Shown here: one piece after another, positions 1 to 64,000 of the stretch | Layout: each line of letters opens with the position of its first letter | How positions within the stretch are numbered: the first letter of the stretch is position 1 | Assembly (NCBI GenBank): GCA_016840855.1 | Contig: JAEORO010000069.1 | Location: forward strand, 17,825-81,824 | Reading direction: 5' to 3' | Source of the DNA: Candidatus Thorarchaeota archaeon | GTDB lineage: Archaea > Asgardarchaeota > Thorarchaeia > Thorarchaeales > Thorarchaeaceae | Length of the DNA stretch: 64,000 nt | Position numbers and translations under genes: made by a program | The notes under the pieces: model-generated | Database searches by the model: none | Seen by the model: only the letters and a program-made list of their open reading frames with translations | What the model was told of the DNA's origin: nothing

Positions 1-411
1 GAGATAACAGAAGCACTTGGTTTCTGTGTCTTTACATCAACTGCAGCGTTTGGTGTCAATCCAGATAACATGGCAAGACTCTATGCAGCTGCGACTGGAA
101 TTGAATTGTCGGAAGAAGAAATGATGCTTACAGGAAGACGTGTTTGCACCATCGAGAAAGCATTCAATGTTACAAGAGGCGCAACACGTGAACACGACAA
201 TCTTCCATGGCGTCTAATGAACGAAGGTGCAGCATCGGGGCCATTGAAGGGTGAGAAGAACTCGCAGGAAGAACTGGACGGAATGCTTGATCGCTACTAT
301 GAACTTCATGGTTGGGATAAGAAAACAAGTTGGCCAACTCGAGAAACACTTGAGATGCTCGAATTGAAGTTTGTGGCGGACTATCTAGAGGAAATAGGGA
401 AACTTCCCTAA
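1..411 (+). CDS. Aldehyde:ferredoxin oxidoreductase (tungsten AOR family), C-terminal part; 5' end outside window
   Basis: Frame open from base 1 (EITEALGFCVF...). AOR C-terminal signatures: GRRVCTIEKAFN, D.LPWRLM.E, LDRYYELHGWD..T.WPT.ETL..LEL. Confidence 0.9.
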   Translation, partial: EITEALGFCVFTSTAAFGVNPDNMARLYAAATGIELSEEEMMLTGRRVCTIEKAFNVTRGATREHDNLPWRLMNEGAASGPLKGEKNSQEELDGMLDRYYELHGWDKKTSWPTRETLEMLELKFVADYLEEIGKLP

Positions 412-413
412 TT

Positions 414-440
414 GAGGGGCTCAGCCCCTCTTCTTATATT
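414..440 (+). terminator. Hairpin plus T-rich tract after the AOR gene
   Basis: GAGGGGC-TCA-GCCCCTC (414-430) followed by TTCTTATATT, immediately after the stop. Confidence 0.6.
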
Positions 441-1472
441 TTGAAGGACGTAAGAATCATGAAAGGTTTCAAAGAATTGGGTGTAGCAATGACGGGTGTC
501 TTTCCAGTCAACGAAGCTGTTGAATTAGCAAAGGTTGCTGAAGCATCAGGTTTGGGTTCAGCTTGGTTTGCTGAGGATTATTTCTTCCGTGGTGGTATAC
601 CTTACATGGCTGCTGCAGCAATGGCTACTGAAAAAATTAGGTTGGGATTGGGTGTTGTCAATCCGTATTCGCGGCACCCAGCATTGATAGCTATGGAATT
701 TGCTACCCTCGATGAGATGTCAAATATGAGGACCGTATTTGGTCTAGGCTCCGGAGTGCCCTTCTGGATGGACCAGATGGGTATCTACGATAAGAAGCCA
801 CTATCAAGAACTCGTGCATGTATTGAACTTGTTCGAAAAGTGATGACTGGTGAGAATGTCAACCATGCTGACAACTTCTTCTCAGCTAAAGATATCAAAC
901 TGGTCTTCAAGCCAGTACGAAAGAGTGCACCTATTTACCTTGCATTTGAGGGACCTAAAGGTCTAGAACTTTCAGGAGAGATAGGTGATGGAGTGATACT
1001 TTCTATTTTCTGTACTCCATCCTATGTTAAATCTGCATGGGAGTGCATTGCCAAAGGTGCCAAAAAAGTTGCCAAGTCATTGGATGATTACGAGATGGTA
1101 GCCTACATGCCCATGGTTATCCATGATGATCTGGACAAGGCAATTAGCATAGCTCGCGAATTCTCAAAGCTATATCTTCCTCACTCCCAAGAGGGAGGTC
1201 CTTTGATGTCTCATGCAAGAGTCAAACCAGAAGACACTATAGCAATGAGAAAAGCAGCTGAGAAAAATGATGATGCGTTGCTAACAGAACTCATCACTGA
1301 TGATATGGTGAAAGAGCTTTGTCTGGTCGGTGATAAGGAGGCTTGCATAAAGAGACTCCAGCAGATGATTGACGCAGGTGCAAATACAATCGTTGCGTTT
1401 CCAGTTCCTGGAACAGAACCAGTAGAGAACGCAAAGATATTGGGCAGAGAGTTCACAAATCAATTACACTAG
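441..1472 (+). CDS. Luciferase-like (LLM) Mer-type oxidoreductase, probably F420-dependent
   Basis: AE.SG..SAWFAED, T..IRLGLGVVNPYSRHPALIA, TLDEMS..R..FGLGSG, IYLA..GPK.L...GEIGDGV. Real start may be the ATG at 459. Confidence 0.85.
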   Translation: MKDVRIMKGFKELGVAMTGVFPVNEAVELAKVAEASGLGSAWFAEDYFFRGGIPYMAAAAMATEKIRLGLGVVNPYSRHPALIAMEFATLDEMSNMRTVFGLGSGVPFWMDQMGIYDKKPLSRTRACIELVRKVMTGENVNHADNFFSAKDIKLVFKPVRKSAPIYLAFEGPKGLELSGEIGDGVILSIFCTPSYVKSAWECIAKGAKKVAKSLDDYEMVAYMPMVIHDDLDKAISIAREFSKLYLPHSQEGGPLMSHARVKPEDTIAMRKAAEKNDDALLTELITDDMVKELCLVGDKEACIKRLQQMIDAGANTIVAFPVPGTEPVENAKILGREFTNQLH

Positions 1473-1485
1473 GAGTCTTGAACAA

Positions 1486-2724
1486 ATGCAAGAACCAGTA
1501 GAACCTTTCTGTTTAGATATAGAGGGCACACCAGATTTGACACCGAATATTAAGAAAAGAAACAGGATGATTGGATACATCACATCTTTTCTTACGGTTT
1601 TTACACTTGGAACTACTGAAATATTCGCATCGTGGTACTCGACTAGAATGGGTGGGACTCCACTTGAGTCTGGATTGGCTTTTGGGATTTTTGGCCTGGT
1701 CTACATGTTTTCACCAGCCATTGGAGGTCGTCTATCAGATGATTTGGGGCGTAAAAAGACGCTCTTAATCTCTACAAGCGGATATATTGTGGTAATCCTA
1801 CTGTACCTCCTTCCTTTCTTTAGCCCTTGGCAACTCATAGCGATACGAGCTATCGAAGGACTGGTGTTTGGGTTCGTAGCACCTACAATCGAGGGGATGG
1901 TGAGTGAGCTCGAGCCAGAATCACAGGTTGCATCATTGGGGAATTTCTCAACCTCTTGGAGTGCATCTATGATTCTACCACCAATGGTAATAGCATATCT
2001 CTCAGGAATCTATGGAGACCAATCTGGAATATTCGTTGTCCTGGGAGTTGAATTTCTTGCACTGACAATTATTGCGGTTTTCCTACAAGGATACAAACGG
2101 AAGCCTAACACTTCATCAACGAATACTCAAGATAACATTTCACTGGACTCAGTAGAGAAGGTGAGTAAGAGCTCACCATTATTCATTGCGTCTTATCTAT
2201 CTGTGATGCTTTGGGGAGTGGTATCTACAATAGTACTTGGTTTGTTTCCATCCTACATTGTAATCCTATCTGATTTAGGATATCCATTCGTAAGTCAGGA
2301 TTTTGGTAATCTCCTTCTAATCTGGAATCTATCTCGTACTGTCACATTCATCGTGATTGCTAGATTATCAGGAGAGCATATGAAACAAGCCATAGTTTCA
2401 GGAGCAATACTCTCAGCAATATCAGGCTTCATGCTTTTCCTCTTCACGGATATTTGGGTATTCGCCATTGCCATGATCCTCTCAGGAATAGCTGTTGGTT
2501 TTAACTACCTCGGGGCGCTTTATTTGGTTGTCTCATCAACTGATATTGAGAAAGGAGCTCATGCAGGACTTGTTGAGAGCATGGGAGGAGTAGGATTATT
2601 CCTTGGGCCCATAATAGGTGGTTGGTTCATGGAAATTGAACTAACACTCCCATATCTAATGTATGCAATCTTTTCAGTTGTTGTCCTTATCCTAATGGTA
2701 GTACTCTTGAGAAAGCACACTTGA
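1486..2724 (+). CDS. MFS transporter
   Basis: About 12 hydrophobic segments; motif A GRLSDDLGRKK; motif B RAIEG. Confidence 0.9.
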   Translation: MQEPVEPFCLDIEGTPDLTPNIKKRNRMIGYITSFLTVFTLGTTEIFASWYSTRMGGTPLESGLAFGIFGLVYMFSPAIGGRLSDDLGRKKTLLISTSGYIVVILLYLLPFFSPWQLIAIRAIEGLVFGFVAPTIEGMVSELEPESQVASLGNFSTSWSASMILPPMVIAYLSGIYGDQSGIFVVLGVEFLALTIIAVFLQGYKRKPNTSSTNTQDNISLDSVEKVSKSSPLFIASYLSVMLWGVVSTIVLGLFPSYIVILSDLGYPFVSQDFGNLLLIWNLSRTVTFIVIARLSGEHMKQAIVSGAILSAISGFMLFLFTDIWVFAIAMILSGIAVGFNYLGALYLVVSSTDIEKGAHAGLVESMGGVGLFLGPIIGGWFMEIELTLPYLMYAIFSVVVLILMVVLLRKHT

Positions 2725-2734
2725 AAGAAAAAAG

Positions 2735-3502
2735 TCATTTCTCTTTCAGGATATCATCGAAAGCTCCTTTGAGACAAGGAGCTTCGTTAATTTTTTTCTT
2801 AGGTGGAAAAGGATATGCTACCTTACTATGAGATAGACCAGATTCGACAAGCATGAATGCGGTTTTGATAGCTACTATCCATGGATCGATGATGGGAACC
2901 TTTAGCTCTTCCATTATAGGTTTGAGATTGACTTCATGGGATAATGCTGTGCATCCAAGAACAATAACGTCTGCACCATGATTATTCAATAGATCTCGAC
3001 ATTCATGAAGAATCTCTTTCTGCGCCTGAGTAGGTTTCTTGGCAATGTCAAGAACAGGCATTTTCAAGTAACGAACTCCAGCACAGAACGACTCGAGCCC
3101 CTCTTTTCTGACCCCATGTTCTATACATCGTTTCAGAGCTTCGCCTTGAACCGTAATTACACCAAAACGAGTTCCTAAGGTAAGAGCTAAGTGAAAAGCA
3201 GTATTTCGTGGTCCAACCACTGGAACCTCCGAAACCTCGCGAGCAGCCTCAAGAACTGGGTCACATGCACAGTCTATCACGATTACATCATAGCCCTTTT
3301 TGTTCGCGAGCACTACTTGTTCTAGGATGAACGGAGAGTTATACGCTTCATCCGTCAGAGACTCAACACTGTGAGTACCATGTCGAGGAGTGAAGTTACC
3401 AATCTCACAACCAGGGGGTGTATGTAAATCAACAAAGGATTTCTTCTTGGGATCTTTCCACCAATCAATACCTGTTGCTCCAATGAGGGCTAATTTTGTC
3501 AT
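2735..3502 (-). CDS. Asp/Glu/hydantoin (allantoin) racemase family protein
   Basis: Two-Cys racemase motifs VIDCACDP and IVLGCT; AAREV..VPVVGP; VPIIDP. Confidence 0.9.
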   Translation of the reverse strand: MTKLALIGATGIDWWKDPKKKSFVDLHTPPGCEIGNFTPRHGTHSVESLTDEAYNSPFILEQVVLANKKGYDVIVIDCACDPVLEAAREVSEVPVVGPRNTAFHLALTLGTRFGVITVQGEALKRCIEHGVRKEGLESFCAGVRYLKMPVLDIAKKPTQAQKEILHECRDLLNNHGADVIVLGCTALSHEVNLKPIMEELKVPIIDPWIVAIKTAFMLVESGLSHSKVAYPFPPKKKINEAPCLKGAFDDILKEK

Positions 3503-3558
3503 ATGATTGCTCTCTCCTATGAAAATACACAGGATATCTACAATGGCTTACTTTGAAA

Positions 3559-4677
3559 CTAGTGGAGCCGTCCTATTATCTCTTCCATTTGCTTGTATTC
3601 GAGCTCAGGATGACCATATCTCTCGGGAGAGAACGCTTTCTTCCCAATCTCAGTGCTCCCAGCAAACCGAAGTCTTTCATGAGCTGAAACAGCTGTAACG
3701 ACCACTTCCATTCCTTCCCTAAGGTTAGCACTCATTATGCCATGTCCATTCTCAGGATCTTGTAGGCAGATGAGGTCAGGAAACATCACTACTGGCTTGC
3801 TATCACACATGGCCATCATATACTCATTCTTTACAACTAATTCGAAACGACCCTTTAGGTTGTCGGGTTTGATTCGGACCAAGACATGCCAATGTCCTGC
3901 TCGATCCTCACCTTTAACCTCTTTGACCTTACCTTGTGTAAGGACTTGCCCACCCATTACATCTAGAAATGCATCAATAGGGTTCTTCTTGTTCGCATTT
4001 GCATCTTGAATTGCAGCTCCAAGTTCGATTGATTTTGAAATGCTGTTTGGAATCACTGCTTTCTTGAGCTGTGCTCCAGATTGATAGTAGTGGTTGTTGG
4101 CTCCAGCACCACCATCCTGAACTACAGCGAATCTTCCGATTTCATCAGCAAGTGCAGGGGATGTAGTTTTATCCACAATGATTATGCTTCCATTCTTGGA
4201 AACAACAGGCATAGGACAGAGCTCAATCCCGTATCCAACAAAAGTAATCATTTGGGTTTCAGGGGCGGATCTTCCAAGACCATCTCCATCAACACACGTA
4301 ATCCCTGCTCTTGCAGCTAATGATAGCATTACAGTTGTATTAGTCCCACCAAGTTCAAAGGGGACAAGGTGATTCACGTTCTTGCCTGTAATTCTCTCAG
4401 ATATCTTCATTGCCTCGTGGAGTTCATATCGAGTTTCCCAAGCTTCAAGCATGTCACCTACTGATTTGAAGGCTTGAACAGAGCCCATATAGCCACCGCA
4501 TACAATAAAGGCATCATCTCTGATTTCGTCGGGTGGAGTTATCTCGTAGACTCTTCCTTTGTTATAGTCCCAATCCACCATTGGCTTCCCGAATGATACA
4601 GGATCGCCACCACCACCGGTTCCAAGTATGCCTACTCCTGTAAGCATATCATATGCATTCCCTTTTGTAAGTTTCAT
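3559..4677 (-). CDS. DUF917 family protein
   Basis: G.GILGTGGGG, PFELGG.N, VDGDGLGRS.PE, KNEYM, FPDLIC. Confidence 0.9.
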   Translation of the reverse strand: MKLTKGNAYDMLTGVGILGTGGGGDPVSFGKPMVDWDYNKGRVYEITPPDEIRDDAFIVCGGYMGSVQAFKSVGDMLEAWETRYELHEAMKISERITGKNVNHLVPFELGGTNTTVMLSLAARAGITCVDGDGLGRSAPETQMITFVGYGIELCPMPVVSKNGSIIIVDKTTSPALADEIGRFAVVQDGGAGANNHYYQSGAQLKKAVIPNSISKSIELGAAIQDANANKKNPIDAFLDVMGGQVLTQGKVKEVKGEDRAGHWHVLVRIKPDNLKGRFELVVKNEYMMAMCDSKPVVMFPDLICLQDPENGHGIMSANLREGMEVVVTAVSAHERLRFAGSTEIGKKAFSPERYGHPELEYKQMEEIIGRLH

Positions 4678-4706
4678 GGTCCCAAAACCCCAATTCTAGA
4701 CCTTGC

Positions 4707-5507
4707 CTACTTTGCGTCTCGAGTCCCTTCCATTGAATGGACGAATTTGTACCAACGTTGCTTTGTTCCAACCTTCGCTCTTCTTTTCCATCCACCAGTC
4801 TTTGGAATGTCCTCAATTAATTGATGCAACTTCTTAGCTCTGGAAATGACCAGGTCCTTCTGCGCTTGGTCAAGTTCTTGAACTGTGGGTACAAAATCAA
4901 TGAATTTCTTGATGTTCTCTGTGACTGTGTAGTAAAAGCCCCAGTCATCAGACAGCATCTTTGCTATGTATTTTCCATTTAGAGCTTTGTCTTGTCCATC
5001 CTCATTTACATCATGCGCAAGAAATGTAATAATTAGGTCTTTCAAGTCCTTGGCATTTATCTCAACAATCTGAGTCTTTTCTAAAAACAGCTCAGCTAGA
5101 GGAATTGTGGGTGAGTCGACATCTAGACGTTTGTTTTTCTTAAAATCGATTTTATGACAGAATTCTAGGTGGTCATAAAAGACATCTATTTTCCGGTCTC
5201 TTTCTTTATCTATGAATAGGTCTCTGAGTGTTGAAGCTCTAGCAAAACTAGGTGGCACCCAATAGTATCCAAGATCATCTCGAAAGAGATTGATTAGTTT
5301 CTGTCGATGATTGTAATATGATACAAAATCTATGTCGGTTACTTCACGGCCCATTTTGATATGAAGATCTGCAAATTCTGGGCTCTTTAATCTAAACGCG
5401 AGACAGCCAATAATCCGGAGTGGAACTCCAAGATCAGCTGCTGCTTTTTCTATTCTTAAGGCTTCATTCATGAAATCATCAAGAATAGGACCATATTTGT
5501 CAGTCAC
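4707..5507 (-). CDS. Uncharacterised Pol-beta-superfamily nucleotidyltransferase-like protein
   Basis: hhG-x-LA (IIGCLAF), then DxD (TDIDFV), then a third Asp (KIDVF); helical C-terminus with EK.Q...KD..D. Confidence 0.65.
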   Translation of the reverse strand: MTDKYGPILDDFMNEALRIEKAAADLGVPLRIIGCLAFRLKSPEFADLHIKMGREVTDIDFVSYYNHRQKLINLFRDDLGYYWVPPSFARASTLRDLFIDKERDRKIDVFYDHLEFCHKIDFKKNKRLDVDSPTIPLAELFLEKTQIVEINAKDLKDLIITFLAHDVNEDGQDKALNGKYIAKMLSDDWGFYYTVTENIKKFIDFVPTVQELDQAQKDLVISRAKKLHQLIEDIPKTGGWKRRAKVGTKQRWYKFVHSMEGTRDAK

Positions 5508-5686
5508 TTGTCAGTGCACCTCGATACTCAGATTACATATGACGATGCTGAATTACATTAATATCTTGTGTCATGTGGCATTATCAGCTTATTTTTCAAA
5601 GTCATATTAAAGTACTGGGATACCGCTATACCATTAAGGATTTAAATTGGCTTAAAGAGAATTTCTTTATCATTATATGAGGTAGT

Positions 5687-6631
5687 TTGATGAGAATTTT
5701 CCTAGCAGCCGATCCACACGGAAGTCAGCAAACATGGGAGAAGATGTGTAGAGCACCAAAAGTGTTCAAAGCCGATGTAGCAATGATGTGCGGAGACCTC
5801 ACTGGCAAGGCAATCATGCCAATTATTCAAGAGAAAGAAGATAGATGGTATGCCTCACCACATGGTAGCAAAAAAACATTCAAGAAGCAAAAGGACTTGG
5901 ATACTTTTATTAAATTCACAAAGGATGAAGGATACTATCCAAAGATCCTAACACCAGAGGAACTTGCCAAACTTCGAGAAACACCAGGCGCCATAACCAA
6001 ATTATTCCAAGATTTAATGCAAGAAAGAATACAGCTATGGATGGATATGGCAAATGAAAGAATTCCAGAAGACATTATGGTAGTTGTCAATCCAGGGAAC
6101 GATGATGACTTATCTATAGATAAGGTCATTCAGGACGATCCGCGGGTCATCTATCCTCTTAAGAAAGTTGTAGATGTAAGAGGGTATCCTATGATTAGCT
6201 TGGAGTGGGTAAATTCCACACCTTGGAACACTCATCGAGAATGCCCTGATGAGGAATTAATGGACAAGCTTGAAGCTGAGTTTGCCCGACTCGAAACGAA
6301 TGATTATTCAAATGTGATATGTAATTTTCATGATCCACCATATAATTCCGGACTGGATACCGCTCCTACATTGGATGAAGAATTCAAGATAAAGAAATCC
6401 GGTGCAATGGAGGTTCTGGGTCCTGTAGGGAGCAAGTCAGTTAGAGCTGTGATTGAAAAGTATGAACCACTTCTTGGTATGCATGGACACATTCACGAAT
6501 CTGTTGGATACCGGCAAATTGGTAGAACACTTTGTGTGAATCCGGGTTCGGAATATAGAGAAGGAATCTTGAAAGGTTTCCTAATCACAGTTGAGGATGG
6601 TAAAGTCCAAGCTGGTAGAGTTGAACTCTAA
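5687..6631 (+). CDS. Calcineurin-like metallophosphoesterase (Icc-related)
   Basis: All five motifs present: ADPHG, CGDLTGK, PGNDD, HDPP, HGHIHE; also NPGSEY. Confidence 0.9.
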   Translation: MMRIFLAADPHGSQQTWEKMCRAPKVFKADVAMMCGDLTGKAIMPIIQEKEDRWYASPHGSKKTFKKQKDLDTFIKFTKDEGYYPKILTPEELAKLRETPGAITKLFQDLMQERIQLWMDMANERIPEDIMVVVNPGNDDDLSIDKVIQDDPRVIYPLKKVVDVRGYPMISLEWVNSTPWNTHRECPDEELMDKLEAEFARLETNDYSNVICNFHDPPYNSGLDTAPTLDEEFKIKKSGAMEVLGPVGSKSVRAVIEKYEPLLGMHGHIHESVGYRQIGRTLCVNPGSEYREGILKGFLITVEDGKVQAGRVEL

Positions 6632-6647
6632 TTCAGTACAAAAATAT

Positions 6648-6682
6648 GGGGAGTGTATCACGCTTCCCGATTCTCTCTTTTT
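6648..6682 (+). terminator. Hairpin plus pyrimidine tract
   Basis: GGGGAGTG-TATCA-CGCTTCCC (8 bp, 2 G-U) followed by TTCTCTCTTTTT. Confidence 0.5.
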
Positions 6683-6747
6683 AGAAAGAAAATAAATAGT
6701 AGAGATATTAACATGGATTTAATAAATTAAATCTGGAAAGGGTTCTG

Positions 6748-7863
6748 ATGACGCTTTTATTAAAGACTAGAACTGATGTGGATGATCTTACAACAGGCTG
6801 CACTTTCTTCGGGACAGGCGGAGGAGGTAGCAAACAGCTTGGTCTCGATATGCTATACCCGCATGTCGATGCTGGAAAAACAATTGAAATCGTAGATGTA
6901 GGAAAAGTTCGTGACAACGACTGGGTTGCTTGTGCATACTACTCAGGCACAATAGCTCCACCAACTCCTGAGATTGAAGCACTGCGTACACGGTTTACAT
7001 GGGATTTCTTTGAAAAGGAGCTAGCAGAAGGTCTAGCATCACTTGAAGAGTATATGGGAGTAAAGTTTGCCGCTGTTGCTCCATTCGAATTGGGTGGAGT
7101 CAATACCCCAGCACCAATCGATGCTGCAGTTAAATATGGTATCCCGTGTGTTGATGGAGATTACTCAGGACGCGCGGTTCCAGAAATTTGTCAAAATACA
7201 GTGTGTGTAAAAGGATATTCTATGGCACCTATGGCTCTTATTGACTGGTTTGGAAATAAGAGCATTGTACAAAATGTGATTAATTATGAGATGGGTGAAC
7301 GCCTTTCAAAGGCACTTAGTGAAGTTGCGTGGGGTAGGCTTGGAAATGTGGCGTTCCCAGTTAAGGGAAAGGACTTTCATGATGCAATTATTCCGAACAC
7401 ATTAACAAAGAGCTATGATGTTGGAAAAATGATCCGAGAATGCAGAGAATCAGGTGATGATCCAGCTGAGAAGATTGTAGAGAGAGTCGGTGGTTGGGTG
7501 TTGTTCAGAGGAGAGGTCGTTGAAAAGACATGGGAGAATAGAGAGGGATATATGTGGGGAGAAACTGAGATTAAAGGTTCAGGCATTAAGCATGGGAAGA
7601 AATTCAAGGTATGGTTCAAGAATGAGAACCACATTACGTGGCTTGATGGAAAACCTTGGATAATGAGCCCAGACATTATTGAGATTATTAATGCTAAAAC
7701 TGGCGAACCAATTACAAACACTGACATAAAGCCAGGCGATAAAGTAAGCGTTTTAGGTATGGAAGGAGAAAAGCTATTCAGAAGTCCAGAAGGTCTGAAG
7801 GTATTAGGACCTCGTCATTTCGGATTTAACCTAGACTATAGACCGATTGAAGAACTAGTATAA
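6748..7863 (+). CDS. DUF917 family protein (second paralog)
   Basis: GCTFFGTGGGG, PFELGGVN, VDGDYSGRAVPE, WFKNEN, SPDII. Confidence 0.9.
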   Translation: MTLLLKTRTDVDDLTTGCTFFGTGGGGSKQLGLDMLYPHVDAGKTIEIVDVGKVRDNDWVACAYYSGTIAPPTPEIEALRTRFTWDFFEKELAEGLASLEEYMGVKFAAVAPFELGGVNTPAPIDAAVKYGIPCVDGDYSGRAVPEICQNTVCVKGYSMAPMALIDWFGNKSIVQNVINYEMGERLSKALSEVAWGRLGNVAFPVKGKDFHDAIIPNTLTKSYDVGKMIRECRESGDDPAEKIVERVGGWVLFRGEVVEKTWENREGYMWGETEIKGSGIKHGKKFKVWFKNENHITWLDGKPWIMSPDIIEIINAKTGEPITNTDIKPGDKVSVLGMEGEKLFRSPEGLKVLGPRHFGFNLDYRPIEELV

Positions 7864-7921
7864 GATTGTAGGGGGCATAGATTGTATCAAAGCTCTTTAC
7901 AAATTAGACAATTGTGCGGTA

Positions 7922-8623
7922 TCAACTAGTCAGTTTTATCTTCACAACATAATGTTTACGCAATCCCGCAGGTTCTTTTAATATCAGTATTCCTTCATAG
8001 TCATCGTTGAAGAATTTAGTGAGATTCTTATCAGGATCTTCCCCACTTTTTCGCATCAACCTCGCAACATGGTAAATCAGTTCCTGAACCCATTTTCGCA
8101 AGTGCTTTCTTTCATTTTCTACTAGATTGGGATTCGCCTCAATGTAGTAATGAATCTCCCAAGCTATCTTACGGTTGTACCATGCAGAAGCAAGGAAGTT
8201 GATTAGCACCATCGCAATTGCTAGTACAGCTAGAGGAATAATGAAATCCTGTAAGAAAGCCCACTGAAAAACCCATGTGAGTAAAAGTACAGGCGCAACA
8301 ATAGTGAGTAAAGCCATTGATGCAAAAGAGAAGTACTGCTTTCTATTGAGCCAGCCTTCAATGCCTGGAATCTTAGGACCAATTGCAGCAAGCTTATGCA
8401 GAACCTTTCGAATGACTCCCCATTGTCTTATGAAACTTTGGGGCAATTCACCTTTGTTGATCTTCTTATCGATAAAGGCAAGTTCGTAAGTTCTGTTTAT
8501 TCGATAGCCATCAAAGACAGTAATGAGGTTTCGACTAAATTTCAAGTCCAATTCAGAGGGGTTGAAATTAAAATCGTCCAAAGAGATAGGAGTTCCTTTC
8601 TTGCGTTTTGATTGCTGACTCAT
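7922..8623 (-). CDS. Hypothetical two-TM membrane protein
   Basis: 233-aa ORF with a central hydrophobic hairpin and soluble flanks; no family recognised. Confidence 0.7.
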   Translation of the reverse strand: MSQQSKRKKGTPISLDDFNFNPSELDLKFSRNLITVFDGYRINRTYELAFIDKKINKGELPQSFIRQWGVIRKVLHKLAAIGPKIPGIEGWLNRKQYFSFASMALLTIVAPVLLLTWVFQWAFLQDFIIPLAVLAIAMVLINFLASAWYNRKIAWEIHYYIEANPNLVENERKHLRKWVQELIYHVARLMRKSGEDPDKNLTKFFNDDYEGILILKEPAGLRKHYVVKIKLTS

Positions 8624-8786
8624 CTTTCATAGTCCTCTTTCTGCAGGCTCATGTTATCAGCTAATTAACATTTGTGATTTTGAGCTAAATCGCAACCGTC
8701 TGGTTTAAGAACTGCCCTGTTCGAACACAATTTAGCAACTCCGGGTGACCTTTAAAAAAGGGGTACTTCAATGGTGAAATAGCACA

Positions 8787-9716
8787 ATGTCCAACAATGA
8801 TAGACTTCCAGATATCGAGTATATTGGCACAGATCCTTATAGTGAGAAACAGCATGAGATACAAATTAATCCAAATTGCGCCAGATTCGTTCTTCCTCGA
8901 GAAAAGAAAGGAAAAGAATACCAAGCAGTTTTTGATGCAGAATGGAAGGAAGTCATATCGTTTGAGGTGTGTGAGGTTCATTATGGTAAGGATGATCAAA
9001 CATGGCCAATTGATGAAGTACTACCCGATGATTTCAAACCATTGGGAACGGTGGGCCTGCTTTTTCTCTATATGATGCCCTTTGGTCAAGCATTCTTTCC
9101 GGTATGGGGCAAAATACCACTAGAAGATGTACTAAAAGTTCGAAGCCTCATAGAAGAACGATTGCAGCGACCGTCATTACCTGGATTAGCTCACCATGGA
9201 ACAGCAGCGGCTGTAAAATATGTACTTCAGCATTGTGAGATTCAAAGTCAGAAAAGAGCAGAGTGGTATGATTGGACAAAGAAAGGACGTATGTCTAAAC
9301 CAAATCCTAAATTCCGAGAAATAGGACCGAATTATGTTTACTGTAAAGAGGGGATGGCAATTGACTTCTACGGTGCAGGTGAGCAGCTGGAGCAGATGTC
9401 AACATTTTGGCCTTGGAGACTGGTAAAAAGAGTCTTTGCGGATCACAACGAGCTCGTTGTACGATACCAATGGTATGAGGACTCCTATATGTTTGAACAA
9501 CAGGTATTGGAAGATGATGATCGCCATGAGTTCGGAGAAAAAGCGGAAGCAGCACTTGCATCTTACCAATCCTCTGATGATGTAAAAGAGCTCCTTTTGA
9601 TAAGACCTTGGTCATTTCCTTCAAAATTTCATCGAACATGGGATAAACTAGAGGCTTTTTCGAGCAAAGCGAGCAGAAACAGATTCCCGCCAATCTATGA
9701 CTTTCAAGAAGAGTAG
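8787..9716 (+). CDS. Hypothetical protein
   Basis: 309-aa ORF with GGTGA upstream of the ATG; aromatic-rich; no family recognised. Confidence 0.7.
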   Translation: MSNNDRLPDIEYIGTDPYSEKQHEIQINPNCARFVLPREKKGKEYQAVFDAEWKEVISFEVCEVHYGKDDQTWPIDEVLPDDFKPLGTVGLLFLYMMPFGQAFFPVWGKIPLEDVLKVRSLIEERLQRPSLPGLAHHGTAAAVKYVLQHCEIQSQKRAEWYDWTKKGRMSKPNPKFREIGPNYVYCKEGMAIDFYGAGEQLEQMSTFWPWRLVKRVFADHNELVVRYQWYEDSYMFEQQVLEDDDRHEFGEKAEAALASYQSSDDVKELLLIRPWSFPSKFHRTWDKLEAFSSKASRNRFPPIYDFQEE

Positions 9717-9765
9717 AAGAAACGACTTTGATCATACTTTGATATTGTAAGGATAGCTATAGTTG

Positions 9766-9805
9766 AAAAAAAAAGAAATGAAGAAGAGAGCTTGCGGCTC
9801 TCTTC
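9766..9805 (-). terminator. Hairpin plus poly-T terminator downstream of the APC permease
   Basis: GAAGAGAGC-TTGCG-GCTCTCTTC perfect 9-bp stem (9783-9805); A-run at 9766-9774 reads as a U-tract on the minus strand. Confidence 0.7.
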
Positions 9806-9819
9806 AAATATTCTATAAT

Positions 9820-11382
9820 CTACTCTGGTGGTAGTTGTCCGAAGATTGCGGACATCTCGATGCCCTTGGCTTTGTTCTTAGCACCATAGTACATGTATGC
9901 CAGTTGACCAATCAGGTACACAATGACTGTGAACCAGACCTCAAACTGAACAGTGGGATCTGGTACGTAGGCAATCAATGCATAGAAGAATGCTGCGCCT
10001 GAAATCAGACCAGCAAGCGAAACTAATGGAATGCCAAGGAATTTCCATGCACCACTCCGCTCCCACAATGTTGGCCTATAGTATGGCAGTGAAACTGCAG
10101 CCAATGCCATTTGCCATCTGATGAAGACATAGGTGAAAGCCACGCCTATCAGAGAAGCCAAGGCTGTGCCAAAGAAGGCTTGTAGGATTGTTGCGTATAG
10201 GACTGTACCTAGCGATAGAATCAACCAGAACCACAGTGTGATGTGTGGCACATGGTACTTCGGGTGGACTCTTGCGAATGCCTCTGGGCAGAACCTGTCC
10301 ATAGCCATCGAGTGCATTGGTCGGGTCACCCACAGCGCATTGCTTGGTGAGTCTAAGACACTAGCAAAGATTGGGCACAGGATCACGAACCAGGCAATTG
10401 GATTGGCTCCTAGCGCTATTGCTGCGTAGTTACCAAATCCTGGGAAGAACCCAGTGACACCATTTGCGAGGTTGATACCATAGAGGTTGTTACCCATGCT
10501 GGCCTGAACTGCGAATGCAGATAGCAAGAAGAAGCCGGCAATGCCAGCCCAACCACCAACGTTGCTAAGCGGAATGTTCCTGCTTGGCTGTGAAACCTCA
10601 CCTGCAACTGGCATAATCAGATAGGGCCACATTCCTCCAACTGTCAGAATGAGAGCACCACCAATTGCGCCAGGGTTGAAGTCTATGTAGTTGACTGGTG
10701 TAGACGGGTTAAATGCACCCGGACCAGCAGCCCAAGCGCCAGTACCAAATACACCATCCCATACAGTCTGGTTTATTGGGCTCGCAATTAGGACTAGGTC
10801 AGCAACCAGTAGAGCTACTATGTTAATGATACCTAAGATTATAACGAACCATCCCAGCCATTTGACACTGAGATAGCTGAAGATGAATCCAACAAAAATC
10901 ATCAACGCAGCAGCCACGAACAACCAGATTACGTTACCCTGAAGTTCTTGCGCGAAGGATACTAGGCCTGCGTTTCCGGTAGCCCATCCAATGACGACAA
11001 GTCCGCCAGCGAAAATTTGTACAGCAAAAAAGCTTCCAGTGCCTCTAAAGACTGGGTTGGTAATCACGCTTCGCCAGCCTTCCATTACACCAAATATAGG
11101 GCTCAGACCACGTCCGGTGAAGTGGTATGATGCACCAGACCTTGGCATCGCGAGCATCAGACACATCAGTGAAATTGCTTCAAAGAATACAATGCCTGAA
11201 CCGATGGCATACATCGGTAACAGATGCGCGCCGGGATACCAGGATGAAACCTGTGGTCCAAAGTAGTGGAACCAAGGTCCTAGTGTTAGTGCTATTGGAA
11301 GAAGAAGAGCGAAACCGGTACCTACTTCCTTTACAAGGCCGGAGCTCTCTCGCACGAAGAGGAGCTTTTCTTCCTCACTCAA
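9820..11382 (-). CDS. APC-family amino acid/amine permease
   Basis: N-terminal LFVRESSGLVKE, MPRSG..Y, AGEV..PSRNIP, R.M.SMAMDR..P..FARVHPKYHVP, C-terminal F.QLPPE; about 12 TMs; TTG start. Confidence 0.9.
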   Translation of the reverse strand: MSEEEKLLFVRESSGLVKEVGTGFALLLPIALTLGPWFHYFGPQVSSWYPGAHLLPMYAIGSGIVFFEAISLMCLMLAMPRSGASYHFTGRGLSPIFGVMEGWRSVITNPVFRGTGSFFAVQIFAGGLVVIGWATGNAGLVSFAQELQGNVIWLFVAAALMIFVGFIFSYLSVKWLGWFVIILGIINIVALLVADLVLIASPINQTVWDGVFGTGAWAAGPGAFNPSTPVNYIDFNPGAIGGALILTVGGMWPYLIMPVAGEVSQPSRNIPLSNVGGWAGIAGFFLLSAFAVQASMGNNLYGINLANGVTGFFPGFGNYAAIALGANPIAWFVILCPIFASVLDSPSNALWVTRPMHSMAMDRFCPEAFARVHPKYHVPHITLWFWLILSLGTVLYATILQAFFGTALASLIGVAFTYVFIRWQMALAAVSLPYYRPTLWERSGAWKFLGIPLVSLAGLISGAAFFYALIAYVPDPTVQFEVWFTVIVYLIGQLAYMYYGAKNKAKGIEMSAIFGQLPPE

Positions 11383-11563
11383 TTTGCGTTGTTCTCCTTT
11401 TTTTCTCTCTCACGACAAGAAAACGAATCGTTATCGTGATAATGTTTTAGGGGTGTACGCTGATATTTAAACTAAAGGGTATCATTTTTTGAGACTTTAA
11501 TATCGACTTTAATATTATTAGCTCCTATTCAATACGGCATTTGTCGGAGTGCTCAAAATACTA

Positions 11564-12343
11564 TCACGAGTGTCGAAGTCTCTTAAAGAAATCCTGATCT
11601 AGAAGGAGCACCTCGACATTCTTTGTACGAACACCAGTACGACTCTCTAGAAGGACATTCAAAATGATTTCAATATCCATTATGTGAACCGGCGGGACTG
11701 AGACCTTCATGTCTTTAGTGGCATATCCCAGTGCTTCCTGTTTCCCTTCATTTGTGACAATGCCATTTGTAATTAGAACACCCTGATTTGCTTGATGAGT
11801 TGGAAGAGACCCTCTAATCTCGCGAATGAGGTCAGCCCCAATCCTCTCGTCAAAGTCGCACTTCTTGGCGTATACAACAACAGGAGACCTACCACCATCA
11901 TCTCGCCATGATGTTAGAAGCACAACGGTTTCATTATGTGTATCAACCTCTTCAGCCTCCTCTACACAGGCTCGAATGTTAAGAAGAACAATTCTTGCGA
12001 GATCGTTAAATCCTTCTAAATCGAGTCGAGCAATCTCATGTCTCATCTCTCTGCGAGTTGCACGATTAAAGTCATCAGCACGAGCTCGCACTTCAGCAAT
12101 TAATTCCTCGTCCACTGCTCCTTCGCAAAGGTCGTTATACTGATATAGTCCAGGTCCTGTACGTAGGAAATACGCAGGCCGATTATCTTCCTGTGCTTGT
12201 TTGCCTTCAATGGAGAGGGATGCTGAAACTGAGGCAGGATCACGTGCCAATGCTTCTGCAATCTTCTTATAATGAACTGGCTCAGCCCTAGCATGTTGTG
12301 CGAGCCATTCTCTGAGGGTAAGTTTTGATATCTTATCTGCCAA
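11564..12343 (-). CDS. Winged-helix (HARE-HTH-like) plus Mrr-type restriction-endonuclease-fold protein
   Basis: N-terminal PVHYKKIAE...SVSASLS...F.RTGPGLY; C-terminal VYAKK...IGADLIREIRGSL...ANQGVLITNG..T..G..EA. Confidence 0.7.
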   Translation of the reverse strand: MADKISKLTLREWLAQHARAEPVHYKKIAEALARDPASVSASLSIEGKQAQEDNRPAYFLRTGPGLYQYNDLCEGAVDEELIAEVRARADDFNRATRREMRHEIARLDLEGFNDLARIVLLNIRACVEEAEEVDTHNETVVLLTSWRDDGGRSPVVVYAKKCDFDERIGADLIREIRGSLPTHQANQGVLITNGIVTNEGKQEALGYATKDMKVSVPPVHIMDIEIILNVLLESRTGVRTKNVEVLLLDQDFFKRLRHS

Positions 12344-12566
12344 TTTCTATCGCAACCGATGCTGTCGTTAGCTTTTTTGACTACCCACTATTGTTGGGCG
12401 TATCCTTGTTATCAAGGTGAAATCAAGGTGATGTCTGGTAACATCCCCTTTATGACATTTGTCCCGCCCCGTGGCTATGGTGGGCATTCCTGTTGATTTT
12501 TGTATTTATATGGGTAAATTTAAACTTTAAGACTGTATTAAGAATTATGAGTGTGGATAAAAGAAA

Positions 12567-12857
12567 TTGACAACAGTTTTCGTGAAGCTCATGAACAAAG
12601 GGTTGAAGCATTCAGAACATGATAAGTTCTCATTTGAAACAGGTGAGGATTCAACTGTTCGTGATTTAATTGATGAGCTCCATGAAGAGTATGGAGAAAG
12701 ATTCGAAGTTTATCTGGAAGACAAGGAGAAGCGAATCCTTAGAAGAGACACAGTTGTCATTGTCAATGGTATGAACATGGTTGCGCGAAAAGGAGAGAAA
12801 ACAAAACTCTCCAAAGGTGATCTGATTGTTTTTATGATTGCAGCTGTTGGTGGCTAA
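12567..12857 (+). CDS. MoaD/ThiS/SAMP ubiquitin-like sulfur carrier
   Basis: 96 aa; TV.DLI..L, VIVNG, T.L..GD.I, C-terminal AVGG. Confidence 0.9.
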   Translation: MTTVFVKLMNKGLKHSEHDKFSFETGEDSTVRDLIDELHEEYGERFEVYLEDKEKRILRRDTVVIVNGMNMVARKGEKTKLSKGDLIVFMIAAVGG

Positions 12858-12887
12858 AAGAGAGGAGAAGGTGTTTCCCATCCTCAA

Positions 12888-14084
12888 TTAGTCTTCAGGG
12901 AAATAGTCAGATTCGAGAATTTCAGGATTAACAATACCAGCAGATACAGCCATTATTTCAGCAACATCCAAGACCCTGATATCCAAGTCAGCTTCATACA
13001 TACCATGTGTCAGATTCATCTCGCAAGCTGGACAGATGGTCGTCATTAACTCAGCATTAGTACCAACAAAATCTCTGATTCGTTCGTCTGATACCTTCTG
13101 AGAGTAATCAGGAAACATGATTTTGCATCCTCCACCACCGCCGCAACAGAATGCATGCTCACGATTTCTTGACATCTCAATGAATTCCAAACCAGGGATT
13201 GATTCGAGAACTTTTCGTGGTGAATCGTAGATATCTCGATAACGTCCTATCTCGCATGGGTCGTGATAGGTGACTTTCTTCGTAACTGAATTCTTGAATT
13301 TCAGCTTCTTTTGTTCAACAATCTCAAGCAATACTTCACTAGTATGACGTACCTTAATTGGTAACTTATCCAAACCTAGAAGATGAGGATACTCCTCGTC
13401 AAATGCTCTAAAGCAACTAGGACAAGGAGTTATGATTTCATTAACTCCACGATCCTGCAATTTCTTCAAGTATGCTTTTGCATACTTCTTTGCATCTTTC
13501 ATGATTCCTGTTACCCAATAGGGGGTACCGCAGCATTTCTGATCATCACCTAAGAAATCTAAATCATACCCAGCAGCTTGAAGCAACCGTACAAGGATGT
13601 TTGTTTTCTCCTTGAAACGATGACTAGCTAGGCATCCCGGATAAAACAAAGTCCCTGATCCTTTGTTGAATTCAAGTCCTGCAGTCCACTTGGTATGTTC
13701 CTTGACAGAGTCTGCAAAGATGTTACCTGACGATGTGACTGTTTCAGCCATATTTGTTCCAGCTTCAGGGATTTTTATTCCTTGGTTTATGAAGTCCTGC
13801 CGCATAGCCTTTGTAATCTCAATTACATCAATTTGAGCTGCTTTCTTACACTCCTCTCTACACCTTCCACACATAAAGCATCCAAAGATTCTTTCTGCAA
13901 GTTCTTCAGAATATTCCAGCTTACCCTCAAGAATTGACCGGGCAATCGCCATTCTACCTCTTGCTGTAGAAGACTCCCAGCGCTGTGTGAAAATTTCAGG
14001 ACATCGGTCATTGTAATCGAATCCACGGCAGAACTCACATCTCCCGCAAGCATAGATCATGTCTTTGTATTGCTCAATTTTCAT
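12888..14084 (-). CDS. Fe-S oxidoreductase (GlcF/HdrD-like: two 4Fe-4S sites plus two CCG domains)
   Basis: CGRCEFC...CP, CFMCGRCREEC, YPGC, CCG, CPSC, YHDPC, CCGGGGG, CPAC. Confidence 0.9.
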   Translation of the reverse strand: MKIEQYKDMIYACGRCEFCRGFDYNDRCPEIFTQRWESSTARGRMAIARSILEGKLEYSEELAERIFGCFMCGRCREECKKAAQIDVIEITKAMRQDFINQGIKIPEAGTNMAETVTSSGNIFADSVKEHTKWTAGLEFNKGSGTLFYPGCLASHRFKEKTNILVRLLQAAGYDLDFLGDDQKCCGTPYWVTGIMKDAKKYAKAYLKKLQDRGVNEIITPCPSCFRAFDEEYPHLLGLDKLPIKVRHTSEVLLEIVEQKKLKFKNSVTKKVTYHDPCEIGRYRDIYDSPRKVLESIPGLEFIEMSRNREHAFCCGGGGGCKIMFPDYSQKVSDERIRDFVGTNAELMTTICPACEMNLTHGMYEADLDIRVLDVAEIMAVSAGIVNPEILESDYFPED

Positions 14085-15484
14085 TGCAGTTCTTCCTCCG
14101 GAATGAAAATTCCACGTTGCAAGATATTCTTTGGATCCAATGTCTTCTTTAGTGTCTTAAGAAGCCTGTAGTATCCTGTGTTTCGCTCAGCGACGAAGCT
14201 TCGAAGACCGTCCCGTCCACCAATTCCATAAGGAACAACTGGACCATTGAGAGTTATTTCATCAATCTCATGTGCTATCTTCACTAGCTCTTTCCATTCT
14301 TCTGGCTCCTTGTAATTAGTCACCATGAAGGCTAACCAATCCCTTGGTAGAATCTGTCCCCCAAAACCCGCTTTCGTGTATCCTCTTTTCTCTATGAGTT
14401 CCTCTTTCCAAATTCTATACAAGAAGGTTATATCATCAATTCGAAGAGATCCTGCTCCAAAGAAGTGCCAGACACCTGTGTTGAAAAGGTCTGTTAGTCC
14501 CGTCAAAATTCTACCAAAATAATCATCAGCTGGAGCGCGATCGCCTATTTCTCCACCAAGCTCATTGATTTTCGCTATTATCATCTTCTTCCGATGGTCA
14601 ACAATTTCCTGCTCGTAACCGAAAATATCCATCATTAAGAAGAGCACTTCAGGTGCTGTTGGAGCAACCCAGAGGTATATGCCTTGCATGTACTCATCAC
14701 CTACATGCTGGTTGATGAAGTGACCAAACTCAATAACATCATCAAGTGTCTTCATTGTGGCGGTTAACCGCTCTGAGATATCAGTGGTTGGTCGAACTCG
14801 CAAGGTTAATTCAGTACAGACTCCAAGAATTCCTTCTGCACCAATGAACATACCAGCGAGATCAGGACCGAGACATTGACGCTTGAATTTACCTGCACTT
14901 GGCCATGCTGCTGACCCAGTTTCTACTACATCTCCATTTGGCAAGACCATCTCCAAAGAGATGATATCTTGGTTGCCATGGAAGCCAAACTTAGCTGTGG
15001 AATGAGGTCCACCTCCTGCCTTCATGACCGACCCACCAACAGTCATTGCAGGACCTCCAGCTTCACTACAAAGATATGTGAGTCCCTGCTTTCTCAACTC
15101 TCGGTCTAATTTCGCCCATGTGCAGTTGGGTTGCACTGTTGCTACAAGGTCTCTCGTATTGATTTCAATGACCTTATTCAAGCGTCCCATATCAAGCATA
15201 ATTCCAGGTTCTTGCGGGAGATAGGCATCCCAATGAGAAGTGCCTCCCCCACGTATGTATACCGGAATTTCATGACTGTTTGCAATCTTTAGAATGGTTT
15301 GAATCTCTTCTCTAGATTCGGGTAGGACAACATGAGTTGGTATTTTCTGCGCTGCAGGGCTAAGGTCACGACTATATGGAATCAGGTCGAACTTTTTATC
15401 GGTGACTCGATTCGGACCTACAACCTCTTGAAGAAGGCTTGTAACCTTCTTAATATCGACCATCATGAATCGCTCCAATGACAC
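14081..15484 (-). CDS. FAD-binding oxidoreductase (GlcD/D-lactate dehydrogenase, VAO superfamily)
   Basis: RGGGTS, LEMVLPNG, GPDL.GMFIGAEG.LGV.T, K..LDP.NIL. Likely start near 15466; 4-nt overlap with the Fe-S gene. Confidence 0.9.
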   Translation of the reverse strand: MSLERFMMVDIKKVTSLLQEVVGPNRVTDKKFDLIPYSRDLSPAAQKIPTHVVLPESREEIQTILKIANSHEIPVYIRGGGTSHWDAYLPQEPGIMLDMGRLNKVIEINTRDLVATVQPNCTWAKLDRELRKQGLTYLCSEAGGPAMTVGGSVMKAGGGPHSTAKFGFHGNQDIISLEMVLPNGDVVETGSAAWPSAGKFKRQCLGPDLAGMFIGAEGILGVCTELTLRVRPTTDISERLTATMKTLDDVIEFGHFINQHVGDEYMQGIYLWVAPTAPEVLFLMMDIFGYEQEIVDHRKKMIIAKINELGGEIGDRAPADDYFGRILTGLTDLFNTGVWHFFGAGSLRIDDITFLYRIWKEELIEKRGYTKAGFGGQILPRDWLAFMVTNYKEPEEWKELVKIAHEIDEITLNGPVVPYGIGGRDGLRSFVAERNTGYYRLLKTLKKTLDPKNILQRGIFIPEEELQ

Positions 15485-15584
15485 CAGAATAGTATAAGAT
15501 GTCCAGAGTAGTGCCCACCGATTAATTAAAGACTACGGTCTGAACCCGATTTAAGAAGAGATTAGAAAAATTAGAGGAATAGGA

Positions 15585-16718
15585 ATGAACATGAAACCTA
15601 GGGAGAGATTTCATGCTGCTGTTAATCATGAAGAGCCTGATCGAGTACCGATGGACTATTGGACAACTCCACAAGCATATGAGAACTTACGGGATTATTT
15701 AGCCATAACTGCTCCAGAAACACAAGAATGGGGAATAATGGCTACATGGAAAACATCGGAAGAGCTATTGAAACGTCTTAATGTTGATTTTAGACGAGTA
15801 TACATGAAATCCTCAGCTAGTTTTGCACCTCAGCCACTTCCAGATGGGTCTATTGAAATTGAGTTCAAATGCGGTATGAAAGTAATAGGAGGTTACAACG
15901 AAGTCACCTACTATCCTTGGGCTGATTTTACGGAAGTTGAACAAATCGAGGATTTTGATTGGATTGATCCAGATGATCCATCAAGATTGGATGGAGTTAG
16001 GGATTGGGCTGAATATCTACATGAGAGAACAGATTATGCAGTTGTAGGAATGGTTGGAGGGCCTTGGGGTGTTTTCGAGATTGTGGCTCATTATATGCGA
16101 GGGTTTGACAAGTTCCTAATCGACCTGCTAAGAAGACCAAACCTAGCGGATGCAATGATGGAGAAGAGCATGAAACTTGCCTTAGAGATGAATCGAGTCT
16201 TCTTGGATGAAGTTGGAGAGTATTTAGACATCGTGCAAGTTGGGGATGATCTTGGACATCAAGATGGTCTTCTCATAAGTCCAAGAGTATACAGAAAAAT
16301 GGTAAAACACAGACACAAGAGAATCTATAGTGATATTCATAAAAGAGCGCCTCACGTGAAAATTCTGTATCACTCGTGTGGTGCAATCGAGCCTATGATA
16401 GAAGACCTTCTTGAAGTTGATGTTGACATCTTGAATCCGATTCAGCCACTTGCAAAGGGAATGGATTCTGTTGAACTCAAGAAGAAATATGGGGATAGGC
16501 TAACATTTCATGGAGGGATAGATCTACAACACGCTATGTCAGCTCAAGGTACAGTCAACGATGTGCGAGCAGAGGTTGATAGACGAATAAAAGCGTTAGC
16601 ACCTGGAGGCGGCTACATACTCGCGCCTGCACATAACATACAACCAGAATCGACTCCAGAAAAAATCCTTGAGCTCTATGACTACGCATCTAAGAAAGGT
16701 GTGTATCATTTACGTTGA
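15585..16718 (+). CDS. Uroporphyrinogen decarboxylase / MtaA-CmuA methyltransferase-family protein
   Basis: PRERF...HEEPDRVP, MRGFD, GDDLG.Q, YHSCGAI, LNPIQP, FHGGID.Q, GGGYIL.PAHNIQ. Confidence 0.9.
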   Translation: MNMKPRERFHAAVNHEEPDRVPMDYWTTPQAYENLRDYLAITAPETQEWGIMATWKTSEELLKRLNVDFRRVYMKSSASFAPQPLPDGSIEIEFKCGMKVIGGYNEVTYYPWADFTEVEQIEDFDWIDPDDPSRLDGVRDWAEYLHERTDYAVVGMVGGPWGVFEIVAHYMRGFDKFLIDLLRRPNLADAMMEKSMKLALEMNRVFLDEVGEYLDIVQVGDDLGHQDGLLISPRVYRKMVKHRHKRIYSDIHKRAPHVKILYHSCGAIEPMIEDLLEVDVDILNPIQPLAKGMDSVELKKKYGDRLTFHGGIDLQHAMSAQGTVNDVRAEVDRRIKALAPGGGYILAPAHNIQPESTPEKILELYDYASKKGVYHLR

Positions 16719-16724
16719 GTAGAG

Positions 16725-17393
16725 CTAAGGGATTGGTCGCTCTTTGTGAAGGTCATGAGGGTCTTTTCCTTCATCTAATTTTTCAGACCACCACTTATCA
16801 GTCCCCACAACTGCTTCTGCGTGTCTTAAAACATCCTCAATTCGACTAGCTGGAATCACAATAATTCCATCACCATCTCCAAATACTAAATCTCCTGGAT
16901 TCACAGTGACTCCACCGCAGACTATAGGACTTTGGACCGACTCCATATCTAAACGGCCTCTCATTGTACCGGGATGACGACCGCGGGCAAAAACTGGGAA
17001 ATTTAATTTATCAATATCATAGATATCTCGGGAGGTGCCATCAACAACTGCTCCGCGAACACCTCGCTTTAAACCAATCTTCGTTAATATCTGCCCCCAT
17101 GCTGAGCAATCATTTGCGCCAGCCATGTCAATAACAAGAATGTCACCATCTGAGGCTTCGGTCCCCAGACTCATGAATACATCAAGTTGATTCTCGTCAT
17201 ATGGTCGATTCGCAGGAGCGCGTTTTAGTTTCCCAGTTCGTGCGAATCCAGCCATTCGGTTATTTTTTGTTAGAGGTGTAATTCCTCTGTCCATGCATAC
17301 CTGTCCAAGTCCAACCTCATCTGCAGCATCTGAAAGAGCTGCAACATAGAGTTTCATTGTACGTTTGATAATTAAAATTCTATCAGTCGTCAT
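16725..17393 (-). CDS. RraA / HMG-CHA aldolase family protein
   Basis: SDA, AWG...T, GAVVDG..RD, FPVFARG, GGV.V.PGDLVFGDGDGIIVIP; start adjusted to the ATG at 17393. Confidence 0.85.
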   Translation of the reverse strand: MTTDRILIIKRTMKLYVAALSDAADEVGLGQVCMDRGITPLTKNNRMAGFARTGKLKRAPANRPYDENQLDVFMSLGTEASDGDILVIDMAGANDCSAWGQILTKIGLKRGVRGAVVDGTSRDIYDIDKLNFPVFARGRHPGTMRGRLDMESVQSPIVCGGVTVNPGDLVFGDGDGIIVIPASRIEDVLRHAEAVVGTDKWWSEKLDEGKDPHDLHKERPIP

Positions 17394-17398
17394 AGAAG

Positions 17399-17872
17399 TC
17401 ACTTCCTTTCCCAACGATAAATGCAGAAATCATCGCCACGCATCATGCACTTGGGCAATGACATCGACACATTAGGATCAATAGCTTGACCAATTCCCTC
17501 GTCTATTTTAGTTACATGCTCGCATATATCCAGACTAGCTCCTCGCGCCTTGAAGGATTCTATCCATGGACAATACGTGACCTTCAAATCAAAACGTTTG
17601 GCAGTCTGATTTTCTACAGAGAGTTCAAATCCAAAGTAAGGATAGCTTCCATGAAAGAACTCGAAAATGGATTGTAGGTCACCTTTTCTCAGAGTGCCAT
17701 TCTTGATTCCAGCATTACCAAGCTCCAAACCATGAAGACGATTGACCTCCCCAATCTCTTTCAATCCTTCATCACCCATCAGTCGGCGGATCGTTTCAAC
17801 ATAGATTACATGTGTATCTGCAAGAGTGTTCATGTTGGTTTTTCGAACTTCCTCGGCACTTGGATTGGACAT
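17399..17872 (-). CDS. V4R-like / L-2-amino-thiazoline-4-carboxylate hydrolase-family small protein
   Basis: V.YCPW...ICE...D......P......KCMMRGDDFC.Y four-Cys pattern. Confidence 0.75.
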   Translation of the reverse strand: MSNPSAEEVRKTNMNTLADTHVIYVETIRRLMGDEGLKEIGEVNRLHGLELGNAGIKNGTLRKGDLQSIFEFFHGSYPYFGFELSVENQTAKRFDLKVTYCPWIESFKARGASLDICEHVTKIDEGIGQAIDPNVSMSLPKCMMRGDDFCIYRWERK

Positions 17873-18018
17873 AGTTAAGCACAAACCTTACTGAGTTGGA
17901 TGATTAATTACCAGATGTAACTTAAAACTTCTCTGAAGTACATGATGATTTTTCTTAAAGTATGATGGTCCATTAGATAGGTTATATAAACTAGGAATAT
18001 TCTCGCAGCATCAGAAGG

Positions 18019-19188
18019 GTGACACCTATGCTTGCTGAGAGAAATATAGATGTTCCAGCTAGTGAAATCCGTAAAATCTTCAACATGATTATTGGAAGAA
18101 CTGATGTCTTTGACATGACTGTTGGCATACCTGATTTCGACACACCTGAACACATCAAGGAAGCTGCAAAGAAAGCTATAGACGATGGATTTACTAGGTA
18201 CACTCACAATGCAGGTTATATAGAGGTTAGAGAAGCACTTGCGCAGAAACTCAAGCGAGACAATAATATCGAAGCAGATCCAGTTAGTGAAATGGTACTA
18301 ACCGCTGGAGGTATGGGGGCACTCGTTCTAGCTAATTTGGTGATGATAAATCCTGGTGATGAGGTGATTTATCCTGATCCTGGTTTTGTAAGTCATTACG
18401 CTCACATAAAGCTAGCAGGAGGTATACCAATCCCCATACAATTGAAGAAGGAAAATAGGTTTGGTCTTTTGTCGGAGGATGTAGAACACAAAATTACTCC
18501 TAAGACGAAAATGATTGTTCTTAACTCACCCAACAATCCAACTGGTGGAGTCACTCCCAATAGTGAATTGAAAAGAATTGCTGAACTATGTATTGAGAAT
18601 GACATCTATGTCATAGCTGACGAAGCATACGAGAAGTTTAGATATGTAGATGAAGAACCACTGTTCATCGGTTCTCTGCCAGAAATGAAAGAGAGGACAG
18701 TTTCGATATTTTCGCTTTCTAAAACATATGCAATGACAGGCTGGCGAATAGCTGTGGCTACAGGATCCAGTGAGATTATCGGTGCTATGACCAAACTACA
18801 AGAACATGTAATCGCAATGCCGACTTCAATTGCACAAAAAGCTGCAGCAGCAGCGGCTGTTGGCCCTCAAGACTGCGTGGCTGATATGCTCAAAACATTT
18901 CGAAAACGACGAGACCTTATTACTAAGGGATTAAACGATATTGAGGGAGTTGAAATAGCTCCTCCTGGAGGCGCATTCTACGCATTCCCAGATGTTTCTG
19001 CGTATGGCGTGAAATCATATGATCTTGTTCACAAAATTCTGAATGAAACCAATGTTGTTACAATCCATGGAACAGCTTTTGGAAAATACGGTGAGGGATT
19101 TCTCAGACTTTGCTATGCAGTTTCAACAGAGAGAATTAATGAGGCTCTCAGTAGATTGGATAGCTATTTACCAAAATTGCTGCATTAG
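18019..19188 (+). CDS. Class I/II PLP-dependent aminotransferase (AspB-like)
   Basis: G.PDFDTP, YT..AG..E.R, NSPNNPTG, DEAYE, SLSKTYAMTGWR, GAFY, G.AFG..GEG.LRLCYA. Confidence 0.92.
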   Translation: MTPMLAERNIDVPASEIRKIFNMIIGRTDVFDMTVGIPDFDTPEHIKEAAKKAIDDGFTRYTHNAGYIEVREALAQKLKRDNNIEADPVSEMVLTAGGMGALVLANLVMINPGDEVIYPDPGFVSHYAHIKLAGGIPIPIQLKKENRFGLLSEDVEHKITPKTKMIVLNSPNNPTGGVTPNSELKRIAELCIENDIYVIADEAYEKFRYVDEEPLFIGSLPEMKERTVSIFSLSKTYAMTGWRIAVATGSSEIIGAMTKLQEHVIAMPTSIAQKAAAAAAVGPQDCVADMLKTFRKRRDLITKGLNDIEGVEIAPPGGAFYAFPDVSAYGVKSYDLVHKILNETNVVTIHGTAFGKYGEGFLRLCYAVSTERINEALSRLDSYLPKLLH

Positions 19189-19237
19189 ATATACCAGATG
19201 CGAAAAGTAATGAACAGAAAAATCGGTAGTTTGAGAG

Positions 19238-21550
19238 ATGACGTTCCGTAGTAAGCAACTCAAGCAAAGAATGCTTGAAGCGGTTCCAACGATATCATCT
19301 GAGAGAGCTGTCCTTTTCACAAATTACGTGAAAGAAAATTGGTCCAAACCAGTGATATTACGGAATGCAGGCGCTTTTGCTCATGTTCTGGATAATATGA
19401 CTATTAGAATAGAGCCGGATGAACTAATCGTTGGTAATATGGGACCGACACCACGTTCGTGTCAGGTGTTTCCAGAGTATAGCTGGAAGTGGATTGAAGA
19501 AGAACTAGATCGGTTTGATAAACGTAGGACTGAACGCTTCTCAATAAGCGAGAAGGATAAGCAGAATCTCCGGGAAGTTTTCAAATTCTGGAAAGGTAAG
19601 AGTACCGCAGAAATTTCTGGAGAACTAATACCTAATGAATCTAAAGAAGCATCTAGCGTCGGATTATTTACGATTGGGGCGCCTGGGACGGGAATTGGTC
19701 ATGTAATTGCAAATTATGAGAACGTTCTGAGGAAGGGATTCCTGAGAATCCTAGATGAGATAGAAGACAAAGAAGGTGATTACTTCGATGCAGTCCGTAC
19801 TGAGATAATTGCAGTTCTCAGGTTTGCAGAACGATTCTCTCACCTTGCCTGCGAAATGGCGGAGATTGAAACAGATGAACTGAGAAGGCATGAGTTAAGA
19901 GAGATATCAAGAATCTGTAATAAGGTCCCAGCTAAACCTGCAGGAACGTTTCATGAAGCTATCCAATCTTTCTGGTTTATCCATTTATTGATGCAGACTG
20001 AATCAAATGGTCATTCAATGTCTACAGGTAGATTTGATCAGTACATGTTTCCATACTATAGAACAGACATTAAGAATGAACGGATAGATCGAGAAAGAGC
20101 AATTGAATTGCTTGAGCTACTCTGGATTAAGCTGACTTCTCTCATCAAGATTAGAAATGAATACTACAGTATTGCATTTGCAGGACATCCAATGTTTCAG
20201 AACCTCACGATTGGTGGTCAAAACGCAGATGGCTCTGATGCTACAAATGATCTCACGAAACTAATCCTTGAAGCCACTGCAGACATCAGAGTCACTCAAC
20301 CAAGTGTGTCATTCCGTTGGCATAAGAACACACCTGAGGACATCAAGCTGAAAGTTGTTGATGTAATCTCGAAAGGTCTGGGAATGCCAGGACTCTTCAA
20401 TGATGATGCAATCATACCAATGATGATAGAAAAAGGCACGAAACCTCCAGAGGCTCATGAATATTCTGTTCTTGGTTGTGTTGAGCCAATTATCGGTGGA
20501 AAATCTGATCCTAGACAGAACATAGGGTATGTCAACTTACCGAAGATTCTTGAGATTGCCTTGAACAACGGAAGAGATCCTAAGTCAGGTAAAGTAATTG
20601 GGAGGGAAACAGGTGACCCTCGGGATTTCAAATCGTTCAGTGAACTTTGGCTGGCGTATGAAGAACAGATTGACTACACGATAGAATTACTGACACGCGC
20701 AGACAGAGTTGCAGCTGCTGTACATGCCCAAAATACACCAACGCCATTCATCTCAGCCTTACTTGAGGGATGCAATGAATCTGGCAAAACAATGCAAGAA
20801 GGTGGAGCAGTCTATAATTCAGGAGGGATTATGGGAGTTGGAATTGCGATTGCTGCTGACTCACTAGAAGTCCTCCAGAAATTCGTTTTCGAAAAGAAAG
20901 AGATATCGATGAATGAGCTACTTGAGATACTTTCTAGCAATTATGAAGGTCATGAAGAGCTCAGAATAAGATTAGAGAATGACCCTTCAAAATATGGGAA
21001 TGATATTGAAAGAGTGGATTTCCTTGCTAGAGATATTGGACGAGCTTTTTGTAATTCAATACAGAGCAGAATGACAACAAGGAATGGACCATATCATGGT
21101 GCTCTTTTCTCAGTATCGATGTACATTCCGCAAGGAGAGGTTTTAGGTGCCACTCCAGACGGCAGGAAAGCTGGCCATATGATCTCAGATGGAGTTTCTC
21201 CAACACAGAATAGAGATGTGAATGGACCTACTGCTGCGATGAAATCCGTTTCAAGGCTTGACCATGGATTGTGCTATAATGGTACACTCTACAACATGAA
21301 ATTCACACCAGACTTCTTTGACACTGAATCAAGAAGAAAGAAATTCATCAATATGGTTGACACGTATTTTAGGATGGGAGGATTCCATGTCCAATTCAAT
21401 GTAGTTTCTCGAGAAACATTAGAAGATGCAAAAGTCAACCCTCTACAGCATAGAGATCTTATTGTTCGAGTAGCAGGATATAGCGCGTACTTTATTGAGC
21501 TAGATCCGTTTGTTCAAGACGAAGTCATTGCACGAACTGAGTTCTCATAA
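19238..21550 (+). CDS. Glycyl-radical enzyme, PFL2/glycerol-dehydratase-like eliminase branch
   Basis: Gly loop LIVRVAGYSAYF, single-Cys loop GCVEP, ESNGHS.S.GRFDQY, GATPDGRK. Confidence 0.93.
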   Translation: MTFRSKQLKQRMLEAVPTISSERAVLFTNYVKENWSKPVILRNAGAFAHVLDNMTIRIEPDELIVGNMGPTPRSCQVFPEYSWKWIEEELDRFDKRRTERFSISEKDKQNLREVFKFWKGKSTAEISGELIPNESKEASSVGLFTIGAPGTGIGHVIANYENVLRKGFLRILDEIEDKEGDYFDAVRTEIIAVLRFAERFSHLACEMAEIETDELRRHELREISRICNKVPAKPAGTFHEAIQSFWFIHLLMQTESNGHSMSTGRFDQYMFPYYRTDIKNERIDRERAIELLELLWIKLTSLIKIRNEYYSIAFAGHPMFQNLTIGGQNADGSDATNDLTKLILEATADIRVTQPSVSFRWHKNTPEDIKLKVVDVISKGLGMPGLFNDDAIIPMMIEKGTKPPEAHEYSVLGCVEPIIGGKSDPRQNIGYVNLPKILEIALNNGRDPKSGKVIGRETGDPRDFKSFSELWLAYEEQIDYTIELLTRADRVAAAVHAQNTPTPFISALLEGCNESGKTMQEGGAVYNSGGIMGVGIAIAADSLEVLQKFVFEKKEISMNELLEILSSNYEGHEELRIRLENDPSKYGNDIERVDFLARDIGRAFCNSIQSRMTTRNGPYHGALFSVSMYIPQGEVLGATPDGRKAGHMISDGVSPTQNRDVNGPTAAMKSVSRLDHGLCYNGTLYNMKFTPDFFDTESRRKKFINMVDTYFRMGGFHVQFNVVSRETLEDAKVNPLQHRDLIVRVAGYSAYFIELDPFVQDEVIARTEFS

Positions 21551-21625
21551 GGAGATACATTACGACAGATTTAACATTTCCATGATTGAGTATGTTATTG
21601 TTAAACCTCTAGTGTGGTGTGAATA

Positions 21626-22621
21626 ATGGGTTATGATGTAGTTACTTTTGGAGAAGTGATGCTTCGACTCTCTCCTCCTGACTTCAAAAGGTTCGAACAA
21701 ACAGAGAGCTTCAACGCTAATGCAGGTGGCGCAGAAATGAATGTCTCTGTAGCTTGCGCGCGATTAGGATTAAATTCTGCATATGTCACAAAGCTCGGTG
21801 ACAACTCTATTGGACATTTCATTAGGAATAAAGCTCGAGAACATGGAGTTGACACATCACACATCCTCTGGGATGCTAGTAATAGGTGTGGGATCTATTT
21901 CGTTGAGTTTGGAGCAGCTCCTCGCACAAATCGCGTGATCTATGACCGAAAGGAATCTGCAATTAGTAAGATAAAACCTGGCGAGGTAGATTGGAAAAAG
22001 ATATTGAAAGGAACTAAGCTATTTCATACAAGTGGGATTACGCCTGCGCTTAGCGCGAATTGTGCAGAAGTGACGAATGAAGCACTCAAGACATGCAAAG
22101 AATTGGGTGTGAAGGTGTCCTATGACGTAAATTACAGAGGAAAACTATGGACATCAAAAGATGCGCAGAAGTTCACAGAACCTGCTTCTGAGTTCATTGA
22201 TATATTAATCACAACTGAAGAAGACACCAAGGTTGTCTATGGGATTGAGGGCAAGGACTATGAAGATGTTGCAGCGAAACTAATTGATAAGTTCGGATTC
22301 GAGGTAGTTGTCATTACTCTAAGAGAAACCCCATCGGTCTGGTTCAACAAATGGTCTGTTTTTGCTTATTCTAATGGCAAGGTTTACAGAAGTCCAGTCT
22401 ATGATGTGGAGATTGTAGATAGATTAGGTGGAGGCGACTCTTGCAGTGCTGGATTTATTTATGGATACATTGAGTTGAAGGACTTACAGAAAGCGGTTGA
22501 TTTTGGCTCGGCTTTCTCTGCATTGAAACACTCCGTTCCTGGAGATCTAGCATTTGTATACAAGTCAGAGGTTGAAGAGCTCATCAAAGGGCGTCAGCGA
22601 GGATTACGCATTGAGAGGTGA
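21626..22621 (+). CDS. kdgK: 2-keto-3-deoxygluconate kinase (PfkB family)
   Basis: FGEVMLRL, GGAE.NV, R.GIYFVE.G, V.YDR..SA, SGITPAL, SYDVNYR.KLW, IVDRLGGGDS..AG. Confidence 0.85.
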   Translation: MGYDVVTFGEVMLRLSPPDFKRFEQTESFNANAGGAEMNVSVACARLGLNSAYVTKLGDNSIGHFIRNKAREHGVDTSHILWDASNRCGIYFVEFGAAPRTNRVIYDRKESAISKIKPGEVDWKKILKGTKLFHTSGITPALSANCAEVTNEALKTCKELGVKVSYDVNYRGKLWTSKDAQKFTEPASEFIDILITTEEDTKVVYGIEGKDYEDVAAKLIDKFGFEVVVITLRETPSVWFNKWSVFAYSNGKVYRSPVYDVEIVDRLGGGDSCSAGFIYGYIELKDLQKAVDFGSAFSALKHSVPGDLAFVYKSEVEELIKGRQRGLRIER

Positions 22622-23277
22622 AAAGTGTGTGGAACAAGGAAAATACAATGAAACTGATTCATGATACAGCACTTATTCCAATAATCCGTGTTGAGTCGGC
22701 AGATATTGCATTCAAAGTGGCGGATGCATTTCTGCAAGGCGGAGTCAATATTATAGAAGTGACCATGAGTGTTCCGGGTGCAATAGATGTCATGAAACAG
22801 CTTTTGGAGAATTATGGGAAAAAAGTCCTAATTGGTACAGGAACAGTGGTGGACAGCAAAATGGCGAAAGAAGCCATCAAAGCTGGTAGTAAATTCATAG
22901 TCAGTCCGAATTCTTCTAAGAGTCTGATTGAAACCGCTAACAAACACTCGACACCCATAATTCCTGGAGCTCTTACACCAACTGAGATATTCAATGCGTA
23001 TTCAATGGGTGCAGATGCTGTGAAAGTCTTTCCATGTGGAAATGTAGGAGGTGCAGAGTATCTAAAGGCCATAAGAGCACCATTACCGCATATTCCTCTT
23101 GTTCCAACTGGAGGAGTCGATTTAGATTCTGCAGGACCAATGCTTGAAGCAGGTGCTTTTGCGTTAGGAGTAGGTGGAGCCATAACAGACAAGAAAGCAA
23201 TCAAGGAAGGTAAGTATGAGGTCATCACTGAAAATGTGAAAAAATTCCTTGAGATTGTGAAGGAATATCGAAGTTAG
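22618..23277 (+). CDS. eda: KDPG / KHG aldolase (bacterial Eda type)
   Basis: IIR, IEVT, IG.GTV, FIVSP, PGALTPTE, VKVFP (Schiff-base Lys), PTGGV; 4-nt overlap with kdgK. Confidence 0.9.
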   Translation: MKSVWNKENTMKLIHDTALIPIIRVESADIAFKVADAFLQGGVNIIEVTMSVPGAIDVMKQLLENYGKKVLIGTGTVVDSKMAKEAIKAGSKFIVSPNSSKSLIETANKHSTPIIPGALTPTEIFNAYSMGADAVKVFPCGNVGGAEYLKAIRAPLPHIPLVPTGGVDLDSAGPMLEAGAFALGVGGAITDKKAIKEGKYEVITENVKKFLEIVKEYRS

Positions 23278-24119
23278 CTATTGGTTCGTAGGATGGCAAT
23301 CATGTGAGTGCCACCATCTATTGCACCAGGCTCCTTGCAGAACTCAAGTTCCCATTTCAGGAACATGTTCCACTTCTCTTCATCACCCATTAACTCTGTA
23401 AGGTATTCCTCATTAAACAAACCTGTTGATAGAAAATTTGCTGCCGATATGTCTAGAATTTCAACAGGATATCTAGAAAGAAGTTCTCGATATTCACTCC
23501 AGCGAAACATATGGCATTGATGAGTTCCTTTGTCTGCCATCTTTCCTAGGACATCTCCTGTATCCACGATGGCATCGAAATTCTCCAAGCCCATATGATC
23601 CCATTCATCAAAGACATTCCTGATGAGATGATGAAATGTACCAAGACATGACATCACACTGGTGAGGATGATTCCACCAGGTTTTGTTACTCTGATCACC
23701 TCGTCCAAAGCCTGGTTAACGAATTCAAGAACATAGCTTAGAGGACCGCCAAATACCACTGTTGAGTCAAATTCATTGTCAGGGATTCCATCTAGATTGA
23801 GAATATCTAATTTCCGTCTCCACTCAATGCAATCTTCATATCCAGCTTCTCTGACTTTGTCTTCATTCATCTTCAGCTGCGCGTTGGCAATATCAACTAT
23901 CCCAATTCTAGCTCCTATCTTTGCCAGTTCAATCGTAAACCTACCTGGACCAGGCCCTATCTCAAGAACTCGATCACCTTTCTTGATGTACTTCCGAAGA
24001 TAGTATTGGTGAATATGAAACTGAACCTTACCTCTAGGAGTTCGGTCGAGTCGTTCCCATTCTAGATGAGCGTCTTTGTCAAAATGACCTTCAATTATCT
24101 TCGAGTCGTACTTTTTCAT
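23274..24119 (-). CDS. Class I SAM-dependent methyltransferase
   Basis: EWERL, VLEIGPGPGRF, FD..V..GGPLSY, RV.KPGG. Confidence 0.88.
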   Translation of the reverse strand: MKKYDSKIIEGHFDKDAHLEWERLDRTPRGKVQFHIHQYYLRKYIKKGDRVLEIGPGPGRFTIELAKIGARIGIVDIANAQLKMNEDKVREAGYEDCIEWRRKLDILNLDGIPDNEFDSTVVFGGPLSYVLEFVNQALDEVIRVTKPGGIILTSVMSCLGTFHHLIRNVFDEWDHMGLENFDAIVDTGDVLGKMADKGTHQCHMFRWSEYRELLSRYPVEILDISAANFLSTGLFNEEYLTELMGDEEKWNMFLKWELEFCKEPGAIDGGTHMIAILRTNS

Positions 24120-24262
24120 TACTCTTCACTCCTCTCCAACACATAAAGAAAGCGAAATGGTGTACTAAAAGCATATGGTCAACCCTGATTGTTTAGAAAA
24201 AACCGGGAAAGGAAACAACTAAATCATCCTTTAGCTGCACGATGCCCTCGGAGTATTGAGAG

Positions 24263-24589
24263 ATGACTCAAGACTTACTTGAACTCATGCAGGAAAGAAT
24301 TACTATTGGACTTGAACGAGAGAAGACATTAGAAGCCATCGAAGGATGGGAGCGAACAGCACAACTGAGCTTGAAAGAAGGGCCAGAATATCACTTCATT
24401 GTAAAAGATAACAACATCACAGTTCATGAAGGTCCTATAGACAATCCTGACATGAGAATACAAAGCGATGAGGATACAATTCGAAAACTATTCCTTGAGG
24501 AAATGAGCGCAGCATCAGCACTACTGAAAAGGAAGCTGAAAGTGAAAGGTTCGGCTTCAGACCTTATGAAAATAAGACATATCTTCTAG
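24263..24589 (+). CDS. SCP2 sterol/lipid-binding domain protein
   Basis: 108 aa; V.EG...NPD..I......L......A.SA....KLKVKG...DLMK. Confidence 0.8.
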   Translation: MTQDLLELMQERITIGLEREKTLEAIEGWERTAQLSLKEGPEYHFIVKDNNITVHEGPIDNPDMRIQSDEDTIRKLFLEEMSAASALLKRKLKVKGSASDLMKIRHIF

Positions 24590-24617
24590 CAGTAGGTCAT
24601 CTTCTGGAGGACATAGT

Positions 24618-26039
24618 TTGGATAAGACGATAGTGGAAGAACTATCAAAGATTGTTGGTGAAGAATATATCTCTACGAGAAGAGATGTACTTCTTGCTTA
24701 TTCCACTTCTGCGTCAATGAGTTATGATACTGTAATGCCAAGTGCAGTAGTCAGACCAGGAACGACAGAAGAAGTATCAAGAGTTCTAAAAGTAGCAAAC
24801 AAATACAAGATTCCCGTGACACCAAGATCTGGTGGTTCAAGTCTCCAAGGTGAAGTCATTCCAGAAGCAGATAGTCTAGTAGTCGAACTTTTGAGACTTG
24901 ATGATATTGTCTTGTATAAGGATCTACGGTCAGTTACAGTTGGAGCAGGTGTTACTTTTGGTGCCTTAGATAAGTATCTGAATGAACATGACCTCTGGGT
25001 TCCGTTCTATCCAGGATCTTCTTTGGTTGCAACATATGCAGGAAATGTTGCTGTAAATGGAGCAGGGTTTGGGTCAGGAGTCTTTGGATGTATAGCAGAA
25101 CTCGTGATGGGGCTTGAAGTTGTTCTACCAGATGGAACTATTATCCAAACAGGTTCTGAAGCGAATCCTAACTCACCAGGACCCTTCCTGCGGTATGCCT
25201 TTGGTCCAGACCTCACGGGTCTTTTCATAGGGTCTCTTGGTAGCTTTGGAATCATCACAAAGGTCTCTCTGAAGACTCATAAAAGAATGAGATTCTTTGA
25301 TTATAACACATATGGGTTCGACGAAGTTGAGAATGCAGAGAGATTCTTGTTAGAGTTGAAAGAGAACGAGATCAATGCTATTTGGATGGCTCTTTATGAG
25401 GGTAGTATTCTTGATTTCTTTCTTGATATGGTAGGTGAAGAGTATGGTGTTCCAGAATATGATTGGCCAAAGTTCACTGTGTCTGTGGCTATAGGACGAG
25501 TAAGGATAGATCAACTCAAGAGTGATATGAGAGCTGCAAAATCCGTTTGCGAACAATTAGGTGGACATGTCATCGGAATCAAGGAACTACCTAAGAACGA
25601 GTGGGAGGACCGCATGAGAGAGCTTGCAAGGTCTTCATATGTTCATGGTTGGCACTGGCGAATCCTTTACCATCACCAAACGCCTATCAATTGGCACAAA
25701 TCAGTAGAATCTTTGTGGTCAGTTATGGATGAGTATGGTGTCCTTGGACACACAGCAGGGTTCCAATCAGGGCATGCTAGCTACAACTTATATCCGCAGC
25801 TATATTTCGACCCGCAGGATAAGGAGGAGGAAATGAAAGTCAAAGAGGCTCACAGAGACCTCTGTCACCGACTTTTCAAAACAGGAGCAGTACCTTTCAA
25901 GCTGGCAAGATACTGGGTAGATGGAATTTCTGAGATGGACAGTTATCTCCAATTTTTAAACGAAATGAAGAGGAATGTTGATTCAAATGAGATTCTGAAT
26001 CCAGGAATTCTGCCAAAACCGAAGGGAGGGGAAAACTAG
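24618..26039 (+). CDS. FAD-binding oxidoreductase (VAO/GlcD superfamily), paralog 1
   Basis: PRSGGSSL.G, GLEVVLPDG, GPDLTGLFIGSLGSFGIIT, D.NEILNPG. Confidence 0.9.
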   Translation: MDKTIVEELSKIVGEEYISTRRDVLLAYSTSASMSYDTVMPSAVVRPGTTEEVSRVLKVANKYKIPVTPRSGGSSLQGEVIPEADSLVVELLRLDDIVLYKDLRSVTVGAGVTFGALDKYLNEHDLWVPFYPGSSLVATYAGNVAVNGAGFGSGVFGCIAELVMGLEVVLPDGTIIQTGSEANPNSPGPFLRYAFGPDLTGLFIGSLGSFGIITKVSLKTHKRMRFFDYNTYGFDEVENAERFLLELKENEINAIWMALYEGSILDFFLDMVGEEYGVPEYDWPKFTVSVAIGRVRIDQLKSDMRAAKSVCEQLGGHVIGIKELPKNEWEDRMRELARSSYVHGWHWRILYHHQTPINWHKSVESLWSVMDEYGVLGHTAGFQSGHASYNLYPQLYFDPQDKEEEMKVKEAHRDLCHRLFKTGAVPFKLARYWVDGISEMDSYLQFLNEMKRNVDSNEILNPGILPKPKGGEN

Positions 26040-27446
26040 ATGGATGCGAAAATAGTTGCTGGTTTCGAGGAGATTGTAGGTAAAGAATTCGTGTCCACAA
26101 AAGCAGATGTGCTACTCACTTATTCTCAAACAGCATCTATGGCTGCAGATCCAGTTATTCCTGAATTGGTTATTCGTCCAGCGAATACAGAGCAGGTTTC
26201 CAAAATACTGATGCTAGCGAACGAGCACAAGATACCAGTAGTTCCAAGATCGGGTGGTTCAAGTCTGCAACAGGAAGCTATACCAAAACCAGGTTCAATT
26301 GTCATAGAACTCCTGCGGTTAACAGAAATTAAACTCTACAAAGACCTCCGATCAGTAGCCGTAGGTGCTGGAATTACCTATGGTGAATTGGATAAATTCC
26401 TTAGCAAGCATGATCTTTTTTTGCCTGTGTGCCCGGAATCTGCGCTTGTCTGTACAGTCGCAGGGAATATTGCAGTAAATGGCGCAGGACCTGGCTCAAG
26501 CCTGTATGGATGTACTGGGGAGATGGTTCTTGGACTTGAAGTTGTTTTGCCTAACGGTTCGATTATCCAAACAGGCTCTGAAGCCAATCCTTATGCTCCA
26601 GGACCATTTATTAGATATGCATTTGGCTCAGACATCACAGGTCTCTTCATTGGCTCACTTGGCAGTTTTGGTATTATCACAAGAGCATCTATGAAGATAT
26701 TCAGACGACCAAAATATCTAGATTATAATTTGTACGGATTTGATACTGCAGAGCAAGCAGAACAATTTCTGGACGAGATAAAACAGAATGATATTAGCGG
26801 CCTTTTTACCTCAATATATTCTGGTGAGGTTCTTAGTTTATTTTGGGACTTATTGGCAGAGGAGTTTGGTTACCCAACCATTGAATTTCAGAATCGGTCA
26901 GTATCGATGACAATTGGCAGAAATCGTGAAGACTTAGTGAAGAGTGATGCTAAACTTGCGTCTGAAATCTGCAAGAGTCTTGGAGGAAGGGTTTTGGATG
27001 CGAAGGAACTTATTCATTTTGAATGGGAAGGTCGTCTATGGAATTTTGTGAGAGCTTGCTATGCTCACGGATGGCACTGGCGAACAATATACCACCATCA
27101 AGCTCCTAGAAATTCCCACAAATCAGTTGATCTAATCATGGAAGCGATGGACCGGTATGGGTTCATGGGACACACTGCTGGTTTTCAAACTGGACATTCT
27201 TCTATGAACATGTATCCTCACATGTACTTTGATCCACAAGATAAAGAGGAAGAGATGAAAGTGCGTAATGCTCACAAAGAACTTGCCAAATCCCTCTTCA
27301 AATCTGGTGCAGTGCCCTTCAAACTTGCTGAGTATTGGAAAGATGCGATTGAAGACATGGATGATTATATGACATTTCTCAAGTTAATCAAGCATACAAT
27401 TGACCCGAATAACATAATGAATCCTAGAGTACTTGGAGGAATCTAG
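26040..27446 (+). CDS. FAD-binding oxidoreductase (VAO/GlcD superfamily), paralog 2
   Basis: Same motifs; clearly a tandem paralog of 24618-26039 (shared HGWHWR..YHHQ, GHTAGFQ.GH, YFDPQDKEEEMKV). Confidence 0.9.
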   Translation: MDAKIVAGFEEIVGKEFVSTKADVLLTYSQTASMAADPVIPELVIRPANTEQVSKILMLANEHKIPVVPRSGGSSLQQEAIPKPGSIVIELLRLTEIKLYKDLRSVAVGAGITYGELDKFLSKHDLFLPVCPESALVCTVAGNIAVNGAGPGSSLYGCTGEMVLGLEVVLPNGSIIQTGSEANPYAPGPFIRYAFGSDITGLFIGSLGSFGIITRASMKIFRRPKYLDYNLYGFDTAEQAEQFLDEIKQNDISGLFTSIYSGEVLSLFWDLLAEEFGYPTIEFQNRSVSMTIGRNREDLVKSDAKLASEICKSLGGRVLDAKELIHFEWEGRLWNFVRACYAHGWHWRTIYHHQAPRNSHKSVDLIMEAMDRYGFMGHTAGFQTGHSSMNMYPHMYFDPQDKEEEMKVRNAHKELAKSLFKSGAVPFKLAEYWKDAIEDMDDYMTFLKLIKHTIDPNNIMNPRVLGGI

Positions 27447-27448
27447 TA

Positions 27449-28609
27449 ATGACAGAGATTGACCTCGATGACCTCATTGAGAACCTGATGCAATGCCGAA
27501 GATGCGGGATTTGCAGAAATGCTGTGTATGAAGACAGAGGATTTGATGGAGTCTGTCCAGTCTGGAAAAACTCGTATGGATTTGAAACTAGTTTCATGCG
27601 TGGTAGAATTCAAGTTGCATTAGCTCTCCTTGAGGGCACTCTAGAGAGAACAGCAGAGAATGCTGAAGCACTATTTACTTGCACACTATGTGGGAACTGC
27701 ACTGAAATCTGTGCCGCTGAATTTGATCCAACAGATTGTCTCGAAAAAGTCAGAGAAGTTCTTAATGAAATTCCAAATGATGTTCGGGATGAGCTCACGA
27801 AGAGGATAATGGAATATAACAATCCCTATACAGAGAGTGGTTTAACCAAGCGTGACTGGACTGCAGAAGTTGGTTTTGAAATCCCACTCAAAGGCGAAAT
27901 TCTCTATTATACTGGATGTACTGCAGCAACAAAACTACCAAACATTGCTAAATCAACGGTGAAAATCCTTAAAGCTGCTGGAGTCGATTTTGGAGTCCTC
28001 GCAGACGAGCCATGTTGTGGTAGTGTTATGTTGAGGACTGGGAGAAGAACAGATGCGACTTTAAATGCTGAAAAGTTTGCTGAGAGAATGAGGGATGAAG
28101 GAATCAAAAAAATCGTTGTAACCTGTGCTGGATGTCTTAATACACTGCGAGAAGATTATCCAAAGCTCAAAGTGAATATTCCTGAAGCGAAGCATGTGGT
28201 TGAAGTCCTTCCCAGAATAATCCGAGAGAAGAAACTCAAATTGAAACCTCTTGGCAGAGATATTAAAGTTACATATCACGATCCATGTCATCTCTCCAGA
28301 GCTTTAGGGCTATATGAAGAACCAAGAGATTTAATCAAAATGATTCCAGGTCTACAGCTTGTGGAAATGGAAACCACAAGAGAAACTGCTATGTGCTGTG
28401 GAGCAGGTGGTGGACTTCGTTCTTTTGATTCAGAACTTTCAAAGAGAATAGCAGCTGATAGGGTGAAAAGTGCTCATACAGTAGAAGCAGAAATGATTGT
28501 GACTTCTTGTCCGTTCTGTGAGCATAATCTCAAAGAAGGAGCTAGAAAAATAAACAGCTCTGTGCGTGTAGTTGATGTTGTGGATCTTCTAGCTGAAAGT
28601 CTAGATTGA
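27449..28609 (+). CDS. Fe-S oxidoreductase (GlcF/HdrD-like, CCG domains)
   Basis: CRRCGIC...CP, CTLCGNC.E.C, CCG, CAGC, YHDPCH, CCGAGGG, CPFC. Confidence 0.9.
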   Translation: MTEIDLDDLIENLMQCRRCGICRNAVYEDRGFDGVCPVWKNSYGFETSFMRGRIQVALALLEGTLERTAENAEALFTCTLCGNCTEICAAEFDPTDCLEKVREVLNEIPNDVRDELTKRIMEYNNPYTESGLTKRDWTAEVGFEIPLKGEILYYTGCTAATKLPNIAKSTVKILKAAGVDFGVLADEPCCGSVMLRTGRRTDATLNAEKFAERMRDEGIKKIVVTCAGCLNTLREDYPKLKVNIPEAKHVVEVLPRIIREKKLKLKPLGRDIKVTYHDPCHLSRALGLYEEPRDLIKMIPGLQLVEMETTRETAMCCGAGGGLRSFDSELSKRIAADRVKSAHTVEAEMIVTSCPFCEHNLKEGARKINSSVRVVDVVDLLAESLD

Positions 28610-28616
28610 AAAGAAG

Positions 28617-28649
28617 TGGGGGAGAAACTACGAGTGTAGTCCTACCCCA
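28617..28649. terminator. Imperfect hairpin between convergent genes
   Basis: TGGGG..ACTAC-GAGT-GTAGT..CCCCA in the gap between two stop codons. Confidence 0.45.
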
Positions 28650-28672
28650 ACTAATATGATTTCAATTTAGGA

Positions 28673-29185
28673 TTAGTAGCCATCGCTTCTATCGCGATAG
28701 CCACCGCTACGACGACGATCCCGGCCCCCATAACCACGGTCTCGACCGTAGCCTCCGCCTCCGCCGCCTCTTCCATATCCACGACCGCCACCACCATATC
28801 TTGGGCGACGCTCATGTTCCTGCTCACTCATGTCAACCTCACTATTTACCTCTTCGATAGCTGTTTCAGCTTCCTTTAGAGTACCATAGCGGCCGATATT
28901 GAGTCTTAAATGACCTTGAAAGAGGGTTGTGTACCCGTTCTCGAGTCGATAGGTCTTCTCAACTTCAACCTCATCAATTGAGGTGTCCCAAAGGGGTACT
29001 GTCACAAGACCAGTATTGTCACCTACAATTGTATCACACACACGGTGTTGTTCTCCGTCAGCTCTGGATGCTACCTCCCTGACTTCACCTTTTTCAATTA
29101 CCTTGAATGAAATGTTCACACTCTTCATTCTTGGCTTTAGTTCTGAAATTTGAGCTTCGATTGGCTCTCTATCTTGATATCCCAT
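28673..29185 (-). CDS. ssb: Single-OB-fold ssDNA-binding protein (crenarchaeal SSB/RPA-like) with RGG-rich tail
   Basis: I.ELKP....VN...KV, VGD.TG.V...LWD, ENGYT.LF.G.LRLNIGRYG; Gly/Arg-rich C-terminal tail. Confidence 0.85.
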   Translation of the reverse strand: MGYQDREPIEAQISELKPRMKSVNISFKVIEKGEVREVASRADGEQHRVCDTIVGDNTGLVTVPLWDTSIDEVEVEKTYRLENGYTTLFQGHLRLNIGRYGTLKEAETAIEEVNSEVDMSEQEHERRPRYGGGGRGYGRGGGGGGYGRDRGYGGRDRRRSGGYRDRSDGY

Positions 29186-29343
29186 GGTCTATCACCTTGG
29201 ATTTGCAGGCTTTCAAAAGTAGAATCTTCCTCAGGGATCGCAAAGCTGTGCCTGGAACTCTGGAGCATGTGATTCAATAATTTGAGGGCACTGCTGAGTT
29301 ATGAAATAAATGAATCCCCTATAAGAATTCCCCATATAACATA

Positions 29344-29590
29344 AAAAGAGGTGGACGAAGGCGACACCGATGTGCCCGATTTTTTTGGGCTCGAGGTCCA
29401 CCCTCTTTTAGTTATTTTGAACATGAGTGGCGCTCCAGTACACACATTGCCAAGACACTTCTCTGAACCCTCGGGGGTGAGAGCACGAATTTCCCTGCAG
29501 ATGGACATTCGTATACGCCAGTGCAATGCGGTCGCATCGTTCCCACGACTCTTCGACGATGCGTGGAGCAATGGGGCGTCTGCCATTCGT
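29344..29590. ncRNA. Candidate structured non-coding RNA(s), family unassigned
   Basis: GC-enriched intergenic block with nested stems: 29344-56/29396-409; 29423-31/29582-90; 29432-37/29564-69; 29445-50/29523-28; 29485-90/29507-12; 29533-40/29556-63. Confidence 0.45.
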
Positions 29591-29712
29591 CCGAAATAAT
29601 GTATGCAACATACCAACATAAGTCCTTCCCCAACAGATAAAATGCGAAAACTATTCTATATCCATAGAATAACTTATAAGAAATCCAGAGGTTTTGACGA
29701 TTAGAGCCAGAG

Positions 29713-30789
29713 GTGGCATATTTGAACGGAATAAAGGTCGCAATTGTTGGAGTTGGCAACTGCGCAAGTGCACTTGTGCAAGGTGTTGAATTCTACAAGG
29801 ATGCAAAAGCAGATGGTGATGTCATAGGCTTAACACATCCAGACTTTGCTGGTTATCATGTAAAGGACATTCGTTTTGTAGCAGCATTTGATGTAGCAGA
29901 CACAAAAGTAGGCTTTGACCTAGCAGAAGCTATTTTCGCCAAACCAAACAATGTGATGCGTTTTGCAGAAGTGCCAACAACCGGAGTCAAGGTCAGGAAA
30001 GGACAAGCGCTTGATGGAGTAGACGATATGCTCAAAGCATTAGTGAAAATCTCATCAGAAAAGGATACAGATGTTGTGAAAGTCCTCAAAGACTCTGGTG
30101 CAGAGATACTCATCAATCTAATTCCAGGTTCAGCTGAAGAAGCAACTAAGTTCTATGCGAAAGCAGCTCTTGATGCAGGATGTGCATACATAAATGGCAC
30201 ACCAATACCGATTGCTTCTGATTTGGAATGGAGTAAGAAATTCGAAGAGAAAGGACTTCCTCTTGTGGGAGATGATATTCAGGATCAATTGGGTTCAACA
30301 GTCTTTCATCGTAACATTTTACAGCTTCTTGTATCAAGAGGTGTCAGGGTGGATAAAAGCTATCAATTGGATGTAGGCGGTGGTGCAGAGTCACTCGATT
30401 CGCATTATAGGGGTCGAATGAGAAAACGAGGAGTGAAGAGTGAAGCCATCAGTCAGGATTTACCATATGATGCACCTCTAGTTGCTGGCTCAAGCGATTA
30501 CGTTGATTTCATGGCTAACGCTAGAGACTCCTACTTTTACATCAATGGCCGACAATTTGGTGGAGCACCTATCAAAATAGACATCCGAATGGAAGTTACT
30601 GATGGGCCAAATGCAGGTCCTATTTTAATGGATGCAATAAGAGGAACTAAGCTTGCTTTAAAGAGAGGTCTTGGCGGGTCTCTAGAATCAATCTCAGCTT
30701 ATGGGTTTAAGATGCCTCCTGCTCCTACAACAATGTATCGAGCTGAAAGATGGGTTGAGGAGTTTCTATTAGGAAAAAGAAAGCTCTAG
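29713..30789 (+). CDS. myo-inositol-1-phosphate synthase family protein (divergent)
   Basis: IKVAIVGVGNCASALVQG, FVAAFDV...KVG.DL.EAIF.KPN, GDD, YQL.VGG, D.PN, DAIR..KLA..RG.GG. Confidence 0.85.
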   Translation: MAYLNGIKVAIVGVGNCASALVQGVEFYKDAKADGDVIGLTHPDFAGYHVKDIRFVAAFDVADTKVGFDLAEAIFAKPNNVMRFAEVPTTGVKVRKGQALDGVDDMLKALVKISSEKDTDVVKVLKDSGAEILINLIPGSAEEATKFYAKAALDAGCAYINGTPIPIASDLEWSKKFEEKGLPLVGDDIQDQLGSTVFHRNILQLLVSRGVRVDKSYQLDVGGGAESLDSHYRGRMRKRGVKSEAISQDLPYDAPLVAGSSDYVDFMANARDSYFYINGRQFGGAPIKIDIRMEVTDGPNAGPILMDAIRGTKLALKRGLGGSLESISAYGFKMPPAPTTMYRAERWVEEFLLGKRKL

Positions 30790-30793
30790 GAAA

Positions 30794-31198
30794 TTATCTG
30801 TGTTGCTTAAGATACTCATCAAGCATTGATTTTAATGGATCAAGTTTACTAATGACAAGAAATTCGGTGTCTTCTCCTATCTCACTCAAAGTTTCATTGA
30901 AGGATATTACACTGTGAAAATCTTGGATAAGATTCTCTTTTGCAGCTTTGGTTCGAGCCGATGGGTCATAGACAACAATTTTATTTTCTGGCTCAAAATT
31001 CACAACTACACTCCTACTGAGGTACATGACCTTCTTACACTTCGGGCATTGGACTCGATTTGCTTTGCCAGCTTTTAGGGCTTTGATCATATCGCGGTCT
31101 TCTGAAAGATCAATATGATCTACTACATTTGCTTCATAGACATTCTTGCATTTAGCGCATTTTATTTCTGCTAAACTTGTACTGGCCAAAATTCTCAC
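30794..31198 (-). CDS. CpXC-like zinc-ribbon protein
   Basis: CAKC...V...IDL.....L..G..N.VQCPKC. Confidence 0.7.
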   Translation of the reverse strand: MRILASTSLAEIKCAKCKNVYEANVVDHIDLSEDRDMIKALKAGKANRVQCPKCKKVMYLSRSVVVNFEPENKIVVYDPSARTKAAKENLIQDFHSVISFNETLSEIGEDTEFLVISKLDPLKSMLDEYLKQHR

Positions 31199-31250
31199 CT
31201 AGACTATTTTGAATTCCTTGATAGTACACTTAAGAATTATGCACCGAACA

Positions 31251-31937
31251 TTAACTCTCAGGAGTCTTAGAATTACCATCTTTTTCTTCTTGTATGTAAT
31301 CTTCGTTTCGAGTTAATTCATCTTCAAGAATATCTTGAAGTATATCAGATTCTTGACCTTCGGTTTTCCTCTTAAAAAGAATTCCAGTTATGATTGCAGT
31401 TAATGCAATTGATGCAACAACAATGGGCATGGATTCAAAGAATCCACCACCCAAGGCAAGTCCACTTAAAGCTATTACTGCCCCTGCAATTGTAACAGCA
31501 ACTTTTCCCGTAAAGTAACTGATTATAAATTTGACAGTATTATATTTAGCAAGTCCGACATAAACAATCAATGGATCGTCAGGTACTGGAGAAGCCGCTG
31601 CAATAAAGAGTGCAAGAGCACCCCATTTCTCAACACGCTGTTTCTCTGTGTCAAGAGATGCTAAACGTGCCTCAGATAGAACTGCTCTTGACCCTCTTAC
31701 GACATAAAAATGGATCAGTTTTGCCAGAGTAGCAGTAATAGCTACAATTACGCCTATGAGAATTGCGTCAATTAATCCTACGGGCATTAGAATTGAAAAA
31801 ACGAGGACAGCAGCACCAGCAAGAACCATGTTGCTAGGACTAAGGAAGGGAATCATGTTTATTGCAAAACAAATAATGAAGAGACCTACATATCCCTGAC
31901 TAATCATGTCCAGAATGAATTGAACAATGTTCTGCAT
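31251..31937 (-). CDS. DedA/VTT-family membrane protein
   Basis: N.IPF..P, ALFIAAASPVPDD..IV..GL.KY...KF.....GK. Confidence 0.75.
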   Translation of the reverse strand: MQNIVQFILDMISQGYVGLFIICFAINMIPFLSPSNMVLAGAAVLVFSILMPVGLIDAILIGVIVAITATLAKLIHFYVVRGSRAVLSEARLASLDTEKQRVEKWGALALFIAAASPVPDDPLIVYVGLAKYNTVKFIISYFTGKVAVTIAGAVIALSGLALGGGFFESMPIVVASIALTAIITGILFKRKTEGQESDILQDILEDELTRNEDYIQEEKDGNSKTPES

Positions 31938-31981
31938 GTTTTATGCACCAATGTGGTAGCATGAGGCTAGGAATCATAGAA

Positions 31982-32410
31982 TCAAACTGATACGTGTTCG
32001 ATTACGACTCTTTGAACTCCATCAAGAACCTTGAGAGAACTCTCTAATTCATTTATGTCTGAGCTAAGTTGTCCAGGGTTAAAGTAACACTCGTAGAAAC
32101 ATCTTGTTCCTCGGAGACACACTCCCGTTGAGAATAAGAGATCAACGAGACCTGCTCTTTTGAATATTTGAGAGAGTTTGGTCAAGAAGTCATTTGTGAG
32201 CTTTCCAATCTCAAGACTCAGAAATAATACTTCGTCACTCTCTAAAGGAAATATCTTAATGAGTCGGTCCTTGTGCACTAGCACCATCAGACCTTGACCA
32301 GTTCCCATGGCGTTTTTAAAAGCCTTAGGAAATTTTACGGTTTCACTTTCATCAAAAACTAGTACTTTTCCGGCGGTTGCACCTTCATAGGTTTCGTCTG
32401 ACATCAGCAT
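31982..32410 (-). CDS. Hypothetical protein with possible C-terminal ACT-like domain
   Basis: FL..LSQIF...G.VDLLFSTGVC....C.YE.Y....LE..L..LDGV..V. Start adjusted to the ATG at 32410 or 32404. Confidence 0.65.
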   Translation of the reverse strand: MLMSDETYEGATAGKVLVFDESETVKFPKAFKNAMGTGQGLMVLVHKDRLIKIFPLESDEVLFLSLEIGKLTNDFLTKLSQIFKRAGLVDLLFSTGVCLRGTRCFYECYFNPGQLSSDINELESSLKVLDGVQRVVIEHVSV

Positions 32411-32529
32411 TTGTCTCCGTAGCGAAATCCTGCTGATGTAAGTCCTCAAACTCGTTAATAAGTAAATCTCTACTGTTTGGTCTGATGTGTGGTCCTTTTG
32501 TATTGTAATCAAAAACAATACTTTGACCT

Positions 32530-32802
32530 ATGATGAGGCTGTCAGAAATAGAAAAAGGCCCTTATTATGATATGAGAGAAGTATCAGAATTGAGAATACA
32601 GTATCAATGCGAATATCGCCTGCTTCTGAAACAACAGTTTGGAGAATCTCATTCATCTAAGAGCATTACTGGAACAAAATTACATCAGCGTGTTGCACTT
32701 GTAGATAATAATCAAAATTTCAAAAGAAATGAAATTCAACTTCTGCCTCTATTGGTAATCATACTTACTTTGATTATTGGCATCTTCTGGATCTTCGGGT
32801 GA
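32530..32802 (+). CDS. Small membrane-anchored protein carrying the N-terminal segment of a Cas4-like nuclease
   Basis: VSEL..QYQCEYRL.L.........G.KLH resembles the Cas4 first-Cys and G..hH segment; C-terminal TM LLPLLVIILTLIIGIFWIFG. Confidence 0.65.
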   Translation: MMRLSEIEKGPYYDMREVSELRIQYQCEYRLLLKQQFGESHSSKSITGTKLHQRVALVDNNQNFKRNEIQLLPLLVIILTLIIGIFWIFG

Positions 32803-32806
32803 TTTC

Positions 32807-33463
32807 ATGAGTGATCTGATCAGCCTTCTTATGCTCATGTTATTTCTCTTTGGAATTCTTCTTCTTGTGAGAGATCTAAGAACTGGTTTCATCACAATTG
32901 GAATGAAGATAAAATACGCAAGTCCAGCGCAATTTAGCCTGTCAGAATTTCTCAAAATGGATTCAAGCCAAGAGAGGCTCATTAAGTATTATTACTTCTC
33001 AGAGGAAAATGTGAAGTCATTGGGTCACCGCTATACTGGAAGATTTGATGGAGGAATTCTCCATTGGGAAGAGACTGCAATATTGGATCTTGTAATAGAG
33101 TACAAATTTCCTACATTGTATCTCCCAAAACAGGCAAGGTTAGAGGATGTCTTTCAACTGGAACTCTATGCCCTTGCACTCCATGAATGTGGTATTTCAT
33201 GTTCTTCAACAATTCTTGTAACAATTTACTGTCTTCAAGAGAATGCAGAGAGATGCATGAGTAAGAAATCATTCAGAGACTGCTGGCGATGCAATGCTGG
33301 AAGAAAATTCACAACACGATTCAAGCCTAAGAGAGTGTTGAAAGAACTGAAGAGATTGGATGAAATTTGGTATCATGGGAGAAGACCAAAGCCTACCAAA
33401 GACGCAAATCGCTGTAGGATTTGTCCATATAGCCGCGGTAAGTGCAATTTTTCATCTGTATGA
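32807..33463 (+). CDS. Membrane-anchored Cas4-like PD-(D/E)xK nuclease (catalytic part)
   Basis: N-terminal TM; GRFD, VIEYK, QLELY (QxxxY), C-terminal CRICPYSRGKC; ATG at 32807 after a GGTGA that overlaps the upstream stop. Confidence 0.75.
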   Translation: MSDLISLLMLMLFLFGILLLVRDLRTGFITIGMKIKYASPAQFSLSEFLKMDSSQERLIKYYYFSEENVKSLGHRYTGRFDGGILHWEETAILDLVIEYKFPTLYLPKQARLEDVFQLELYALALHECGISCSSTILVTIYCLQENAERCMSKKSFRDCWRCNAGRKFTTRFKPKRVLKELKRLDEIWYHGRRPKPTKDANRCRICPYSRGKCNFSSV

Positions 33464-33530
33464 ATCTTGATACTAGAGGGATACAGCAACACAGACCTTT
33501 TTTACCTCATAGACTTTACTGAAAATTGCC

Positions 33531-33947
33531 ATGGTTCATTCATTAACAAGACTTCTTACGCATGTGATGACTGCAAAGAGAGACCTCAAACGTGTTTACT
33601 ATACCAGCCGTAACCAAGATGCAAAACTAGATTCAAAGGAACTTGTTGCAGCTACAATTACACTCCAGAAGCTACTTGAAGACCTCATAGCGAAACGTCG
33701 AACAATCAGGGTAGCCAAGAAGATATTGGAGGACAAGAAAGCGGAACTGAATCTTCGTCAGTGGGCAATTGGATTTCCGCGGCGTGTTAGAGATTTCCTC
33801 TCAAAATCAAAGAAGCTAGAACAGCAGCATCTTCGTAAATATCAGCAAGCACTCTTGGAATATATCAATAACATAAGCACAGAACTTACTAAATGGATAG
33901 AGGATATTGAAACTCTAAGAGGAATGCCTCATCCACCAAAGGGATAG
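33531..33947 (+). CDS. Hypothetical basic alpha-helical protein
   Basis: 138-aa ORF with heptad-like L/K/E pattern; no family recognised. Confidence 0.7.
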   Translation: MVHSLTRLLTHVMTAKRDLKRVYYTSRNQDAKLDSKELVAATITLQKLLEDLIAKRRTIRVAKKILEDKKAELNLRQWAIGFPRRVRDFLSKSKKLEQQHLRKYQQALLEYINNISTELTKWIEDIETLRGMPHPPKG

Positions 33948-33948
33948 G

Positions 33949-35028
33949 CTACCAGCGTAATCGTGCAGCCATCCCGCCAAAAGCTTTCAGTTGTGCTCCA
34001 GATTCTGTTTGATTTGAAAAAACAAGAAGCTGAGACCCATAATTAGCTGTTTCTTCATAAAGTTCATCCATCTGATCAGCAAGATCTTCGGAAACCATGA
34101 TTGTATCTACACGGCCTTGACGGAGTGCATCCATGACTTCTTTCTTGCCATAGGTGACAGTATTGAGCCCTTTCAAGAGGTCACCCATAAAACCGTCCCA
34201 GGTCTGCCGCTCAGCATAGATTTCAGTTTCACGGAGCACACGAGATGCCTCTTTCATTGCTTGGAACAAACCAGTTTCATCAATTACACTCACCGGAATG
34301 ATGGTTTCTGCAACCTTCTCTCGCAGACGATAGTCCAGGTCACCCTTTTCTAGGAACTCTTGACAACGGATTGTATTACCACCCAAGACAATTGCATCAA
34401 CGTTATCCAAGTTATCAAGAAGAAGTTCACCTAGCAAACGTCCAACATGCTTGAAGAACTCAAGCATCTTTTCTTCACGAATTCGTAAGTAACGTTTTGC
34501 ACTCTGTCCACCAGCTCTTGTTTTCCCGATGATATAGAAGTCCTCATCACGGACCAGCTCCATATGCTTTCCACGAAGATAACCTATCGTTACCTTTCCG
34601 CCTTCGATTAGTACTATAACAACCAAACTCTTTGGCTGCGTCATTGTCTCGAGTTCTTCAGTAACAAATTCACGGCCACAGAGATATACGAATTGCGAAA
34701 TTGGTGAAGGGGGAACTATGATCTCACGTATCTCTTCGTTTGTTCCTCCTTCTTCCTTAATACCAAAAAAGAAGGCAATACCGTTTTCAGGTAGCTGTGT
34801 AATCTTGGTGAGTTCACTGAGAATAGCTGTAAGATTATCTGAAACGTTCTTTCGATTCGCTTTGCTTTTGATGTTCTCTGCACCTGCAAGTTCAGTTTTT
34901 ACAAAGCTTATGACATCAGTCAGGTTCTTTGAGGGGGGGATGTAGATTGTGGTGAAAGAACTATGGCGTCCTTGGTAAGCTTTTAGCTGCTCTATTTTGC
35001 GCTTTAGCCTATATCGATTCAAGGACAC
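33949..35028 (-). CDS. prf1: Peptide chain release factor aRF1/eRF1 family
   Basis: NIKS, YLCGREF (YxCxxxF), AGGQS.KR, C-terminal FGG.AA.LR. Confidence 0.88.
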   Translation of the reverse strand: MSLNRYRLKRKIEQLKAYQGRHSSFTTIYIPPSKNLTDVISFVKTELAGAENIKSKANRKNVSDNLTAILSELTKITQLPENGIAFFFGIKEEGGTNEEIREIIVPPSPISQFVYLCGREFVTEELETMTQPKSLVVIVLIEGGKVTIGYLRGKHMELVRDEDFYIIGKTRAGGQSAKRYLRIREEKMLEFFKHVGRLLGELLLDNLDNVDAIVLGGNTIRCQEFLEKGDLDYRLREKVAETIIPVSVIDETGLFQAMKEASRVLRETEIYAERQTWDGFMGDLLKGLNTVTYGKKEVMDALRQGRVDTIMVSEDLADQMDELYEETANYGSQLLVFSNQTESGAQLKAFGGMAARLRW

Positions 35029-35352
35029 TTTTTGTCACCTTCACACTGTATATCTTTGCTGATTATTAAAAATCAGAGGCAGGTCAAATCCGCCAACTGA
35101 GAACCTCAATTGAGCATATTTGAACATTACGACATAACGATTATTGTGCAGACGCTTGTGAAGACCATTCATAATTACGGCGACAGATTAAAAAGGTGAG
35201 GGCATCGTTGAAACTTTCAACAGGTGAAGGACGGATGGATAACCGCCAATTTACATCAAGCCCATAAGGGATCATTTGTCATGCCATAATAGTGAAAATC
35301 TGGTGGGTCCATCATGCTTCAATCTGATTGTTTTAGGAGTTTTGATTAACAC

Positions 35353-36861
35353 ATGAGTGAACAGCTGACAGAAGGTGAGAGAATAGTACTAAGAGAACTA
35401 TTGAATCTAGGCCAGCGTGTTTCATCGTCACAACTTGCCAGTAATCTCAAGCAAGGTGATGAGCGAGTAATTTCTATCCTCAACTCATTAGCTAGTCGTA
35501 GTTTTGTGCAAATTCAAACTAGAGAGATTGTGTCATATTCGCTTACAGATGAAGGAATAAGCTATGCAGAGATTGGACTTCCTGAAATCCGTCTTTTTAA
35601 TGGAGTTAAAAAACTAGGAGGGAAGGCTACCTTTGATGAAGCTGTTGCTCAAGCAGAATTAGACTCAGAAACTACAAGAATCGCAATGAACTGGGCTCGG
35701 AAAAATGGATGGCTAGAAATATCGAAAGAGGACGATGTCACTATCCTCCAGTGTTCAGTTGACATTGCAGAATCAGACATATCTGAGGTTCTTGATTTAC
35801 TGTCATCAGGAAGAGAATTACTATCAAAAACACATGCTGAATCTTTGAAGATAGCCTTAGAGAGAAAACTAGTCTATGAGATTATCACCAAGAGATTTGA
35901 AGCTGAGATTGTCCAAGCTAAAATTGGAGAGATTGAGCAATTAGTTGAAGGTGTCGTGAAAGGGATTGGAGATATTACTCCAGAGCTTCTTGCAAGTGAT
36001 GCATGGAAAACTGCAACTTTCAGACCATATAATGTTGACATACAACCAGCTTATCGTAACTACGGCAAAAAGCATCCGTATGCAGAGTTCAACGATTGGT
36101 TAAGAGAAATAATGATCGGATTAGGATTCACTGAATGGTTCGGACCATATGTGGAAACTGAATTCTGGGCTCATGATACACTCTTCGTCCCTCAAGACCA
36201 TGTTGCTAGGGAAGTCCAAGATCAATTCCGTGTTGTAGCCCCATACAGTCATGGGCAAATCAGCGATAAGAAATACTACAATACTGTAAAGGAGGTTCAC
36301 GAGAATGGTGGTCACACAGGATCAAAAGGATGGGATTGGCCATACCATGAAGAAATAGCAACACGCCTATGTCTACGTCCACATACAACTCCTGTTTCTA
36401 TGAGGTTTCTTTATGAACATCGTAAAGGTCCTCAGAAGATGTTCATAATTGATAGGAATTTCAGGTCTGAAACTCTTAGTGCAACACACGCACAGGAGTT
36501 CGATCAGTGTGAAGGAATAATTATGGACAAAGGATTGACATTGCGAGACCTGCTTGGATATCTTACCTCAATATGCAAAGGTGTTGGCATTGAGGAACTT
36601 AAATTCAAACCTGGTCAGTTCCCATTCACAGAGCCTAGTGTTGAAACCTTTGGAAAGCATGAGAAGCTTGGGTGGATTGAACTTGGAGGTTCAGGGATTT
36701 TCAGACCTGAAGTCACTCAGCCTCTTGGAATTAAGGACACAGTTCTTGCGTGGGGAATTGGAAGTGGAAGGCTGTACATGGCTTCAATGGGAATTAATGA
36801 CATAAGGGACCTTTTCTCGCGAGATTTGACCTGGCTTAGGAGGAGCTACTTCATCAGGTAG
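35353..36861 (+). CDS. pheS: Phenylalanyl-tRNA synthetase alpha subunit (archaeal/eukaryotic type)
   Basis: LT.EG..Y...GLPE, G.KHPY, FVPQDH.ARE.QD, LRPHTT, FR.E....TH..EF.Q.EG, FPFTEPS.E, WIELGGSG.FRPE. Confidence 0.96.
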   Translation: MSEQLTEGERIVLRELLNLGQRVSSSQLASNLKQGDERVISILNSLASRSFVQIQTREIVSYSLTDEGISYAEIGLPEIRLFNGVKKLGGKATFDEAVAQAELDSETTRIAMNWARKNGWLEISKEDDVTILQCSVDIAESDISEVLDLLSSGRELLSKTHAESLKIALERKLVYEIITKRFEAEIVQAKIGEIEQLVEGVVKGIGDITPELLASDAWKTATFRPYNVDIQPAYRNYGKKHPYAEFNDWLREIMIGLGFTEWFGPYVETEFWAHDTLFVPQDHVAREVQDQFRVVAPYSHGQISDKKYYNTVKEVHENGGHTGSKGWDWPYHEEIATRLCLRPHTTPVSMRFLYEHRKGPQKMFIIDRNFRSETLSATHAQEFDQCEGIIMDKGLTLRDLLGYLTSICKGVGIEELKFKPGQFPFTEPSVETFGKHEKLGWIELGGSGIFRPEVTQPLGIKDTVLAWGIGSGRLYMASMGINDIRDLFSRDLTWLRRSYFIR

Positions 36862-36870
36862 GTGATAAGA

Positions 36871-38541
36871 ATGATTATAGAATGTCGAATCGATGATCTT
36901 CTTTCATTAATAGGAAAGAAACTCACCATGCAAGAGCTAGAAGATACGCTATTTCTGATAAAAGCTGAGGTTGAGAATGTAGATGGAAACATCATTGAGA
37001 TAGAAGTGAATCCAGACCGCCAAGATATGCTATCCACAGAAGGCATAGCTAGGTCAGTTAGGTCATTCTTGAGTATTGAAACAGGATTGAAGACATATGC
37101 TGTGAAAAAATCAGGGAAACAAGTCATTGTCAAAACAGGACTTGCAAAAATCAGACCCTTCATTTGCTGCTCTATCATTAAGGGTGTACCTTCTGATGAT
37201 GAATTGATAAAGGAATACATGCACCTGCAAGATTCTCTAACATCAACACATGGAAGGAATAGAAGCAAAGCCAGCATTGGTCTCTATGTATACGACGAAC
37301 TTGAATTCCCAGTGATTTATGGATTGCGTGCTCCTGAGATGATCAAGTTCATACCATTAGGTTATGAGAAAGAGATGGATGGTCCAACAATTCTGAATCA
37401 ACATGAGAAAGGAGTTGAATTTGGGCCCATTATTCAGAAACATAAGAAATGGCCATTACTCTATGACTCTAAAAATCAAATTTTGAGTCTCCCTCCAGTC
37501 ATCAACAGCAACCACCTAGGACGAATAACCACAGAAACCAGGAATATATTCGTTGAAGTTACAGGGACACATTTGCCGACAGTACATCAAGCTCTGAACA
37601 TCATCACCGCATCCCTTGAAGAAAGAGGGGGTAAAATTGAGTCTGTTACAGTCGTATATCCTGATGGCACTACTGATGAAACTCCAGATTTTAAGCCGGA
37701 TCGAATAAGGATCAACGTGGACGACGTTAATTCGCTTTTAGGTCTCGATTTATCAGAAAGTCAGATTGTCAGAGCATTGGAAAGAATGGGTTATGGAGCA
37801 AAAACAACGAAAGCAAAACAAATTCAGGTGTTCATCCCCAAGTTCAGAATGGACATTCTTCATCCCGTCGATATAATCGAAGACATAGCTATCGGATATG
37901 GATATGACCGATTGGAGCCCGCTATGCCCCAAACAATGACTATGGGAAAAATCAATCCGATAACTAGAATCAAAAACAAGATTCGAGATTTATTGGTTGG
38001 ACTTGGCTATCAAGAAGTCATGAACTACATCATGAGTTCTCCTGATTTACTGAATGAAAAAATGAATCGAAATCGGCCACTGGTAGAAACTGGTAATCCA
38101 AAGAGTCGCAACTACTCGGTCCTCAGGAACTCTCTTCTTCCAATTCTCCTTGATTTCATTTCACAGAATCAACATGCGGATTATCCACAGAAGATCTTCG
38201 AGGTTGGAGATGTGACAGTTCCGGATGAGTCAAAGGAAACCCGCGCAAACCAGGTTACGTCGATTTGCGGTGTGACGACAGATGTAAAGGTAAACATCAC
38301 TAGTCTAATGAGCGAGATAGGATTTCTTTTACGTAATCTTGGATTAGACAAACAATTCACGTTCGAATCAGAAAAGAGCACAGACTTCATTGAAGGTAGG
38401 TGCGCAAGCATTAAGATTAATGATGAACCATGGGGATCTTTTGGAGAGATTTCTCCCAGAATACTCTCTAACTTCGGAATTGGCTATCCAATCGTAGCTT
38501 TCGAGATTCACATTCCAAGAAATGCAGATTGGATTACGTAA
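36871..38541 (+). CDS. pheT: Phenylalanyl-tRNA synthetase beta subunit
   Basis: NPDR.D.LS.EG.AR, Q..L....GRNR..ASIG.Y, LSLPP.INS, R.DILH.VD..ED.AIGYG, LR.SLLP, IFE.G. Confidence 0.95.
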   Translation: MIIECRIDDLLSLIGKKLTMQELEDTLFLIKAEVENVDGNIIEIEVNPDRQDMLSTEGIARSVRSFLSIETGLKTYAVKKSGKQVIVKTGLAKIRPFICCSIIKGVPSDDELIKEYMHLQDSLTSTHGRNRSKASIGLYVYDELEFPVIYGLRAPEMIKFIPLGYEKEMDGPTILNQHEKGVEFGPIIQKHKKWPLLYDSKNQILSLPPVINSNHLGRITTETRNIFVEVTGTHLPTVHQALNIITASLEERGGKIESVTVVYPDGTTDETPDFKPDRIRINVDDVNSLLGLDLSESQIVRALERMGYGAKTTKAKQIQVFIPKFRMDILHPVDIIEDIAIGYGYDRLEPAMPQTMTMGKINPITRIKNKIRDLLVGLGYQEVMNYIMSSPDLLNEKMNRNRPLVETGNPKSRNYSVLRNSLLPILLDFISQNQHADYPQKIFEVGDVTVPDESKETRANQVTSICGVTTDVKVNITSLMSEIGFLLRNLGLDKQFTFESEKSTDFIEGRCASIKINDEPWGSFGEISPRILSNFGIGYPIVAFEIHIPRNADWIT

Positions 38542-38645
38542 AGAGCTAAATTAAAACAAGTTTAATCTCCGCAGAAAAGATATAAAACAAGACTCGTGAA
38601 GAGTGAGAGTACGTCCGGAAAGCGATAACTCGGGGTTGCCAATGT

Positions 38646-39254
38646 ATGACGCAGAGAATTGATACTTCAGAAACCATATCTGACACAGACACGTCCGATG
38701 GCTTTGAAGGGTACAAGTTTCGTGTGGTCCTACTAGGAGAGGCAGCCGTTGGGAAAACATCGCTTGTAAGGAGATATACTGAGAACGTCTTTGATGAAGA
38801 GTATAAACAGACCATTGGAACTACATTCGCGACAAAAGACATTGATGTGACAGATAGCGAGGGCAGTATTCGTAAGGTTCGTTTGAACGTTTGGGATATG
38901 GGTGGTCAATCAACATACAGAGAACTTCGAAGGCAATTCATGAAAGGTGCGTCAGGTGCCATCATTGTATATGACGTTACACGTCCTGAAACATTCATGG
39001 CAATGAACAATTGGTTTGAATCGTTCAGAGAGGTTTGTCCTGCTTCGCCTGTTATCATTAGTGCTAACAAGATTGACCTCGCCGATCAAAGGATGGTCCC
39101 TCAGGAACCTGGATTGATGCTTCGCGATTGGTTCCAAGCGGAGTATTTTGAAACTTCAGCAAAAACTGGCGACGAGGTAAACAATGTGTTTACTCGTATT
39201 GCAGAGGTTGTTCTGGGAAAGGCTCTATCAGAAGCTAAAGGTCCTTTGATGTAG
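38646..39254 (+). CDS. Rab-like small GTPase (Ras superfamily)
   Basis: G1 GEAAVGKTS, G2 TIG, G3 WDMGGQ, G4 NKID, G5 ETSAK; no C-terminal Cys. Confidence 0.93.
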   Translation: MTQRIDTSETISDTDTSDGFEGYKFRVVLLGEAAVGKTSLVRRYTENVFDEEYKQTIGTTFATKDIDVTDSEGSIRKVRLNVWDMGGQSTYRELRRQFMKGASGAIIVYDVTRPETFMAMNNWFESFREVCPASPVIISANKIDLADQRMVPQEPGLMLRDWFQAEYFETSAKTGDEVNNVFTRIAEVVLGKALSEAKGPLM

Positions 39255-39269
39255 ACCTATCCAGACGAG

Positions 39270-39692
39270 GTGAAGAGAAATATGAAAGTAAGGGACTTCA
39301 TGACTTCATTAATCATCACAGCAGAAGTAGACACTCCTGTGACAGATGCAGTCAGATTGATGGCTGTTGAAGATGTTGGAAGTCTCTTGGTCACAAAAGC
39401 AGATGTTCTCGCAGGTATGGTCACTCTTCGTGAAGTCATTGGAGCACAACTTCTTTCCGAGGAATTATACCACACTCTTTGCTTGGAAGATATCATGACA
39501 ACTCCAGTCGTCACCATCGGACCTGAAGCAGATATTGGGCAGGTAATCACCCTAATGAATCAAACTGGGAAACGACATATTCCAGTCATTGAAGGAAATG
39601 ATATCATTGGTTTGGTGGCCACCACAGACATAATCAGAGTACTTGCTACTGTGAAGCTTATTGCTGATGGAGCCCCGATGCTTGAAGATTAA
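39270..39692 (+). CDS. Stand-alone tandem CBS-domain protein
   Basis: KVRDFMT, VGSLLV, G.VT.R, DIMTTPV.TI, HIPV, IG.V...DI. Confidence 0.9.
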   Translation: MKRNMKVRDFMTSLIITAEVDTPVTDAVRLMAVEDVGSLLVTKADVLAGMVTLREVIGAQLLSEELYHTLCLEDIMTTPVVTIGPEADIGQVITLMNQTGKRHIPVIEGNDIIGLVATTDIIRVLATVKLIADGAPMLED

Positions 39693-40420
39693 GCAGGTTT
39701 GTATTTTGGAATCTCATCTTTGATTTCTTTCTTGAGCTTTATCACATCACGAGCTTGGAGTTCATGGCGTTTCTGATATCCCCCCACAATTCCGGCCCAT
39801 CTATCAATATGAACCATAATTGGGTCACTTGGCACAATCTTCAAAATTGCCGCTTTTGCCTCAGCCATGGCATCAAGAACATCCCCTGCAATACAACCCA
39901 TTTTTAGAGATTTAACAATTGAATTCAAATGACCTGCAATTTGCATTGCGCGATCTGCAGGGAGAGCTGTTGGAGCAAAGGTAGCAACGGGTTCAGGTTC
40001 AGGCTCAGGGGTGACAACTGGAGCAGGTTCTGGAGTCGGCGTGGGCGTTGCTTTAGGAGGAGGAGTTGGTGCAGCTGGTTTTGGAGGAGCAGTTTCAGGC
40101 ATCTTAGTCAACATTTCATCAATGAGAGCAATCATTTCATTCCTGAGTTTTTCCATTGATTGTTGAACAAATACTCGAATGGCTCCAACTTCCTGTACGA
40201 CCATATTGGCAAGAGCCTCTTGATTATCAGGAGGTGATGCAGCTGAGGTCTGCTTACCTATTGCAGCAATAATCTCATCCTTGGCAACTCGCACCTCAGA
40301 TTTAATCTCAGTCACTGTACCAAGAATTGTAATCATGCGTTTTAGAGTTTCACCAAGTTGATTGATGCTCTCTTCAATCTTCGTTAAACGACTTAGAAAT
40401 TGCTCTGCCAAGATAGTCAC
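39689..40420 (-). CDS. Hypothetical coiled-coil / Pro-rich linker / helical-domain protein
   Basis: Heptad N-terminus (RLTKIEESINQLGETL), about 45-aa P/A/T/E linker, helical C-terminus. Confidence 0.75.
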   Translation of the reverse strand: MTILAEQFLSRLTKIEESINQLGETLKRMITILGTVTEIKSEVRVAKDEIIAAIGKQTSAASPPDNQEALANMVVQEVGAIRVFVQQSMEKLRNEMIALIDEMLTKMPETAPPKPAAPTPPPKATPTPTPEPAPVVTPEPEPEPVATFAPTALPADRAMQIAGHLNSIVKSLKMGCIAGDVLDAMAEAKAAILKIVPSDPIMVHIDRWAGIVGGYQKRHELQARDVIKLKKEIKDEIPKYKPA

Positions 40421-40604
40421 CTACAGTCCAAATTACATCCGCGTATGGAAAATGTCAAGTATAATCCTTACTGTGATAGACCCATTTTTGTATTACTCAT
40501 CATTCTTACAAATCGCAATGATAGCTCGACAATATACTCAGAACTATTATTAACCCAACAATGGCAGAAATAAATGGTAGTGAAAATTAGGACGTTGTGC
40601 CACC

Positions 40605-41201
40605 GTGATGGAAGACGCTAGCCACATGCTCAAAATGGTCGCTCTAGGTAATGGAGCAGTAGGCAAGACTAGCTGTATTAAGAGATATACGGAAGACAGC
40701 TTTAGCGAACGCTATATAGCTACTATTGGCACAACATTTGCTCTAAAAACAGTAAATACTGTATCACCAAGTGGCAGTACAATTACAGCACGAGTTGTCC
40801 TTTGGGATCTTGCAGGACAACCCACCTACAACGAGCTGAGAAGAAGGTATATGGCCGGCGCTTCAATGGCTATCATAGTGTACGATGTGACTCGACCTCA
40901 GACTTTTTTGGACATTGGTGAGTGGTTCACCAAGTTTATCACTGTGTGTCCAAATGCTGTGGTCGCGGTTGTTGCTAACAAGATTGACCGCGAAGACAGA
41001 TTGGTTCCTCCAGAAGCTGGAAAAATGGTCACGCAATGGTTGGATGTCTTGCACTATGAAACTTCAGCTAAGACGGGTGAAAACATCAACACCCTCTTTA
41101 CTGATTTAGTTCAAAGGGCAGTGGCAAAGCAAGCTGAATTGGGTCAGCTTGATCAATTGTCTGGAACCCAACCACCAAAACCATTCAAGCTAGGCGTCTG
41201 A
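40605..41201 (+). CDS. Rab-like small GTPase, second paralog
   Basis: GNGAVGKTS, TIG, WDLAGQ, NKID, ETSAK. Confidence 0.93.
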   Translation: MMEDASHMLKMVALGNGAVGKTSCIKRYTEDSFSERYIATIGTTFALKTVNTVSPSGSTITARVVLWDLAGQPTYNELRRRYMAGASMAIIVYDVTRPQTFLDIGEWFTKFITVCPNAVVAVVANKIDREDRLVPPEAGKMVTQWLDVLHYETSAKTGENINTLFTDLVQRAVAKQAELGQLDQLSGTQPPKPFKLGV

Positions 41202-41227
41202 GAGGACTACTAGGAAGGATTTGGATA

Positions 41228-41761
41228 GTGTCAAAACTTCAATATTTGAAAGGTGGAATTGGACATCTTTTTCTTCTCATGATAAATTTCTCCGTTTTGG
41301 TTGGAATTATTGAAAGTCTTCAGCTCTTCACACCGTTCTTACCAACTCTGAATGCATTGGTTTTAGGGTACATGCTGTGCCATACTTTCATTCTTCTGTC
41401 GATTCAACAAGGCATCCAAATTCTAGAGTTCATTCGATTGCGTATGCCCACCGTTCTCATCGCATATTACTTTCAGATTAGCGATCAAGAAACCATAAAG
41501 GTGCCACTTTTTGATCCTACTAAAAGCAGGTTGGCTGTGTTTATTCTCCTTCTTGTAATAACTGGGGGACCAATCCTTTATCCAATTTTCGCGGTGTATG
41601 GATTCCTATTGGTGTGGGGACATTTCGCCATTATAGCTCTGGATCCCGCAAGGATCGTATGGTACTTTGGGATATTCATAAATTATGCTCCTCCATTATT
41701 ACTCATTATTGCAGCAATAATTGTTGGTTCTATAGTAATGATAGAAATGAAACATGTGTAG
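41228..41761 (+). CDS. Hypothetical multi-pass membrane protein
   Basis: 177 aa with 4-5 hydrophobic segments; co-oriented 26 nt after the GTPase. Confidence 0.7.
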   Translation: MSKLQYLKGGIGHLFLLMINFSVLVGIIESLQLFTPFLPTLNALVLGYMLCHTFILLSIQQGIQILEFIRLRMPTVLIAYYFQISDQETIKVPLFDPTKSRLAVFILLLVITGGPILYPIFAVYGFLLVWGHFAIIALDPARIVWYFGIFINYAPPLLLIIAAIIVGSIVMIEMKHV

Positions 41762-41764
41762 TCG

Positions 41765-43060
41765 TCAGAAACGGAATCTTGAATCTACAATTGTATCAGT
41801 TCTCCTTGGACCAACAGAAACCATAGCTACCTTTGATCCAGTTGATCTTTCTATAAAACCGATATAATTTTGTAATTGACTAGGAAGGTTGTTAAAATCG
41901 CTATGTTCAGGAGAAGGTTCAATCTCTTCTGTCCAACCCGCCATCTCATCATAGATAGGAACAACCTCTGAAAGCATTTCTGTGTAACTGGGAAATGTCG
42001 AAGTTTCAGTACCGTTTACATCATATGCTACGCAGACTTTTAGAGGATTAATGCCTGTTAGAACATCGACTTTGGTCAAAGCAAGGTGTGAGCACCCATT
42101 TATACGAATGGCATATCTTAGTGCAACTAAATCTAACCATCCACATCTTCGTGGACGACCAGTAACCGTTCCAAACTCTTTCCCTCGGTTCTGCATTCTA
42201 TGACCAATGTCATCTTTAAGTTCTGTAGGAAATGGTCCGGTTCCAACGCGTGTCATGTAAGCCTTGCAGACACCTAGTACAGCGTCAAGCCTTGAAAATG
42301 GTACTCCGGTCCCAACAGATGCAGCTGCAGAAACGCAATTTGAACTAGTAACAAAGGGATAAGTCCCATGGTCTATGTCGAGGAGAGTTCCTTGAGCACC
42401 CTCAAAAAGAACGCGTTTGCCTGTATTGAATGCCGACTCCAAGTACTCTCCTGAATCACCTACATATGGTAGCAACTTCTTAATGATAGACGAAAATGAT
42501 TCCAATGAAGCTATGTATGGGTCATCAACTACTGTCCCATATATCTTCTCAATGATTGATTTTGCTGAAGACTCTAACACTGACCACTGTTCACTATTAC
42601 GTTGAGTAAAATCACTGAGCCTGACGCCTACTCTAGCCACTTTATCACAGTACGTAGGACCTATTCCTCTTTTTGTGGTTCCGAGTTTCATGTTTCCTTT
42701 GGCAGTCTCGTTAAGACCATCAATCTGAATGTGAAAAGGTGTAATCAGATGTGCGCGGTCACTGATCAACAGATCAATCTCTATCTTAGCCTCTCGAAGA
42801 GCCTCAATTTCTTCTATAAGAACTGTAGGGTCAATAACAACACCATTACCAATCACCGTTCTCTTTCCACGTACTGCACCGGTAGGCATGATTCTGAATT
42901 TGTGAGTGTCGTTTGCAACTATTACCGTGTGCCCTGCGTTACTACCACCTTGAAATCTGACAACAATATCGAAGTTCTCGGATAAGACATCAACAATCTT
43001 ACCTTTACCTTCATCACCCCATTGAAGACCTATGACGACCAAGCCCTGCGGAGATTTCAT
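41765..43060 (-). CDS. purA: Adenylosuccinate synthetase
   Basis: GLQWGDEGKGK, RFQGGSNAGHT, GTT.RGIGP.Y, FEGAQG.LLD.DHGTYPFVTSS, EFGTVTGRPRRCGWLD; start adjusted to the ATG at 43060. Confidence 0.97.
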   Translation of the reverse strand: MKSPQGLVVIGLQWGDEGKGKIVDVLSENFDIVVRFQGGSNAGHTVIVANDTHKFRIMPTGAVRGKRTVIGNGVVIDPTVLIEEIEALREAKIEIDLLISDRAHLITPFHIQIDGLNETAKGNMKLGTTKRGIGPTYCDKVARVGVRLSDFTQRNSEQWSVLESSAKSIIEKIYGTVVDDPYIASLESFSSIIKKLLPYVGDSGEYLESAFNTGKRVLFEGAQGTLLDIDHGTYPFVTSSNCVSAAASVGTGVPFSRLDAVLGVCKAYMTRVGTGPFPTELKDDIGHRMQNRGKEFGTVTGRPRRCGWLDLVALRYAIRINGCSHLALTKVDVLTGINPLKVCVAYDVNGTETSTFPSYTEMLSEVVPIYDEMAGWTEEIEPSPEHSDFNNLPSQLQNYIGFIERSTGSKVAMVSVGPRRTDTIVDSRFRF

Positions 43061-43166
43061 AATCCGGAGCGATATTCGGTTGTAGATAACCATTCTGCCT
43101 AATGTTGGATTTAGGTTGTCATGGTCTAATTTAAATTCCAGAGCGCCTTTTGATTGTCGATAGATA

Positions 43167-44519
43167 TTGAAGAGACCTGATGTTGTCATTGTTGGAGCTG
43201 GTTCCGCAGGATGTGTCACTGCAAGAAGGTGTGCAGAGCTTGGGCTGAAAACACTTCTTTTGGATAGAAAACCAAAGGAAGAAATCGGTCAAAAAGTATG
43301 TGGAGATGAGGTTAGTAAGGCTCATTTTGAAGCGACAGGGATAGATTACCCAGAGGACAAAGAAATTTCATCAGTAATTTCGGGAGCTGATGTCTATCCT
43401 CCCAACATGAAAAACGAATTAAAGGTCAGAGATTGGGCGGATTTTGATGGATGGACGGTAAATCGACTCATCTTTGGGCAAAGACTCTTGCGTGAAGCTA
43501 TTAGCGCTGGAGCGACATTCATGCCCAATATCCATGTTGGAAGCCCCATGATGATAGGCGATCAGGTCACAGGTGTCCAGTACAAAGACCTCTCCTCAGG
43601 AGATTCAGTCATCATAAAGAGTAAGGTCGTTGTTGATGCCAGTGGATTTGCAGCAGTGATTAGAAACAAATTGGACAATGCTCTAGTCGAGAACGACATC
43701 AGCAAAGAGGACATCGCACTCTGCTATAGAGAAATTCTCACCTTGAAGATGCCTTTAGCTGAGCCTGAAGTAGCTCGTGTCTTTCTTGGAGGCGAAATTG
43801 CACCAAAAGGGTATGGCTGGATTTTTCCGAAGGGTGCAAAAGTAGTTAATGCAGGCATTGGTATAACTGGAGGAGATGGTCGAGGCTCGCCCAAATCACA
43901 TTTTGTGAAGTTTAAAGAAACCTATCCACTTCTTTTTGGGACTAAGGTGATTGATGGAAAAGGAGGCGCAGTGCCAGTTCGACGACCACTAAAGAGTCTA
44001 GTTGGAGATGGTATTGCTTTTGTTGGAGATGCAGCATTACAAGTCAATCCAATCCATGGTGGTGGGATAGGAGCTGGAATGAGAGCGGGAATAATCCTAG
44101 GTGAAGTAGTACGAGGTGCGATAGCTAGAAGGGATGTTTCTGCAAATGGACTTTGGTCATATAACACAAGATATCTCTCGAGTTTTGGTCAAAGGCTTGC
44201 ATCACTTGAAATCTTCAGGAGACTCCTCCAAAGTGTTTCTGATGAAGATATGGACTTTGGTTTCGAACGGAAACTCTTGGAAGCAGAGGACCTGATGGCT
44301 GCAAATCGTGGTGATGGTTTCTCACTTAGTATCGTTGATAAATTAAAGAGAGTAAAAAGAGGAGCAGGTAGAATTTCACTCTTAATCAAATTACAAAAAG
44401 CTGCGGGATTGATGAAGAAAATGAATAAAGCATACAGCAACTACCCTAACAGCCCTGACAAACTTGATAGCTGGGAAAAAACTGTTCTAGATATTATTGA
44501 ATCAGCTAATTTCGAATAG
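43167..44519 (+). CDS. Digeranylgeranylglycerophospholipid reductase (geranylgeranyl reductase family)
   Basis: DVVIVGAG.AG, KVCGD, DASG, P.GYGWIFPKG, VGDAA.QVNPIHGGGI. Confidence 0.9.
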   Translation: MKRPDVVIVGAGSAGCVTARRCAELGLKTLLLDRKPKEEIGQKVCGDEVSKAHFEATGIDYPEDKEISSVISGADVYPPNMKNELKVRDWADFDGWTVNRLIFGQRLLREAISAGATFMPNIHVGSPMMIGDQVTGVQYKDLSSGDSVIIKSKVVVDASGFAAVIRNKLDNALVENDISKEDIALCYREILTLKMPLAEPEVARVFLGGEIAPKGYGWIFPKGAKVVNAGIGITGGDGRGSPKSHFVKFKETYPLLFGTKVIDGKGGAVPVRRPLKSLVGDGIAFVGDAALQVNPIHGGGIGAGMRAGIILGEVVRGAIARRDVSANGLWSYNTRYLSSFGQRLASLEIFRRLLQSVSDEDMDFGFERKLLEAEDLMAANRGDGFSLSIVDKLKRVKRGAGRISLLIKLQKAAGLMKKMNKAYSNYPNSPDKLDSWEKTVLDIIESANFE

Positions 44520-44528
44520 AGAAAGGTG

Positions 44529-44549
44529 GATGGTCTCTGGGAGACCATC
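44529..44549. terminator. Perfect hairpin between the convergent GGR and radA genes
   Basis: GATGGTCTC-TGG-GAGACCATC in a 43-nt gap between two stops. Confidence 0.65.
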
Positions 44550-44562
44550 AATACTTCTATGA

Positions 44563-45618
44563 TCAAACGTCACGAATGCCTTCTTTCAAGACGGTGAATA
44601 CCGCTTCACCTTCAGGAAGATTAGGCGAGTCTACAAGACGACAGATCCTTCGTTCGCCCTTTGACTTTCTGAGATAGCAGCGGGTTTGAGGTACATGTGC
44701 AAGTACATGTCCACCTACTGGAGCGGTTGGATCTCCAAAGAAAGCATCAGGTCGAGACATCACTTGATTTGTGATGTAAACAGCCATGTTGTTAATCTCT
44801 GCGCCTCGCTGAAGATGGTGCAGATGCTTGTTTAACTTCTGCTGCCTTGCTGCAAGAGTGCCTCTACCGGTATATTCTGCTCTGAAATGACTTGTGACTG
44901 AGTCTACGACTAGCAACTTGGCATTGTGCTCAGTAGCCATTTCCATGGCTTGATCACAAAGTAGGATCTGATGATCTGAATTATAGGCACGAGCCCATAC
45001 GACATTCTTCAGAACTTTTGCACTATCCATTCCATATGCTTCAGCCATGTCAACAAGACGTTCTGGTCGAAAGGTACCTTCAGTGTCAACGTAGATGGCT
45101 TTTGCATTCAATCCACCATCTTCAGGCAAGCGTTGTATATTTACGCATAATTGATGCGCCATTTGAGTCTTTCCAGATCTGAAAGAACCATACATCTCAG
45201 TAATAGATTGTGTTTCAATGCCGCCACCAAACAATTCATCGAGAGCTTTCGATCCTGTTGAAATTCTACCAGCAGTTCTTCGGCGTTCGAGAAGAAGGTC
45301 CGCTGTTTCGAAACCGATATCCAGCATCTCACGAGCTGCTTTGATAATCTTCGTAGCAGTCGTTTCACCAATTGATCCTGCAGCAGCAAGTTCACCTGGT
45401 GATGCAACAGCGATTGCTTCAACATTCTTATAGCCGGACTCAGCTAGACGTTTTCCAATAGCTGGACCTACACCCGGAAGATCAGTGACTTCAATGCCTG
45501 AAACGCTGGAGTCATCTCCTCCGGAGTCTTCTAATGTTTCTTCTTCAGTTCCTTCAAATTCCTCGTAATCCATTTCCTCGTCGTCGTGTTCTTCATCTGC
45601 TGCCTTCTTTGGTGACAA
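44563..45618 (-). CDS. radA: DNA repair and recombination protein RadA
   Basis: HhH N-domain DLPGVG, GF.TA, Walker A GSFRSGKTQ, YVDTEGTFRPER, LLVVDS, RQQ.L, ITNQV, DSPNLPE.E. Confidence 0.96.
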   Translation of the reverse strand: MSPKKAADEEHDDEEMDYEEFEGTEEETLEDSGGDDSSVSGIEVTDLPGVGPAIGKRLAESGYKNVEAIAVASPGELAAAGSIGETTATKIIKAAREMLDIGFETADLLLERRRTAGRISTGSKALDELFGGGIETQSITEMYGSFRSGKTQMAHQLCVNIQRLPEDGGLNAKAIYVDTEGTFRPERLVDMAEAYGMDSAKVLKNVVWARAYNSDHQILLCDQAMEMATEHNAKLLVVDSVTSHFRAEYTGRGTLAARQQKLNKHLHHLQRGAEINNMAVYITNQVMSRPDAFFGDPTAPVGGHVLAHVPQTRCYLRKSKGERRICRLVDSPNLPEGEAVFTVLKEGIRDV

Positions 45619-45820
45619 ATAGAAGACCTCCCATTATCACTCAACTTTGATCTTCAGATTTTGTTGAGTATCTAGACGTGATAGTGTTGATTCACTGAGT
45701 ATAAAAATAGCACTAGTGAACAGACCGAGTGATTAGACTATAACACTTCTAAAGAAGTTGACTCTATATACATCAATCATTCCTAGATTCGTTACAATAA
45801 TGATGTAATAGTAATCAGTT

Positions 45821-46147
45821 TCAACCACGCGTTAATGTGACAAGAATAAACTCTTCTTGAGGAGCGATTCGAATTCCACCCATGTTTGTTTGTATCTGAA
45901 TGAATGCTAACTCTCCGCCTTCTTTAACACCTCTGACTATCTCCCAAGTCTTGCCAATCAATGCGCTTAGAAGTGCAGAAATTTCTTCGGCACGCTCTAG
46001 CGTAACACCCCAAGTGTTTATGGGAAATCCTTCAGGGCTTATGAATAATGCAGCATAGACATCTGGAAACTTGCTTGTAATATTTTGAATAATCCTCTCG
46101 AATATTTCACGCTTTGGCATTGCTGGCATGTTTTTGTACACATCCAT
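45821..46147 (-). CDS. Roadblock/LC7 domain protein
   Basis: V.AALFISPEGFPI, ISAL.SAL......I......G.L..I.I.T..G.I.I.P....IL. Confidence 0.85.
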   Translation of the reverse strand: MDVYKNMPAMPKREIFERIIQNITSKFPDVYAALFISPEGFPINTWGVTLERAEEISALLSALIGKTWEIVRGVKEGGELAFIQIQTNMGGIRIAPQEEFILVTLTRG

Positions 46148-46305
46148 AGCAGTTTCTGGGTGTTCTGTATCTGAAAGGTGTTAAATGGACAAAGAAAAAG
46201 CTTGCTGTCATATAACTACCGGAAATATCCAATTTTCTAAAATGATTTCAGGAGATAAATTATAGAAAAGATTGAAGATTGGGTGTGAAATCCTGAAAGC
46301 AATCG

Positions 46306-46941
46306 GTGAATCTAGTGAAGTATCATGATGAGCTTCTTGAGTTAGAAGGAACAGGTATAACTATCTCGCGTATAATTTCCAGACTTACGCCAGCTCCGCT
46401 CATAAACCTGTATATTGGGATTATATTTTCGATATCATCACCAATTGGTTTGGGACCTGTTCTTGATGCCGCATCATCAATCATTATTTGTATAGTCATA
46501 ATGGTCGTGCTCCCTGTTACACCTATTATCCTTGAAGCTTTGAAAGGGAATGTGGACTTGGATGTTTCCAAGCGTGAGAGTAGAACTAAGTTCTTTTTGT
46601 TTTCAATGATGTGCTATGTTATAGCATTCGCAGTATATGGCATACTGAGATGTCATATTATGAGCACGCTTGCTGTGACTTATTTTACTGTCACTTTGGG
46701 AGTTACATTGGTAAGCTTGAAATCGAAGATATCGGTTCATGGAGCAGGAGTTGGAGGTCCAGGTGCCGCATTGATCTATGTATATGGTCCTTTTGCTCTC
46801 ATTGTTGGCATCATATGGGCGCTTGTAATTTACTCAAGGGTTACATTGAAACAGCACACTCTCATGCAGTCAATTGCTGGAGTATCACTTGGAGCAGTAA
46901 TCGCGTGGATTACGTATTTCTACATCTATATCCCAATATGA
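46306..46941 (+). CDS. PAP2-like membrane protein
   Basis: D.DV..R..R, KISVH, SRV.LK.HT..Q...G; about 6 TMs. Confidence 0.75.
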   Translation: MNLVKYHDELLELEGTGITISRIISRLTPAPLINLYIGIIFSISSPIGLGPVLDAASSIIICIVIMVVLPVTPIILEALKGNVDLDVSKRESRTKFFLFSMMCYVIAFAVYGILRCHIMSTLAVTYFTVTLGVTLVSLKSKISVHGAGVGGPGAALIYVYGPFALIVGIIWALVIYSRVTLKQHTLMQSIAGVSLGAVIAWITYFYIYIPI

Positions 46942-47047
46942 TAAAAATGCACATTCAATTATTTTGTACTAAATCAGTTCATATGTGAACTTTCAATTTC
47001 TATCCTGAAGCCAGAGAGCTATCTAACCATAGGAATGTCATCCGACA

Positions 47048-48286
47048 ATGAATGATCAAGTAATTTGTCCCACCTGTGGGAAACGCGTCAGAAGAGGATC
47101 GACATTCTGCATAGGTTGTGGAAACAAAGTGCCTGAAGATTTGCCATCAGCGCCACCTGAACCAACACTCGAAGAGTCTGAGATATTAGATGAAGCCGAT
47201 AAATTGCCGGGTTTAGATGAATCTGCTTTAGATGAAACTCCTGCTGAAGAACCTATTGCAGCAGATTCGGAGGTATTACCTCCAGTTGGAGAGGATTTCA
47301 GTTGGGATGATGGAGAATTATCATCAGTTGAATTGAAACCAATTGAAGAAGATATTTCATTCGTTGAGGAATCTTCTACTGAAGAAGAGTCCGAGGTATC
47401 GATTGAAACTTCAGAGGAAGAGCCTGAGCAAGAAGAAGGAAAGAGTACTGATATGTCATGGGAGGAAGGTGTTGAAGATGTCAAAGTGGGAATGCCATTC
47501 ACGGAGATAGAACCTCCCAGGGTTTATGATGAGGAGATTCCAGTAACGACGGAAGAGGCTCTAGATCACCTATTTCCTGAAGGAGCTCCAAAGGAGCTTC
47601 GCGAGGAAGCAAGAGAAGCTGTTGAACACCTATTTCCTGAGGGGAGAGGAACTACTACAAAAACGTTCATTGATGTGGTCGTTGGAAAACCATCAAAGAT
47701 TGATTTGAAAGGACCTCTCCAAGAGTTAGAAACTCCTGTATGTCCGAATTGTGGCGTTGCTCTCACCTCAGATGAGTTTGAGTATCCAAGCTATGTCTTT
47801 GAGGCTATGGGCAAAGCAAGGATTGATCATGGGGAACAACTCCTCCATGAGAATGAACACGAAAAAGCGATTGAATCTTTTGAAATAGCCAAGATGCTTT
47901 TCGAAAGAGCAAGAAATGAGAAGGGCATCGCAGAAAGTACAAAGAGAGTTGATATTGGATATGATGCGATGGCCAAGTTCCATTTTGACCAAGGCGAGAA
48001 CCATATGAAGGTCAACGAGTACGAATGGGCGATTGTTCAATTTAGGAAGGCAAGAGAACTCTATATGTTCAGCACCGATGCTAAGAAGCGAGCTCGTTGT
48101 TCAGAAAAAGTTAGAGAAGCGTATATAGAATGGGGAAAAGATTTGGAATCCCAAGGAGACCAATTATCCAAGCAGGGGAGTTCCCGGGATGCATTAGCCA
48201 AATATCAAGAAGCCGCAGCTAAGTATAGAGAGGGCGATGATCAAAAGAGGCTGAAAGGCCTTGACAAGAAAATCAGGAAAGCGTAA
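47048..48286 (+). CDS. Zinc-ribbon / acidic disordered / TPR-like protein
   Basis: CPTCG...FCIGCG; long E/D/P-rich linker; CPNCG; C-terminal TPR-like helices (AI..F..A..L). Confidence 0.8.
   Translation: MNDQVICPTCGKRVRRGSTFCIGCGNKVPEDLPSAPPEPTLEESEILDEADKLPGLDESALDETPAEEPIAADSEVLPPVGEDFSWDDGELSSVELKPIEEDISFVEESSTEEESEVSIETSEEEPEQEEGKSTDMSWEEGVEDVKVGMPFTEIEPPRVYDEEIPVTTEEALDHLFPEGAPKELREEAREAVEHLFPEGRGTTTKTFIDVVVGKPSKIDLKGPLQELETPVCPNCGVALTSDEFEYPSYVFEAMGKARIDHGEQLLHENEHEKAIESFEIAKMLFERARNEKGIAESTKRVDIGYDAMAKFHFDQGENHMKVNEYEWAIVQFRKARELYMFSTDAKKRARCSEKVREAYIEWGKDLESQGDQLSKQGSSRDALAKYQEAAAKYREGDDQKRLKGLDKKIRKA
47567..47640 (+). repeat. Intragenic 14-bp direct repeat encoding HLFPE twice
   Basis: CACCTATTTCCTGA at 47567-47580 and 47627-47640 (60-nt period). 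Confidence 0.8.
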
Positions 48287-48291
48287 GATTG

Positions 48292-49215
48292 CTAGTCTTT
48301 CCTCGGTTTGAACCCTGTGAGTCGAAGTATATTATCTCTAAAAATCAAATCAACATCTTCCTGTTTATAATTAAATTTAGGTAACAAAGACTTGACTGCA
48401 TTGTACTGCTCTTCTAGTATGTTATATCTAAATCCACGAGGAAAGAATGAAGAATCAGTCCCAAAAACAACTCTGCAAGAAGCCCCTGCTTTCAAGGCAC
48501 GTTCAAAGATTTTAGTTATTGTTAAGTCCACCTCTTGATAGTTCATCCAGTTGTTGCTACCACTTGTATCCATCACAACATTATGAGTCTGATACATGAG
48601 CATCAATACCTCGCGGAAAAATCCAGCTCCGAAATGGGCAATCATGAAGTTCAAATCGGGAAAATCAAGTGCAGGCTTTTGTATATCTAAGGGGTTTCCA
48701 TAACGAAGGTTAGCCTGAGTCCCTATAGTTATACCAAAATGAAGAATAACCAGTAGTTTTTGCCTAAGAGCTTCCTCAAAGATTGGGTATACTCGATCAT
48801 CATACACATGGAAATCCCAAGAGCTGGGGTATAATTTTATTCCTTGAAACTCATCCTTTCCAGCTCGTTTCACGTTTTCTACTGCGTTTTCATCAGCAGG
48901 ATTGATATTAGCATACCCTAGAAATCGACCTGGAAACCGTTTTCTAGTCGCATTAAATTCATCCCAGACCTCTTCTCCAATCATCATACCAATAGCTGTA
49001 ATTCCATACTTATCTAATTCATCAGCCCACATCTGACCAGCATCCCAAGTTTCATCAGGGATTGTAAGTTTTGGCATATCAGTCTGAAAAGCGACTCTAT
49101 TCTGCATTCGCTCAAGTGAAGCTCCGCTCTCTATCCATCGTTTAATTGTGTTATATGTAAAGAAGTGCGCATGACTGTCAATCACTTCAGTTCCAATTTT
49201 TGATATCACAATCAT
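48292..49215 (-). CDS. Amidohydrolase_2 family metal-dependent hydrolase
   Basis: IDSHAH, GIKLYP, VILHFG, IAHFG, DTSG, VFGTDS. Confidence 0.88.
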   Translation of the reverse strand: MIVISKIGTEVIDSHAHFFTYNTIKRWIESGASLERMQNRVAFQTDMPKLTIPDETWDAGQMWADELDKYGITAIGMMIGEEVWDEFNATRKRFPGRFLGYANINPADENAVENVKRAGKDEFQGIKLYPSSWDFHVYDDRVYPIFEEALRQKLLVILHFGITIGTQANLRYGNPLDIQKPALDFPDLNFMIAHFGAGFFREVLMLMYQTHNVVMDTSGSNNWMNYQEVDLTITKIFERALKAGASCRVVFGTDSSFFPRGFRYNILEEQYNAVKSLLPKFNYKQEDVDLIFRDNILRLTGFKPRKD

Positions 49216-49300
49216 CCTATCCCTAAGATTCTCTATAGCTATTCTAGTTCGAGCTCATTAGGTAATAAGAACTCACTTGTGGCATGGATTGGATTTTAGG

Positions 49301-51472
49301 TTAAATCCAATCGCCAGTTTCGAGCTTTCGAGGAAGATACTCATCAGTGAGATACTCGAAACTGTGGCTAGCAAAGGCTTGAATCTCTGCCTTCTCTTTA
49401 AGCCTCAACATTAGTTCTAAATCTTCAACCCATGGTTTATTTCGTTTAACAAATGGTTCTTTCAGCATATCTTTGACTCGTTTAATATCAGTAGGCTGCA
49501 TTGGAATCCTTACTGCTTTAGGAATCTTATATTCATCCAAATCACGACTTAGGACACCAAGAAGCTTAAGCTCAGGGGTAGCAATGAATGGAGATTCGTA
49601 GCTAAGTCTCTTACTTCCTCTGAGAAAGACCGAATATATGTAGTGACCATAAGGATCAGAGTCAACAAGTGCAAAAGCTGGTATCTCAAGCTCTTTAACA
49701 AGCATCTTTAGAAAAGCTCTGGTAGCAATATCTCCTGAACCCTTACCAGTTATCACAATACATGGTTGACGATTCCAATATTTCGCTTCTGCTAGTCGCA
49801 TAACTGCAGCATCCTTCTCAGATAATATGATGAACTCGGCATCACTTTCGACTATCTCTAGCTGGTCCAAGAAGGGTGTAACAGCCCATCCACCTGTACC
49901 CATCTTTGTAAGATCGATAAGATCACCGCCATCCCGAATAGTGACCCGACCCATTGCGGAACCACGAGCAGATGCCACGACATGAATACTATCACGTGTG
50001 GTCTGAATCATTGAAGCAACGTCTTCAATGATCTTATCGCTGTACTTCTGTTCTCTAAATAGATTAACATCACTGTAGTAAACTTCTCTTTTGGTAGCAT
50101 GTAAATTAGATTTGAGAAGGTTAAACACAATCTCCATCACGCGCGCGGTTCTTGTTGCATCAACAACTGATGCAAGCGAGTGATATGGACGAGATATTGT
50201 ACGCATTCCCAGAAGGAGTAAGTCGCGTACCTCATCCCATACTATGTTGTCACCAGACCTGCTTGGGATATCAAATGCAGGCCTGCCAGTCAACATGGTT
50301 TCGTTTAGAATATCGATTGCTGTATCTATAATCCTCTCAGTTGTATCATCTGCTGTGAGGTTTACAACTTCGACGGTTTCAATAATAGGTTCTACACTTT
50401 CACCAGGTTCTTTGGAGGCTTGAACTCGCTTCTCTGCAGCAGCCCAGTTTTCCTTCATCTCATCGGCTAAATTCTTGATGGTTGTAGGAACACTCAACCC
50501 CGATTCCTTTCTTGTTGGTTTGGGCTTCTTTTTTGGTGGTGGTTTGAGTGTCTTTGTTGGTCCTTTAACTGGAGGAGCTTTCTTACCAGGAACAGCTTTC
50601 TTTGATGGTTTCTCTTTTGTTGGTTTTTTCCGAGGTTTGGGTTCTATCACTGTTTCTTCCTTCTCTGGCGTCGTCATTGTTTCTGTCGAAGTTGCAGGTG
50701 TAGGTGTAGGTGTAGGGATCGGTTCTACGGTCAGTTCAGCTAGTTCCTGTTCCCGAACCATATCTTTTGCAGCATTAACAATTGACGCTGCTCTCGCGAT
50801 ACTAAGGCCGCCAACTTTCTTTGCGACATTCTCAGGTGAGGCTCGAGCCAACCGAGCAACAGAATCATAACCAGCACGCTCCATGGAAAGAGCAAGTTTA
50901 GATCCTAAGCCAGGAACATCTGTGAGCGATAGTTTCGGAGCTCTGATTTCCTCTTCTGGAGCCTCTGGCTGAGGTTCAGAAGGCTCTGTTATTGCAGGAG
51001 TTGATACACTTCGTTTCACCAGATCTTTTGCAGCATCTGTAAGTTTCTTTGCTCCGGCTTGACTAAGTCCCTCGACTTTCTTCGCTAGTGAAGGAGGTCT
51101 TGCGCGAGAAATCTTTTCTACAGTTTCATATTTTGCTTTGATGAGCTTTTCTTGAAGTTTGGATCCTACACCAGGAAGGTCAGTTAAACTAAACGCACTT
51201 TCTGGTAGTTCGGTCGGAACCTCTTTCTTTGGTTTGGGTTCTTTCTTCTGCTTTTTCGACACAGCCTTCTTTTTAGGAACTACTTTCTTCTCAGAGCCTT
51301 TTTTTGACACACGTTTTGGTTTCTTTGAGCTTGCTGCTTTTTGGTCTGGCTTCTTTGTTTTCTTCTTTGTTGACTTTGCTTTGGTACTCTTCTTCGTCTT
51401 GGGCTCTTCAACAACCTCATTCAGTGTTGCTTGAATTGTAGTTGACTTTTCCTTGGCTTTTTTACGGCTCAC
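49301..51472 (-). CDS. top6A: DNA topoisomerase VI subunit A (Spo11 family) with long N-terminal extension
   Basis: Catalytic TKREVYY, TOPRIM EKDA, ITGKG, DSDPYG, K.E.QA, YL..K; overlaps the top6B stop. Confidence 0.93.
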   Translation of the reverse strand: MSRKKAKEKSTTIQATLNEVVEEPKTKKSTKAKSTKKKTKKPDQKAASSKKPKRVSKKGSEKKVVPKKKAVSKKQKKEPKPKKEVPTELPESAFSLTDLPGVGSKLQEKLIKAKYETVEKISRARPPSLAKKVEGLSQAGAKKLTDAAKDLVKRSVSTPAITEPSEPQPEAPEEEIRAPKLSLTDVPGLGSKLALSMERAGYDSVARLARASPENVAKKVGGLSIARAASIVNAAKDMVREQELAELTVEPIPTPTPTPATSTETMTTPEKEETVIEPKPRKKPTKEKPSKKAVPGKKAPPVKGPTKTLKPPPKKKPKPTRKESGLSVPTTIKNLADEMKENWAAAEKRVQASKEPGESVEPIIETVEVVNLTADDTTERIIDTAIDILNETMLTGRPAFDIPSRSGDNIVWDEVRDLLLLGMRTISRPYHSLASVVDATRTARVMEIVFNLLKSNLHATKREVYYSDVNLFREQKYSDKIIEDVASMIQTTRDSIHVVASARGSAMGRVTIRDGGDLIDLTKMGTGGWAVTPFLDQLEIVESDAEFIILSEKDAAVMRLAEAKYWNRQPCIVITGKGSGDIATRAFLKMLVKELEIPAFALVDSDPYGHYIYSVFLRGSKRLSYESPFIATPELKLLGVLSRDLDEYKIPKAVRIPMQPTDIKRVKDMLKEPFVKRNKPWVEDLELMLRLKEKAEIQAFASHSFEYLTDEYLPRKLETGDWI

Positions 51473-53472
51473 TCAAGCTCACCTTCTTCAATAACTTCTT
51501 CTTCATCATCTAGAGGGATGTCAGCAATAAGATCAGTTCCAAAAGCGTCAGTTTCAGTTTCTTCTTGATCTTCAACAGTTTCGAAACCTGTGATTGAGTC
51601 CCTTATTTTACCTGCAATTGTTTCAGCATCAAAAAGAGGTTTCTTCTTACCATCATTGGCAATGGTCACCAGACTCTGTGCAAATTGGTCAGCATACATT
51701 GCAAGAATTCCAGCTCGTTTTGCCTTTCTTCGAGCTGTTTCACGTCGTGTTATGAATCTCCTAAATTTACGTCCTGCATCTTCAAGAGCGAGTTTAATCT
51801 CTCTAAGAAGCACCTCATCCTCTGCAAGAGCTTGTTTGCTCTGGCCCTTGAACATGACGTGAACATATGCTCCAGCAACGTGAATGAATACCATAACAGG
51901 ACCACGAGGAATTCCATTGTCAAAAGTCTGCAGTTTATAGTTCCTCCAATTTACTGATGCAGTTGCTTTCCAGGTAGCACAATCACTATTATCTCTTAAT
52001 TTTGGTACTCGATTTACAAACCTCCAAAGGACCATAGGTGCTGAAGAGGCAGGTTTTATTTCACCGCCATAAGCAATGCAAACCTCGATGGCGAAAGAAA
52101 GACCTTTTCCAGATGTAGGTTTTCTTGTTACTGCAGCAACAAAGTCAGGTTTGTAGGCCATCTTTATTGTCTGTTCAAATATCTCTTCACCAACAGGAAC
52201 AACTGTATCTGTAGGAGGAGCAATATAGTCCTCACTTGAAAAAGCTCGATAAAGGAGCTCGACCTCAGTCTTCGAAAGAGTGTCGGTAGGAGTTGTCATT
52301 TTAAGGTCATCTAGATGCCTTCTTCTGAGATCCTTACTAGCGTTCGATACAATTGTCTTTGCTTTATTAGTGCTAAGTCGACAAAATGCTTTGGTTAGAA
52401 AGCTTCTAAGATCAGGTTCTCTGGTTTCTCTTAAGAGATCTTGGAACTCACCAATCCTTATACTTGCAGGGTGTGGTTGAGCGTATTTTGGCTCTTCCGG
52501 AAAAGTACTAACTCTACGAGGATGTATGTGAACTACACCGTATGGATCAATGAAAATAATCGTGACATGGGAGTTCAGAAGCGAGGCCATCTCAGCATAA
52601 ATGTCAGCATAACCTCGTCGGTATTGGATATTCAAATAATACAATCTAATGTAGGTGCCATGGTGAAATGGAAGATCCATATTTACTGGTCCGCCAACAT
52701 GTTCCTTTGTGTTTGCAGTAGTTGTGTAGAAGTTGGTGACAGTAGCAGTATCAGAGTGGAATCTTTTCGATATCGTGAAGATTGGTTTTCCAGTGGTATT
52801 CTGAGCATCACTGAAGGCTGAAGGTGCACCAAATCCTTGACTTCCTCTTGTTTGTCTTAGTTTCTCAGACTTACTTGACGCAAGATAGATGCCAAATTTC
52901 TCAAGGTCATTCGGGACCATACCAACGCCAGTATCAAAACAAGTGAACTCGTATACTTTGAAACCTTCTTCATCATCAATAGATACTAAATCAGGCATTT
53001 GCACTTCCTTTAATTCCATAACGACTATTGGCTCTCTCTTTGACAATAATGAACGTAAAGGCATTACAAATTTTCTGAATTCTGTTATTCTTTCATCAAT
53101 AGTTTCTTTTCGTCGCTGCGGAATTTCTATTTCCTTTCCAGCCTTCACATCTCTTTCAAGCTGCTTACTTAGGGCAATGGTATCAATTTGGCCTTCTTCA
53201 AGTTTGGCTCGGACCTCAGCTATAACAGCGGGATCTAGTTGATCTTGAAGACGTGGGTGCCTTTTTGTCTTCCACCACCAGCTTTCAAGCGCATCGATAG
53301 CGTTGTCCAAGAACTCGATCGCATATTGGGTATGCTTGTTAAGACCAGTTTCAAATCCAACAAGCTGCGTACGTTTTCGCATGAATTTTGCAATTGTCCC
53401 CTGCTTGATGTCTCCTGTTTCGACCTTGGCTGGGGCTGGTGTTGGATTTGAGTTCGATTTCTTATCGGACAA
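51469..53472 (-). CDS. top6B: DNA topoisomerase VI subunit B
   Basis: GHKL motifs E..DNAIDA, DTGVG, SK...RQTRG.QG.G, HGT; HP, PP...V.P.GE, RFVNRVP, F....KQA. Confidence 0.93.
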   Translation of the reverse strand: MSDKKSNSNPTPAPAKVETGDIKQGTIAKFMRKRTQLVGFETGLNKHTQYAIEFLDNAIDALESWWWKTKRHPRLQDQLDPAVIAEVRAKLEEGQIDTIALSKQLERDVKAGKEIEIPQRRKETIDERITEFRKFVMPLRSLLSKREPIVVMELKEVQMPDLVSIDDEEGFKVYEFTCFDTGVGMVPNDLEKFGIYLASSKSEKLRQTRGSQGFGAPSAFSDAQNTTGKPIFTISKRFHSDTATVTNFYTTTANTKEHVGGPVNMDLPFHHGTYIRLYYLNIQYRRGYADIYAEMASLLNSHVTIIFIDPYGVVHIHPRRVSTFPEEPKYAQPHPASIRIGEFQDLLRETREPDLRSFLTKAFCRLSTNKAKTIVSNASKDLRRRHLDDLKMTTPTDTLSKTEVELLYRAFSSEDYIAPPTDTVVPVGEEIFEQTIKMAYKPDFVAAVTRKPTSGKGLSFAIEVCIAYGGEIKPASSAPMVLWRFVNRVPKLRDNSDCATWKATASVNWRNYKLQTFDNGIPRGPVMVFIHVAGAYVHVMFKGQSKQALAEDEVLLREIKLALEDAGRKFRRFITRRETARRKAKRAGILAMYADQFAQSLVTIANDGKKKPLFDAETIAGKIRDSITGFETVEDQEETETDAFGTDLIADIPLDDEEEVIEEGELE

Positions 53473-53770
53473 TGTAATTCGCTCCTAATTAGGAATCTAT
53501 TGTGCATCCTCTGTCAATTCGCTAGGATTGATTTCCATACGAAACGGCATTCTGCGCTGAATAGTCGGATTTCTCTTATTGTATATTAATCATTTCTGTC
53601 ACTAATCCCTTCAAAACGCCTCTTTCTGTTATTTGGTACTAAATGAAGCACTTTTGAAGTCATAGATAGATTAGTAGAATGGTTAAAATCATATTAGAAC
53701 ACGTGTTCTAAACTTATCGGTCATGAATTGATATAGGAACAAACTTTTCCGAGGAACGCACGTCGATATC

Positions 53771-54580
53771 ATGAGCATAATTATGAAGTCTACAATCATG
53801 TCTGCAATTGCCTTGAGATCGATTCCGATTATCAAATCAGGAGATGATTTGACTACATTAATTCTTGAATCAATTAAAATGGAAGGAATCAGCCTAGAAG
53901 ATGAAGATGTTATAATCATCGCTTCCAAGATTGTTTCAAAATCTGAAGGAAGACTAGTTCGAGCATCAGATATCAGTGTTTCAAAACAGGCGGAGAAGAT
54001 TGCTAAAAGAAATGCATTCGACCCAGTTCATGTGGAGCTTGCAATACGCGAATCAGCAGCGATACTCAAGATTGATGGTGTGCTGATCACAGAAACACAA
54101 TCAGGACTAATCTGTAACTTCAGTGGAGTCGACAAGTCTAACGCGCCTGTGGACGAATATGTTTTGCTACCAAAAAATCCAGACTACTCTGCAGAACAGC
54201 TGCGTTTAAAGCTCGAGGGAAAAACTGGAGTGAAATTAGCTGTTATAATCTCAGACTCACACGGTAGACCTTGGAGAAAGGGATTGGTCAATGTAGCTAT
54301 TGGATGCTCGGGAATTAATGCCTTCAAGTATAACAAAGGAAAAAATGATCTCTATGGAAGAATCTTGAAACGATCAACTGTATGTCAGATTGATGAATTA
54401 GCTGCATTTGCTGAGCCATTGATGGGACAGGCTGGTGAAAGAGTTCCAGCTGTAATTATTAGAGGATATAGGTATTCGAAGGGGATGGAAAGAGCGGTAG
54501 ATATCAATAGAGCAAAAGAAGATGATGTTTCACTACTAACTGAAAAAGAGAAAGTGATGGGCTCAAAAAAGAGCCCTTAA
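53771..54580 (+). CDS. cofE: Coenzyme F420-0:gamma-glutamyl ligase
   Basis: IP.I..GDDL, DV.IIASKIVSKSEGR, N.SGVD.SN, LLP.NPD.SA, DS.GRPWR.G, DELAA. Confidence 0.9.
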   Translation: MSIIMKSTIMSAIALRSIPIIKSGDDLTTLILESIKMEGISLEDEDVIIIASKIVSKSEGRLVRASDISVSKQAEKIAKRNAFDPVHVELAIRESAAILKIDGVLITETQSGLICNFSGVDKSNAPVDEYVLLPKNPDYSAEQLRLKLEGKTGVKLAVIISDSHGRPWRKGLVNVAIGCSGINAFKYNKGKNDLYGRILKRSTVCQIDELAAFAEPLMGQAGERVPAVIIRGYRYSKGMERAVDINRAKEDDVSLLTEKEKVMGSKKSP

Positions 54581-54590
54581 GTGAGTCTTA

Positions 54591-55352
54591 TTATCCTACT
54601 TTTTGTCCACATGAGTTGCAGAATCTTGCACCTTGCGGATAAGGTGTCCCACAGTTCATGCAGAATCCAGCTTGAGAGCCAGCAGGTACACCTGCACCTC
54701 TTACTGTCACAGAATCTGGCTGACCATCACCATCTCGATCGGTATATTGAATAGTCATGGAACCATGACCTCCGCCTTCATGTGCATGTGCACCTCCGGA
54801 GCCACCTTCGATTACGCCTCCGCAATTGGGGCAGCTTGGAACGTTTCCAGCATTTGTTCCGCAATACGGACATTTGCCTTGATTCTGTGCAGATGAAACA
54901 TTAGCAATTATTGAGGGAATTACTTTCTTTTGTTTGAAATGGAATTCCATCGCACCTCCAGACTTGAGTTCTACAATAAGCCTCTCGCCGCTTTGAGTGG
55001 CTTGACTAATGGCGATTAGAGGTAGAGCCAAACTCTCGGTGTTGCCATTTTGATCCTTGTTATAGTAACTCTCAGCAGTCCAAGAAGATATAGCGGTCCC
55101 AACAGCAGCATAAGTGATGCCCCTTGCTAGTGATCGTGTGACATGACGGCCAATGCCACCCATTTGTCTTCCTGCACCTTCAAGCAGAGCTGCTCCAGCG
55201 ACTGCGCCAGCAAGAGCGCCCCACTTTTTCAATCCGCTTTTTTTGGAAGGTTTCTTATACCAAACTAGACGGACGTCGGTAAGCTCTAGTGAGCCATCCT
55301 CTCCATCAAACTTCACATCTTTTTCGCGGACCATCTTTCTCTCGTAACTCAT
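54591..55352 (-). CDS. PH/GRAM-like domain protein with Gly/Ala-rich insertion and C-terminal zinc ribbons
   Basis: G.L.LT..RLVW; insert WGALAGAVAGAALL...; LPL..I; CPYCG..CPNCG and CMNCG..FCNSCG; start adjusted to the ATG at 55352. Confidence 0.65.
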   Translation of the reverse strand: MSYERKMVREKDVKFDGEDGSLELTDVRLVWYKKPSKKSGLKKWGALAGAVAGAALLEGAGRQMGGIGRHVTRSLARGITYAAVGTAISSWTAESYYNKDQNGNTESLALPLIAISQATQSGERLIVELKSGGAMEFHFKQKKVIPSIIANVSSAQNQGKCPYCGTNAGNVPSCPNCGGVIEGGSGGAHAHEGGGHGSMTIQYTDRDGDGQPDSVTVRGAGVPAGSQAGFCMNCGTPYPQGARFCNSCGQKVG

Positions 55353-55465
55353 AGTACTTAGACCTGAGTCAGAATAAGAAACGGTTAGAAATTGCGGTCT
55401 ATCAGACAATAGTATGCACCGATTGGAAATCAACGAGAGTAAGTATTAACTTTGTGCTGGCAGAT

Positions 55466-55499
55466 AAAATGAAAGGGAGGCTACAAGAAATGCAGCCTC
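55466..55499 (-). terminator. Hairpin plus U-rich tract after the MFS gene
   Basis: Minus strand GAGGCTGCA-TTTCT-TGTAGCCTC followed by CCTTTCATTTT. Confidence 0.6.
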
Positions 55500-55509
55500 T
55501 TAGCTGAAT

Positions 55510-57018
55510 CTAATCTTCAAGGAGTATTCCTTCAGAGAGCTCCTCTAATCCACCAGCCTCTGGTTCTATCGGAGGCGATATAGCATCACCATTCGCCCAG
55601 GTTTCACCATCCGGTTCAGGAGGATCATGTCTAAAGCCATGGACTATTAACACGACCCCCGTCAAGGATACGAGACCGCATGAAGCAAGTGTCAATGGGA
55701 ATCCAATGATTGTTATCAACCATCCGAATAGAGCTATCTGAGGTATCGCAAACAAGGTTGCAACGGTTGGGAAGAGAGAGTACATGGAGTTCCTAATTTT
55801 ATTCGGAATTACATCCAAAAGCACACGTTGTGTAAGGATCTCAGCAAAACCTCCAAAGAAACTGGTTGAAACAAATGTTGTGAATATGAGAGCAATTGGA
55901 ACAATATTCTCTGCAGGGAGACTCAAGAGTTGTATTTGGGTGAAAGGCCAGTAAAGGGTCCAGAGGCTTGTACTTGTATCAGTTGGTGGGAATAGTAGCA
56001 TGATAGCAGCAAAAACCCAGAAGAAGACAAATCCACAGGTTTGCATAAGACGAAACCGTGGAATCCACTTCTTTGGTTCAAACCTGCGGGACCATATACC
56101 TGAGCGCTCTTGGGAGAAGATACCAGGAATAAAAAGTAGAGTCCTGAAACTTGCAACACCGACATCTGTGATCAAATATAGGTAGTACATCGGAAATAGA
56201 ATGAGGTTTCCCCAAACCATAATGCTGCTTACAGCTAACATGCTCCCTACTGCGATGTATCGAATAAATGCATGTCTGAAGAGATAGCTGACGCCACCTT
56301 TGAGTATGGAGAGGTATTCACCCATCTCTGGGCGTTGGCCTTTCTGAGCTCTTTGCTCCTCTACTTCAGGAAAGTCTCGTACGAGTCTGAAGACAAGCAT
56401 CGCAAACACAAACGATAGGACACCTTGTAGTTGGAAAACCCAAGCTCTTGAGAATGCAGCAGCCATAATACTCCCTGGAATCAAAGAAGCTGTAGCTACT
56501 ATCTGCATTACCATGCCCATGCGTCCCCAGAAAACGCCATACTGCTTTCTATCTGAGTCACCGGGCATAGCGATCCGATAATTATTGTCGAACCATGCAC
56601 CCCATGCTCCACTGGATTGAGACTGCGCAAGGCCTTGTAGAGCATAAACCAACACAAGATACACGTAAGGAGTATCAACAGTCACTATGGAAATCATGAG
56701 AAATGAGATTCCATAGGTCACATTTGCACCAGCAATGATGTACCTCTGACCAATCCAATCACCAATAGCTCCAGTTGGATAGTCCAAGATAATTTGGACA
56801 ACCATCTGAACCACAACCAAAGTCCCTACCAAGCCGATACCTTGGAGATACATTCCAGGACCGCCGCCAAGTGCCTCAGCAACAAAAATCACATAGAATG
56901 TCGTAGATAGGAAGAAAGTGAGATTAGCCAATGGCCCTAAAATTCCCATAATTTGTGCCAGTTTCACGACCTTGTCTGTGGCGTCCGGCAAACCAAGAAA
57001 GGATTTCATTCTACTCAT
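55510..57018 (-). CDS. MFS transporter
   Basis: DYPTGAIGDWIGQR, G.A....SGA..AW, Q.......P..IR....S; about 12 TMs. Confidence 0.88.
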   Translation of the reverse strand: MSRMKSFLGLPDATDKVVKLAQIMGILGPLANLTFFLSTTFYVIFVAEALGGGPGMYLQGIGLVGTLVVVQMVVQIILDYPTGAIGDWIGQRYIIAGANVTYGISFLMISIVTVDTPYVYLVLVYALQGLAQSQSSGAWGAWFDNNYRIAMPGDSDRKQYGVFWGRMGMVMQIVATASLIPGSIMAAAFSRAWVFQLQGVLSFVFAMLVFRLVRDFPEVEEQRAQKGQRPEMGEYLSILKGGVSYLFRHAFIRYIAVGSMLAVSSIMVWGNLILFPMYYLYLITDVGVASFRTLLFIPGIFSQERSGIWSRRFEPKKWIPRFRLMQTCGFVFFWVFAAIMLLFPPTDTSTSLWTLYWPFTQIQLLSLPAENIVPIALIFTTFVSTSFFGGFAEILTQRVLLDVIPNKIRNSMYSLFPTVATLFAIPQIALFGWLITIIGFPLTLASCGLVSLTGVVLIVHGFRHDPPEPDGETWANGDAISPPIEPEAGGLEELSEGILLED

Positions 57019-57153
57019 GAATTTTCAGCACCCAATCGTTAGATTGTGATCTTTGTATGAACTTGAAGTTGATACCCTTCCTAGACTTGCCTGCTTAGTA
57101 GCCACATATGCAAGTTCTGGTTCACGTTTCATGTCTGTCAACTTCCTTTGGAT

Positions 57154-57227
57154 TGCAACGACCCTCGGATCACACAAACGAGGGCCGCTGCAGAATCTCC
57201 ACCTTAGGAGATTCGGAGATAGGAGAT
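57154..57227 (-). promoter_or_regulatory. Two abutting hairpins in the upstream leader of the MFS gene (candidate cis-regulatory RNA)
   Basis: Minus strand: GAATCTCC/GGAGATTC (8 bp) directly followed by TGCAGCGGCCCTCG/CGAGGGTCGTTGCA (14 bp; the 2 G-U pairs form only on the minus strand). Confidence 0.5.
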
Positions 57228-57539
57228 TTGTTCAGTGTAACTCTAATGTGAAATAGCATTGCTTTATTCTGACACGCTAAAACCGGCGTTACAAAGTGCT
57301 CCAAATGACTGAACACAGATCGTCTTATCCTCACTAGCTAAGCACAGCTTCGCTCTTGAGAGGATACCTGGTTGTGTCATAGTCATCACATCGCCAGTTT
57401 TGGTTTATACAACCAACCATATTTTGTTAATGGTTTGGATATAAACATTATTCTTAAAGCATTATTTTGTATCCTGTACTTAAAATTGCAATTATGTTGA
57501 TATTTCAAACCAATTTTGTGAATATTAGACAGGACACAC

Positions 57540-57683
57540 ATGCGTTTCTACCTCCTGAAGAAGGCGGTTGTGATTGCTTGTGTTGTCATAATCTGTTTCT
57601 TGTTTCTGTTTGTCATTTCGTTACCTCCGATAGGTATATGCATGGATGATAGCCTGAGTTCGACACAGACATCTGTTTGGTAA
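57540..57683 (+). CDS. Possible 47-aa single-TM small protein (below the ORF-track cutoff)
   Basis: MRFYLLKKAVVIACVVIICFLFLFVISLPPIGICMDDSLSSTQTSVW: basic N-terminus plus hydrophobic helix; AT-rich promoter-like tract upstream. Confidence 0.35.
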   Translation: MRFYLLKKAVVIACVVIICFLFLFVISLPPIGICMDDSLSSTQTSVW

Positions 57684-58044
57684 TTTGGATTTGAGATCGT
57701 ATTCAGATGAAGCCATGATTTTTCACACTCCATTATAGGTTGGTCACAAGATATGCTATTTCTGAGACTAACTGACCAGTTCTATGACCACTATGTGACC
57801 AATCACCTTTCATAGATGGATCGGTAGATATCCAGCAGATTTGTTTCTCAATGTGTTCCATGCTCATCACCTTACGACAGTCAAGTAGGCATATGTCAGA
57901 GCCTGGGTTGTAAAAACAGCACCACTTTTGTTCTTCAGCGCAGATATGTTTCGTGAGTTAGTTGTTAGAGCCATGATATTTCACAAGAAATACTGCTCAG
58001 TTTTGGTATATATAGCGGAGCCACGTGAGAGGGTCACGAGAAGG

Positions 58045-58061
58045 AGTCACAATTTGTGACT
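58045..58061. promoter_or_regulatory. Perfect palindrome, candidate operator
   Basis: AGTCACAA-T-TTGTGACT, about 170 nt upstream of hbd and near a TATATATA element. Confidence 0.35.
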
Positions 58062-58230
58062 ATGAATTAATGAAAGGACAGAGCTAGAAACCATTGTCTT
58101 GTATGAGAAAAGAGTATCATATGTTTCAAAAAAACCATTATTCGTAGCAAAACCGACTTGATAGTCAAACATATTTAGCGGCATTGTCGGACCAAAAACA
58201 CACCTAGAATCAATCCAGAGGTAGATCATA

Positions 58231-59112
58231 TTGGAGATTAAGAAAATCGCTGTTTTAGGCGCAGGTCTAATGGGAAACGGAATTGCTCATGTATGTGCGC
58301 AAGCCGGGTATGAGGTCAAGATGCGTGACATAGACCAGAAGTTCATCGACAAGGGATTGTCCACTATCAAGAAGAACTTGGAGAGAGGAATTGCGAAAGG
58401 AAAAATCACTCAGGACGAAGTTGACACAATTCTCACGAGAATCCATGGAGTCTTAGATCTTGAAGATGCGGTCAAGGATGCTGATCTTGTTATCGAAGCA
58501 GTTCCAGAAATTGTCAGTCTAAAGCTCGACATTTGGAAAGAGGTTGATACATTTGCACCAGAACATGCAATTCTGGCTTCTAACACATCTAGTATTAGTA
58601 TCACCCAAATGGCTGCAGTCACAAAAAGACCAGAGAAGTTCATAGGAATGCATTTCTTTAACCCTGTTCCGATCATGAATCTTGTAGAGATTATCAAGGG
58701 ACAAGCCACCAACGATTCAACAGTGCAGATAATTGAGGATGTTTCAAAGAAGATTGGCAAGGAAACAGTACTTGTCAATGAAGCTCCTGGATTTGCAGTC
58801 AATAGACTACTTGTTCCAGCATTGCTTGAGGCTGTATTTGCCATCCAAGAGGGGGTAGCCACCGTTGAAGACATGGATAAAGCGATTCATCTTGGGCTGA
58901 ATTGGCCAATGGGTCCATTAACTCTGCTTGACTTTGTAGGTCTTGATACAACGTTACACATAGCAGATTACTTCTTTGAAGAGTTTAAGGACAGCAAATA
59001 TAGGGCACCAACTCTATTGCGAAAAATGGTACGAGCTGGCTGGTTTGGTAGAAAATCAGGCATGGGTTTCTATGACTACTCCGGCGAAAAACCCAAACCA
59101 AATAGATTCTAA
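58231..59112 (+). CDS. hbd: 3-hydroxybutyryl/3-hydroxyacyl-CoA dehydrogenase
   Basis: GAGLMG.GIA, VIEAVPE, ASNTSS, GMHFFNP, PGF.VNR, PMGP..L.D.VGLD, G.KSG.GFY.Y. Confidence 0.95.
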   Translation: MEIKKIAVLGAGLMGNGIAHVCAQAGYEVKMRDIDQKFIDKGLSTIKKNLERGIAKGKITQDEVDTILTRIHGVLDLEDAVKDADLVIEAVPEIVSLKLDIWKEVDTFAPEHAILASNTSSISITQMAAVTKRPEKFIGMHFFNPVPIMNLVEIIKGQATNDSTVQIIEDVSKKIGKETVLVNEAPGFAVNRLLVPALLEAVFAIQEGVATVEDMDKAIHLGLNWPMGPLTLLDFVGLDTTLHIADYFFEEFKDSKYRAPTLLRKMVRAGWFGRKSGMGFYDYSGEKPKPNRF

Positions 59113-59120
59113 TGGAATTT

Positions 59121-59156
59121 TGACTGGTCTATGTTGACCAGTCATTCTATTCTTTT
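59121..59156 (+). terminator. Hairpin plus T-rich tract after hbd
   Basis: TGACTGGTC-TATGTT-GACCAGTCA followed by TTCTATTCTTTT. Confidence 0.65.
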
Positions 59157-59186
59157 ACATGAACAAAATACTTAGCACCAATCATT

Positions 59187-60053
59187 TTGGAACAAGCAAG
59201 GGTGTTTCTTTTGAAATACAAAGAGAGCAAGTACATTGGATTTGATGGAATTAGGATGTTCTTAGCACTCTGGCGCCCCGATGATGATAAGCCAAGAGCA
59301 CTAGTGATTGCACTACATGGATTGGGCAGTCATGCCGGAGATATGAAGAATATTGGGGAATTTCTCTCGGAGAGAGGAATTGCTGTCTTTGCACCTGATA
59401 TGCGAGGGTTCGGACATTATTCTGGGACAAAAGGACATGTAATGAGTTTTGAAGAGTATGTAGAGGATATTCAAAACTTGGTTATGCAAATAAAAGATCA
59501 ATATCTGAACAAAATAACATACTTATTTGGCGCATCTTTAGGCGGTGTCAACGCAATAAGGTATGTTTTGAGATATCCGAGGGTTGTCGATGGACTTCTT
59601 CTCCAATGTCCAGCTGTGAGCCAGAACCTGAAAATTGGGACTGGAAAACGGTTTGCGGGTAATATTCTCTCTCTATTGAATGTGAAGAGATATGTGGATA
59701 TTGGCATAGATTACGCGGATGTTTCCAGGAGTCCTGAAAATATTGAAAGACTTGAAAGAGACCCGCTTCGAGTCGACATGGTCACTCCTCGGTTTGGCAT
59801 TGAAGCACTGAAAGCATCAAAGGATGCGTTCCAAGCAGCCTCCGATATTACAATGCCAGTGATGATTCAGCAAGCGGGAGCTGATAAATTAGTTATTCCT
59901 GAAAAGACTAAGGAATTCTTTGATGCTCTAAGGTCAACCGATAAGACCTGGATGTTCTACGAAGGTCTCTATCACCAACTTCATGAAGAACCAGAGAAAG
60001 AACAAGTACTTGGAGACCTACATAGCTGGTTAGATAAACGCCTTCCAACCTAA
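59187..60053 (+). CDS. Alpha/beta hydrolase, monoacylglycerol lipase / lysophospholipase family
   Basis: HGLGSH, DMRGFG, nucleophile GASLGG, D in GADKLV, H in YHQL..EP. Confidence 0.9.
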   Translation: MEQARVFLLKYKESKYIGFDGIRMFLALWRPDDDKPRALVIALHGLGSHAGDMKNIGEFLSERGIAVFAPDMRGFGHYSGTKGHVMSFEEYVEDIQNLVMQIKDQYLNKITYLFGASLGGVNAIRYVLRYPRVVDGLLLQCPAVSQNLKIGTGKRFAGNILSLLNVKRYVDIGIDYADVSRSPENIERLERDPLRVDMVTPRFGIEALKASKDAFQAASDITMPVMIQQAGADKLVIPEKTKEFFDALRSTDKTWMFYEGLYHQLHEEPEKEQVLGDLHSWLDKRLPT

Positions 60054-62869
60054 TCTTTTTTTGACTCACGATGGTGCCCAAAAATTATATGCGGCGGGAT
60101 TAAAAGCGCGGGGATACAGGTCACAAGAACGATACACCAGTCAATCAGGTTTATTGGTACGGTTTCAAAGAGCATAGCCAAAGGAGGGAAATAAATTGTT
60201 GCGAGAGTCAAAATAATTGACAAGGCAACAGCACCCATTAGCACCTTTGATTTACGCATTTCAGTCCTCCAGACTGGGTGATACTCATCCCGGCAATTCC
60301 ATACAAACAGTAGTTCAAAGCACACAACACTAGCAAATACTGCAGATCGCCCATGAGTCAAGACATAAGCCCATGAAATTCCAGTTATTGGAGATATGTC
60401 AGAACTCCATATTACAGAGGGACCAGTAATGCCTGGAATCCAACCCCCATATGCCCATAATGACCAAATGAACACACTAATTGATGATATGAATGCAACA
60501 GCACCAGCCGTAACAATGAAAGTAATCATACCACGGTCCATCATTTTAGCGCCGGGTTTCCGAGGAGGTCTATCCATTACTCCAGATTCGGGAGGATCAA
60601 CTCCAAGTGCTAGGGCAGGAAAACCATCAGTGGCGAGATTGAGCCAAAGTATCTGTATCGCGGTTATTGGTAGTGGTAATCCAAGCATCACAACTGTGAA
60701 TATTAGAAATACTTCATCGAAGTTTGCGGCTAGCAAAAACCGAACGAATTTTCTAATGTTGGAATAAATCTCACGACCTTTCTCAACTGCAGAAACAATA
60801 GTAGCAAAGTTATCATCTGTGAGGATAACATCCGACGCTTCTTTCGTTACATCAGCTCCTCGGATACCCATTGCGATACCAACATCTGCAGTTTTAATTG
60901 CAGGCGCATCATTGACACCATCTCCAGTCATTGCAACAACTTGAGAATGTGACTTCAGAGCACCTACAATCTGTAGTTTATGTTCTGGAGCAACTCGAGC
61001 AAATACATTGCAGCGTTGAACTACTTCTTGAAACTTGCTGGGTGCCATCTCATCCAGTTCTGCACCACTGACCACCTCACCATCGACATCAATCAATCCA
61101 ACGTCTCTAGCAATCGCTCGTGCAGTGAGCATATGATCGCCAGTAATCATAATTGGTCGAATTCCAGCTATCTTGCATATTTCTATAGCATCACGAACTT
61201 CTTTTCGAGGTGGATCAATCATCCCAATCAATCCAACAAATATGAGGTTTCGTTCGACTTTTTCTGGTTCCCAATCAGCTAATTCGGATTCTAATGGACG
61301 GTATGCAAACGCTAGAACTCTCAGAGCTGCTTCTGCAAATCCAGCGTTTATGTGGATTATTGATTCTCTCTCTTCGTCAGATAACTCCCTAATATCATCA
61401 TTTTCATAAATATGCGTACAGAGTGGAAGAAGAACTTCAGGAGCTCCCTTTGCATTAGCGACGAGGTTTCCATCTTCATCACGGATGATTGATGTCATTC
61501 GCTTTCTTGCAGAATCAAATGAGATTTCTGTTAATTCGGTATTACGGGACAATGTATCAGCATGAGACAGTCCTGCTTTTTCTGCAAGAACAAGAAGTGC
61601 TCCCTCAGTTGGGTCGCCAACAACACTATAATCGGCTTTTCCTGATGGATCTGGTTGTAACACAGAGTTACAACAAAGCTGCCCAATTTCAAGAAGTCTA
61701 ACGACATGTGGATCTCCCATCACGCCATAATCTTCACTAGCACGCGTAAATTTTCCAGACTTATTATATCCCACCCCAGAAACTGAAATAGTCATTCCAT
61801 TTACGAACATTGTTGTTGCAGTCATTTCGTTCTTTGTGATAGTCCCAGTCTTGTCTGAACAGATTATCGTCGTAGAACCCAGCGTTTCCACTGAGGGGAG
61901 CCTTCTAACAATAGCATTCCTTGCCACCATTCGTTGTACGCCAATTGCAAGGGTTATTGTAACAACTGCAGGTAGACCTTCAGGGATTGCAGAAACAGCA
62001 AGCGCAATAGCAGCTAATAATGCTTCCATGATTGTTTCTGCAGCATTCTTTATGACTTCAGCACCAAAGACAATAATACAGAGAAATATGATGAGTATTC
62101 CAAGTTTCTTACCAAGGTCCTCCAAGTCAATTTGTAGTGGAGTCATGGTTTTTTCGCTACTTTGAACGAGTTCAGCTATTTTTCCAAACTGCGTTCTCAT
62201 GCCTGTTGAAACAACTACAGCTTGGCCCTTCCCAGCAGTGATAGTAGTGCCTTGGAAAACCATGTTTTTCATATCGCCTACAACAGGTTTGCGAAGATGA
62301 ATCGGATCACTCAGCTTTCGAACAGCAACAGATTCTCCGGTGAGTGGAGCTTCATCAGCCGATAAGCCCACAGCATAGATAACTCGTCCATCTGCTGGAA
62401 TAAGGTCACCAGCTTCAAAACCAAGAAGGTCACCGGGTACAACATCGCGAGCATCGATCTCAGTCCAGAGTCCATCTCGCATTGCTCGGGCTTTAGGTGC
62501 TGCCATCTCCTTTAGCGCTTCAAGCGCTTTTTCAGACTTGTATTCTTGCACAAAACCAAAGATGGCATTGAATACCACTATCGCAGAAATGACAAGAGCA
62601 TCAATCACACCGCCTTCATGGTCAGATGCTCCAGCGGATAAAACAGTGGTAAGAAGTGAGATGACAATTGCAATGAGGAGGATGATTACCATAGGATCCA
62701 TAAATTGGTTAAGAAACATACGTAGGGGATTAATTCCCCCAGTTTCAACAAGCTCGTTAGGTCCATATTCCTTTAGCCTAACCCTTGCCTCTTTATTTGA
62801 GAGACCATTAGGTGATGAATCAAGACGTTGTAGTACATGTTCAACGTCGTTACTATACCACTCAGTCAT
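60050..62869 (-). CDS. P-type ATPase, type IIA (probably Ca2+-transporting)
   Basis: LTGES, IPEGLP, DKTGT, GDPTE, KGAPE, MITGD, GDGVND, QILWLNL.TDG.PALALG. Confidence 0.95.
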   Translation of the reverse strand: MTEWYSNDVEHVLQRLDSSPNGLSNKEARVRLKEYGPNELVETGGINPLRMFLNQFMDPMVIILLIAIVISLLTTVLSAGASDHEGGVIDALVISAIVVFNAIFGFVQEYKSEKALEALKEMAAPKARAMRDGLWTEIDARDVVPGDLLGFEAGDLIPADGRVIYAVGLSADEAPLTGESVAVRKLSDPIHLRKPVVGDMKNMVFQGTTITAGKGQAVVVSTGMRTQFGKIAELVQSSEKTMTPLQIDLEDLGKKLGILIIFLCIIVFGAEVIKNAAETIMEALLAAIALAVSAIPEGLPAVVTITLAIGVQRMVARNAIVRRLPSVETLGSTTIICSDKTGTITKNEMTATTMFVNGMTISVSGVGYNKSGKFTRASEDYGVMGDPHVVRLLEIGQLCCNSVLQPDPSGKADYSVVGDPTEGALLVLAEKAGLSHADTLSRNTELTEISFDSARKRMTSIIRDEDGNLVANAKGAPEVLLPLCTHIYENDDIRELSDEERESIIHINAGFAEAALRVLAFAYRPLESELADWEPEKVERNLIFVGLIGMIDPPRKEVRDAIEICKIAGIRPIMITGDHMLTARAIARDVGLIDVDGEVVSGAELDEMAPSKFQEVVQRCNVFARVAPEHKLQIVGALKSHSQVVAMTGDGVNDAPAIKTADVGIAMGIRGADVTKEASDVILTDDNFATIVSAVEKGREIYSNIRKFVRFLLAANFDEVFLIFTVVMLGLPLPITAIQILWLNLATDGFPALALGVDPPESGVMDRPPRKPGAKMMDRGMITFIVTAGAVAFISSISVFIWSLWAYGGWIPGITGPSVIWSSDISPITGISWAYVLTHGRSAVFASVVCFELLFVWNCRDEYHPVWRTEMRKSKVLMGAVALSIILTLATIYFPPLAMLFETVPINLIDWCIVLVTCIPALLIPPHIIFGHHRESKKD

Positions 62870-63024
62870 TTTGAATACTCCGAGTGCGAAGAGAATTCTA
62901 CTCTGAGATGGTTATGAGCGCGGGGCACCTGAACAAAAACCTATCGGAGTTGGTAAAATCACAATTCGAAAATATTAAAGATAATCTGAGAGCGAAATGT
63001 TATTCGAATCAAAAGGTGATCAGT

Positions 63025-63645
63025 TTGTCTGAAAAATCGAAGTATAATTTCAAATGTTTAGAGAGTAAATGCGAAACAAAAGCATGTCATATCAGACCTA
63101 GAGTTGGAGTCACTATTGGCGATCTTGCTCGCTGGATGAATCAGGGATATATAATGAATATCCTTCCGGGCATAGCGATTCACATGCCAGAGTCTGACAA
63201 GGACTCATTCTACTTCGAAACAGGTCGGAAGCCTCTAGCAAGTGATTCAGAATCAACTTCATGCATATTTTATAATGAACAAGCAAATGCCTGTGAAATA
63301 AGATATGGCAGACCAATCTCATGCCAAACATATCCACTCGAATTCAACGGTGAAAAATATACCCTAAGTAGTAAAGACTGTCCGGGTGTGGGACAAGGAG
63401 ATGTGAGTAAGGAGGTACTTCAAGATGCTAGAAAGTTAGCCGAGCAAGAATACAAGGAGCGAATAGAAACCATGGCAGCACTTCCAGCAGTTTACTCTGT
63501 GATGATGAATCAAATGATACGACAGTCAGCGGAAGCGATGCAAAATCTTTCAGAAGAAGACCGCAAGAAGATGGATGAAATCATTACAAAATCAAGAGGT
63601 GAACCAGCAGCTGAAGAGAGTCCATCTAGTGATCAATCAGAATGA
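63025..63645 (+). CDS. YkgJ-family (zinc/iron-chelating, Cys-cluster) protein
   Basis: F.C....C....C, V...D..R, CIFY......C.I...RP.SC.TYP, CPG; start adjusted to the TTG at 63025 after AGGTGA. Confidence 0.75.
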   Translation: MSEKSKYNFKCLESKCETKACHIRPRVGVTIGDLARWMNQGYIMNILPGIAIHMPESDKDSFYFETGRKPLASDSESTSCIFYNEQANACEIRYGRPISCQTYPLEFNGEKYTLSSKDCPGVGQGDVSKEVLQDARKLAEQEYKERIETMAALPAVYSVMMNQMIRQSAEAMQNLSEEDRKKMDEIITKSRGEPAAEESPSSDQSE

Positions 63646-64000
63646 GATCTCGCGGCATGAAGGTTAGTAACTCGGGTCCATTCTCACGTACACAGATCAA
63701 TTCCTCAATTCTTATTCCGAATTTCCCTTCCAGATAGATTCCAGGCTCAATACTATGACACATACTAACCTGTAATTCTTTTGGACTACCTCTAACTAAG
63801 TAGGGAGGTTCATGAACTTCAAGTCCAATTCCATGGCCAAGGCGATGAGTAAAAAATTCACCATATCCAGCATCATCAATTACTCTACGCGCGATACCAT
63901 CAGCAGTTCCACAGGACATTCCTGGTATAATCTGCTTCAGAGCTGTTTCTAATGCTCGAAGCACGGTTGAATACACTCGTTCAAGCACATCCGTCGGGTC
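63626..64000 (-). CDS. Xaa-Pro aminopeptidase (M24), C-terminal part; 5' end outside window
   Basis: FTHRLGHGIGLEVHEPP, SIEPGIY..G.FGIRIEE. Confidence 0.93.
   Translation of the reverse strand, partial: DPTDVLERVYSTVLRALETALKQIIPGMSCGTADGIARRVIDDAGYGEFFTHRLGHGIGLEVHEPPYLVRGSPKELQVSMCHSIEPGIYLEGKFGIRIEELICVRENGPELLTFMPRDLILIDH

Follow-up and report, generated by a model that had tools for sequence, protein, structure and literature searches.

We find that a single family of Thorarchaeota, as defined by GTDB, encodes a glycyl radical enzyme (GRE) that we judge to be an archaeal enzyme of new specificity. GREs are a class of oxygen-sensitive radical enzymes; this one has the build of the glycerol and propanediol dehydratases (GD and PD) with an altered pocket, and its family forms a well-delimited Asgard clade that combines a conserved, distinctive pocket with a testable pair of metabolic partners, a KDG-kinase-like protein (kdgK) and an Eda-type aldolase (eda), with whose genes it is co-inherited. 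We lean, with somewhat less than even confidence, toward a model in which the GRE is a 1,2-eliminase working as a unit with KdgK and Eda and supplying them with a keto-deoxy acid.

Gene order and catalytic motifs at the locus

The window analyzed here is a 64,000-nucleotide stretch of a Candidatus Thorarchaeota contig. It holds a co-oriented run of four genes on the forward strand in the order aminotransferase, GRE, kdgK, and eda (Table 1). Their spacing, as proposed from the sequence in the initial annotation, was recovered from the ORF coordinates: 49 nt between the aminotransferase and GRE genes, 75 nt between GRE and kdgK, and a 4-nt overlap (-4 nt) between kdgK and eda. When read by eye, the 49-nt gap is without an element comparable to the TATA-box-like TTATATAA found 5' of the aminotransferase gene. 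A Pfam scan of 57 ORFs in the window (16 + 41) indicated that the genes around the run are related to amino acids or organic acids; the block upstream encodes a CCG/Fe-S protein, a FAD-binding oxidase (GlcD-like), a URO-D/MtaA-like protein, an RraA-like aldolase, and an ATC-hydrolase-like protein. Among the same 57 ORFs there was no glycoside hydrolase or sugar transporter and, as the initial annotation had stated for IlvD/Edd and enolase-type dehydratases, no IlvD/Edd, enolase-superfamily, UxuA, or altronate-type dehydratase.

Table 1. Coordinates of genes and motifs in the window
Feature	Position	Strand	Basis or remark
Upstream block, mostly co-inherited	12888..17884	.	Pfam and synteny
TATA-box-like element TTATATAA	17982..17989	+	Read by eye, ~30 nt 5' of aminotransferase start
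Class I aminotransferase, 389 aa	18019..19188	+	Pfam Aminotran_1_2, 249.5 bits; opens the co-oriented run
GRE, 770 aa (P0001), predicted 1,2-eliminase type	19238..21550	+	Pfam, PDB match, AF2 model
GIGH motif, residues 152-155	19691..19702	+	H155 pairs with GD His164 (alignment to 1r8w)
NGHS motif, N257-S260	20006..20017	+	Pairs with GD H281/S282
Cys loop GCVEP, residues 413-417, single Cys	20474..20488	+	Thiyl-radical Cys414, Glu416 of C-x-E
D424-P-R426-Q-N428 loop (DPRQN, 424-428)	20507..20521	+	Pairs with GD E443-G-W-H-D447
LFSVS strand, residues 623-627	21104..21118	+	Pairs with GD L-Y640-P-S-S
Glycyl radical motif RVAGYS, residues 744-749, radical site Gly747	21467..21484	+	Translation; Pfam Gly_radical
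PfkB-family kinase, KDG-kinase-like, 331 aa	21626..22621	+	Pfam PfkB, 156 bits
Eda-type KDPG/KHG aldolase, 219 aa	22618..23277	+	PF01081, 155.2 bits; TIGR01182

The GRE, P0001, carries both domains of the superfamily, PFL-like (PF02901, 686.2 bits) and Gly_radical (PF01228, 117.4 bits; residues 650-753), and the catalytic Cys (C414) and the RVxG motif that mark the superfamily are present, with C414, R744, and G747 invariant in alignment A1. Its best PDB match, over residues 3-768, was GD of Clostridium butyricum (1r8w/1r9d; E 1e-202 and 678.5 bits for 1r8w). A Foldseek search with the AF2 model (pLDDT 93.7, pTM 0.92) gave TM scores of 0.96 to both PD (9rco) and GD (1r8w) at ~40% identity; for GD, the rmsd was 1.6 Å at 41% identity, while the PD structures (9rco, 5i2a/5i2g) were the top matches at 37-40% identity and gave E values of 7.6e-187 and 6.6e-188 by sequence. 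P0001 is thus predicted, from sequence and model, to be a complete GRE of the 1,2-eliminase type whose nearest solved kin are the B12-independent glycerol and 1,2-propanediol dehydratases.

The five motifs on which the initial annotation relied (GCVEP, GIGH, NGHS, DPRQN, and LFSVS) are all present in the translation, and its likening of GIGH and NGHS to GD stood up in the alignment to 1r8w, where they meet GVGH(164) and NGHS(281/282). In the same alignment, C414 and E416 pair with GD C433 and E435. The NGHS residues are presumably involved in substrate binding. Cys-x-Glu, the GxGH His, NGHS, and RVAGYS are common to GD and P0001, and C-x-E, GIGH, NGHS, and RVAGYS were retained in 30 of 30 orthologs, with RVAGFS in one. 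A review published in June 2026 gives Cys433, Glu435, and His164 as the catalytic residues of GD (PMC13450708), with His164 as the acid that gives a proton to the departing hydroxyl (section 5.6.1), and treats C-x-E on the Cys loop as characteristic of GRE eliminases and isomerases (sections 5.6 and 5.7); this catalytic set is matched in full by C414, E416, and H155.

The kinase best matches the KDG kinase of Thermotoga maritima (2afb; E 1.6e-85, the next match being at 2.4e-44), with scores below the cut-offs of the NCBIfam KDG/KDGal kinase equivalogs (304.1/440 and 175.5/400). Eda passes TIGR01182 (189.2 > 156.05), finds its best natural PDB matches in the T. maritima KDPG aldolases 1vlw and 1wa3, and has the genome's single PF01081 gene. 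The aminotransferase had been counted as a member of the unit, a claim that did not survive: it is not dedicated to the run, its nearest solved kin are ordinary archaeal Asp/aromatic aminotransferases (best PDB matches 1gd9 and 1dju, from Pyrococcus), and orthologs are kept, in other contexts, in four genomes without GRE, kdgK, or eda (G317, G326, G329, and G330).

Clade isolation and the substrate pocket

Orthologs of the GRE turned up solely within a single Thorarchaeota family of GTDB. Their 50%-identity cluster is isolated, with identity dropping from 72% to 43-45% across an empty gap, and in a FastTree phylogeny of 58 sequences they form a clade with 100% support and a long stem, outside the clade of GWHD glycerol/propanediol dehydratases. 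P0001 scored under all NCBIfam equivalog cut-offs (HypD, 602.5/1100; HpfG, 594.2/1000; CutC, 577.8/1050; HpsG, 532.6/1000; PflD-type NF007437, 582.1/1109), and the sole NCBIfam cut-off that it passes is that of the subfamily model TIGR01774 (751.5 > 678.2); P0110 reached 632.7 bits with the HpfG model, also sub-threshold. In section 7 of the review, all PFL-like GREs of known function are described as bacterial and the archaeal clades as a gap, the one structurally characterized archaeal representative being PFL2 of Archaeoglobus fulgidus (2f3o), of debated function (PMC13450708). PFL2 belongs to another clade and matches P0001 at E 4.1e-128, with 34% identity in structural alignment. The proposal of a GRE eliminase of new specificity is therefore upheld by the equivalog scores, by the separate clade, and by a pocket that differs at family-invariant positions. 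Clustering with a characterized enzyme that conserves the specificity residues was looked for by NCBIfam, 50% clusters, and tree, and was not observed. Database names for the gene include formate acetyltransferase ("formate C-acetyltransferase") and even benzylsuccinate synthase.

By alignment, the family signature D-x-R-x-N stands where glycerol and propanediol dehydratases have E/Y-G-W-H-D. D424, R426, and N428 are conserved in at least 97% of 118 family proteins and invariant in 29 intact orthologs, a pseudogene copy having N replaced by D. The family-invariant residues D424, R426, N428, F624, Y629, and S528 face E/Y, W, D, Y, N, and F, respectively, in four GD/PD-like representatives. F624 and Y629 take the positions of GD Tyr640 and Asn645, which are Tyr and Asn in GD/PD, and F320 pairs with GD Y339 in the alignment to 1r8w; two pocket Tyr residues of GD are thus Phe in P0001 (F320 and F624), and a Phe of GD/PD is Ser at 528. 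Where GD has E443-G-W-H-D447, Tyr339, Tyr640, and Asn645, P0001 has D-P-R-Q-N, Phe, Phe, and Tyr. The propanediol dehydratases (5i2a, 9rco, and cluster representatives) likewise have G-W-H-D and L-Y-P-V-S against D-P-R-Q-N and L-F-S-V-S in P0001, which falls in a separate tree clade; 5i2a shares with P0001 the Phe at the GD Tyr339 position.

According to the GD structure paper of 2004, Asp447, Tyr339, and Tyr640 reportedly make up the pocket for the third hydroxyl of glycerol; the corresponding residues of P0001 differ (N428, F320, and F624) and are invariant in the 118 family proteins. In GD, Asp447 points toward the distal end of glycerol, away from the carbon that loses hydrogen, and R426 replaces a residue adjacent to it in the alignment. 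An Arg at this place would suit a substrate whose anionic group lies on the far side from the diol more readily than one with a C1 carboxylate, and the Arg of DPRQN may act as an anion binder, as the initial annotation suggested. With the distal pocket rebuilt in this manner (D-x-R-x-N, two Tyr to Phe, and Phe to Ser at 528), the sequence suggests a larger, probably anionic polyhydroxy substrate.

Linkage and co-inheritance with kdgK and eda

The four-gene arrangement is not a matter of chance and recurs in related genomes. kdgK lies directly 3' of the GRE gene at 13 of 13 assessable loci in a first set; in a second set it does so at 12 of 16, and a PAS histidine kinase gene is inserted at 2 more (14/16 linked), so the adjacency of kdgK/eda is not unique to this genome. 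The recurrent linkage that the initial annotation proposed to look for holds within one Thorarchaeota family but not beyond it: at 66 loci of more distant GREs (36-45% identity), kdgK/eda were never nearby. Outside the family, a single kdgK ortholog was found (in G397, at 63% identity); it sits beside eda and an HpcH aldolase gene, with no GRE.

Across 86 genomes of the family, GRE and Eda were both present in 59 and both missing from 23, the 4 exceptions being contig ends or incomplete bins (including a 66%-complete bin). In genus g9, one genome (G325) has the order aminotransferase-GRE-kdgK-eda, thioredoxin, EamA, while another (G329) has aminotransferase, thioredoxin, EamA; exactly GRE, kdgK, and eda are missing. 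In genus g2, the only genus to provide evidence from unlinked copies, the GRE gene is separated from aminotransferase-kdgK-eda and adjoins a thermosome gene. It is intact, with its motif kept, in G312 and G316. Evidence of joint decay comes from one genome of this genus, G315, in which GRE is interrupted by 3 stops and kdgK by 2, and eda diverges past about residue 183, with the aminotransferase gene intact; no activase was found in G315. RraA-like orthologs occur in 56 of the 86 genomes and are missing from the GRE-less genomes, with the exception of G367, as well as from the GRE-bearing G321 and G324. Joint loss is to be expected of neighboring genes, and the upstream block is largely co-inherited as well; the co-distribution may therefore mark an island rather than consecutive steps.

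The search for other sources of KDG covered recognized families, as distinct from hard-to-spot ones (SDR-type reductases that act on unsaturated uronates, for example). It turned up neither IlvD/Edd nor UxuA, altronate/galactarate dehydratase, UxaC, or KduI in this 92%-complete genome, where enolase alone matched MR_MLE_C. Of five further genomes with the cluster (96-99% complete), none had UxuA (0/5), one had IlvD, and one had a strong MR_MLE match, the latter two both in G387.

Candidate routes and substrates

In the route that we infer, substrate, product, and order of steps included, the genome's single GRE activase would act in trans to form the Gly747 radical, and this would generate a thiyl radical at Cys414, which would take hydrogen from a hydroxyl-bearing carbon; Glu416 would deprotonate the hydroxyl, and His155 would protonate the neighboring leaving group, allowing it to depart. 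The likeliest reaction would be a radical dehydration across C2-C3 that turns a hexonate (or a near sugar acid) into a 2-keto-3-deoxy acid, which KdgK would phosphorylate and Eda would then cleave to pyruvate and glyceraldehyde-3-phosphate. The GRE would stand in for IlvD/Edd, UxuA, or enolase-type dehydratases missing from these archaea. Classical sugar-acid dehydratases (IlvD/Edd, UxuA, UxaA type, and enolase superfamily) would hold the same place in the proposed pathway, providing the 2-keto-3-deoxy acid for KdgK/Eda, but differ in having folds unrelated to that of the GRE and in working without radicals; neither this genome nor four of five other high-quality cluster-bearing genomes yielded any of them. 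Counting against the hexonate route, the characterized relatives described in the review dehydrate terminal diols to aldehydes rather than an acid at C2-C3 (PMC13450708). The confinement of the linkage to one lineage, the neighborhood of amino-acid and organic-acid genes, the better fit of the Arg to a distal anion, and the lack of an activase gene at the ortholog loci speak against it as well.

It is conceivable, if doubtful, that this is the first sugar-acid GRE, forming KDG/KDGal by radical dehydration of an aldonate or ring-opening of an anhydro-aldonate as a strictly anaerobic entry of Thorarchaeota into a semi-phosphorylative branch of the Entner-Doudoroff type, and the first PFL-like GRE from an archaeon to which a function could be assigned. 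Were a keto-deoxy sugar acid the product, the enzyme would add a new substrate class to the GRE eliminases and a radical substitute for a reaction usually run by acid-base dehydratases, which would alter the way Asgard genomes are assessed for use of sugar acids; another anionic diol as substrate would be a new GRE specificity all the same.

The GRE might instead convert a small anion with a terminal diol to an aldehyde by dehydration, as GD, PD, and HpfG do, and be part of the same organic-acid island and not as the supplier of KdgK/Eda, a reading that we regard as possible rather than probable. Candidates would be glycerate, erythronate/threonate, 3,4-dihydroxybutyrate, dihydroxypropanesulfonate, a glycerol phosphate, and the terminal diol of a keto-deoxy acid. 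Consistent with such a substrate, the reactive-end residues are the same as in GD/PD, PD and GD head the structural matches, and the invariant Arg lies in the loop that faces the distal substituent. Co-inheritance extends to the whole island, including 2-hydroxyacid dehydrogenase-like proteins, the RraA-like aldolase, and Eda. HpfG, the (2S)-3-sulfopropanediol (DHPS) dehydratase, is a GD-like enzyme acting on an anionic diol, and the characterized C-O eliminases of this type, as covered by the review, all use R-CHOH-CH2OH or hydroxyprolines (PMC13450708). HpfG is also among the best sub-threshold NCBIfam matches (P0001, 594.2 bits; P0110, 632.7 bits), P0001 being set apart from it by score (594.2 versus the 1000-bit cut-off); no sulfonate-related genes were seen among the 57 window ORFs. 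A small-diol substrate would, however, leave unexplained the exact absence of GRE-kdgK-eda from G329 and the joint decay of these genes in G315, where they are unlinked; KdgK/Eda would be left without a recognized source of KDG, and no aldehyde dehydrogenase or reductase gene adjoins the GRE by Pfam.

We consider it improbable that the GRE is a YbiW/PflD-like isomerase opening the ether ring of an anhydro-sugar acid, such as 3,6-anhydrogalactonate from red-algal galactans, and give no better chance to the chemistry that we would draw for it, in which hydrogen is taken from C2 and the C3-O bond breaks to yield 2-keto-3-deoxy-galactonate/-gluconate for the kinase and aldolase. P0001 does retain C-x-E and its model aligns to YbiW/PflD (8id7, 8id0, and 8yjo) with TM scores of 0.95-0.97, the kinase is similar to KDG/KDGal kinases of the bifunctional kind (304.1 bits, below the 440 cut-off), and the sequencing runs holding this stretch are labeled as marine sediment, mangrove, and soil metagenomes. 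There is also precedent for GRE opening of anhydro-sugar rings followed by an aldolase, since YbiW/PflD are isomerases of anhydro-hexitol-6-phosphates whose product goes to an F6P-aldolase type (PMC13450708, section 5.7). However, the aldolase here is Eda, YbiW and PflD are more distant from P0001 (E 6.5e-157 and 1.7e-148; NF007437, 582.1 versus 1109) than GD/PD are (1e-202), and neither galactan-degrading nor anhydro-sugar dehydrogenase genes were seen among the 57 window ORFs. Little credence, too, is due to an ordinary B12-independent glycerol/1,2-propanediol dehydratase with incidental kdgK/eda adjacency. GD and PD are the nearest solved structures, F320 equals the PD Phe at the GD Tyr339 position, and other GREs of this genome lie in plainly unrelated contexts (for example, ribosomal protein L3/RNA methyltransferase), but GD and three propanediol-dehydratase-type sequences have G-W-H-D and L-Y-P/S where the 118 family proteins invariantly have D-x-R-x-N and L-F-S, identity is only ~40%, the clade falls outside the GWHD clade, and the GRE is co-inherited and co-decays with kdgK/eda. 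Many database names ("formate C-acetyltransferase" among them) make the GRE a pyruvate or 2-ketoacid formate-lyase, as the formation of pyruvate by Eda might also suggest, but this reading is scarcely credible. Pyruvate formate-lyase is contradicted by GCVEP, with a single Cys in place of the Cys-Cys pair of PFL, as the initial annotation had argued; the TIGR01255 score is 148.5 bits against a 994.2 cut-off, and PFL (1h16) matches at E 5e-41.

As a candidate radical-SAM activase for the GRE, this genome has one TIGR02494 match above cut-off (319.8 > 174.35), on contig C105, where it adjoins another GRE. No activase gene was found in the window or within 38 ortholog loci, and six GRE-bearing genomes, including the single-contig G368, had none at E <= 1e-40; across the family, an activase was detected in 73 of 86 genomes. 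Other GRE genes of this genome occupy unrelated contexts, one of them lying between genes for ribosomal protein L3 and an RNA methyltransferase.

The gene cluster and its genome

Contig C257, which contains the window, belongs to a 3.36-Mb genome (G000; 259 contigs, 92% complete), and the closest public relatives are MAGs labelled Thorarchaeota or Promethearchaeota. The stretch was present in 20 DNA sequencing runs from 6 studies and in 0 RNA runs. ORF positions bear out the arrangement and spacing of the four genes described in the initial annotation: a class I aminotransferase (AT), a glycyl radical enzyme (GRE), a PfkB kinase (kdgK), and a KDPG/KHG aldolase (eda). Coordinates of this cluster and of other features are collected in the table.

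Features of the window and of related loci
Location	Strand	Content
Window 18019-23277	same strand for all four ORFs	Class I aminotransferase; 770-aa PFL-like and glycine-radical protein; PfkB kinase; Eda-type aldolase (Pfam/NCBIfam); gaps of 49, 75 and -4 nt
Window 12888-15484 and 24263-28609		Two GlcD-like FAD oxidase sets with a CCG/4Fe-4S subunit, flanking the cluster
Window 15585-16718 and 23274-24119		URO-D/MtaA-like and CpaM-like methyltransferase genes, flanking the cluster
Window 2735-7863 and 9820-11382		Asp/Glu/hydantoin racemase, two S-Me-THD-like (DUF917-type) proteins, MFS transporter, amino-acid permease
Window 38646-39254, 40605-41201 and 45821-46147		Two Ras/Roc-family small GTPases and a Roadblock/LC7 protein
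L016:11143-14571; L137:12139-15570 (relatives, after eda)		RACo corrinoid activator, second URO-D protein, B12-binding protein
L128:10608-14051 (genus g15)		Multi-PAS histidine kinase
L129 (G334:C3) 6902-7432		kdgK matched as two pieces that overlap (residues 27-163 and 152-331), by an intact GRE
L147 (G397:C13:34000-53000) 2598-10956 (another Asgard family)		HpcH/HpaI aldolase, then kdgK and eda; upstream, two 2-hydroxyacyl-CoA dehydratase D-components and two BcrAD/BadFG-type activator ATPases
L095:7865-11238 (C105 of G000)	-	Divergent fourth GRE (799 aa; does not reach the TIGR01774 cut-off) with an activase directly downstream; MFS transporter and GNAT acetyltransferases nearby
L093:7860-10226 (C247 of G000)	-	Second GRE, scoring 1250.9 bits against a cut-off of 1100 as a trans-4-hydroxy-L-proline dehydratase equivalog; flanked by genes for ribosomal protein L3 and an RNA methyltransferase

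The AT, first in the co-oriented run, is not part of a unit with the other three genes, since AT orthologs persist without them: in G317, G326, G329, and G330, orthologs with 63 to 70% identity stand in unrelated contexts, and GRE, kdgK, and eda are absent. The best solved relatives of AT are Pyrococcus Asp/aromatic aminotransferases. Another conceivable role for AT is that of a PLP lyase of the glucosaminate type, which would yield KDG; its top NCBIfam matches, GntC (331.6 against a cut-off of 415) and aminotransferase A (327.6 against 575), fall short. AT is preceded by a TATA-like box, and the AT-GRE gap shows no obvious counterpart; GRE transcription may simply start from the AT promoter.

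Relationships, pocket, and distribution of the GRE

Among solved structures, the best sequence match of the GRE is the B12-independent glycerol dehydratase (GD; PDB 1r8w), followed by two glycyl radical 1,2-propanediol dehydratases (PD; E values of 6.6e-188 and 7.6e-187), with CutC, YbiW, HypD, and PflD ranking after these. The AlphaFold2 model, for which 33 sequences were aligned (pLDDT 93.7, pTM 0.92; pLDDT 89 for the signature-loop block), superposes on GD 1r8w and PD 9rco at a TM score of 0.96 and 40 to 41% identity (Foldseek). The GRE passes a broad NCBIfam subfamily model alone and is far under every equivalog cut-off; a characterised equivalog cut-off was reached by 0 of 18 representatives of its family and of neighbouring clusters. 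When 1.84 billion cluster representatives were searched, its own representative was recovered at 72% identity (1281 bits) and the next at 43% (664 bits). In a FastTree phylogeny of 58 sequences, which carries local support values only and a midpoint root, the GRE family forms a clade with 100% support on a long stem (0.62), outside the clade with the G-W-H-D loop; its sister (97% support) consists of uncharacterised bacterial clusters. The equivalog scores, the drop from 72 to 43%, and the tree thus place the GRE with no characterised enzyme, in agreement with the new specificity claimed at the outset, and it is very probably a GRE eliminase of new specificity.

All motifs quoted in the initial annotation were found in the GRE translation, and the pairing proposed there was reproduced in a HMMER alignment with GD 1r8w. 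In this alignment, GD His164, His281/Ser282, Cys433, and Glu435 are conserved, E443-G-W-H-D447 is replaced by D424-P-R-Q-N428, and Phe occupies the positions of Tyr339 and Tyr640. We take Asp447, Tyr339, Tyr640, and His281/Ser282 to have roles in the GD pocket, and the new Arg426 presumably lies where GD touches the far end of glycerol. Conservation among 118 family proteins is at least 97% for D424, R426, N428, F624, Y629, and S528; the matching positions of four GD/PD-like representatives hold E/Y, W (but A in one representative), D, Y, N, and F. The D-x-R-x-N loop is present in 29 of 29 intact orthologs from 11 genera, the sole departure being a change of N to D in a pseudogene copy. According to a June 2026 review, Cys433 of GD abstracts hydrogen, Glu435 deprotonates the C1 hydroxyl, and His164 donates a proton to the leaving C2 hydroxyl (PMC13450708). 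Motifs, fold, and conservation together indicate that the GRE is an intact eliminase-type enzyme in which the reactive end of GD and PD is kept and the far end of the pocket is rebuilt.

Orthologs of the GRE (at least 63% identity) were found in 59 of 86 genomes of the GTDB family to which the window belongs and nowhere else, with two further fragments at contig ends; the best matches in 314 other genomes of the phylum reach at most 41%. The clade is limited to one Thorarchaeota family and its tree sisters are bacterial, as are, according to the same review, all functionally characterised PFL-like GREs (PMC13450708). The names given to the orthologs in public records are unspecific or incorrect ("formate C-acetyltransferase" and, in one case, "benzylsuccinate synthase alpha subunit"), and those of the sister-clade clusters are generic or doubtful. 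Metagenome scans with two sister-clade proteins returned no relative of P0122 and 7 loci for P0143. At locus L155, the genes after the GRE encode an activase, a MutL-like protein, a B12-binding protein, a GntR regulator, a P5C-reductase-like protein, and a 2-hydroxyacid dehydrogenase; this context is of the amino-acid type, without sugar-acid genes, and is therefore uninformative for the GRE substrate.

Linkage to the kinase and aldolase

The best solved relative of kdgK is the Thermotoga maritima KDG kinase (E = 1.6e-85; next match, 2.4e-44), and the best natural relatives of eda, which is single-copy in G000, are T. maritima KDPG aldolases. The lack of an IlvD/Edd or enolase-type dehydratase, first noticed in the window, extends genome-wide: searches of G000 (92% complete) found neither IlvD/Edd nor UxuA, and likewise no altronate/galactarate dehydratase, UxaC, or KduI; the one weak MR_MLE_C match there is enolase. 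Among five other cluster-bearing genomes (96 to 99% complete), UxuA was found in none, and only G387 has a gene of the IlvD/Edd type, together with a strong match to MR_MLE. On this gene content, the kinase and aldolase would be an orphan pair without a recognised KDG source, although draft genomes cannot prove a gene absent and KDG may also arise by SDR-type routes.

The recurrence of the kdgK/eda linkage, suggested earlier as a check, was observed: kdgK directly follows the GRE in 13 of 13 assessable loci (L018 being too short to assess) and in 12 of 16 loci of a second set, which shares at least one contig (L016/L138) with the first. At two loci of genus g15 (L127 and L128), a PAS histidine kinase of 1147 aa, which may sense the pathway substrate, stands between GRE and kdgK; genus g2 has AT-kdgK-eda without the GRE, which lies elsewhere, adjoining a thermosome gene. 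GRE and Eda are both present in 59 of the 86 family genomes and both absent from 23, of which 10 are at least 93% complete; the mismatches (two GRE-only and two Eda-only) are junction-cut contigs or a 66%-complete bin. Since neighbouring genes are expected to vanish jointly, this pattern alone proves little.

Three cases go further than mere adjacency. In genus g9, the genes that come after AT-GRE-kdgK-eda in G325 are thioredoxin, an EamA transporter, and two ORFs without names; in G329, AT directly precedes these same genes and GRE-kdgK-eda is missing. The unlinked g2 GRE is intact, with its signature loop, in G312 and G316. In G315 (97% complete), where no GRE activase is detectable, the unlinked GRE contains 3 in-frame stops and kdgK 2, the similarity of eda ends after about residue 183, and AT and other neighbours are intact. 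This pattern, from one genome, fits a loss of activation that made the GRE useless and, with it, the kinase and aldolase. The split kdgK of G334 suggests a frameshift, due perhaps to faulty assembly or to decay at an early stage.

It is possible, and our tentative reading, that the GRE makes the keto-deoxy acid used by KdgK and Eda and so works with them as a single functional unit; the three cases and the orphan state of the pair speak for it. Counted against a direct step from GRE to KdgK are several features of the surroundings. An upstream block is largely co-inherited too, comprising an Fe-S/CCG protein, a GlcD-like oxidase, a URO-D/MtaA-like protein, an RraA-like aldolase (orthologs in 56 of 86 family genomes; absent from GRE-bearing G321 and G324), and an ATC-hydrolase-like protein. 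Other window genes are of amino-acid, organic-acid, or housekeeping type, with no glycoside hydrolases or sugar transporters among them (Pfam), and no linked activase was found in 38 ortholog loci or the window. Near more distant GREs, kdgK/eda were found at 0 of 66 loci, and outside the family a single kdgK ortholog was found (G397, 63% identity), beside eda and an HpcH aldolase, with no GRE.

The chemistry also counts against the direct step, since characterised relatives convert terminal diols to aldehydes (PMC13450708). With Arg426 at the presumed distal contact of GD, an anionic group distal to the diol would fit better than a carboxylate borne by the carbon from which hydrogen is taken. 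A different anionic diol, processed within the same catabolic island, is an alternative that we consider somewhat less probable than the unit with KdgK and Eda. Smaller weight is given to a plain diol dehydratase, to which the GD/PD-like reactive end would correspond but not the rebuilt far end, to a ring-opening isomerase, and to a formate-lyase, as which the orthologs are often named, true PFL being matched at just E = 5e-41 versus 1e-202 for GD. Searches of abstracts outside subscription journals, together with passages of PMC6258724, yielded no paper treating the Thorarchaeota GRE-kdgK-eda cluster. They gave nothing beyond incidental co-mentions on a connection between a GRE and KDG, KDPG aldolase, or keto-deoxy acids.

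Other GREs and flanking genes

G000 encodes one activase above cut-off, that on C105, and an activase was found in 73 of the 86 family genomes; one activase may serve all four GREs of G000. The C247 GRE, whose Cys loop (GCVTIS) has no Glu two residues past the Cys in a BLASTP alignment, would apparently be a HypD in an Asgard archaeon. A further copy, on C230, lies among unrelated genes. As the contexts of the C247, C230, and C105 GREs illustrate, gene context in G000 is not always informative.

The oxidase sets flanking the cluster look like 2-hydroxyacid dehydrogenases; one of them forms a GlcD/E/F-like triple with an SCP2 protein ahead of it, and both are kept in most relatives. A corrinoid methyl-transfer system adjoins the island. 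The racemase/S-Me-THD-like stretch is a possible cluster for utilisation of hydantoin or amino-acid derivatives. The Ras/Roc GTPases and Roadblock/LC7 protein farther along the window are typical Asgard "eukaryotic signature" genes.

Follow-up and report, generated by a model that had tools for sequence, protein, structure and literature searches.

In the window, a stretch of 64,000 nucleotides from a Candidatus Thorarchaeota contig, we have found two adjacent genes, ORF1 and ORF2, that are separate and translationally coupled and that represent a conserved split of one nuclease domain. It is likely (with a probability of roughly 0.7) that their products are the two subunits of one membrane-anchored PD-(D/E)XK nuclease of the Exo5/Cas4/AddB iron-staple type, which would be composite at the membrane. 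The iron-staple nucleases described so far (Cas4, Exo5, AddB, Dna2) are, to our knowledge, either soluble proteins of one chain or domains within larger ones, and their Fe-S cluster fastens the N-terminal helix of a polypeptide to its own C-terminal tail. If our reading is correct, the staple, and probably the metal site as well, would bridge two separately made membrane-anchored chains, which would provide a natural experiment on the purpose of the staple and a rare inter-subunit cluster in a nuclease; within the searches of this analysis it would also be the first membrane-tethered iron-staple nuclease. No report of a split, membrane-tethered iron-staple nuclease was found in the literature, a term search of PMC5704561 included.

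Two coupled genes and their junction

The genes and the features discussed below are located as follows (positions in the window).

32494..32502, + strand: promoter-like motif CCTTTTGTA, about 30-36 nt upstream of the ORF1 start
32530..32802, + strand: ORF1, 90 aa, an N-terminal nuclease piece with a predicted C-terminal membrane helix
32608..32610, + strand: codon of Cys27 in the motif QCEYRL, a residue predicted to serve the Fe-S "iron staple" as its first ligand
32671..32685, + strand: G48-x3-H52 (GTKLH), predicted metal-binding His motif of a RecB-type active site
32740..32796, + strand: predicted transmembrane helix of ORF1, residues 71-89 (19 aa, Kyte-Doolittle mean 2.95), followed by a single last residue
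32798..32802, + strand: GGTGA, a Shine-Dalgarno-type motif lying over the ORF1 stop TGA (32800-32802), 4 nt before the ORF2 ATG
32807..33463, + strand: ORF2, 218 aa, with a predicted N-terminal membrane helix, the nuclease core and a C-terminal Cys motif
32813..32869, + strand: predicted transmembrane helix of ORF2, residues 3-21, Kyte-Doolittle 2.74, a putative N-terminal anchor
33047..33169, + strand: RecB-type catalytic motifs D81 (GRFD), E98-x-K100 (EYK) and Q117-x3-Y121 of ORF2, invariant in 33/33 sequences
33230..33292, + strand: Cys-rich insert C142-x7-C150-x8-C159-x2-C162 of ORF2, its four Cys invariant in 33 sequences
33413..33445, + strand: C203-x2-C206-x6-C213 of ORF2, predicted C-terminal ligands of the Fe-S staple, invariant in 33 sequences

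The reading frames of the two genes differ in the window (offset +1), and the junction between them reads GGGTGAtttcATG. The second ATG of ORF1, at 32533, is the start used by its relatives, and the ATG at 32807 is most likely the start of ORF2, since the relatives of ORF2 are 210-220 aa long and the start position is kept in the genus. In all 12 loci of the genus first examined ORF1 stands immediately before ORF2, the two being spaced by the stop, 4 nt and the start codon (ATG in 11 loci, TTG in one). Over 11 genera an ORF1 match was found directly upstream of ORF2 in 40 of 41 loci, a single open frame spanning both genes in none of the 41; of the 40 pairs, 22 have a frame offset of 1 from ORF1 to ORF2, 16 have an offset of 2, and two share one frame (offset 0) with a stop in it. 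An earlier note on this DNA, made from the sequence alone, had taken the arrangement for two genes and not a frameshift, and both the conservation of the split with its three offsets and the contigs bear this out: the segment 32464-33600, which includes the junction at 32790-32810, is covered by contigs of four runs from four studies (one of which may itself be the source of the window) with 0 inserted or deleted letters.

Homologs in which the two genes are fused were not seen either. No fused form was present among 143 candidates from a search for longer relatives of ORF1, or among the 43 matches of the ORF2 profile to 1.84 billion representatives, in which the 21 matches at E<=1e-30 span 112-252 aa. 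Database versions of ORF2 with 254-285 aa were considered as fusions and dismissed, their N-terminal extensions being the ORF2 frame read upstream through ORF1.

It was also proposed that a ribosome-binding site overlapping the ORF1 stop couples the two genes, and this proposal is supported by the presence of GGTGA at 33 of the 40 junctions and by its enrichment before starts, as it precedes 7/63 first-ATG starts of the long ORFs of the window compared to 0.9+-1.1 in random windows. Shine-Dalgarno use was assessed by this enrichment because the 3' end of the 16S rRNA, which would hold the complementary sequence, was not found with RF01959 in the genome itself or in three relatives. Upstream of ORF1, CCTTTTGTA may act as a TATA-like promoter element, and (C/G)CTTTT(G/C) occurs at the same distance in 23/23 related loci whose upstream sequence was inspected.

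Inheritance within one Asgard family

Both ORFs were found in 64 and neither in 10 of the 76 genomes of the family; two genomes have one ORF only, G071 holding a remnant and the locus of G291 lying at a contig edge. In this one Asgard family the pair occurs as a single copy in conserved synteny and has been passed on vertically, with repeated loss, and the split family forms one clade (support 100/100). As in naturally split enzymes, the pieces lie side by side, are conserved and inherited together, and correspond by homology to successive parts of a single-chain relative, and they provide a vertically inherited, family-specific marker gene pair for one Asgard family.

Amino-acid change in the pair is 3-5 times faster than in its neighbours, with dN of 0.33 and 0.29 for the ORF1/ORF2 pair and 0.06-0.11 for three neighbouring genes. 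For both ORFs dN is far below dS; dS is saturated (pS 0.7-0.78), so that dN/dS is rough and only the contrast in dN with the neighbours was used. A mirror-tree comparison of ORF1 and ORF2 gave r=0.81 and a partial r of 0.47-0.62 (21 of 41 loci, those with all four genes at the required coverage), a signal that is not specific, since ORF1 and the unrelated 138-aa neighbour gave a partial r of 0.55. In two species of genus g18 (G106 and G218) ORF1 is interrupted by mobile DNA and ORF2 is intact; the head of the interrupted ORF1 is still an open frame in G218, and both insertions look recent because the ORF2 branches are short.

Single-chain relatives and the divided motifs

Unsplit relatives of the pair (P0105, P0107, P0109-P0112, P0115, P0118, P0121) are proteins of about 240-270 aa from Thermoprotei and Heimdallarchaeota MAGs, named "Cas4 (RecB family)" or "PD-(D/E)XK nuclease family protein" at the source. 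They share the order Q..CE, G..H, D, ExK, QxxxY, G(F/V)(D/S)CS and C-x2-C-x5/6-C, and each is one chain without hydrophobic helices, whereas the split pair has two. The unsplit form is sporadic, with strong matches in 5/224 Asgard genomes outside the family, while the split form occurs almost throughout one family and in synteny there. The loci of five unsplit Asgard relatives (L042-L046) are short.

The motifs that the earlier note had named are all present, and most are invariant (20 ORF1 and 33 ORF2 sequences). In hhalign comparisons with the unsplit family, residues 14-70 of ORF1 fell on positions 29-88 (probability 94%, E=1.2e-7) and residues 41-218 of ORF2 on positions 74-256 (probability 99.4%, E=5.9e-22). 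C27, G48 and H52 are invariant in 20/20 aligned ORF1 sequences, the overall identity of which is about 42-60%; in the alignments C27 has its counterpart in a conserved Cys of the unsplit relatives and in the CEL motif of human EXO5, and G48/H52 have theirs in the invariant G..H of the former and the GasiH of the latter. By chained alignments, H52 is predicted to be the counterpart of the metal-binding His of Cas4, an upstream His having been described as a metal ligand in 4IC1 in PMC13621843. In the alignment of ORF2, D81, E98/K100 and Q117/Y121 correspond to D, ExK and QxxxY in the unsplit proteins, and C203/C206/C213 to C232/C235/C241 there and to the C-terminal Cys motif of EXO5. The four-Cys pattern of the iron staple is thus present, invariant and aligned to the unsplit relatives and EXO5, but it is found on two polypeptides, and the profile alignment agrees with the 1+3 division of the cluster Cys that had been noticed before. 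Five more Cys of ORF2 outside the staple (C132, C142, C150, C159 and C162) are invariant in the 33 sequences; of these, the C142/C150/C159/C162 insert, to which a comparable four-Cys insert corresponds in position in two unsplit relatives (P0105 and P0117), may form a second metal site, Zn or Fe-S.

The earlier description of the protein as a Cas4-like Fe-S nuclease holds as to nuclease homology; Cas4 does not appear to be the nearest kin, as the unsplit relatives match EXO5 better. These archaeal nucleases matched human EXO5 with E=4e-16, a match that takes in the N-terminal Cys/His segment as well as the C-terminal Cys motif, and Cas4 SSO0001 with E=9e-4, and the best match of a structure model of the unsplit family was EXO5. 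In sequence searches of the PDB, EXO5 ranked first both for the unsplit relatives and for the ORF2 profile (E=0.034 for the latter). By sequence, the split family is closer to Exonuclease V (Exo5) than to Cas4 itself. The finding would tie the Exo5-like proteins of archaea, which in this analysis are closest in sequence to eukaryotic EXO5, to an unexpected cellular location.

The structure model of ORF2 matched Cas4 (7mi4_A, Z 9.9, the VIA top match) and EXO5 (Z 8.2), with 8d3l_I as the top Foldseek match (E=2.6e-4), and its fold also matched the MGME1, AdnB and RecB nuclease domains. As the model matches Cas4 and EXO5 only from about residues 54 and 148 of their chains, their N-terminal part has no counterpart in ORF2. 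The D, ExK and QxxxY motifs together with this fold place ORF2 in the PD-(D/E)XK/RecB superfamily. Against PF12705 (PDDEXK_1) the ORF2 of the window scored 15.5 bits (E=0.018), under the gathering cut-off of 22 bits; 11 of the 33 ORF2 family members matched at E<=0.01, and unsplit relatives passed the cut-off in 10/10 cases. PF09810 (Exonuclease V, cut-off 25 bits) had no match to ORF1 or ORF2 at E<=1 and was passed by 5/10 unsplit relatives with 26.7-37.6 bits. With TIGR00372 ORF2 reached 17.3 bits against a cut-off of 65, over its C-terminal 38 residues only, and PF01930 gave no match to it, while the PADLOC Cas4 model PDLC01250, from a library without curated cut-off, matched with E=3.5e-8. 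An Atlas search with ORF2 returned bacterial PDDEXK_1 clusters only (score 0.94-0.96), an assignment at the level of the superfamily.

EXO5 (PF09810; PDB 7LW7-7LWA) is an iron-staple nuclease with 1+3 Cys, as the pair is predicted to be, but it is a single soluble eukaryotic chain without the membrane helices, the split or the four-Cys insert. Cas4 and solo-Cas4 (PF01930, TIGR00372; 4IC1, 7MI4, 8D3L) share the RecB-type fold, the four-Cys arrangement and the catalytic motifs, and like solo-Cas4 the two ORFs are located apart from cas genes; unlike Cas4, the pair is two-chain and predicted to be membrane-anchored. The nuclease domains of AddB, AdnB and Dna2 follow the staple principle that is predicted for the pair (fold matches of ORF2 at Z 5.5-7.6) but sit in large helicase-nuclease machines, whereas ORF1 and ORF2 come without a helicase and their staple would bridge two polypeptides. 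In PMC3466216, AddB, Exonuclease V and Dna2 are counted as members of the family, the rule given for it is one N-terminal and three C-terminal Cys, and single Cys mutants of Sso0001 are described as insoluble.

The proposed membrane nuclease and its alternatives

A hydrophobic helix had been proposed on either side of the break, and helices at residues 71-89 of ORF1 and 3-21 of ORF2 are indeed retained in the relatives, except in two rows with truncated start calls. The C-terminal helix of ORF1 was found in 20/20 relatives (Kyte-Doolittle 2.55-3.24), with P73, G84 and W87 invariant, and G16 of the ORF2 helix is nearly invariant. Conservation within ORF1 is 0.74 for the helix, 0.76 for the head and 0.46 for the linker; the helix is as conserved as the head and holds three invariant residues, more than anchoring alone would require. 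K/R residues precede the ORF1 helix, while in nearly all relatives the ORF2 helix is followed by 1-5 of them and preceded by none, and almost no residues lie beyond the outer helix ends of either ORF. From this distribution of charges, the soluble parts of both proteins would be cytoplasmic, ORF1 being tail-anchored and ORF2 anchored by its N-terminus. ORF1 has, at the sequence level, the single extreme C-terminal helix, the lack of a signal peptide and the predicted cytosolic N-terminal domain that define tail-anchored proteins. An ArsA/Get3-family ATPase is present in the genome, an uninformative observation, as a control also matches in 14/14 genomes.

From these features we infer membrane insertion and topology, the docking of the two proteins, a shared cluster and active site, a substrate and a biological role. 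Translation of a bicistronic message, with the ORF2 start coupled to the ORF1 stop via GGTGA, would yield a tail-anchored ORF1 with a cytoplasmic head of about 65 residues supplying C27 and H52, and an ORF2 whose N-terminus would lie outside and whose cytoplasmic body would carry D81, E98, K100, Q117/Y121, the three cluster Cys and the four-Cys site. The break would correspond to a surface loop of the unsplit relatives and the two membrane helices to the halves of a hairpin inserted there. By pairing in the membrane, the helices may allow the ORF1 head to dock on the ORF2 body, which would close the 4Fe-4S staple with 1+3 Cys and probably the metal-binding active site too, so that neither ORF1 alone nor ORF2 alone would be a competent nuclease. 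By homology, both the Fe-S cluster and the active site are probably composite over the two chains; for the active site this is suggested by the invariant GxxxH of ORF1. A need of the cluster for the N-terminal piece is suggested indirectly by the low confidence of the Cys tail in the model of ORF2 alone, by the 1+3 rule of the family with the insoluble Cys mutants of Sso0001, and by the upstream His ligand of 4IC1. The substrate would be DNA at the inner membrane face where, by analogy with Exo5 and Cas4, 5' single-stranded ends may be threaded and degraded.

A different possibility is that ORF2 is a self-sufficient membrane nuclease which ORF1, a dispensable accessory or regulatory remnant of the N-terminus, does no more than modulate. 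ORF2 itself has the D, E, K and QxxxY residues, three staple Cys and the five further invariant Cys, which could replace C27 or form a site of their own, and it is intact in G106 and G218 despite the interrupted ORF1. Moreover, M. mazei Solo-Cas4 mutants without the cluster are still nuclease-active according to PMC12501428, so a missing staple need not inactivate ORF2. Nonetheless, 20 sequences that share about 42-60% identity overall all keep C27, G48 and H52, purifying selection acts on ORF1 at a rate like that of ORF2, and gain and loss affect the two genes jointly (64 of the 76 genomes have both and 10 neither, the two exceptions being explained); the G106 and G218 interruptions look recent, the G218 head being still open. 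The AF2 model of ORF2 alone (pLDDT 81.6) leaves the Cys tail unplaced, with pLDDT of 48 and 40 there compared to 94/91/93 in an unsplit relative. An ORF2 that works by itself is thus considered unlikely.

The hydrophobic helices might also be a soluble zipper that holds two fragments together rather than membrane anchors, as the conserved small and aromatic residues (G84 and W87 of ORF1, G16 of ORF2) hint at specific helix-helix packing. However, with 19-20 residues and a mean hydropathy of 2.5-3.3 they are typical membrane spans, each lies at the extreme end of its chain with flanking charges that obey the positive-inside rule, and two exposed helices of such hydropathy are unlikely to remain soluble, which makes a zipper decidedly improbable. 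Even less credit can be given to a sequencing error or a pseudogene as the source of the split, or to a fused protein made by programmed frameshifting or readthrough. The two ORFs are indeed adjacent and in different frames, and readthrough is conceivable in two of the 40 loci (L038, L039), where the frame is shared and one stop and a few codons lie between; against this stand the identical letters in the contigs of four runs and four studies, a split that recurs in 40 loci at three offsets with a start codon and mostly GGTGA at the junction, a dN far below dS, and the failure of any fused relative to appear.

With regard to the role of the composite nuclease, one tentative idea, which we hold to be possible with the odds against it, is that of a membrane gate-keeper nuclease that is active only where its subunits meet and that degrades or processes the ends of entering linear DNA, the chromosome being spared. 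Its targets might be injected viral genomes, conjugative DNA or environmental DNA, and it could serve as a CRISPR-independent, spatially restricted innate defence or as a DNA-uptake step of this Asgard family. As cluster and active site would exist only where the subunits meet, nuclease activity would be confined to the cell periphery. The 3-5 times faster change of the pair, its repeated loss in some genera and the mobile elements in ORF1 of two species fit such a role.

It had been stated that neither a CRISPR array nor cas1 is nearby, and this was confirmed: no CRISPR-like array was found in the window, in which TRF gave just two short repeats, and neither Cas1 (PF01867) nor canonical Cas4 (PF01930) had a match in the 92%-complete genome. 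By these searches the pair does not have the setting of a CRISPR adaptation module, with cas1/cas2 beside an array, and its neighbours are housekeeping genes. The downstream 138-aa gene was considered as a third partner and rejected, since it is present in 70 of the 76 family genomes, nuclease-free ones included (genus g17, 3/3). This gene has no Pfam family, no usable Atlas match and PADLOC matches at chance level only, and it is preceded by a promoter-like motif of its own that is similar to that of ORF1.

The gene pair and its junction

ORF1 and ORF2 lie one behind the other and are followed by a third gene on the same strand:

32530-32802, forward strand: ORF1, 90 aa
32807 (ATG) to 33463 (end of frame), forward strand: ORF2, 218 aa, in the frame next to that of ORF1
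33531-33947, forward strand: 138-aa helical protein, directly 3' of ORF2

ORF1 carries, in order, VSELRIQYQCEYRL, GTKLH, a 19-residue hydrophobic stretch and one last residue, and ORF2 carries hydrophobic residues 3-21, GRFD, EYK, QxxxY, four cysteines within residues 142-162 and a near-terminal C-x2-C-x6-C; the junction between them reads GGGTGAtttcATG. In the window's genus an ORF1 relative (88-90 aa, 42-60% identity) adjoined ORF2 upstream in all 12 loci, with stop, 4 nt and start (ATG in 11, TTG in one). Across 11 genera of the family Thorarchaeaceae an ORF1 match was found immediately 5' of ORF2 in 40 of 41 loci, and a single frame spanning both genes in none of the 41. Twenty-two loci had a frame offset of +1 and 16 one of +2; the remaining 2 had an offset of 0, with an in-frame stop. 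It was proposed in an earlier note that the split is designed and not a frameshift, and this was borne out: with architecture constant while the offsets differ, a shared frameshift error is excluded and programmed frameshifting is disfavoured. Furthermore, no indel occurred over 32464-33600 in the contigs of four runs, each from a different study and one possibly the window's own source. The split is genuine.

The ribosome-binding site that the note saw overlapping the ORF1 stop was likewise recovered. The stop codon was TGA in 38 of 40 loci and was overlapped by GGTGA in 33 of 40; GGTGA stood 3-18 nt 5' of the first ATG in 7 of 63 long ORFs of the window, against 0.9±1.1 in random windows, and by this enrichment it is a ribosome-binding motif in this DNA. 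A (C/G)CTTTT(G/C) motif was present 30-40 nt 5' of the ORF1 start in all 23 loci with upstream sequence printed. A like motif, ACAGACCTTT followed by T/A and then TACG, is conserved about 30 nt 5' of the ATG of the 138-aa gene and looks like that gene's own promoter; this placement suggests that ORF1 and ORF2 form a two-gene transcription unit.

In two loci from two genera (L038 and L039) the ORFs share a frame with TGA and 2-3 codons between them, where stop-codon readthrough could in principle give a fused chain. In another (L035, G294:C94:2289-2522) the ORF1 match has an internal TAA, a stop-to-stop scan having found HMM positions 32-89 only, and may be a pseudogene or a sequencing error.

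A collection of 5.8 billion proteins held 73 ORF2 relatives of 150-285 aa, the named ones coming from Thorarchaeota-type Asgard MAGs. Entries of 254-285 aa were rejected as fusions, their extra N-terminus being the ORF2 frame continued upstream across ORF1. Among 143 longer candidates none contained ORF1 significantly, which is weak evidence against a fused form. A profile of 33 ORF2 relatives, searched against 1.84 billion clusters, each represented by one sequence, matched 43 proteins at E<=0.001, of which the 21 at E<=1e-30 were 112-252 aa long.

One nuclease domain in two chains, each with a probable membrane anchor

ORF1 had no meaningful match in curated libraries, and ORF2 scored below cut-off for PDDEXK_1 (15.5 bits, cut-off 22) and TIGR00372 cas4 (17.3 bits, cut-off 65), while a PADLOC Cas4 model covered its residues 51-139 (E=3.5e-8). 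The next tier of the profile search (E 1e-7 to 1e-4) consisted of archaeal proteins in a single chain, about 236-268 aa long except for one of 378 aa, named at source as Cas4 (RecB family) or PD-(D/E)XK nucleases of Thermoprotei and Heimdallarchaeota MAGs. These unsplit relatives are free of hydrophobic helices, show the motif order Q..CE, G..H, D, ExK, QxxxY, C-x2-C-x5/6-C, and passed PDDEXK_1 in 10 of 10 and the Exo5 model in 5 of 10 cases. In profile-profile comparison ORF1 residues 14-70 aligned to unsplit positions 29-88 (probability 94%, E=1.2e-7) and ORF2 residues 41-218 to positions 74-256 (99.4%, E=5.9e-22); by these alignments the two ORFs encode successive stretches of a single domain. 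Nothing in the unsplit family corresponds to ORF1 residues 71-90 or to ORF2 residues 1-40.

The unsplit family resembles human EXO5 (E=4e-16, through the N-terminal Cys/His segment and the C-terminal Cys motif) and Cas4 SSO0001 (E=9e-4), and an AF2 model of one member (pLDDT 88.5) matched EXO5 first and SSO0001 second. The ORF2 model (pLDDT 81.6) matched the Cas4 of a Cas4-Cas1 fusion (Z 9.9, model 40-218 on chain 54-201) and EXO5 (Z 8.2, model 43-218 on chain 148-357), the part missing from ORF2 being the N-terminal part of both.

In this nuclease family, according to passages of PMC3466216, an Fe-S cluster is bound by one N-terminal and three C-terminal cysteines (the iron staple), and Sso0001 became insoluble when single cysteines were mutated. 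The N-terminal staple cysteine, C27, is invariant in ORF1, as are the three C-terminal ones in ORF2. G48-x3-H52 of ORF1 is also invariant, and its aligned counterpart in both the unsplit family and EXO5 is the invariant G..H. A passage of PMC13621843 describes an upstream His of 4IC1 as binding the catalytic metal, and we infer H52 to be its equivalent. The cluster and the active site are probably both shared between the two chains. Indirect support for the Cys tail of ORF2 needing the N-terminal piece comes from modelling, as the last two ten-residue blocks of ORF2 alone had pLDDT 48 and 40, and the matching blocks of an unsplit relative 94, 91 and 93. Two findings speak against an absolute requirement for that piece: cluster-less mutants of M. 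mazei Solo-Cas4 were still active, as a passage of PMC12501428 reports, and ORF2 has five further invariant cysteines. Four of them, C142, C150, C159 and C162, resemble a metal site of their own, and a similar four-Cys site occurs in two of the unsplit relatives, P0105 and P0117.

Over 19 residues, mean hydropathy is 2.5-3.3 for each hydrophobic segment in almost every relative. The ORF1 segment lies at the extreme C-terminus with K/R residues ahead, and the ORF2 segment follows 0-6 residues devoid of K/R and precedes 1-5 K/R; from these charges the positive-inside rule predicts a cytoplasmic location for both soluble parts. The two helices would thus correspond to the two arms of one hairpin whose outer loop has been severed. 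As the ORF1 helix is conserved like the head (0.74 and 0.76; linker 0.46), P73, G84 and W87 being invariant and G16 of ORF2 nearly so, specific packing of the helices is suggested. The evidence best fits an Exo5/Cas4-type nuclease that is anchored in the membrane, requires both subunits and would act on DNA at the inner face of the membrane; the assembly-gated nuclease proposed in the earlier note is compatible with this anatomy.

Distribution and possible role

Of 301 genomes of the phylum, 76 belong to the family and 224 others were counted. ORF2 was found in 65 of the 76, one copy apiece, and ORF1 likewise in 65; both were present in 64 and neither in 10, the discordant genomes having an ORF1 remnant only (G071) or ORF2 at a contig edge (G291). 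The 224 other genomes gave four weak ORF2 matches, and only 5 of them held true unsplit forms. The absence of a CRISPR array or cas1 nearby, noted earlier, held for cas1 across the window's own 92%-complete genome, which also had no canonical Cas4 and no other member of the nuclease family.

In the ORF2 tree the split family formed one branch (support 100/100) and five of the six genera with more than one sequence were each confined to one side of a branch, a pattern indicating vertical descent after a single split event. The family-wide gene order is 178-aa gene (opposite strand), ORF1, ORF2, 138-aa gene and aRF1-like gene (opposite strand). Genera g17 and g28 show no ORF1/ORF2 remnant between the flanking genes, which lie about 100 bp apart; the pair is therefore dispensable. 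With dS saturated, we used only the contrast of dN with the neighbours, and dN far below dS: against 11 genus loci dN was 0.33 for ORF1, 0.29 for ORF2 and 0.06-0.11 for three neighbours.

A conflict-related or otherwise accessory role would fit this fast change, repeated loss and mobile-element insertions. The housekeeping surroundings and strict vertical inheritance of the pair are unlike typical defence islands. Full-text literature searches brought up no account of a nuclease of the Cas4/Exo5 family that is split or membrane-anchored, though paper supplements may list some; in the Cas4 phylogenomics paper PMC5704561 'transmembrane', 'split' and 'Exo5' are absent and 'membrane' occurs once, irrelevantly.

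In two species of another genus of the family (G218, G106) mobile DNA breaks ORF1 but leaves ORF2 intact. In the first (L048, G218:C355, 225-9336) an insert of about 8 kb lies just 5' of the ORF1 membrane helix and encodes a 1788-aa protein outside Pfam families and a 723-aa TnpB/Cas12f-like protein (PF07282, E=6.6e-14). In the second (L022, L049) a similar TnpB end adjoins ORF1 at about codon 36, the initial part of ORF1 being on a separate contig.

Neighbouring genes

The 138-aa protein had no Pfam family and no usable Atlas match. Its gene always comes right after ORF2, and 70 of 76 family genomes have it, nuclease-less ones included; outside the family it was matched weakly, once in the same order (E=9e-9) and twice elsewhere (E~8e-4). 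Other features are:

31982-32518, reverse strand: 178-aa ORF, as listed
24618-28609, forward strand: two tandem FAD_binding_4 proteins (473 and 468 aa), then a CCG/4Fe-4S dicluster protein
38646-39254 and 40605-41201, forward strand: Ras/Roc-family small GTPases (E=4e-45 and 3e-39)

The 178-aa ORF (64-95% identity across the family, no Pfam family) probably has its true start near 32410, which would shorten it to about 142 aa; its relatives are 141-162 aa long and start just ahead of a conserved YEGATAG segment. Archaeal SSU rRNA (RF01959) was not found in the window's own genome or in G001, G247 and G253, two relatives being single-contig, with the control positive in 14 of 14 genomes; the gene may be unassembled, masked or interrupted. 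The genes at 24618-28609 resemble a glycolate or lactate oxidase (GlcD/E/F-like) cluster, and the small GTPases are of a kind typical of Asgard archaea.

Follow-up and report, generated by a model that had tools for sequence, protein, structure and literature searches.

A topoisomerase VI A subunit with an N-terminal arm of tandem (HhH)2 modules in the Asgard family Thorarchaeaceae

Whether the long N-terminal extension of a Top6A subunit in a Candidatus Thorarchaeota genome is a genuine part of the enzyme, and what it could do there, is the question raised by this locus. Herein, we analysed the gene within its window, the whole stretch of 64,000 nucleotides of DNA. The original prediction described about 370 extra N-terminal residues in front of an intact core, made up of a Lys-rich tract, two HhH modules and a Pro/Lys-rich tract, and proposed a tie to recombination through the nearby radA.

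The top6A gene and its catalytic core

In the ORF list of the window, 49301..51472 on the minus strand is a single 723-aa frame with a GTG start and its stop codon at 49301-49303, which encodes the N-terminal arm and the Top6A core as one fusion. The upstream partner gene top6B (51469..53472, minus strand) encodes a 667-aa protein whose acidic C-terminal tail is conserved across the family Thorarchaeaceae, and this product was recognized by Pfam as Topo-VIb_trans (transducer, E 8e-43) and by NCBIfam PRK04184 (335.7 bits, cut-off 274). The GTG of top6A overlaps the TGA stop of top6B as GTGA, and a Shine-Dalgarno-like GGTGA lies ~9 nt upstream of the GTG; top6A is translationally coupled to top6B.

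The extension could instead be a misjoined separate gene, an option that the original prediction had itself named, or a leader that is left untranslated, translation beginning only near aa 360. The start codon, GTG rather than ATG, would fit this, and no RNA run carrying the locus was listed. However, open frames of 685-954 aa were present in 62 of the 81 family genomes with a match, and identical unitigs of 917-923 nt, assembled from runs of three studies, extend across both modules into the beginning of the core, while a contig of a fourth run bridges the arm-core boundary. The first in-frame Met, M197, lies inside module 2, the N-terminal tip motif is preserved in the amino-acid sequence of relatives, and the start overlaps the top6B stop with the Shine-Dalgarno-like word in front of it. 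We regard an artefact as close to refuted. Several short parts of the stretch had no contig in single runs.

The catalytic core (49304..50353, minus strand; aa 374-723) is intact, with a winged-helix 5Y-CAP domain bearing Y466 (codon 50075-50077) and a Toprim domain bearing E552, D604, and D606. It matched TP6A_N (PF04406, aa 440-498, E 1.2e-19) and the TOP6A-Spo11 Toprim (PF21180, aa 547-717, E 1.5e-53) in Pfam. Across a diverse 47-sequence family alignment Y466, E552, and D604 were invariant and D606 nearly so; Y466, within R-E-V-Y-Y, whose second Tyr we take to be the catalytic one, was also invariant among 22 close sequences. Since aa 389-723 aligned with residues 28-388 of the 389-aa S. 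shibatae Top6A, the excess amounts to ~360-370 N-terminal residues, in agreement with the length first proposed. The full-length structural model, built on a shallow alignment, rendered the core poorly (mean pLDDT 49.4), and the core was remodelled separately on a broader alignment (pLDDT 94.9, pTM 0.92). Foldseek matched this core model to M. mazei Top6A 9o0g_A (E 7.4e-30, TMt 0.89) and also to 2zbk, 1d3y, 2q2e, and the Spo11 structure 8urq; by sequence, the core matched solved Top6A chains at E 7.8e-58. The best curated NCBIfam equivalog, NF003333, covered profile positions 8-366 of 367 with 296.2 bits against a cut-off of 465, the Top6A equivalog models being clade-specific.

Like canonical archaeal Top6A (S. 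shibatae 2zbk_A; M. mazei 2q2e/9o0g, 369 aa; M. jannaschii 1d3y), the protein has the 5Y-CAP and Toprim domains, the catalytic Tyr, the E/DxD metal site, an adjacent top6B and the same fold (TMt 0.78-0.89). Unlike them, it carries the extra N-terminal residues with two (HhH)2 modules and basic tracts, and the identity of its core to theirs is 26-30%. Ahead of the core, 50414..50506 (minus strand, aa ~323-353) holds an SGLxVP motif with invariant S324 and V328, together with an extra N-terminal helix (aa 330-353, predicted in the core model with pLDDT 91-96) that precedes the helix matching the start of solved Top6A. An additional N-terminal helix is described for Asgard and eukaryal TopoVIA in the part of PMC9665070 covered here.

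In a quick ML tree of 47 rows, the clade that takes in the core (26 rows, support 100) also includes G025, a genome of the sister family, the Asgard genomes G031 and G038, a Promethearchaeota protein and a Thalassiosira (diatom) protein. The compact Top6A paralogues of the genome itself (contigs C246 and C44) were on the other side of the tree. Judged by this tree, the core belongs to a conserved, eukaryote-related Asgard Top6A clade, and the Asgard-type protein has been reported as sister of eukaryotic TOP6A/SPO11 in the sections covered of PMC12680538 and PMC9665070. It resembles other conserved Asgard-type Top6A in grouping with Asgard and diatom copies and perhaps in the predicted extra helix, whereas HhH modules were present, among the fetched loci, in the Thorarchaeaceae copies only. 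The same genome holds two or three further Top6B/Top6A pairs without an arm; such extra compact pairs have already been published (PMC12680538, in part). No GyrA was detected in this 92%-complete genome, where Topo VI was the sole type II topoisomerase found.

The N-terminal arm and its spread in Thorarchaeaceae

Behind a short conserved tip, the arm alternates disordered tracts with folded modules, all on the minus strand. Lys-rich tract 1 (51197..51406, aa 23-92) was modelled with pLDDT 30-41, and residues 1-92 hold 34 Lys and Arg and 10 Asp and Glu; this tract keeps its composition but not its sequence among relatives (identity 0.28-0.34). Module 1 (51008..51196, aa 93-155, pLDDT 79-87) is followed by an acidic, Pro-rich linker (50930..51007, aa 156-181; 23% Pro, 23% Glu, pLDDT <50) and by module 2 (50738..50929, aa 182-245, pLDDT 81-90). 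Disordered tract 2 (50507..50737, aa 246-322) is rich in Thr, Pro, and Glu and then in Pro and Lys, and residues 243-370 contain 17% Pro and 17% Lys. In the model the tracts stay below pLDDT 41, against 79-90 for the modules. A (TP)n repeat occupies 50696-50716 in this tract, and contigs of two other runs carried an in-frame 6-nt deletion at 50696. Summed over the composition segments, the net charge is ~+36 per arm.

Both modules are (HhH)2 domains. Pfam detected HHH_5 in two stretches of the arm (E 5.2e-18, 65.7 bits, cut-off 27), with the best stretch of module 2 at aa 182-237, and module HMMs built for the purpose placed them at aa 93-154 and 181-242. With the composition of the tracts, this bears out the predicted order of a Lys-rich tract, two HhH modules and a Pro/Lys-rich tract. 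Each module was modelled with a five-helix pattern, and the folds matched the (HhH)2 DNA-binding domains of POLQ, NusA, Rad51, pol iota, DisA, and Topo V with Z 6-10; superpositions on solved (HhH)2 domains covered 57-66 residues with Z 8-10 and rmsd 1.6-2.5, and module 2 itself scored Z 8-10. The best PDB sequence match of aa 80-240 was the HhH array of Topo V (E 5.9e-6 to 7.2e-6). In this genus, G-L-S stands in place of G-h-G in the second module hairpin, which may weaken its DNA contacts. As for the tails, which had been called histone-H1-like, the Lys/Pro-rich composition holds, but Pfam listed no linker-histone (GH1/GH5) domain in the top6A product at E<=0.01.

The arm is fixed across the family Thorarchaeaceae. 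At least two modules were found at 16 of the 17 fetched family loci, with two modules in 11, three in one, four in three, and seven in one; the remaining locus was masked. All of the at least 120 Top6A relatives listed combine HHH_5, TP6A_N, and Toprim in 583-756 aa. Modules that are 97% identical and a 246-nt tandem repeat with 91% matches mark the duplications as recent; module number ranges from 2 to 7 and is changed by such tandem duplication. The survey of Top6A architectures that had been suggested returned an arm that is family-wide, but it did not extend the arm to the sister family or to other Asgard archaea: no HhH arm was present in the fetched Top6A loci of G025, G038, or G031, and other fetched Asgard Top6A have a short Lys-rich N-terminal tail of 60-80 aa. 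Sister lineages dispense with the arm.

Among the 28 long proteins scanned, taken from the best 150 representative clusters, HHH_5 was detected in two, both resembling the four- and seven-module forms of Thorarchaeaceae, and 10 owe their length to inteins. A search for stand-alone two-module proteins of 84-268 aa found none; its three matches were fragments, all from short contigs (702-2840 nt). In another genome (G044), a 1364-aa frame that looked like a B-A fusion was rejected, as top6B, a TAG and then the ATG of top6A lie in one frame. A description of the HhH arm was not found in the paper passages searched, and the portions covered of the main text of PMC12680538 and PMC9665070 do not mention it.

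Relatives of the modules and the conserved tip

Besides Top6A, HHH_5 modules of this genome occur on L32e, Rpo6, a membrane protein, and RadA. The L32e and Rpo6 of the same lineage share with Top6A an HHH_5 whose second hairpin is G-L-S and a Lys-rich linker behind it; unlike Top6A, they belong to the ribosome and RNA polymerase, carry a single module each, and lack the PIP-like tip. NCBIfam PRK12766 likewise models an L32e whose N-terminus is an HhH, and a long form of Thorarchaeota Rpo6 is noted in the part of PMC13257274 covered here. Given these other carriers, the module may also in Top6A serve RNA or protein contacts, or be a neutral passenger of the lineage; this, like the lack of the arm in sister lineages, counts against the DNA tether favoured below.

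The modules had been aligned with the N-domain of RadA, and the fusion had been read, as one option, as a Topo VI coupled to recombination. On such a reading, RadA-N-like modules would bind or mimic RadA and so connect the making of breaks with strand exchange, as a forerunner of Spo11-Rad51 coupling. The gene radA (44563..45618, minus strand; Rad51 E 1.2e-95, HHH_5 aa 43-97 in Pfam) lies 3683 nt from the end of top6A, and the two are in vicinity in 10 of the 17 fetched family loci. The modules and RadA-N both belong to Pfam HHH_5, the best named NCBIfam match of the module region is RadA (50.2 bits, cut-off 361), and RadA-N is the only match to the module query in G025, so that it could be a distant evolutionary source. 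However, RadA-N is the least similar of the five HHH_5 modules of the genome. Its identity to the two modules is 34% and 32%, compared with 39-50% for L32e, Rpo6, and the membrane protein, and the module HMMs gave it 30.2 and 31.2 bits, compared with 65.5 and 54.0 for L32e, 50.2 and 42.4 for Rpo6, and 42.4 and 45.1 for the membrane protein. The comparison of HhH phylogeny with RadA-N that had been called for put RadA-N in a separate clade on the longest stem of the module tree, whose backbone, with 63 columns, resolved no donor. Opposite-strand genes sit between radA and top6A, and sister-family G025 shares the neighbourhood with a Top6A that has no HhH arm. The FxxA RadA-docking motif is absent from arm residues 1-370, in which the only Phe is F94 in A-F-S-L-T, unconserved in the consensus. 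What survives of the proposal is a common Pfam family with weak similarity; a specific tie to RadA is very improbable, and the relevance to the origin of the meiotic break machinery that had been proposed alongside it is not supported.

The conserved tip (51407..51472, minus strand; aa 1-22) consists of a basic run and then a PIP-like Q14-x-T16-L17-x-E-V-V. The canonical PIP-box consensus is Qxx[LIM]xx[FYW][FYWL]; Q14 and L17 fit it, but Val-Val stands at positions 7-8 and the aromatic pair is absent. Among 120 relatives, Q14, T16, and L17 were present in all 113 ungapped rows, and the full pattern QxTLxEVV was found in 100. Positions 7-8 were hydrophobic at 10 of the 16 readable family loci and varied at the other 6. 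The Fen1 of the same genome ends in QSTLSDFF, and PIP-box clients of this kind resemble the tip in the series Q-x-T-L-x-acid-hydrophobic-hydrophobic, and in basic flanks, and the tip was modelled in the usual PCNA pocket; the tip differs in having Val-Val for the aromatic pair and in its N-terminal position. A search of the genome with a regular expression for the tip motif returned three matches and no informative second client.

The genome has two PCNA paralogues (contig C132), and the pocket in which PIP boxes dock is made by the interdomain loop and the C-terminal tail of PCNA. When the tip was modelled with PCNA of its own genome, the complex scored 0.79, and the best of three controls scored 0.00. 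Of solved complexes, 58 of 80 attained that mark, as did 2 of 110 mismatched pairs, counts that apply only approximately since we supplied an alignment of our own. The tip-PCNA runs agreed in at least 71% of contacts with a partner pLDDT of at least 50, and the modelled contacts join arm residues 11-21 to PCNA residues 40, 43-47, 126, 226-227, and 243-250. This pass may reflect likeness to, or memory of, common solved PCNA-PIP complexes. On the model, the tip would probably dock the arm on PCNA.

Possible roles of the arm

The reading we favour, with a probability of roughly 0.6, is that the arm is a flexible, non-specific DNA tether like the HhH array of Topo V, to which docking on PCNA and regulation between the Top6B tail and the arm would be added. 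Thorarchaeaceae have added a flexible arm of ~370 residues to the N-terminus of Top6A, and its (HhH)2 modules would be expected to hold duplex DNA by the phosphate backbone, whatever its sequence. The A2B2 enzyme would carry two arms and four (HhH)2 modules, and the arms would leave it at the A-B junction beside the DNA gate. Topo VI acts at DNA crossings and needs a second duplex for decatenation and relaxation; the arms would hold the enzyme on DNA, raise the local DNA concentration and the salt tolerance, and aid capture of the second duplex. The tip on PCNA would place the enzyme at replication forks, and without bound DNA the acidic C-terminal tail of Top6B may bend back onto the basic arm. 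Non-specific modules, basic tails and an intact core support, by inference, the earlier suggestion of a Topo VI with added DNA-binding modules.

Topo V of Methanopyrus kandleri (type IC) is a parallel for such a tether. It has 12 tandem (HhH)2 domains with three AP lyase sites (PMC9489208 and PMC4838376, each in part), and fusion to HhH raises the salt tolerance of Phi29 polymerase (PMC8313265, in part). Both Topo V and the present protein join a topoisomerase to a tandem (HhH)2 array (best PDB match ~6e-6, Z 6.2), and the Thorarchaeaceae array reaches seven modules. Unlike Topo V, Top6A has an unrelated catalytic domain (IIB here, IC there), its array is N-terminal instead of C-terminal, and its modules are parted by long basic disordered linkers.

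A bolder version would make the arm a device that couples the enzyme to the replisome and chromatin: the tip would load the enzyme onto PCNA, either behind replication forks or in front of them, the HhH modules and Lys tracts would hold both sister duplexes, the Top6B tail would mask the arm away from DNA, and duplications, from 2 to 7 modules, would tune avidity genus by genus. We offer it tentatively, with the odds against it. If true, the arm would give prokaryotes an equivalent of the regulated basic C-terminal domain of eukaryotic topoisomerase II, and it would have emerged in a lineage where the work is also divided among three Topo VI paralogues. This C-terminal domain and the plant Topo VI accessory proteins BIN4 and RHL1, which reportedly tie their enzymes to chromatin, resemble the arm as disordered, positively charged appendages or partners. 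The likeness is one of analogy only; they have no sequence relationship with the arm and differ from it in position and composition. BIN4 is mentioned as a Topo VI accessory protein in the part of PMC9665070 covered here.

An architectural role in chromatin is a different matter: the arm would compact or bridge DNA in the manner of H1, or serve as a chromatin-address tag that sets the enzyme apart from its compact paralogues, instead of being a kinetic aid. The Lys/Pro-rich tracts with conserved composition and unconserved sequence agree with this, as do the multivalent arrays of up to seven modules, and the two or three arm-less pairs in the genome invite a division of labour (PMC12680538, in part). 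However, no linker-histone globular domain was listed, and the arm was always found on an intact core and never in a free form. We consider this role unlikely, and it overlaps with the tether without excluding it. The Topo V parallel also suggests a repair function, in which one or more of the modules would double as an AP or dRP lyase; Topo V pairs a topoisomerase with (HhH)2 domains bearing three such AP lyase sites, and its array is the best PDB sequence match of the arm. But this match is weak (28 bits) and involves generic HhH positions only, and the same module on L32e and Rpo6 speaks for plain binding, which makes a lyase extremely improbable.

As a DNA tether, the arm would stand next to topoisomerase V as another, independent instance of an HhH array holding a topoisomerase on DNA, and its tip is a candidate for what would be the first connection of archaeal Topo VI with PCNA. 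The family and its relatives offer a natural series of 0, 2, 3, 4, and 7 modules for testing how a tether affects crossing capture and decatenation. The copy that bears the arm is of the Topo VI lineage reported to lead to eukaryotic TOP6A and SPO11.

Anatomy of the armed Top6A

The top6A gene (49301..51472, reverse strand) is a single open reading frame of 723 aa with a GTG start. This GTG shares bases, as GTGA, with the TGA that ends the 667-aa frame before it (51469..53472), and a GGTGA word lies about 9 bases upstream of it, which in the usual picture indicates translational coupling of top6B and top6A. The 667-aa protein carried the Topo VI-B transducer domain of Pfam and matched the NCBIfam Top6B profile with 335.7 bits (cut-off 274). 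For the 723-aa protein, Pfam searches gave two HHH_5 domains (E 5.2e-18, 65.7 bits, cut-off 27), TP6A_N at aa 440-498 and the Top6A/Spo11 Toprim domain at aa 547-717 (E 1.5e-53). In a comparison with solved structures, aa 389-723 matched S. shibatae Top6A (389 aa) from residue 28 to 388, leaving approximately 360-370 extra residues, here called the arm.

Judged by segment composition and predicted structure, the protein begins with a conserved tip (aa 1-22) and a Lys-rich tract (aa 23-92, pLDDT 30-41), with 34 K+R and 10 D+E in aa 1-92. Module 1 (aa 93-155, pLDDT 79-87) and module 2 (aa 182-245, pLDDT 81-90), separated by an acidic, Pro-rich linker (aa 156-181), are followed by a Thr/Pro and then Pro/Lys tract (aa 246-322), a conserved helix (aa 330-353) and the core (aa 374-723). 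In a 47-sequence alignment of Asgard, eukaryote-like and other archaeal relatives, R462, Y466, E552 and D604 were invariant and D606 nearly so. The model of aa 320-723 built on this alignment (pLDDT 94.9, pTM 0.92) matched M. mazei Top6A (E 7.4e-30, TMt 0.89), as well as S. shibatae Top6A, M. jannaschii Top6A and yeast Spo11. The original prediction had described an extension with two HhH modules and basic tracts ahead of an intact catalytic core. The fusion was described accurately, as Pfam and the model gave the same anatomy, and the intact core was confirmed by the retained active-site residues and the match to solved Top6A. The Topo VI of the window is intact.

Conservation and growth of the arm

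Searches with the 723-aa protein returned 245 hits, and all of the best 120 contained HHH_5, TP6A_N and Toprim, with lengths of 583-756 aa. Organisms were named for 24 of these 120 (21 Thorarchaeota, two Promethearchaeota and one Odinarchaeota). A match was present in 82 of 87 genomes of the class. By a tally from the table, counting the genome studied here, 62 of the 81 Thorarchaeaceae genomes with a match had open frames of 685-954 aa; 18 had shorter frames, 12 of which began at most 18 bases from a contig end and one of which was masked. Contigs from four other studies covered the locus: an identical unitig of 917-923 nt ran from module 1 into the core in three, and the arm-core boundary was bridged in the fourth. 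A search for stand-alone two-module proteins of 84-268 aa yielded nothing but three fragments, each on a short contig. The family-wide open frames, the cross-study contigs and the lack of a stand-alone form all but rule out that the arm is an artefact of a misjoined separate gene.

The only indel among the other studies' contigs was an in-frame loss of 6 nt in a (TP)n repeat. In the window, positions 50696-50716 form an (AGGTGT)3.5 repeat encoding the Thr-Pro run, and contigs of two other sequencing runs were 6 nt shorter at this point, a population length polymorphism in a disordered tract. In the family genome G044, a 658-aa top6A gene lies right behind top6B in the same frame; the TAG stop of top6B is immediately followed by the ATG of top6A (locus L022, 6950-7010). 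The 1364-aa frame found in the genome search is top6B, TAG and top6A; reading through this one stop would yield a fused B-A protein.

We scanned 17 family and three outgroup loci with a module HMM. Eleven family loci had two modules, one had three, three had four and one, encoding a 951-aa Top6A, had seven; the remaining locus was masked. The outgroup proteins, 420 aa long in the sister-family genome G025 and 435 and 416 aa in two further Asgard genomes, had zero modules and only a Lys-rich tail of 60-80 aa. Neighbouring modules could be 97% or 83% identical, and a 246-nt unit was repeated in tandem with 91% matches in the family genome G065, indicating that the arrays grow through recent duplication, independently in different genera. 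The arm is conserved, combining basic disordered tracts with (HhH)2 folds, and its modules have evolved in copy number.

The Top6A core gave 3508 hits at E≤0.001, and 28 long proteins among the best 150 representative clusters were scanned for similar fusions. HHH_5 was found in two (four and seven stretches), inteins explained the length of 10, and 16 had no extra Pfam domain. Two core relatives, P0123 (461 aa) and P0130 (470 aa), have N-terminal extensions of ~120-135 residues that look ubiquitin-like by eye and contain zero Pfam domains at E≤1e-4. They may be examples of another type of Top6A fusion, from further Asgard-like lineages.

Relation of the modules to RadA and other proteins

The gene order top6B, top6A, amidohydrolase (in some genomes), Zn-ribbon/TPR gene, membrane gene, Roadblock-like gene, radA and geranylgeranyl-reductase-like gene (43167-53472; loci L021-L038) is conserved across the class, and radA fell inside the fetched flank in 10 of the 17 family loci. 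The same order occurs in G025 with its armless Top6A, and in the window the opposite strand encodes the two genes in the middle. Therefore, the top6-radA vicinity is older than the arm, and its genes do not form an operon.

The modules and the N-terminal domain of RadA belong to one Pfam family, and among named NCBIfam profiles RadA scored highest over the module region (50 bits). Against the genome's own proteins, with host identities from Pfam, the module 1 and module 2 HMMs scored 65.5 and 54.0 bits for the L32e N-terminus, 50.2 and 42.4 for the Rpo6 N-terminus, 42.4 and 45.1 for a membrane protein C-terminus, and 30.2 and 31.2 for RadA. Module 1 was 50% identical to module 2, 48% to L32e, 47% to Rpo6 and 34% to RadA. 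The proposed likeness to RadA thus holds at the level of the Pfam family, but RadA was the lowest-scoring host. The modules were probably rightly read as added DNA-binding units, whereas recombination coupling is unsupported, since other hosts are closer to the modules and the radA vicinity also occurs where Top6A is armless.

In a module tree of 64 rows, each host protein formed its own supported clade, with RadA on the longest stem; no donor can be named because the backbone was unresolved. In all four hosts other than RadA, the second hairpin reads G-L-S and the module differs from the RadA domain by one residue in length. When G025 was searched with the module query, only its RadA was returned, so by sequence the spread to L32e, Rpo6, the membrane protein and Top6A looks specific to Thorarchaeaceae. 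The N-terminal domain of RadA is a possible remote source. The genes for L32e (C183:42938-43759, reverse), Rpo6 (C105:16061-16741, forward) and the multi-pass membrane protein (C210:23392-24975, reverse) each encode the same HHH_5 module, one per protein, with a Lys-rich linker, which points to one nucleic-acid-binding module having spread within this lineage. That Rpo6 of Thorarchaeota has a long N-terminus is noted in PMC13257274.

The tip, Topo VI partners and the role of the arm

Among the best 120 of the 245 relatives, Q14, T16 and L17 were present in all 113 ungapped rows, and Q-x-T-L-x-[DEN]-hydrophobic-hydrophobic in 100 (seven of the 20 misses were N-terminally truncated). All 16 readable family loci had Q-x-[TS]-L, and 10 had the hydrophobic pair. 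Fen1 of the same genome ends in QSTLSDFF. Contig C132 encodes two PCNA paralogues in tandem, 251 and 257 aa long (L041, 1036-1791 and 1976-2749, reverse), and the first was modeled with Top6A aa 1-45. The complex scored 0.79 and the best of three controls 0.00, with at least 71% contact agreement between runs and partner pLDDT of at least 50. Of 80 solved complexes, 58 attained the score mark, as did two of 110 mismatched pairs, counts that are rough because our own alignment was used. Residues 11-21 contacted PCNA residues 40, 43-47, 126, 226-227 and 243-250, which we take to be the usual PIP pocket. The model supports, but does not show, that the tip binds PCNA. Many PCNA-PIP complexes have been solved, so the pass may reflect only likeness.

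The genome has two or three compact additional Top6B/Top6A pairs. The C246 pair (L043, 4057-5574 and 5552-6619; 505 and 355 aa) has intact Y-Y and DxD. In the C44 pair (L045, 2585-4129 and 4122-5267; 514 and 381 aa) and a third Top6A-like gene at the start of C229 (271-1419), D-M-S replaces DxD, which may mean a degenerate metal site. PMC12680538 places the conserved Asgard Top6A as sister to eukaryotic Top6A/Spo11 and relates the second and third copies in Thorarchaeia to other archaea, in agreement with our quick tree of the core; multiple pairs are thus known. We found no GyrA in this genome, which is 92% complete, in line with PMC9348778.

The Top6B C-terminus (51469-51680, reverse) carries the family-conserved motif E-T-E-T-D..G.D-L-V-A-D-V-P-L, and its acidic tail directly precedes the basic start of Top6A. 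The last 70 residues contained 16-26 D+E in 15 family loci. This tail may mask the arm or serve as a docking motif. In Top6B, the NCBIfam profile aligns only from aa 163 onward (profile position 63), so the GHKL domain seems to contain an insert of ~100 aa.

The (HhH)2 fold of the modules matched POLQ, NusA, Rad51, RAD51C, pol iota and DisA at Z 8-10 and Topo V at Z 6.2. The nearest precedent is topoisomerase V, with 12 (HhH)2 domains (PMC9489208), and engineered HhH fusions increase the salt tolerance of polymerases (PMC8313265). An HhH arm on Top6A was described nowhere in the accessible portions of the literature, including PMC11302465, PMC9665070, PMC9348778, PMC11894792, PMC12680538 with one spreadsheet supplement, PMC13257274 and one bioRxiv preprint. 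According to PMC11894792, Topo VI of M. mazei acts preferentially as a decatenase and senses crossings. The armed Top6A is a known enzyme in a variant form specific to this lineage. Its arm would grip duplex DNA without sequence preference and hold a low-affinity, crossing-dependent enzyme on its substrate; the tip would contribute PCNA docking, and the conserved acidic Top6B tail may mask the arm.
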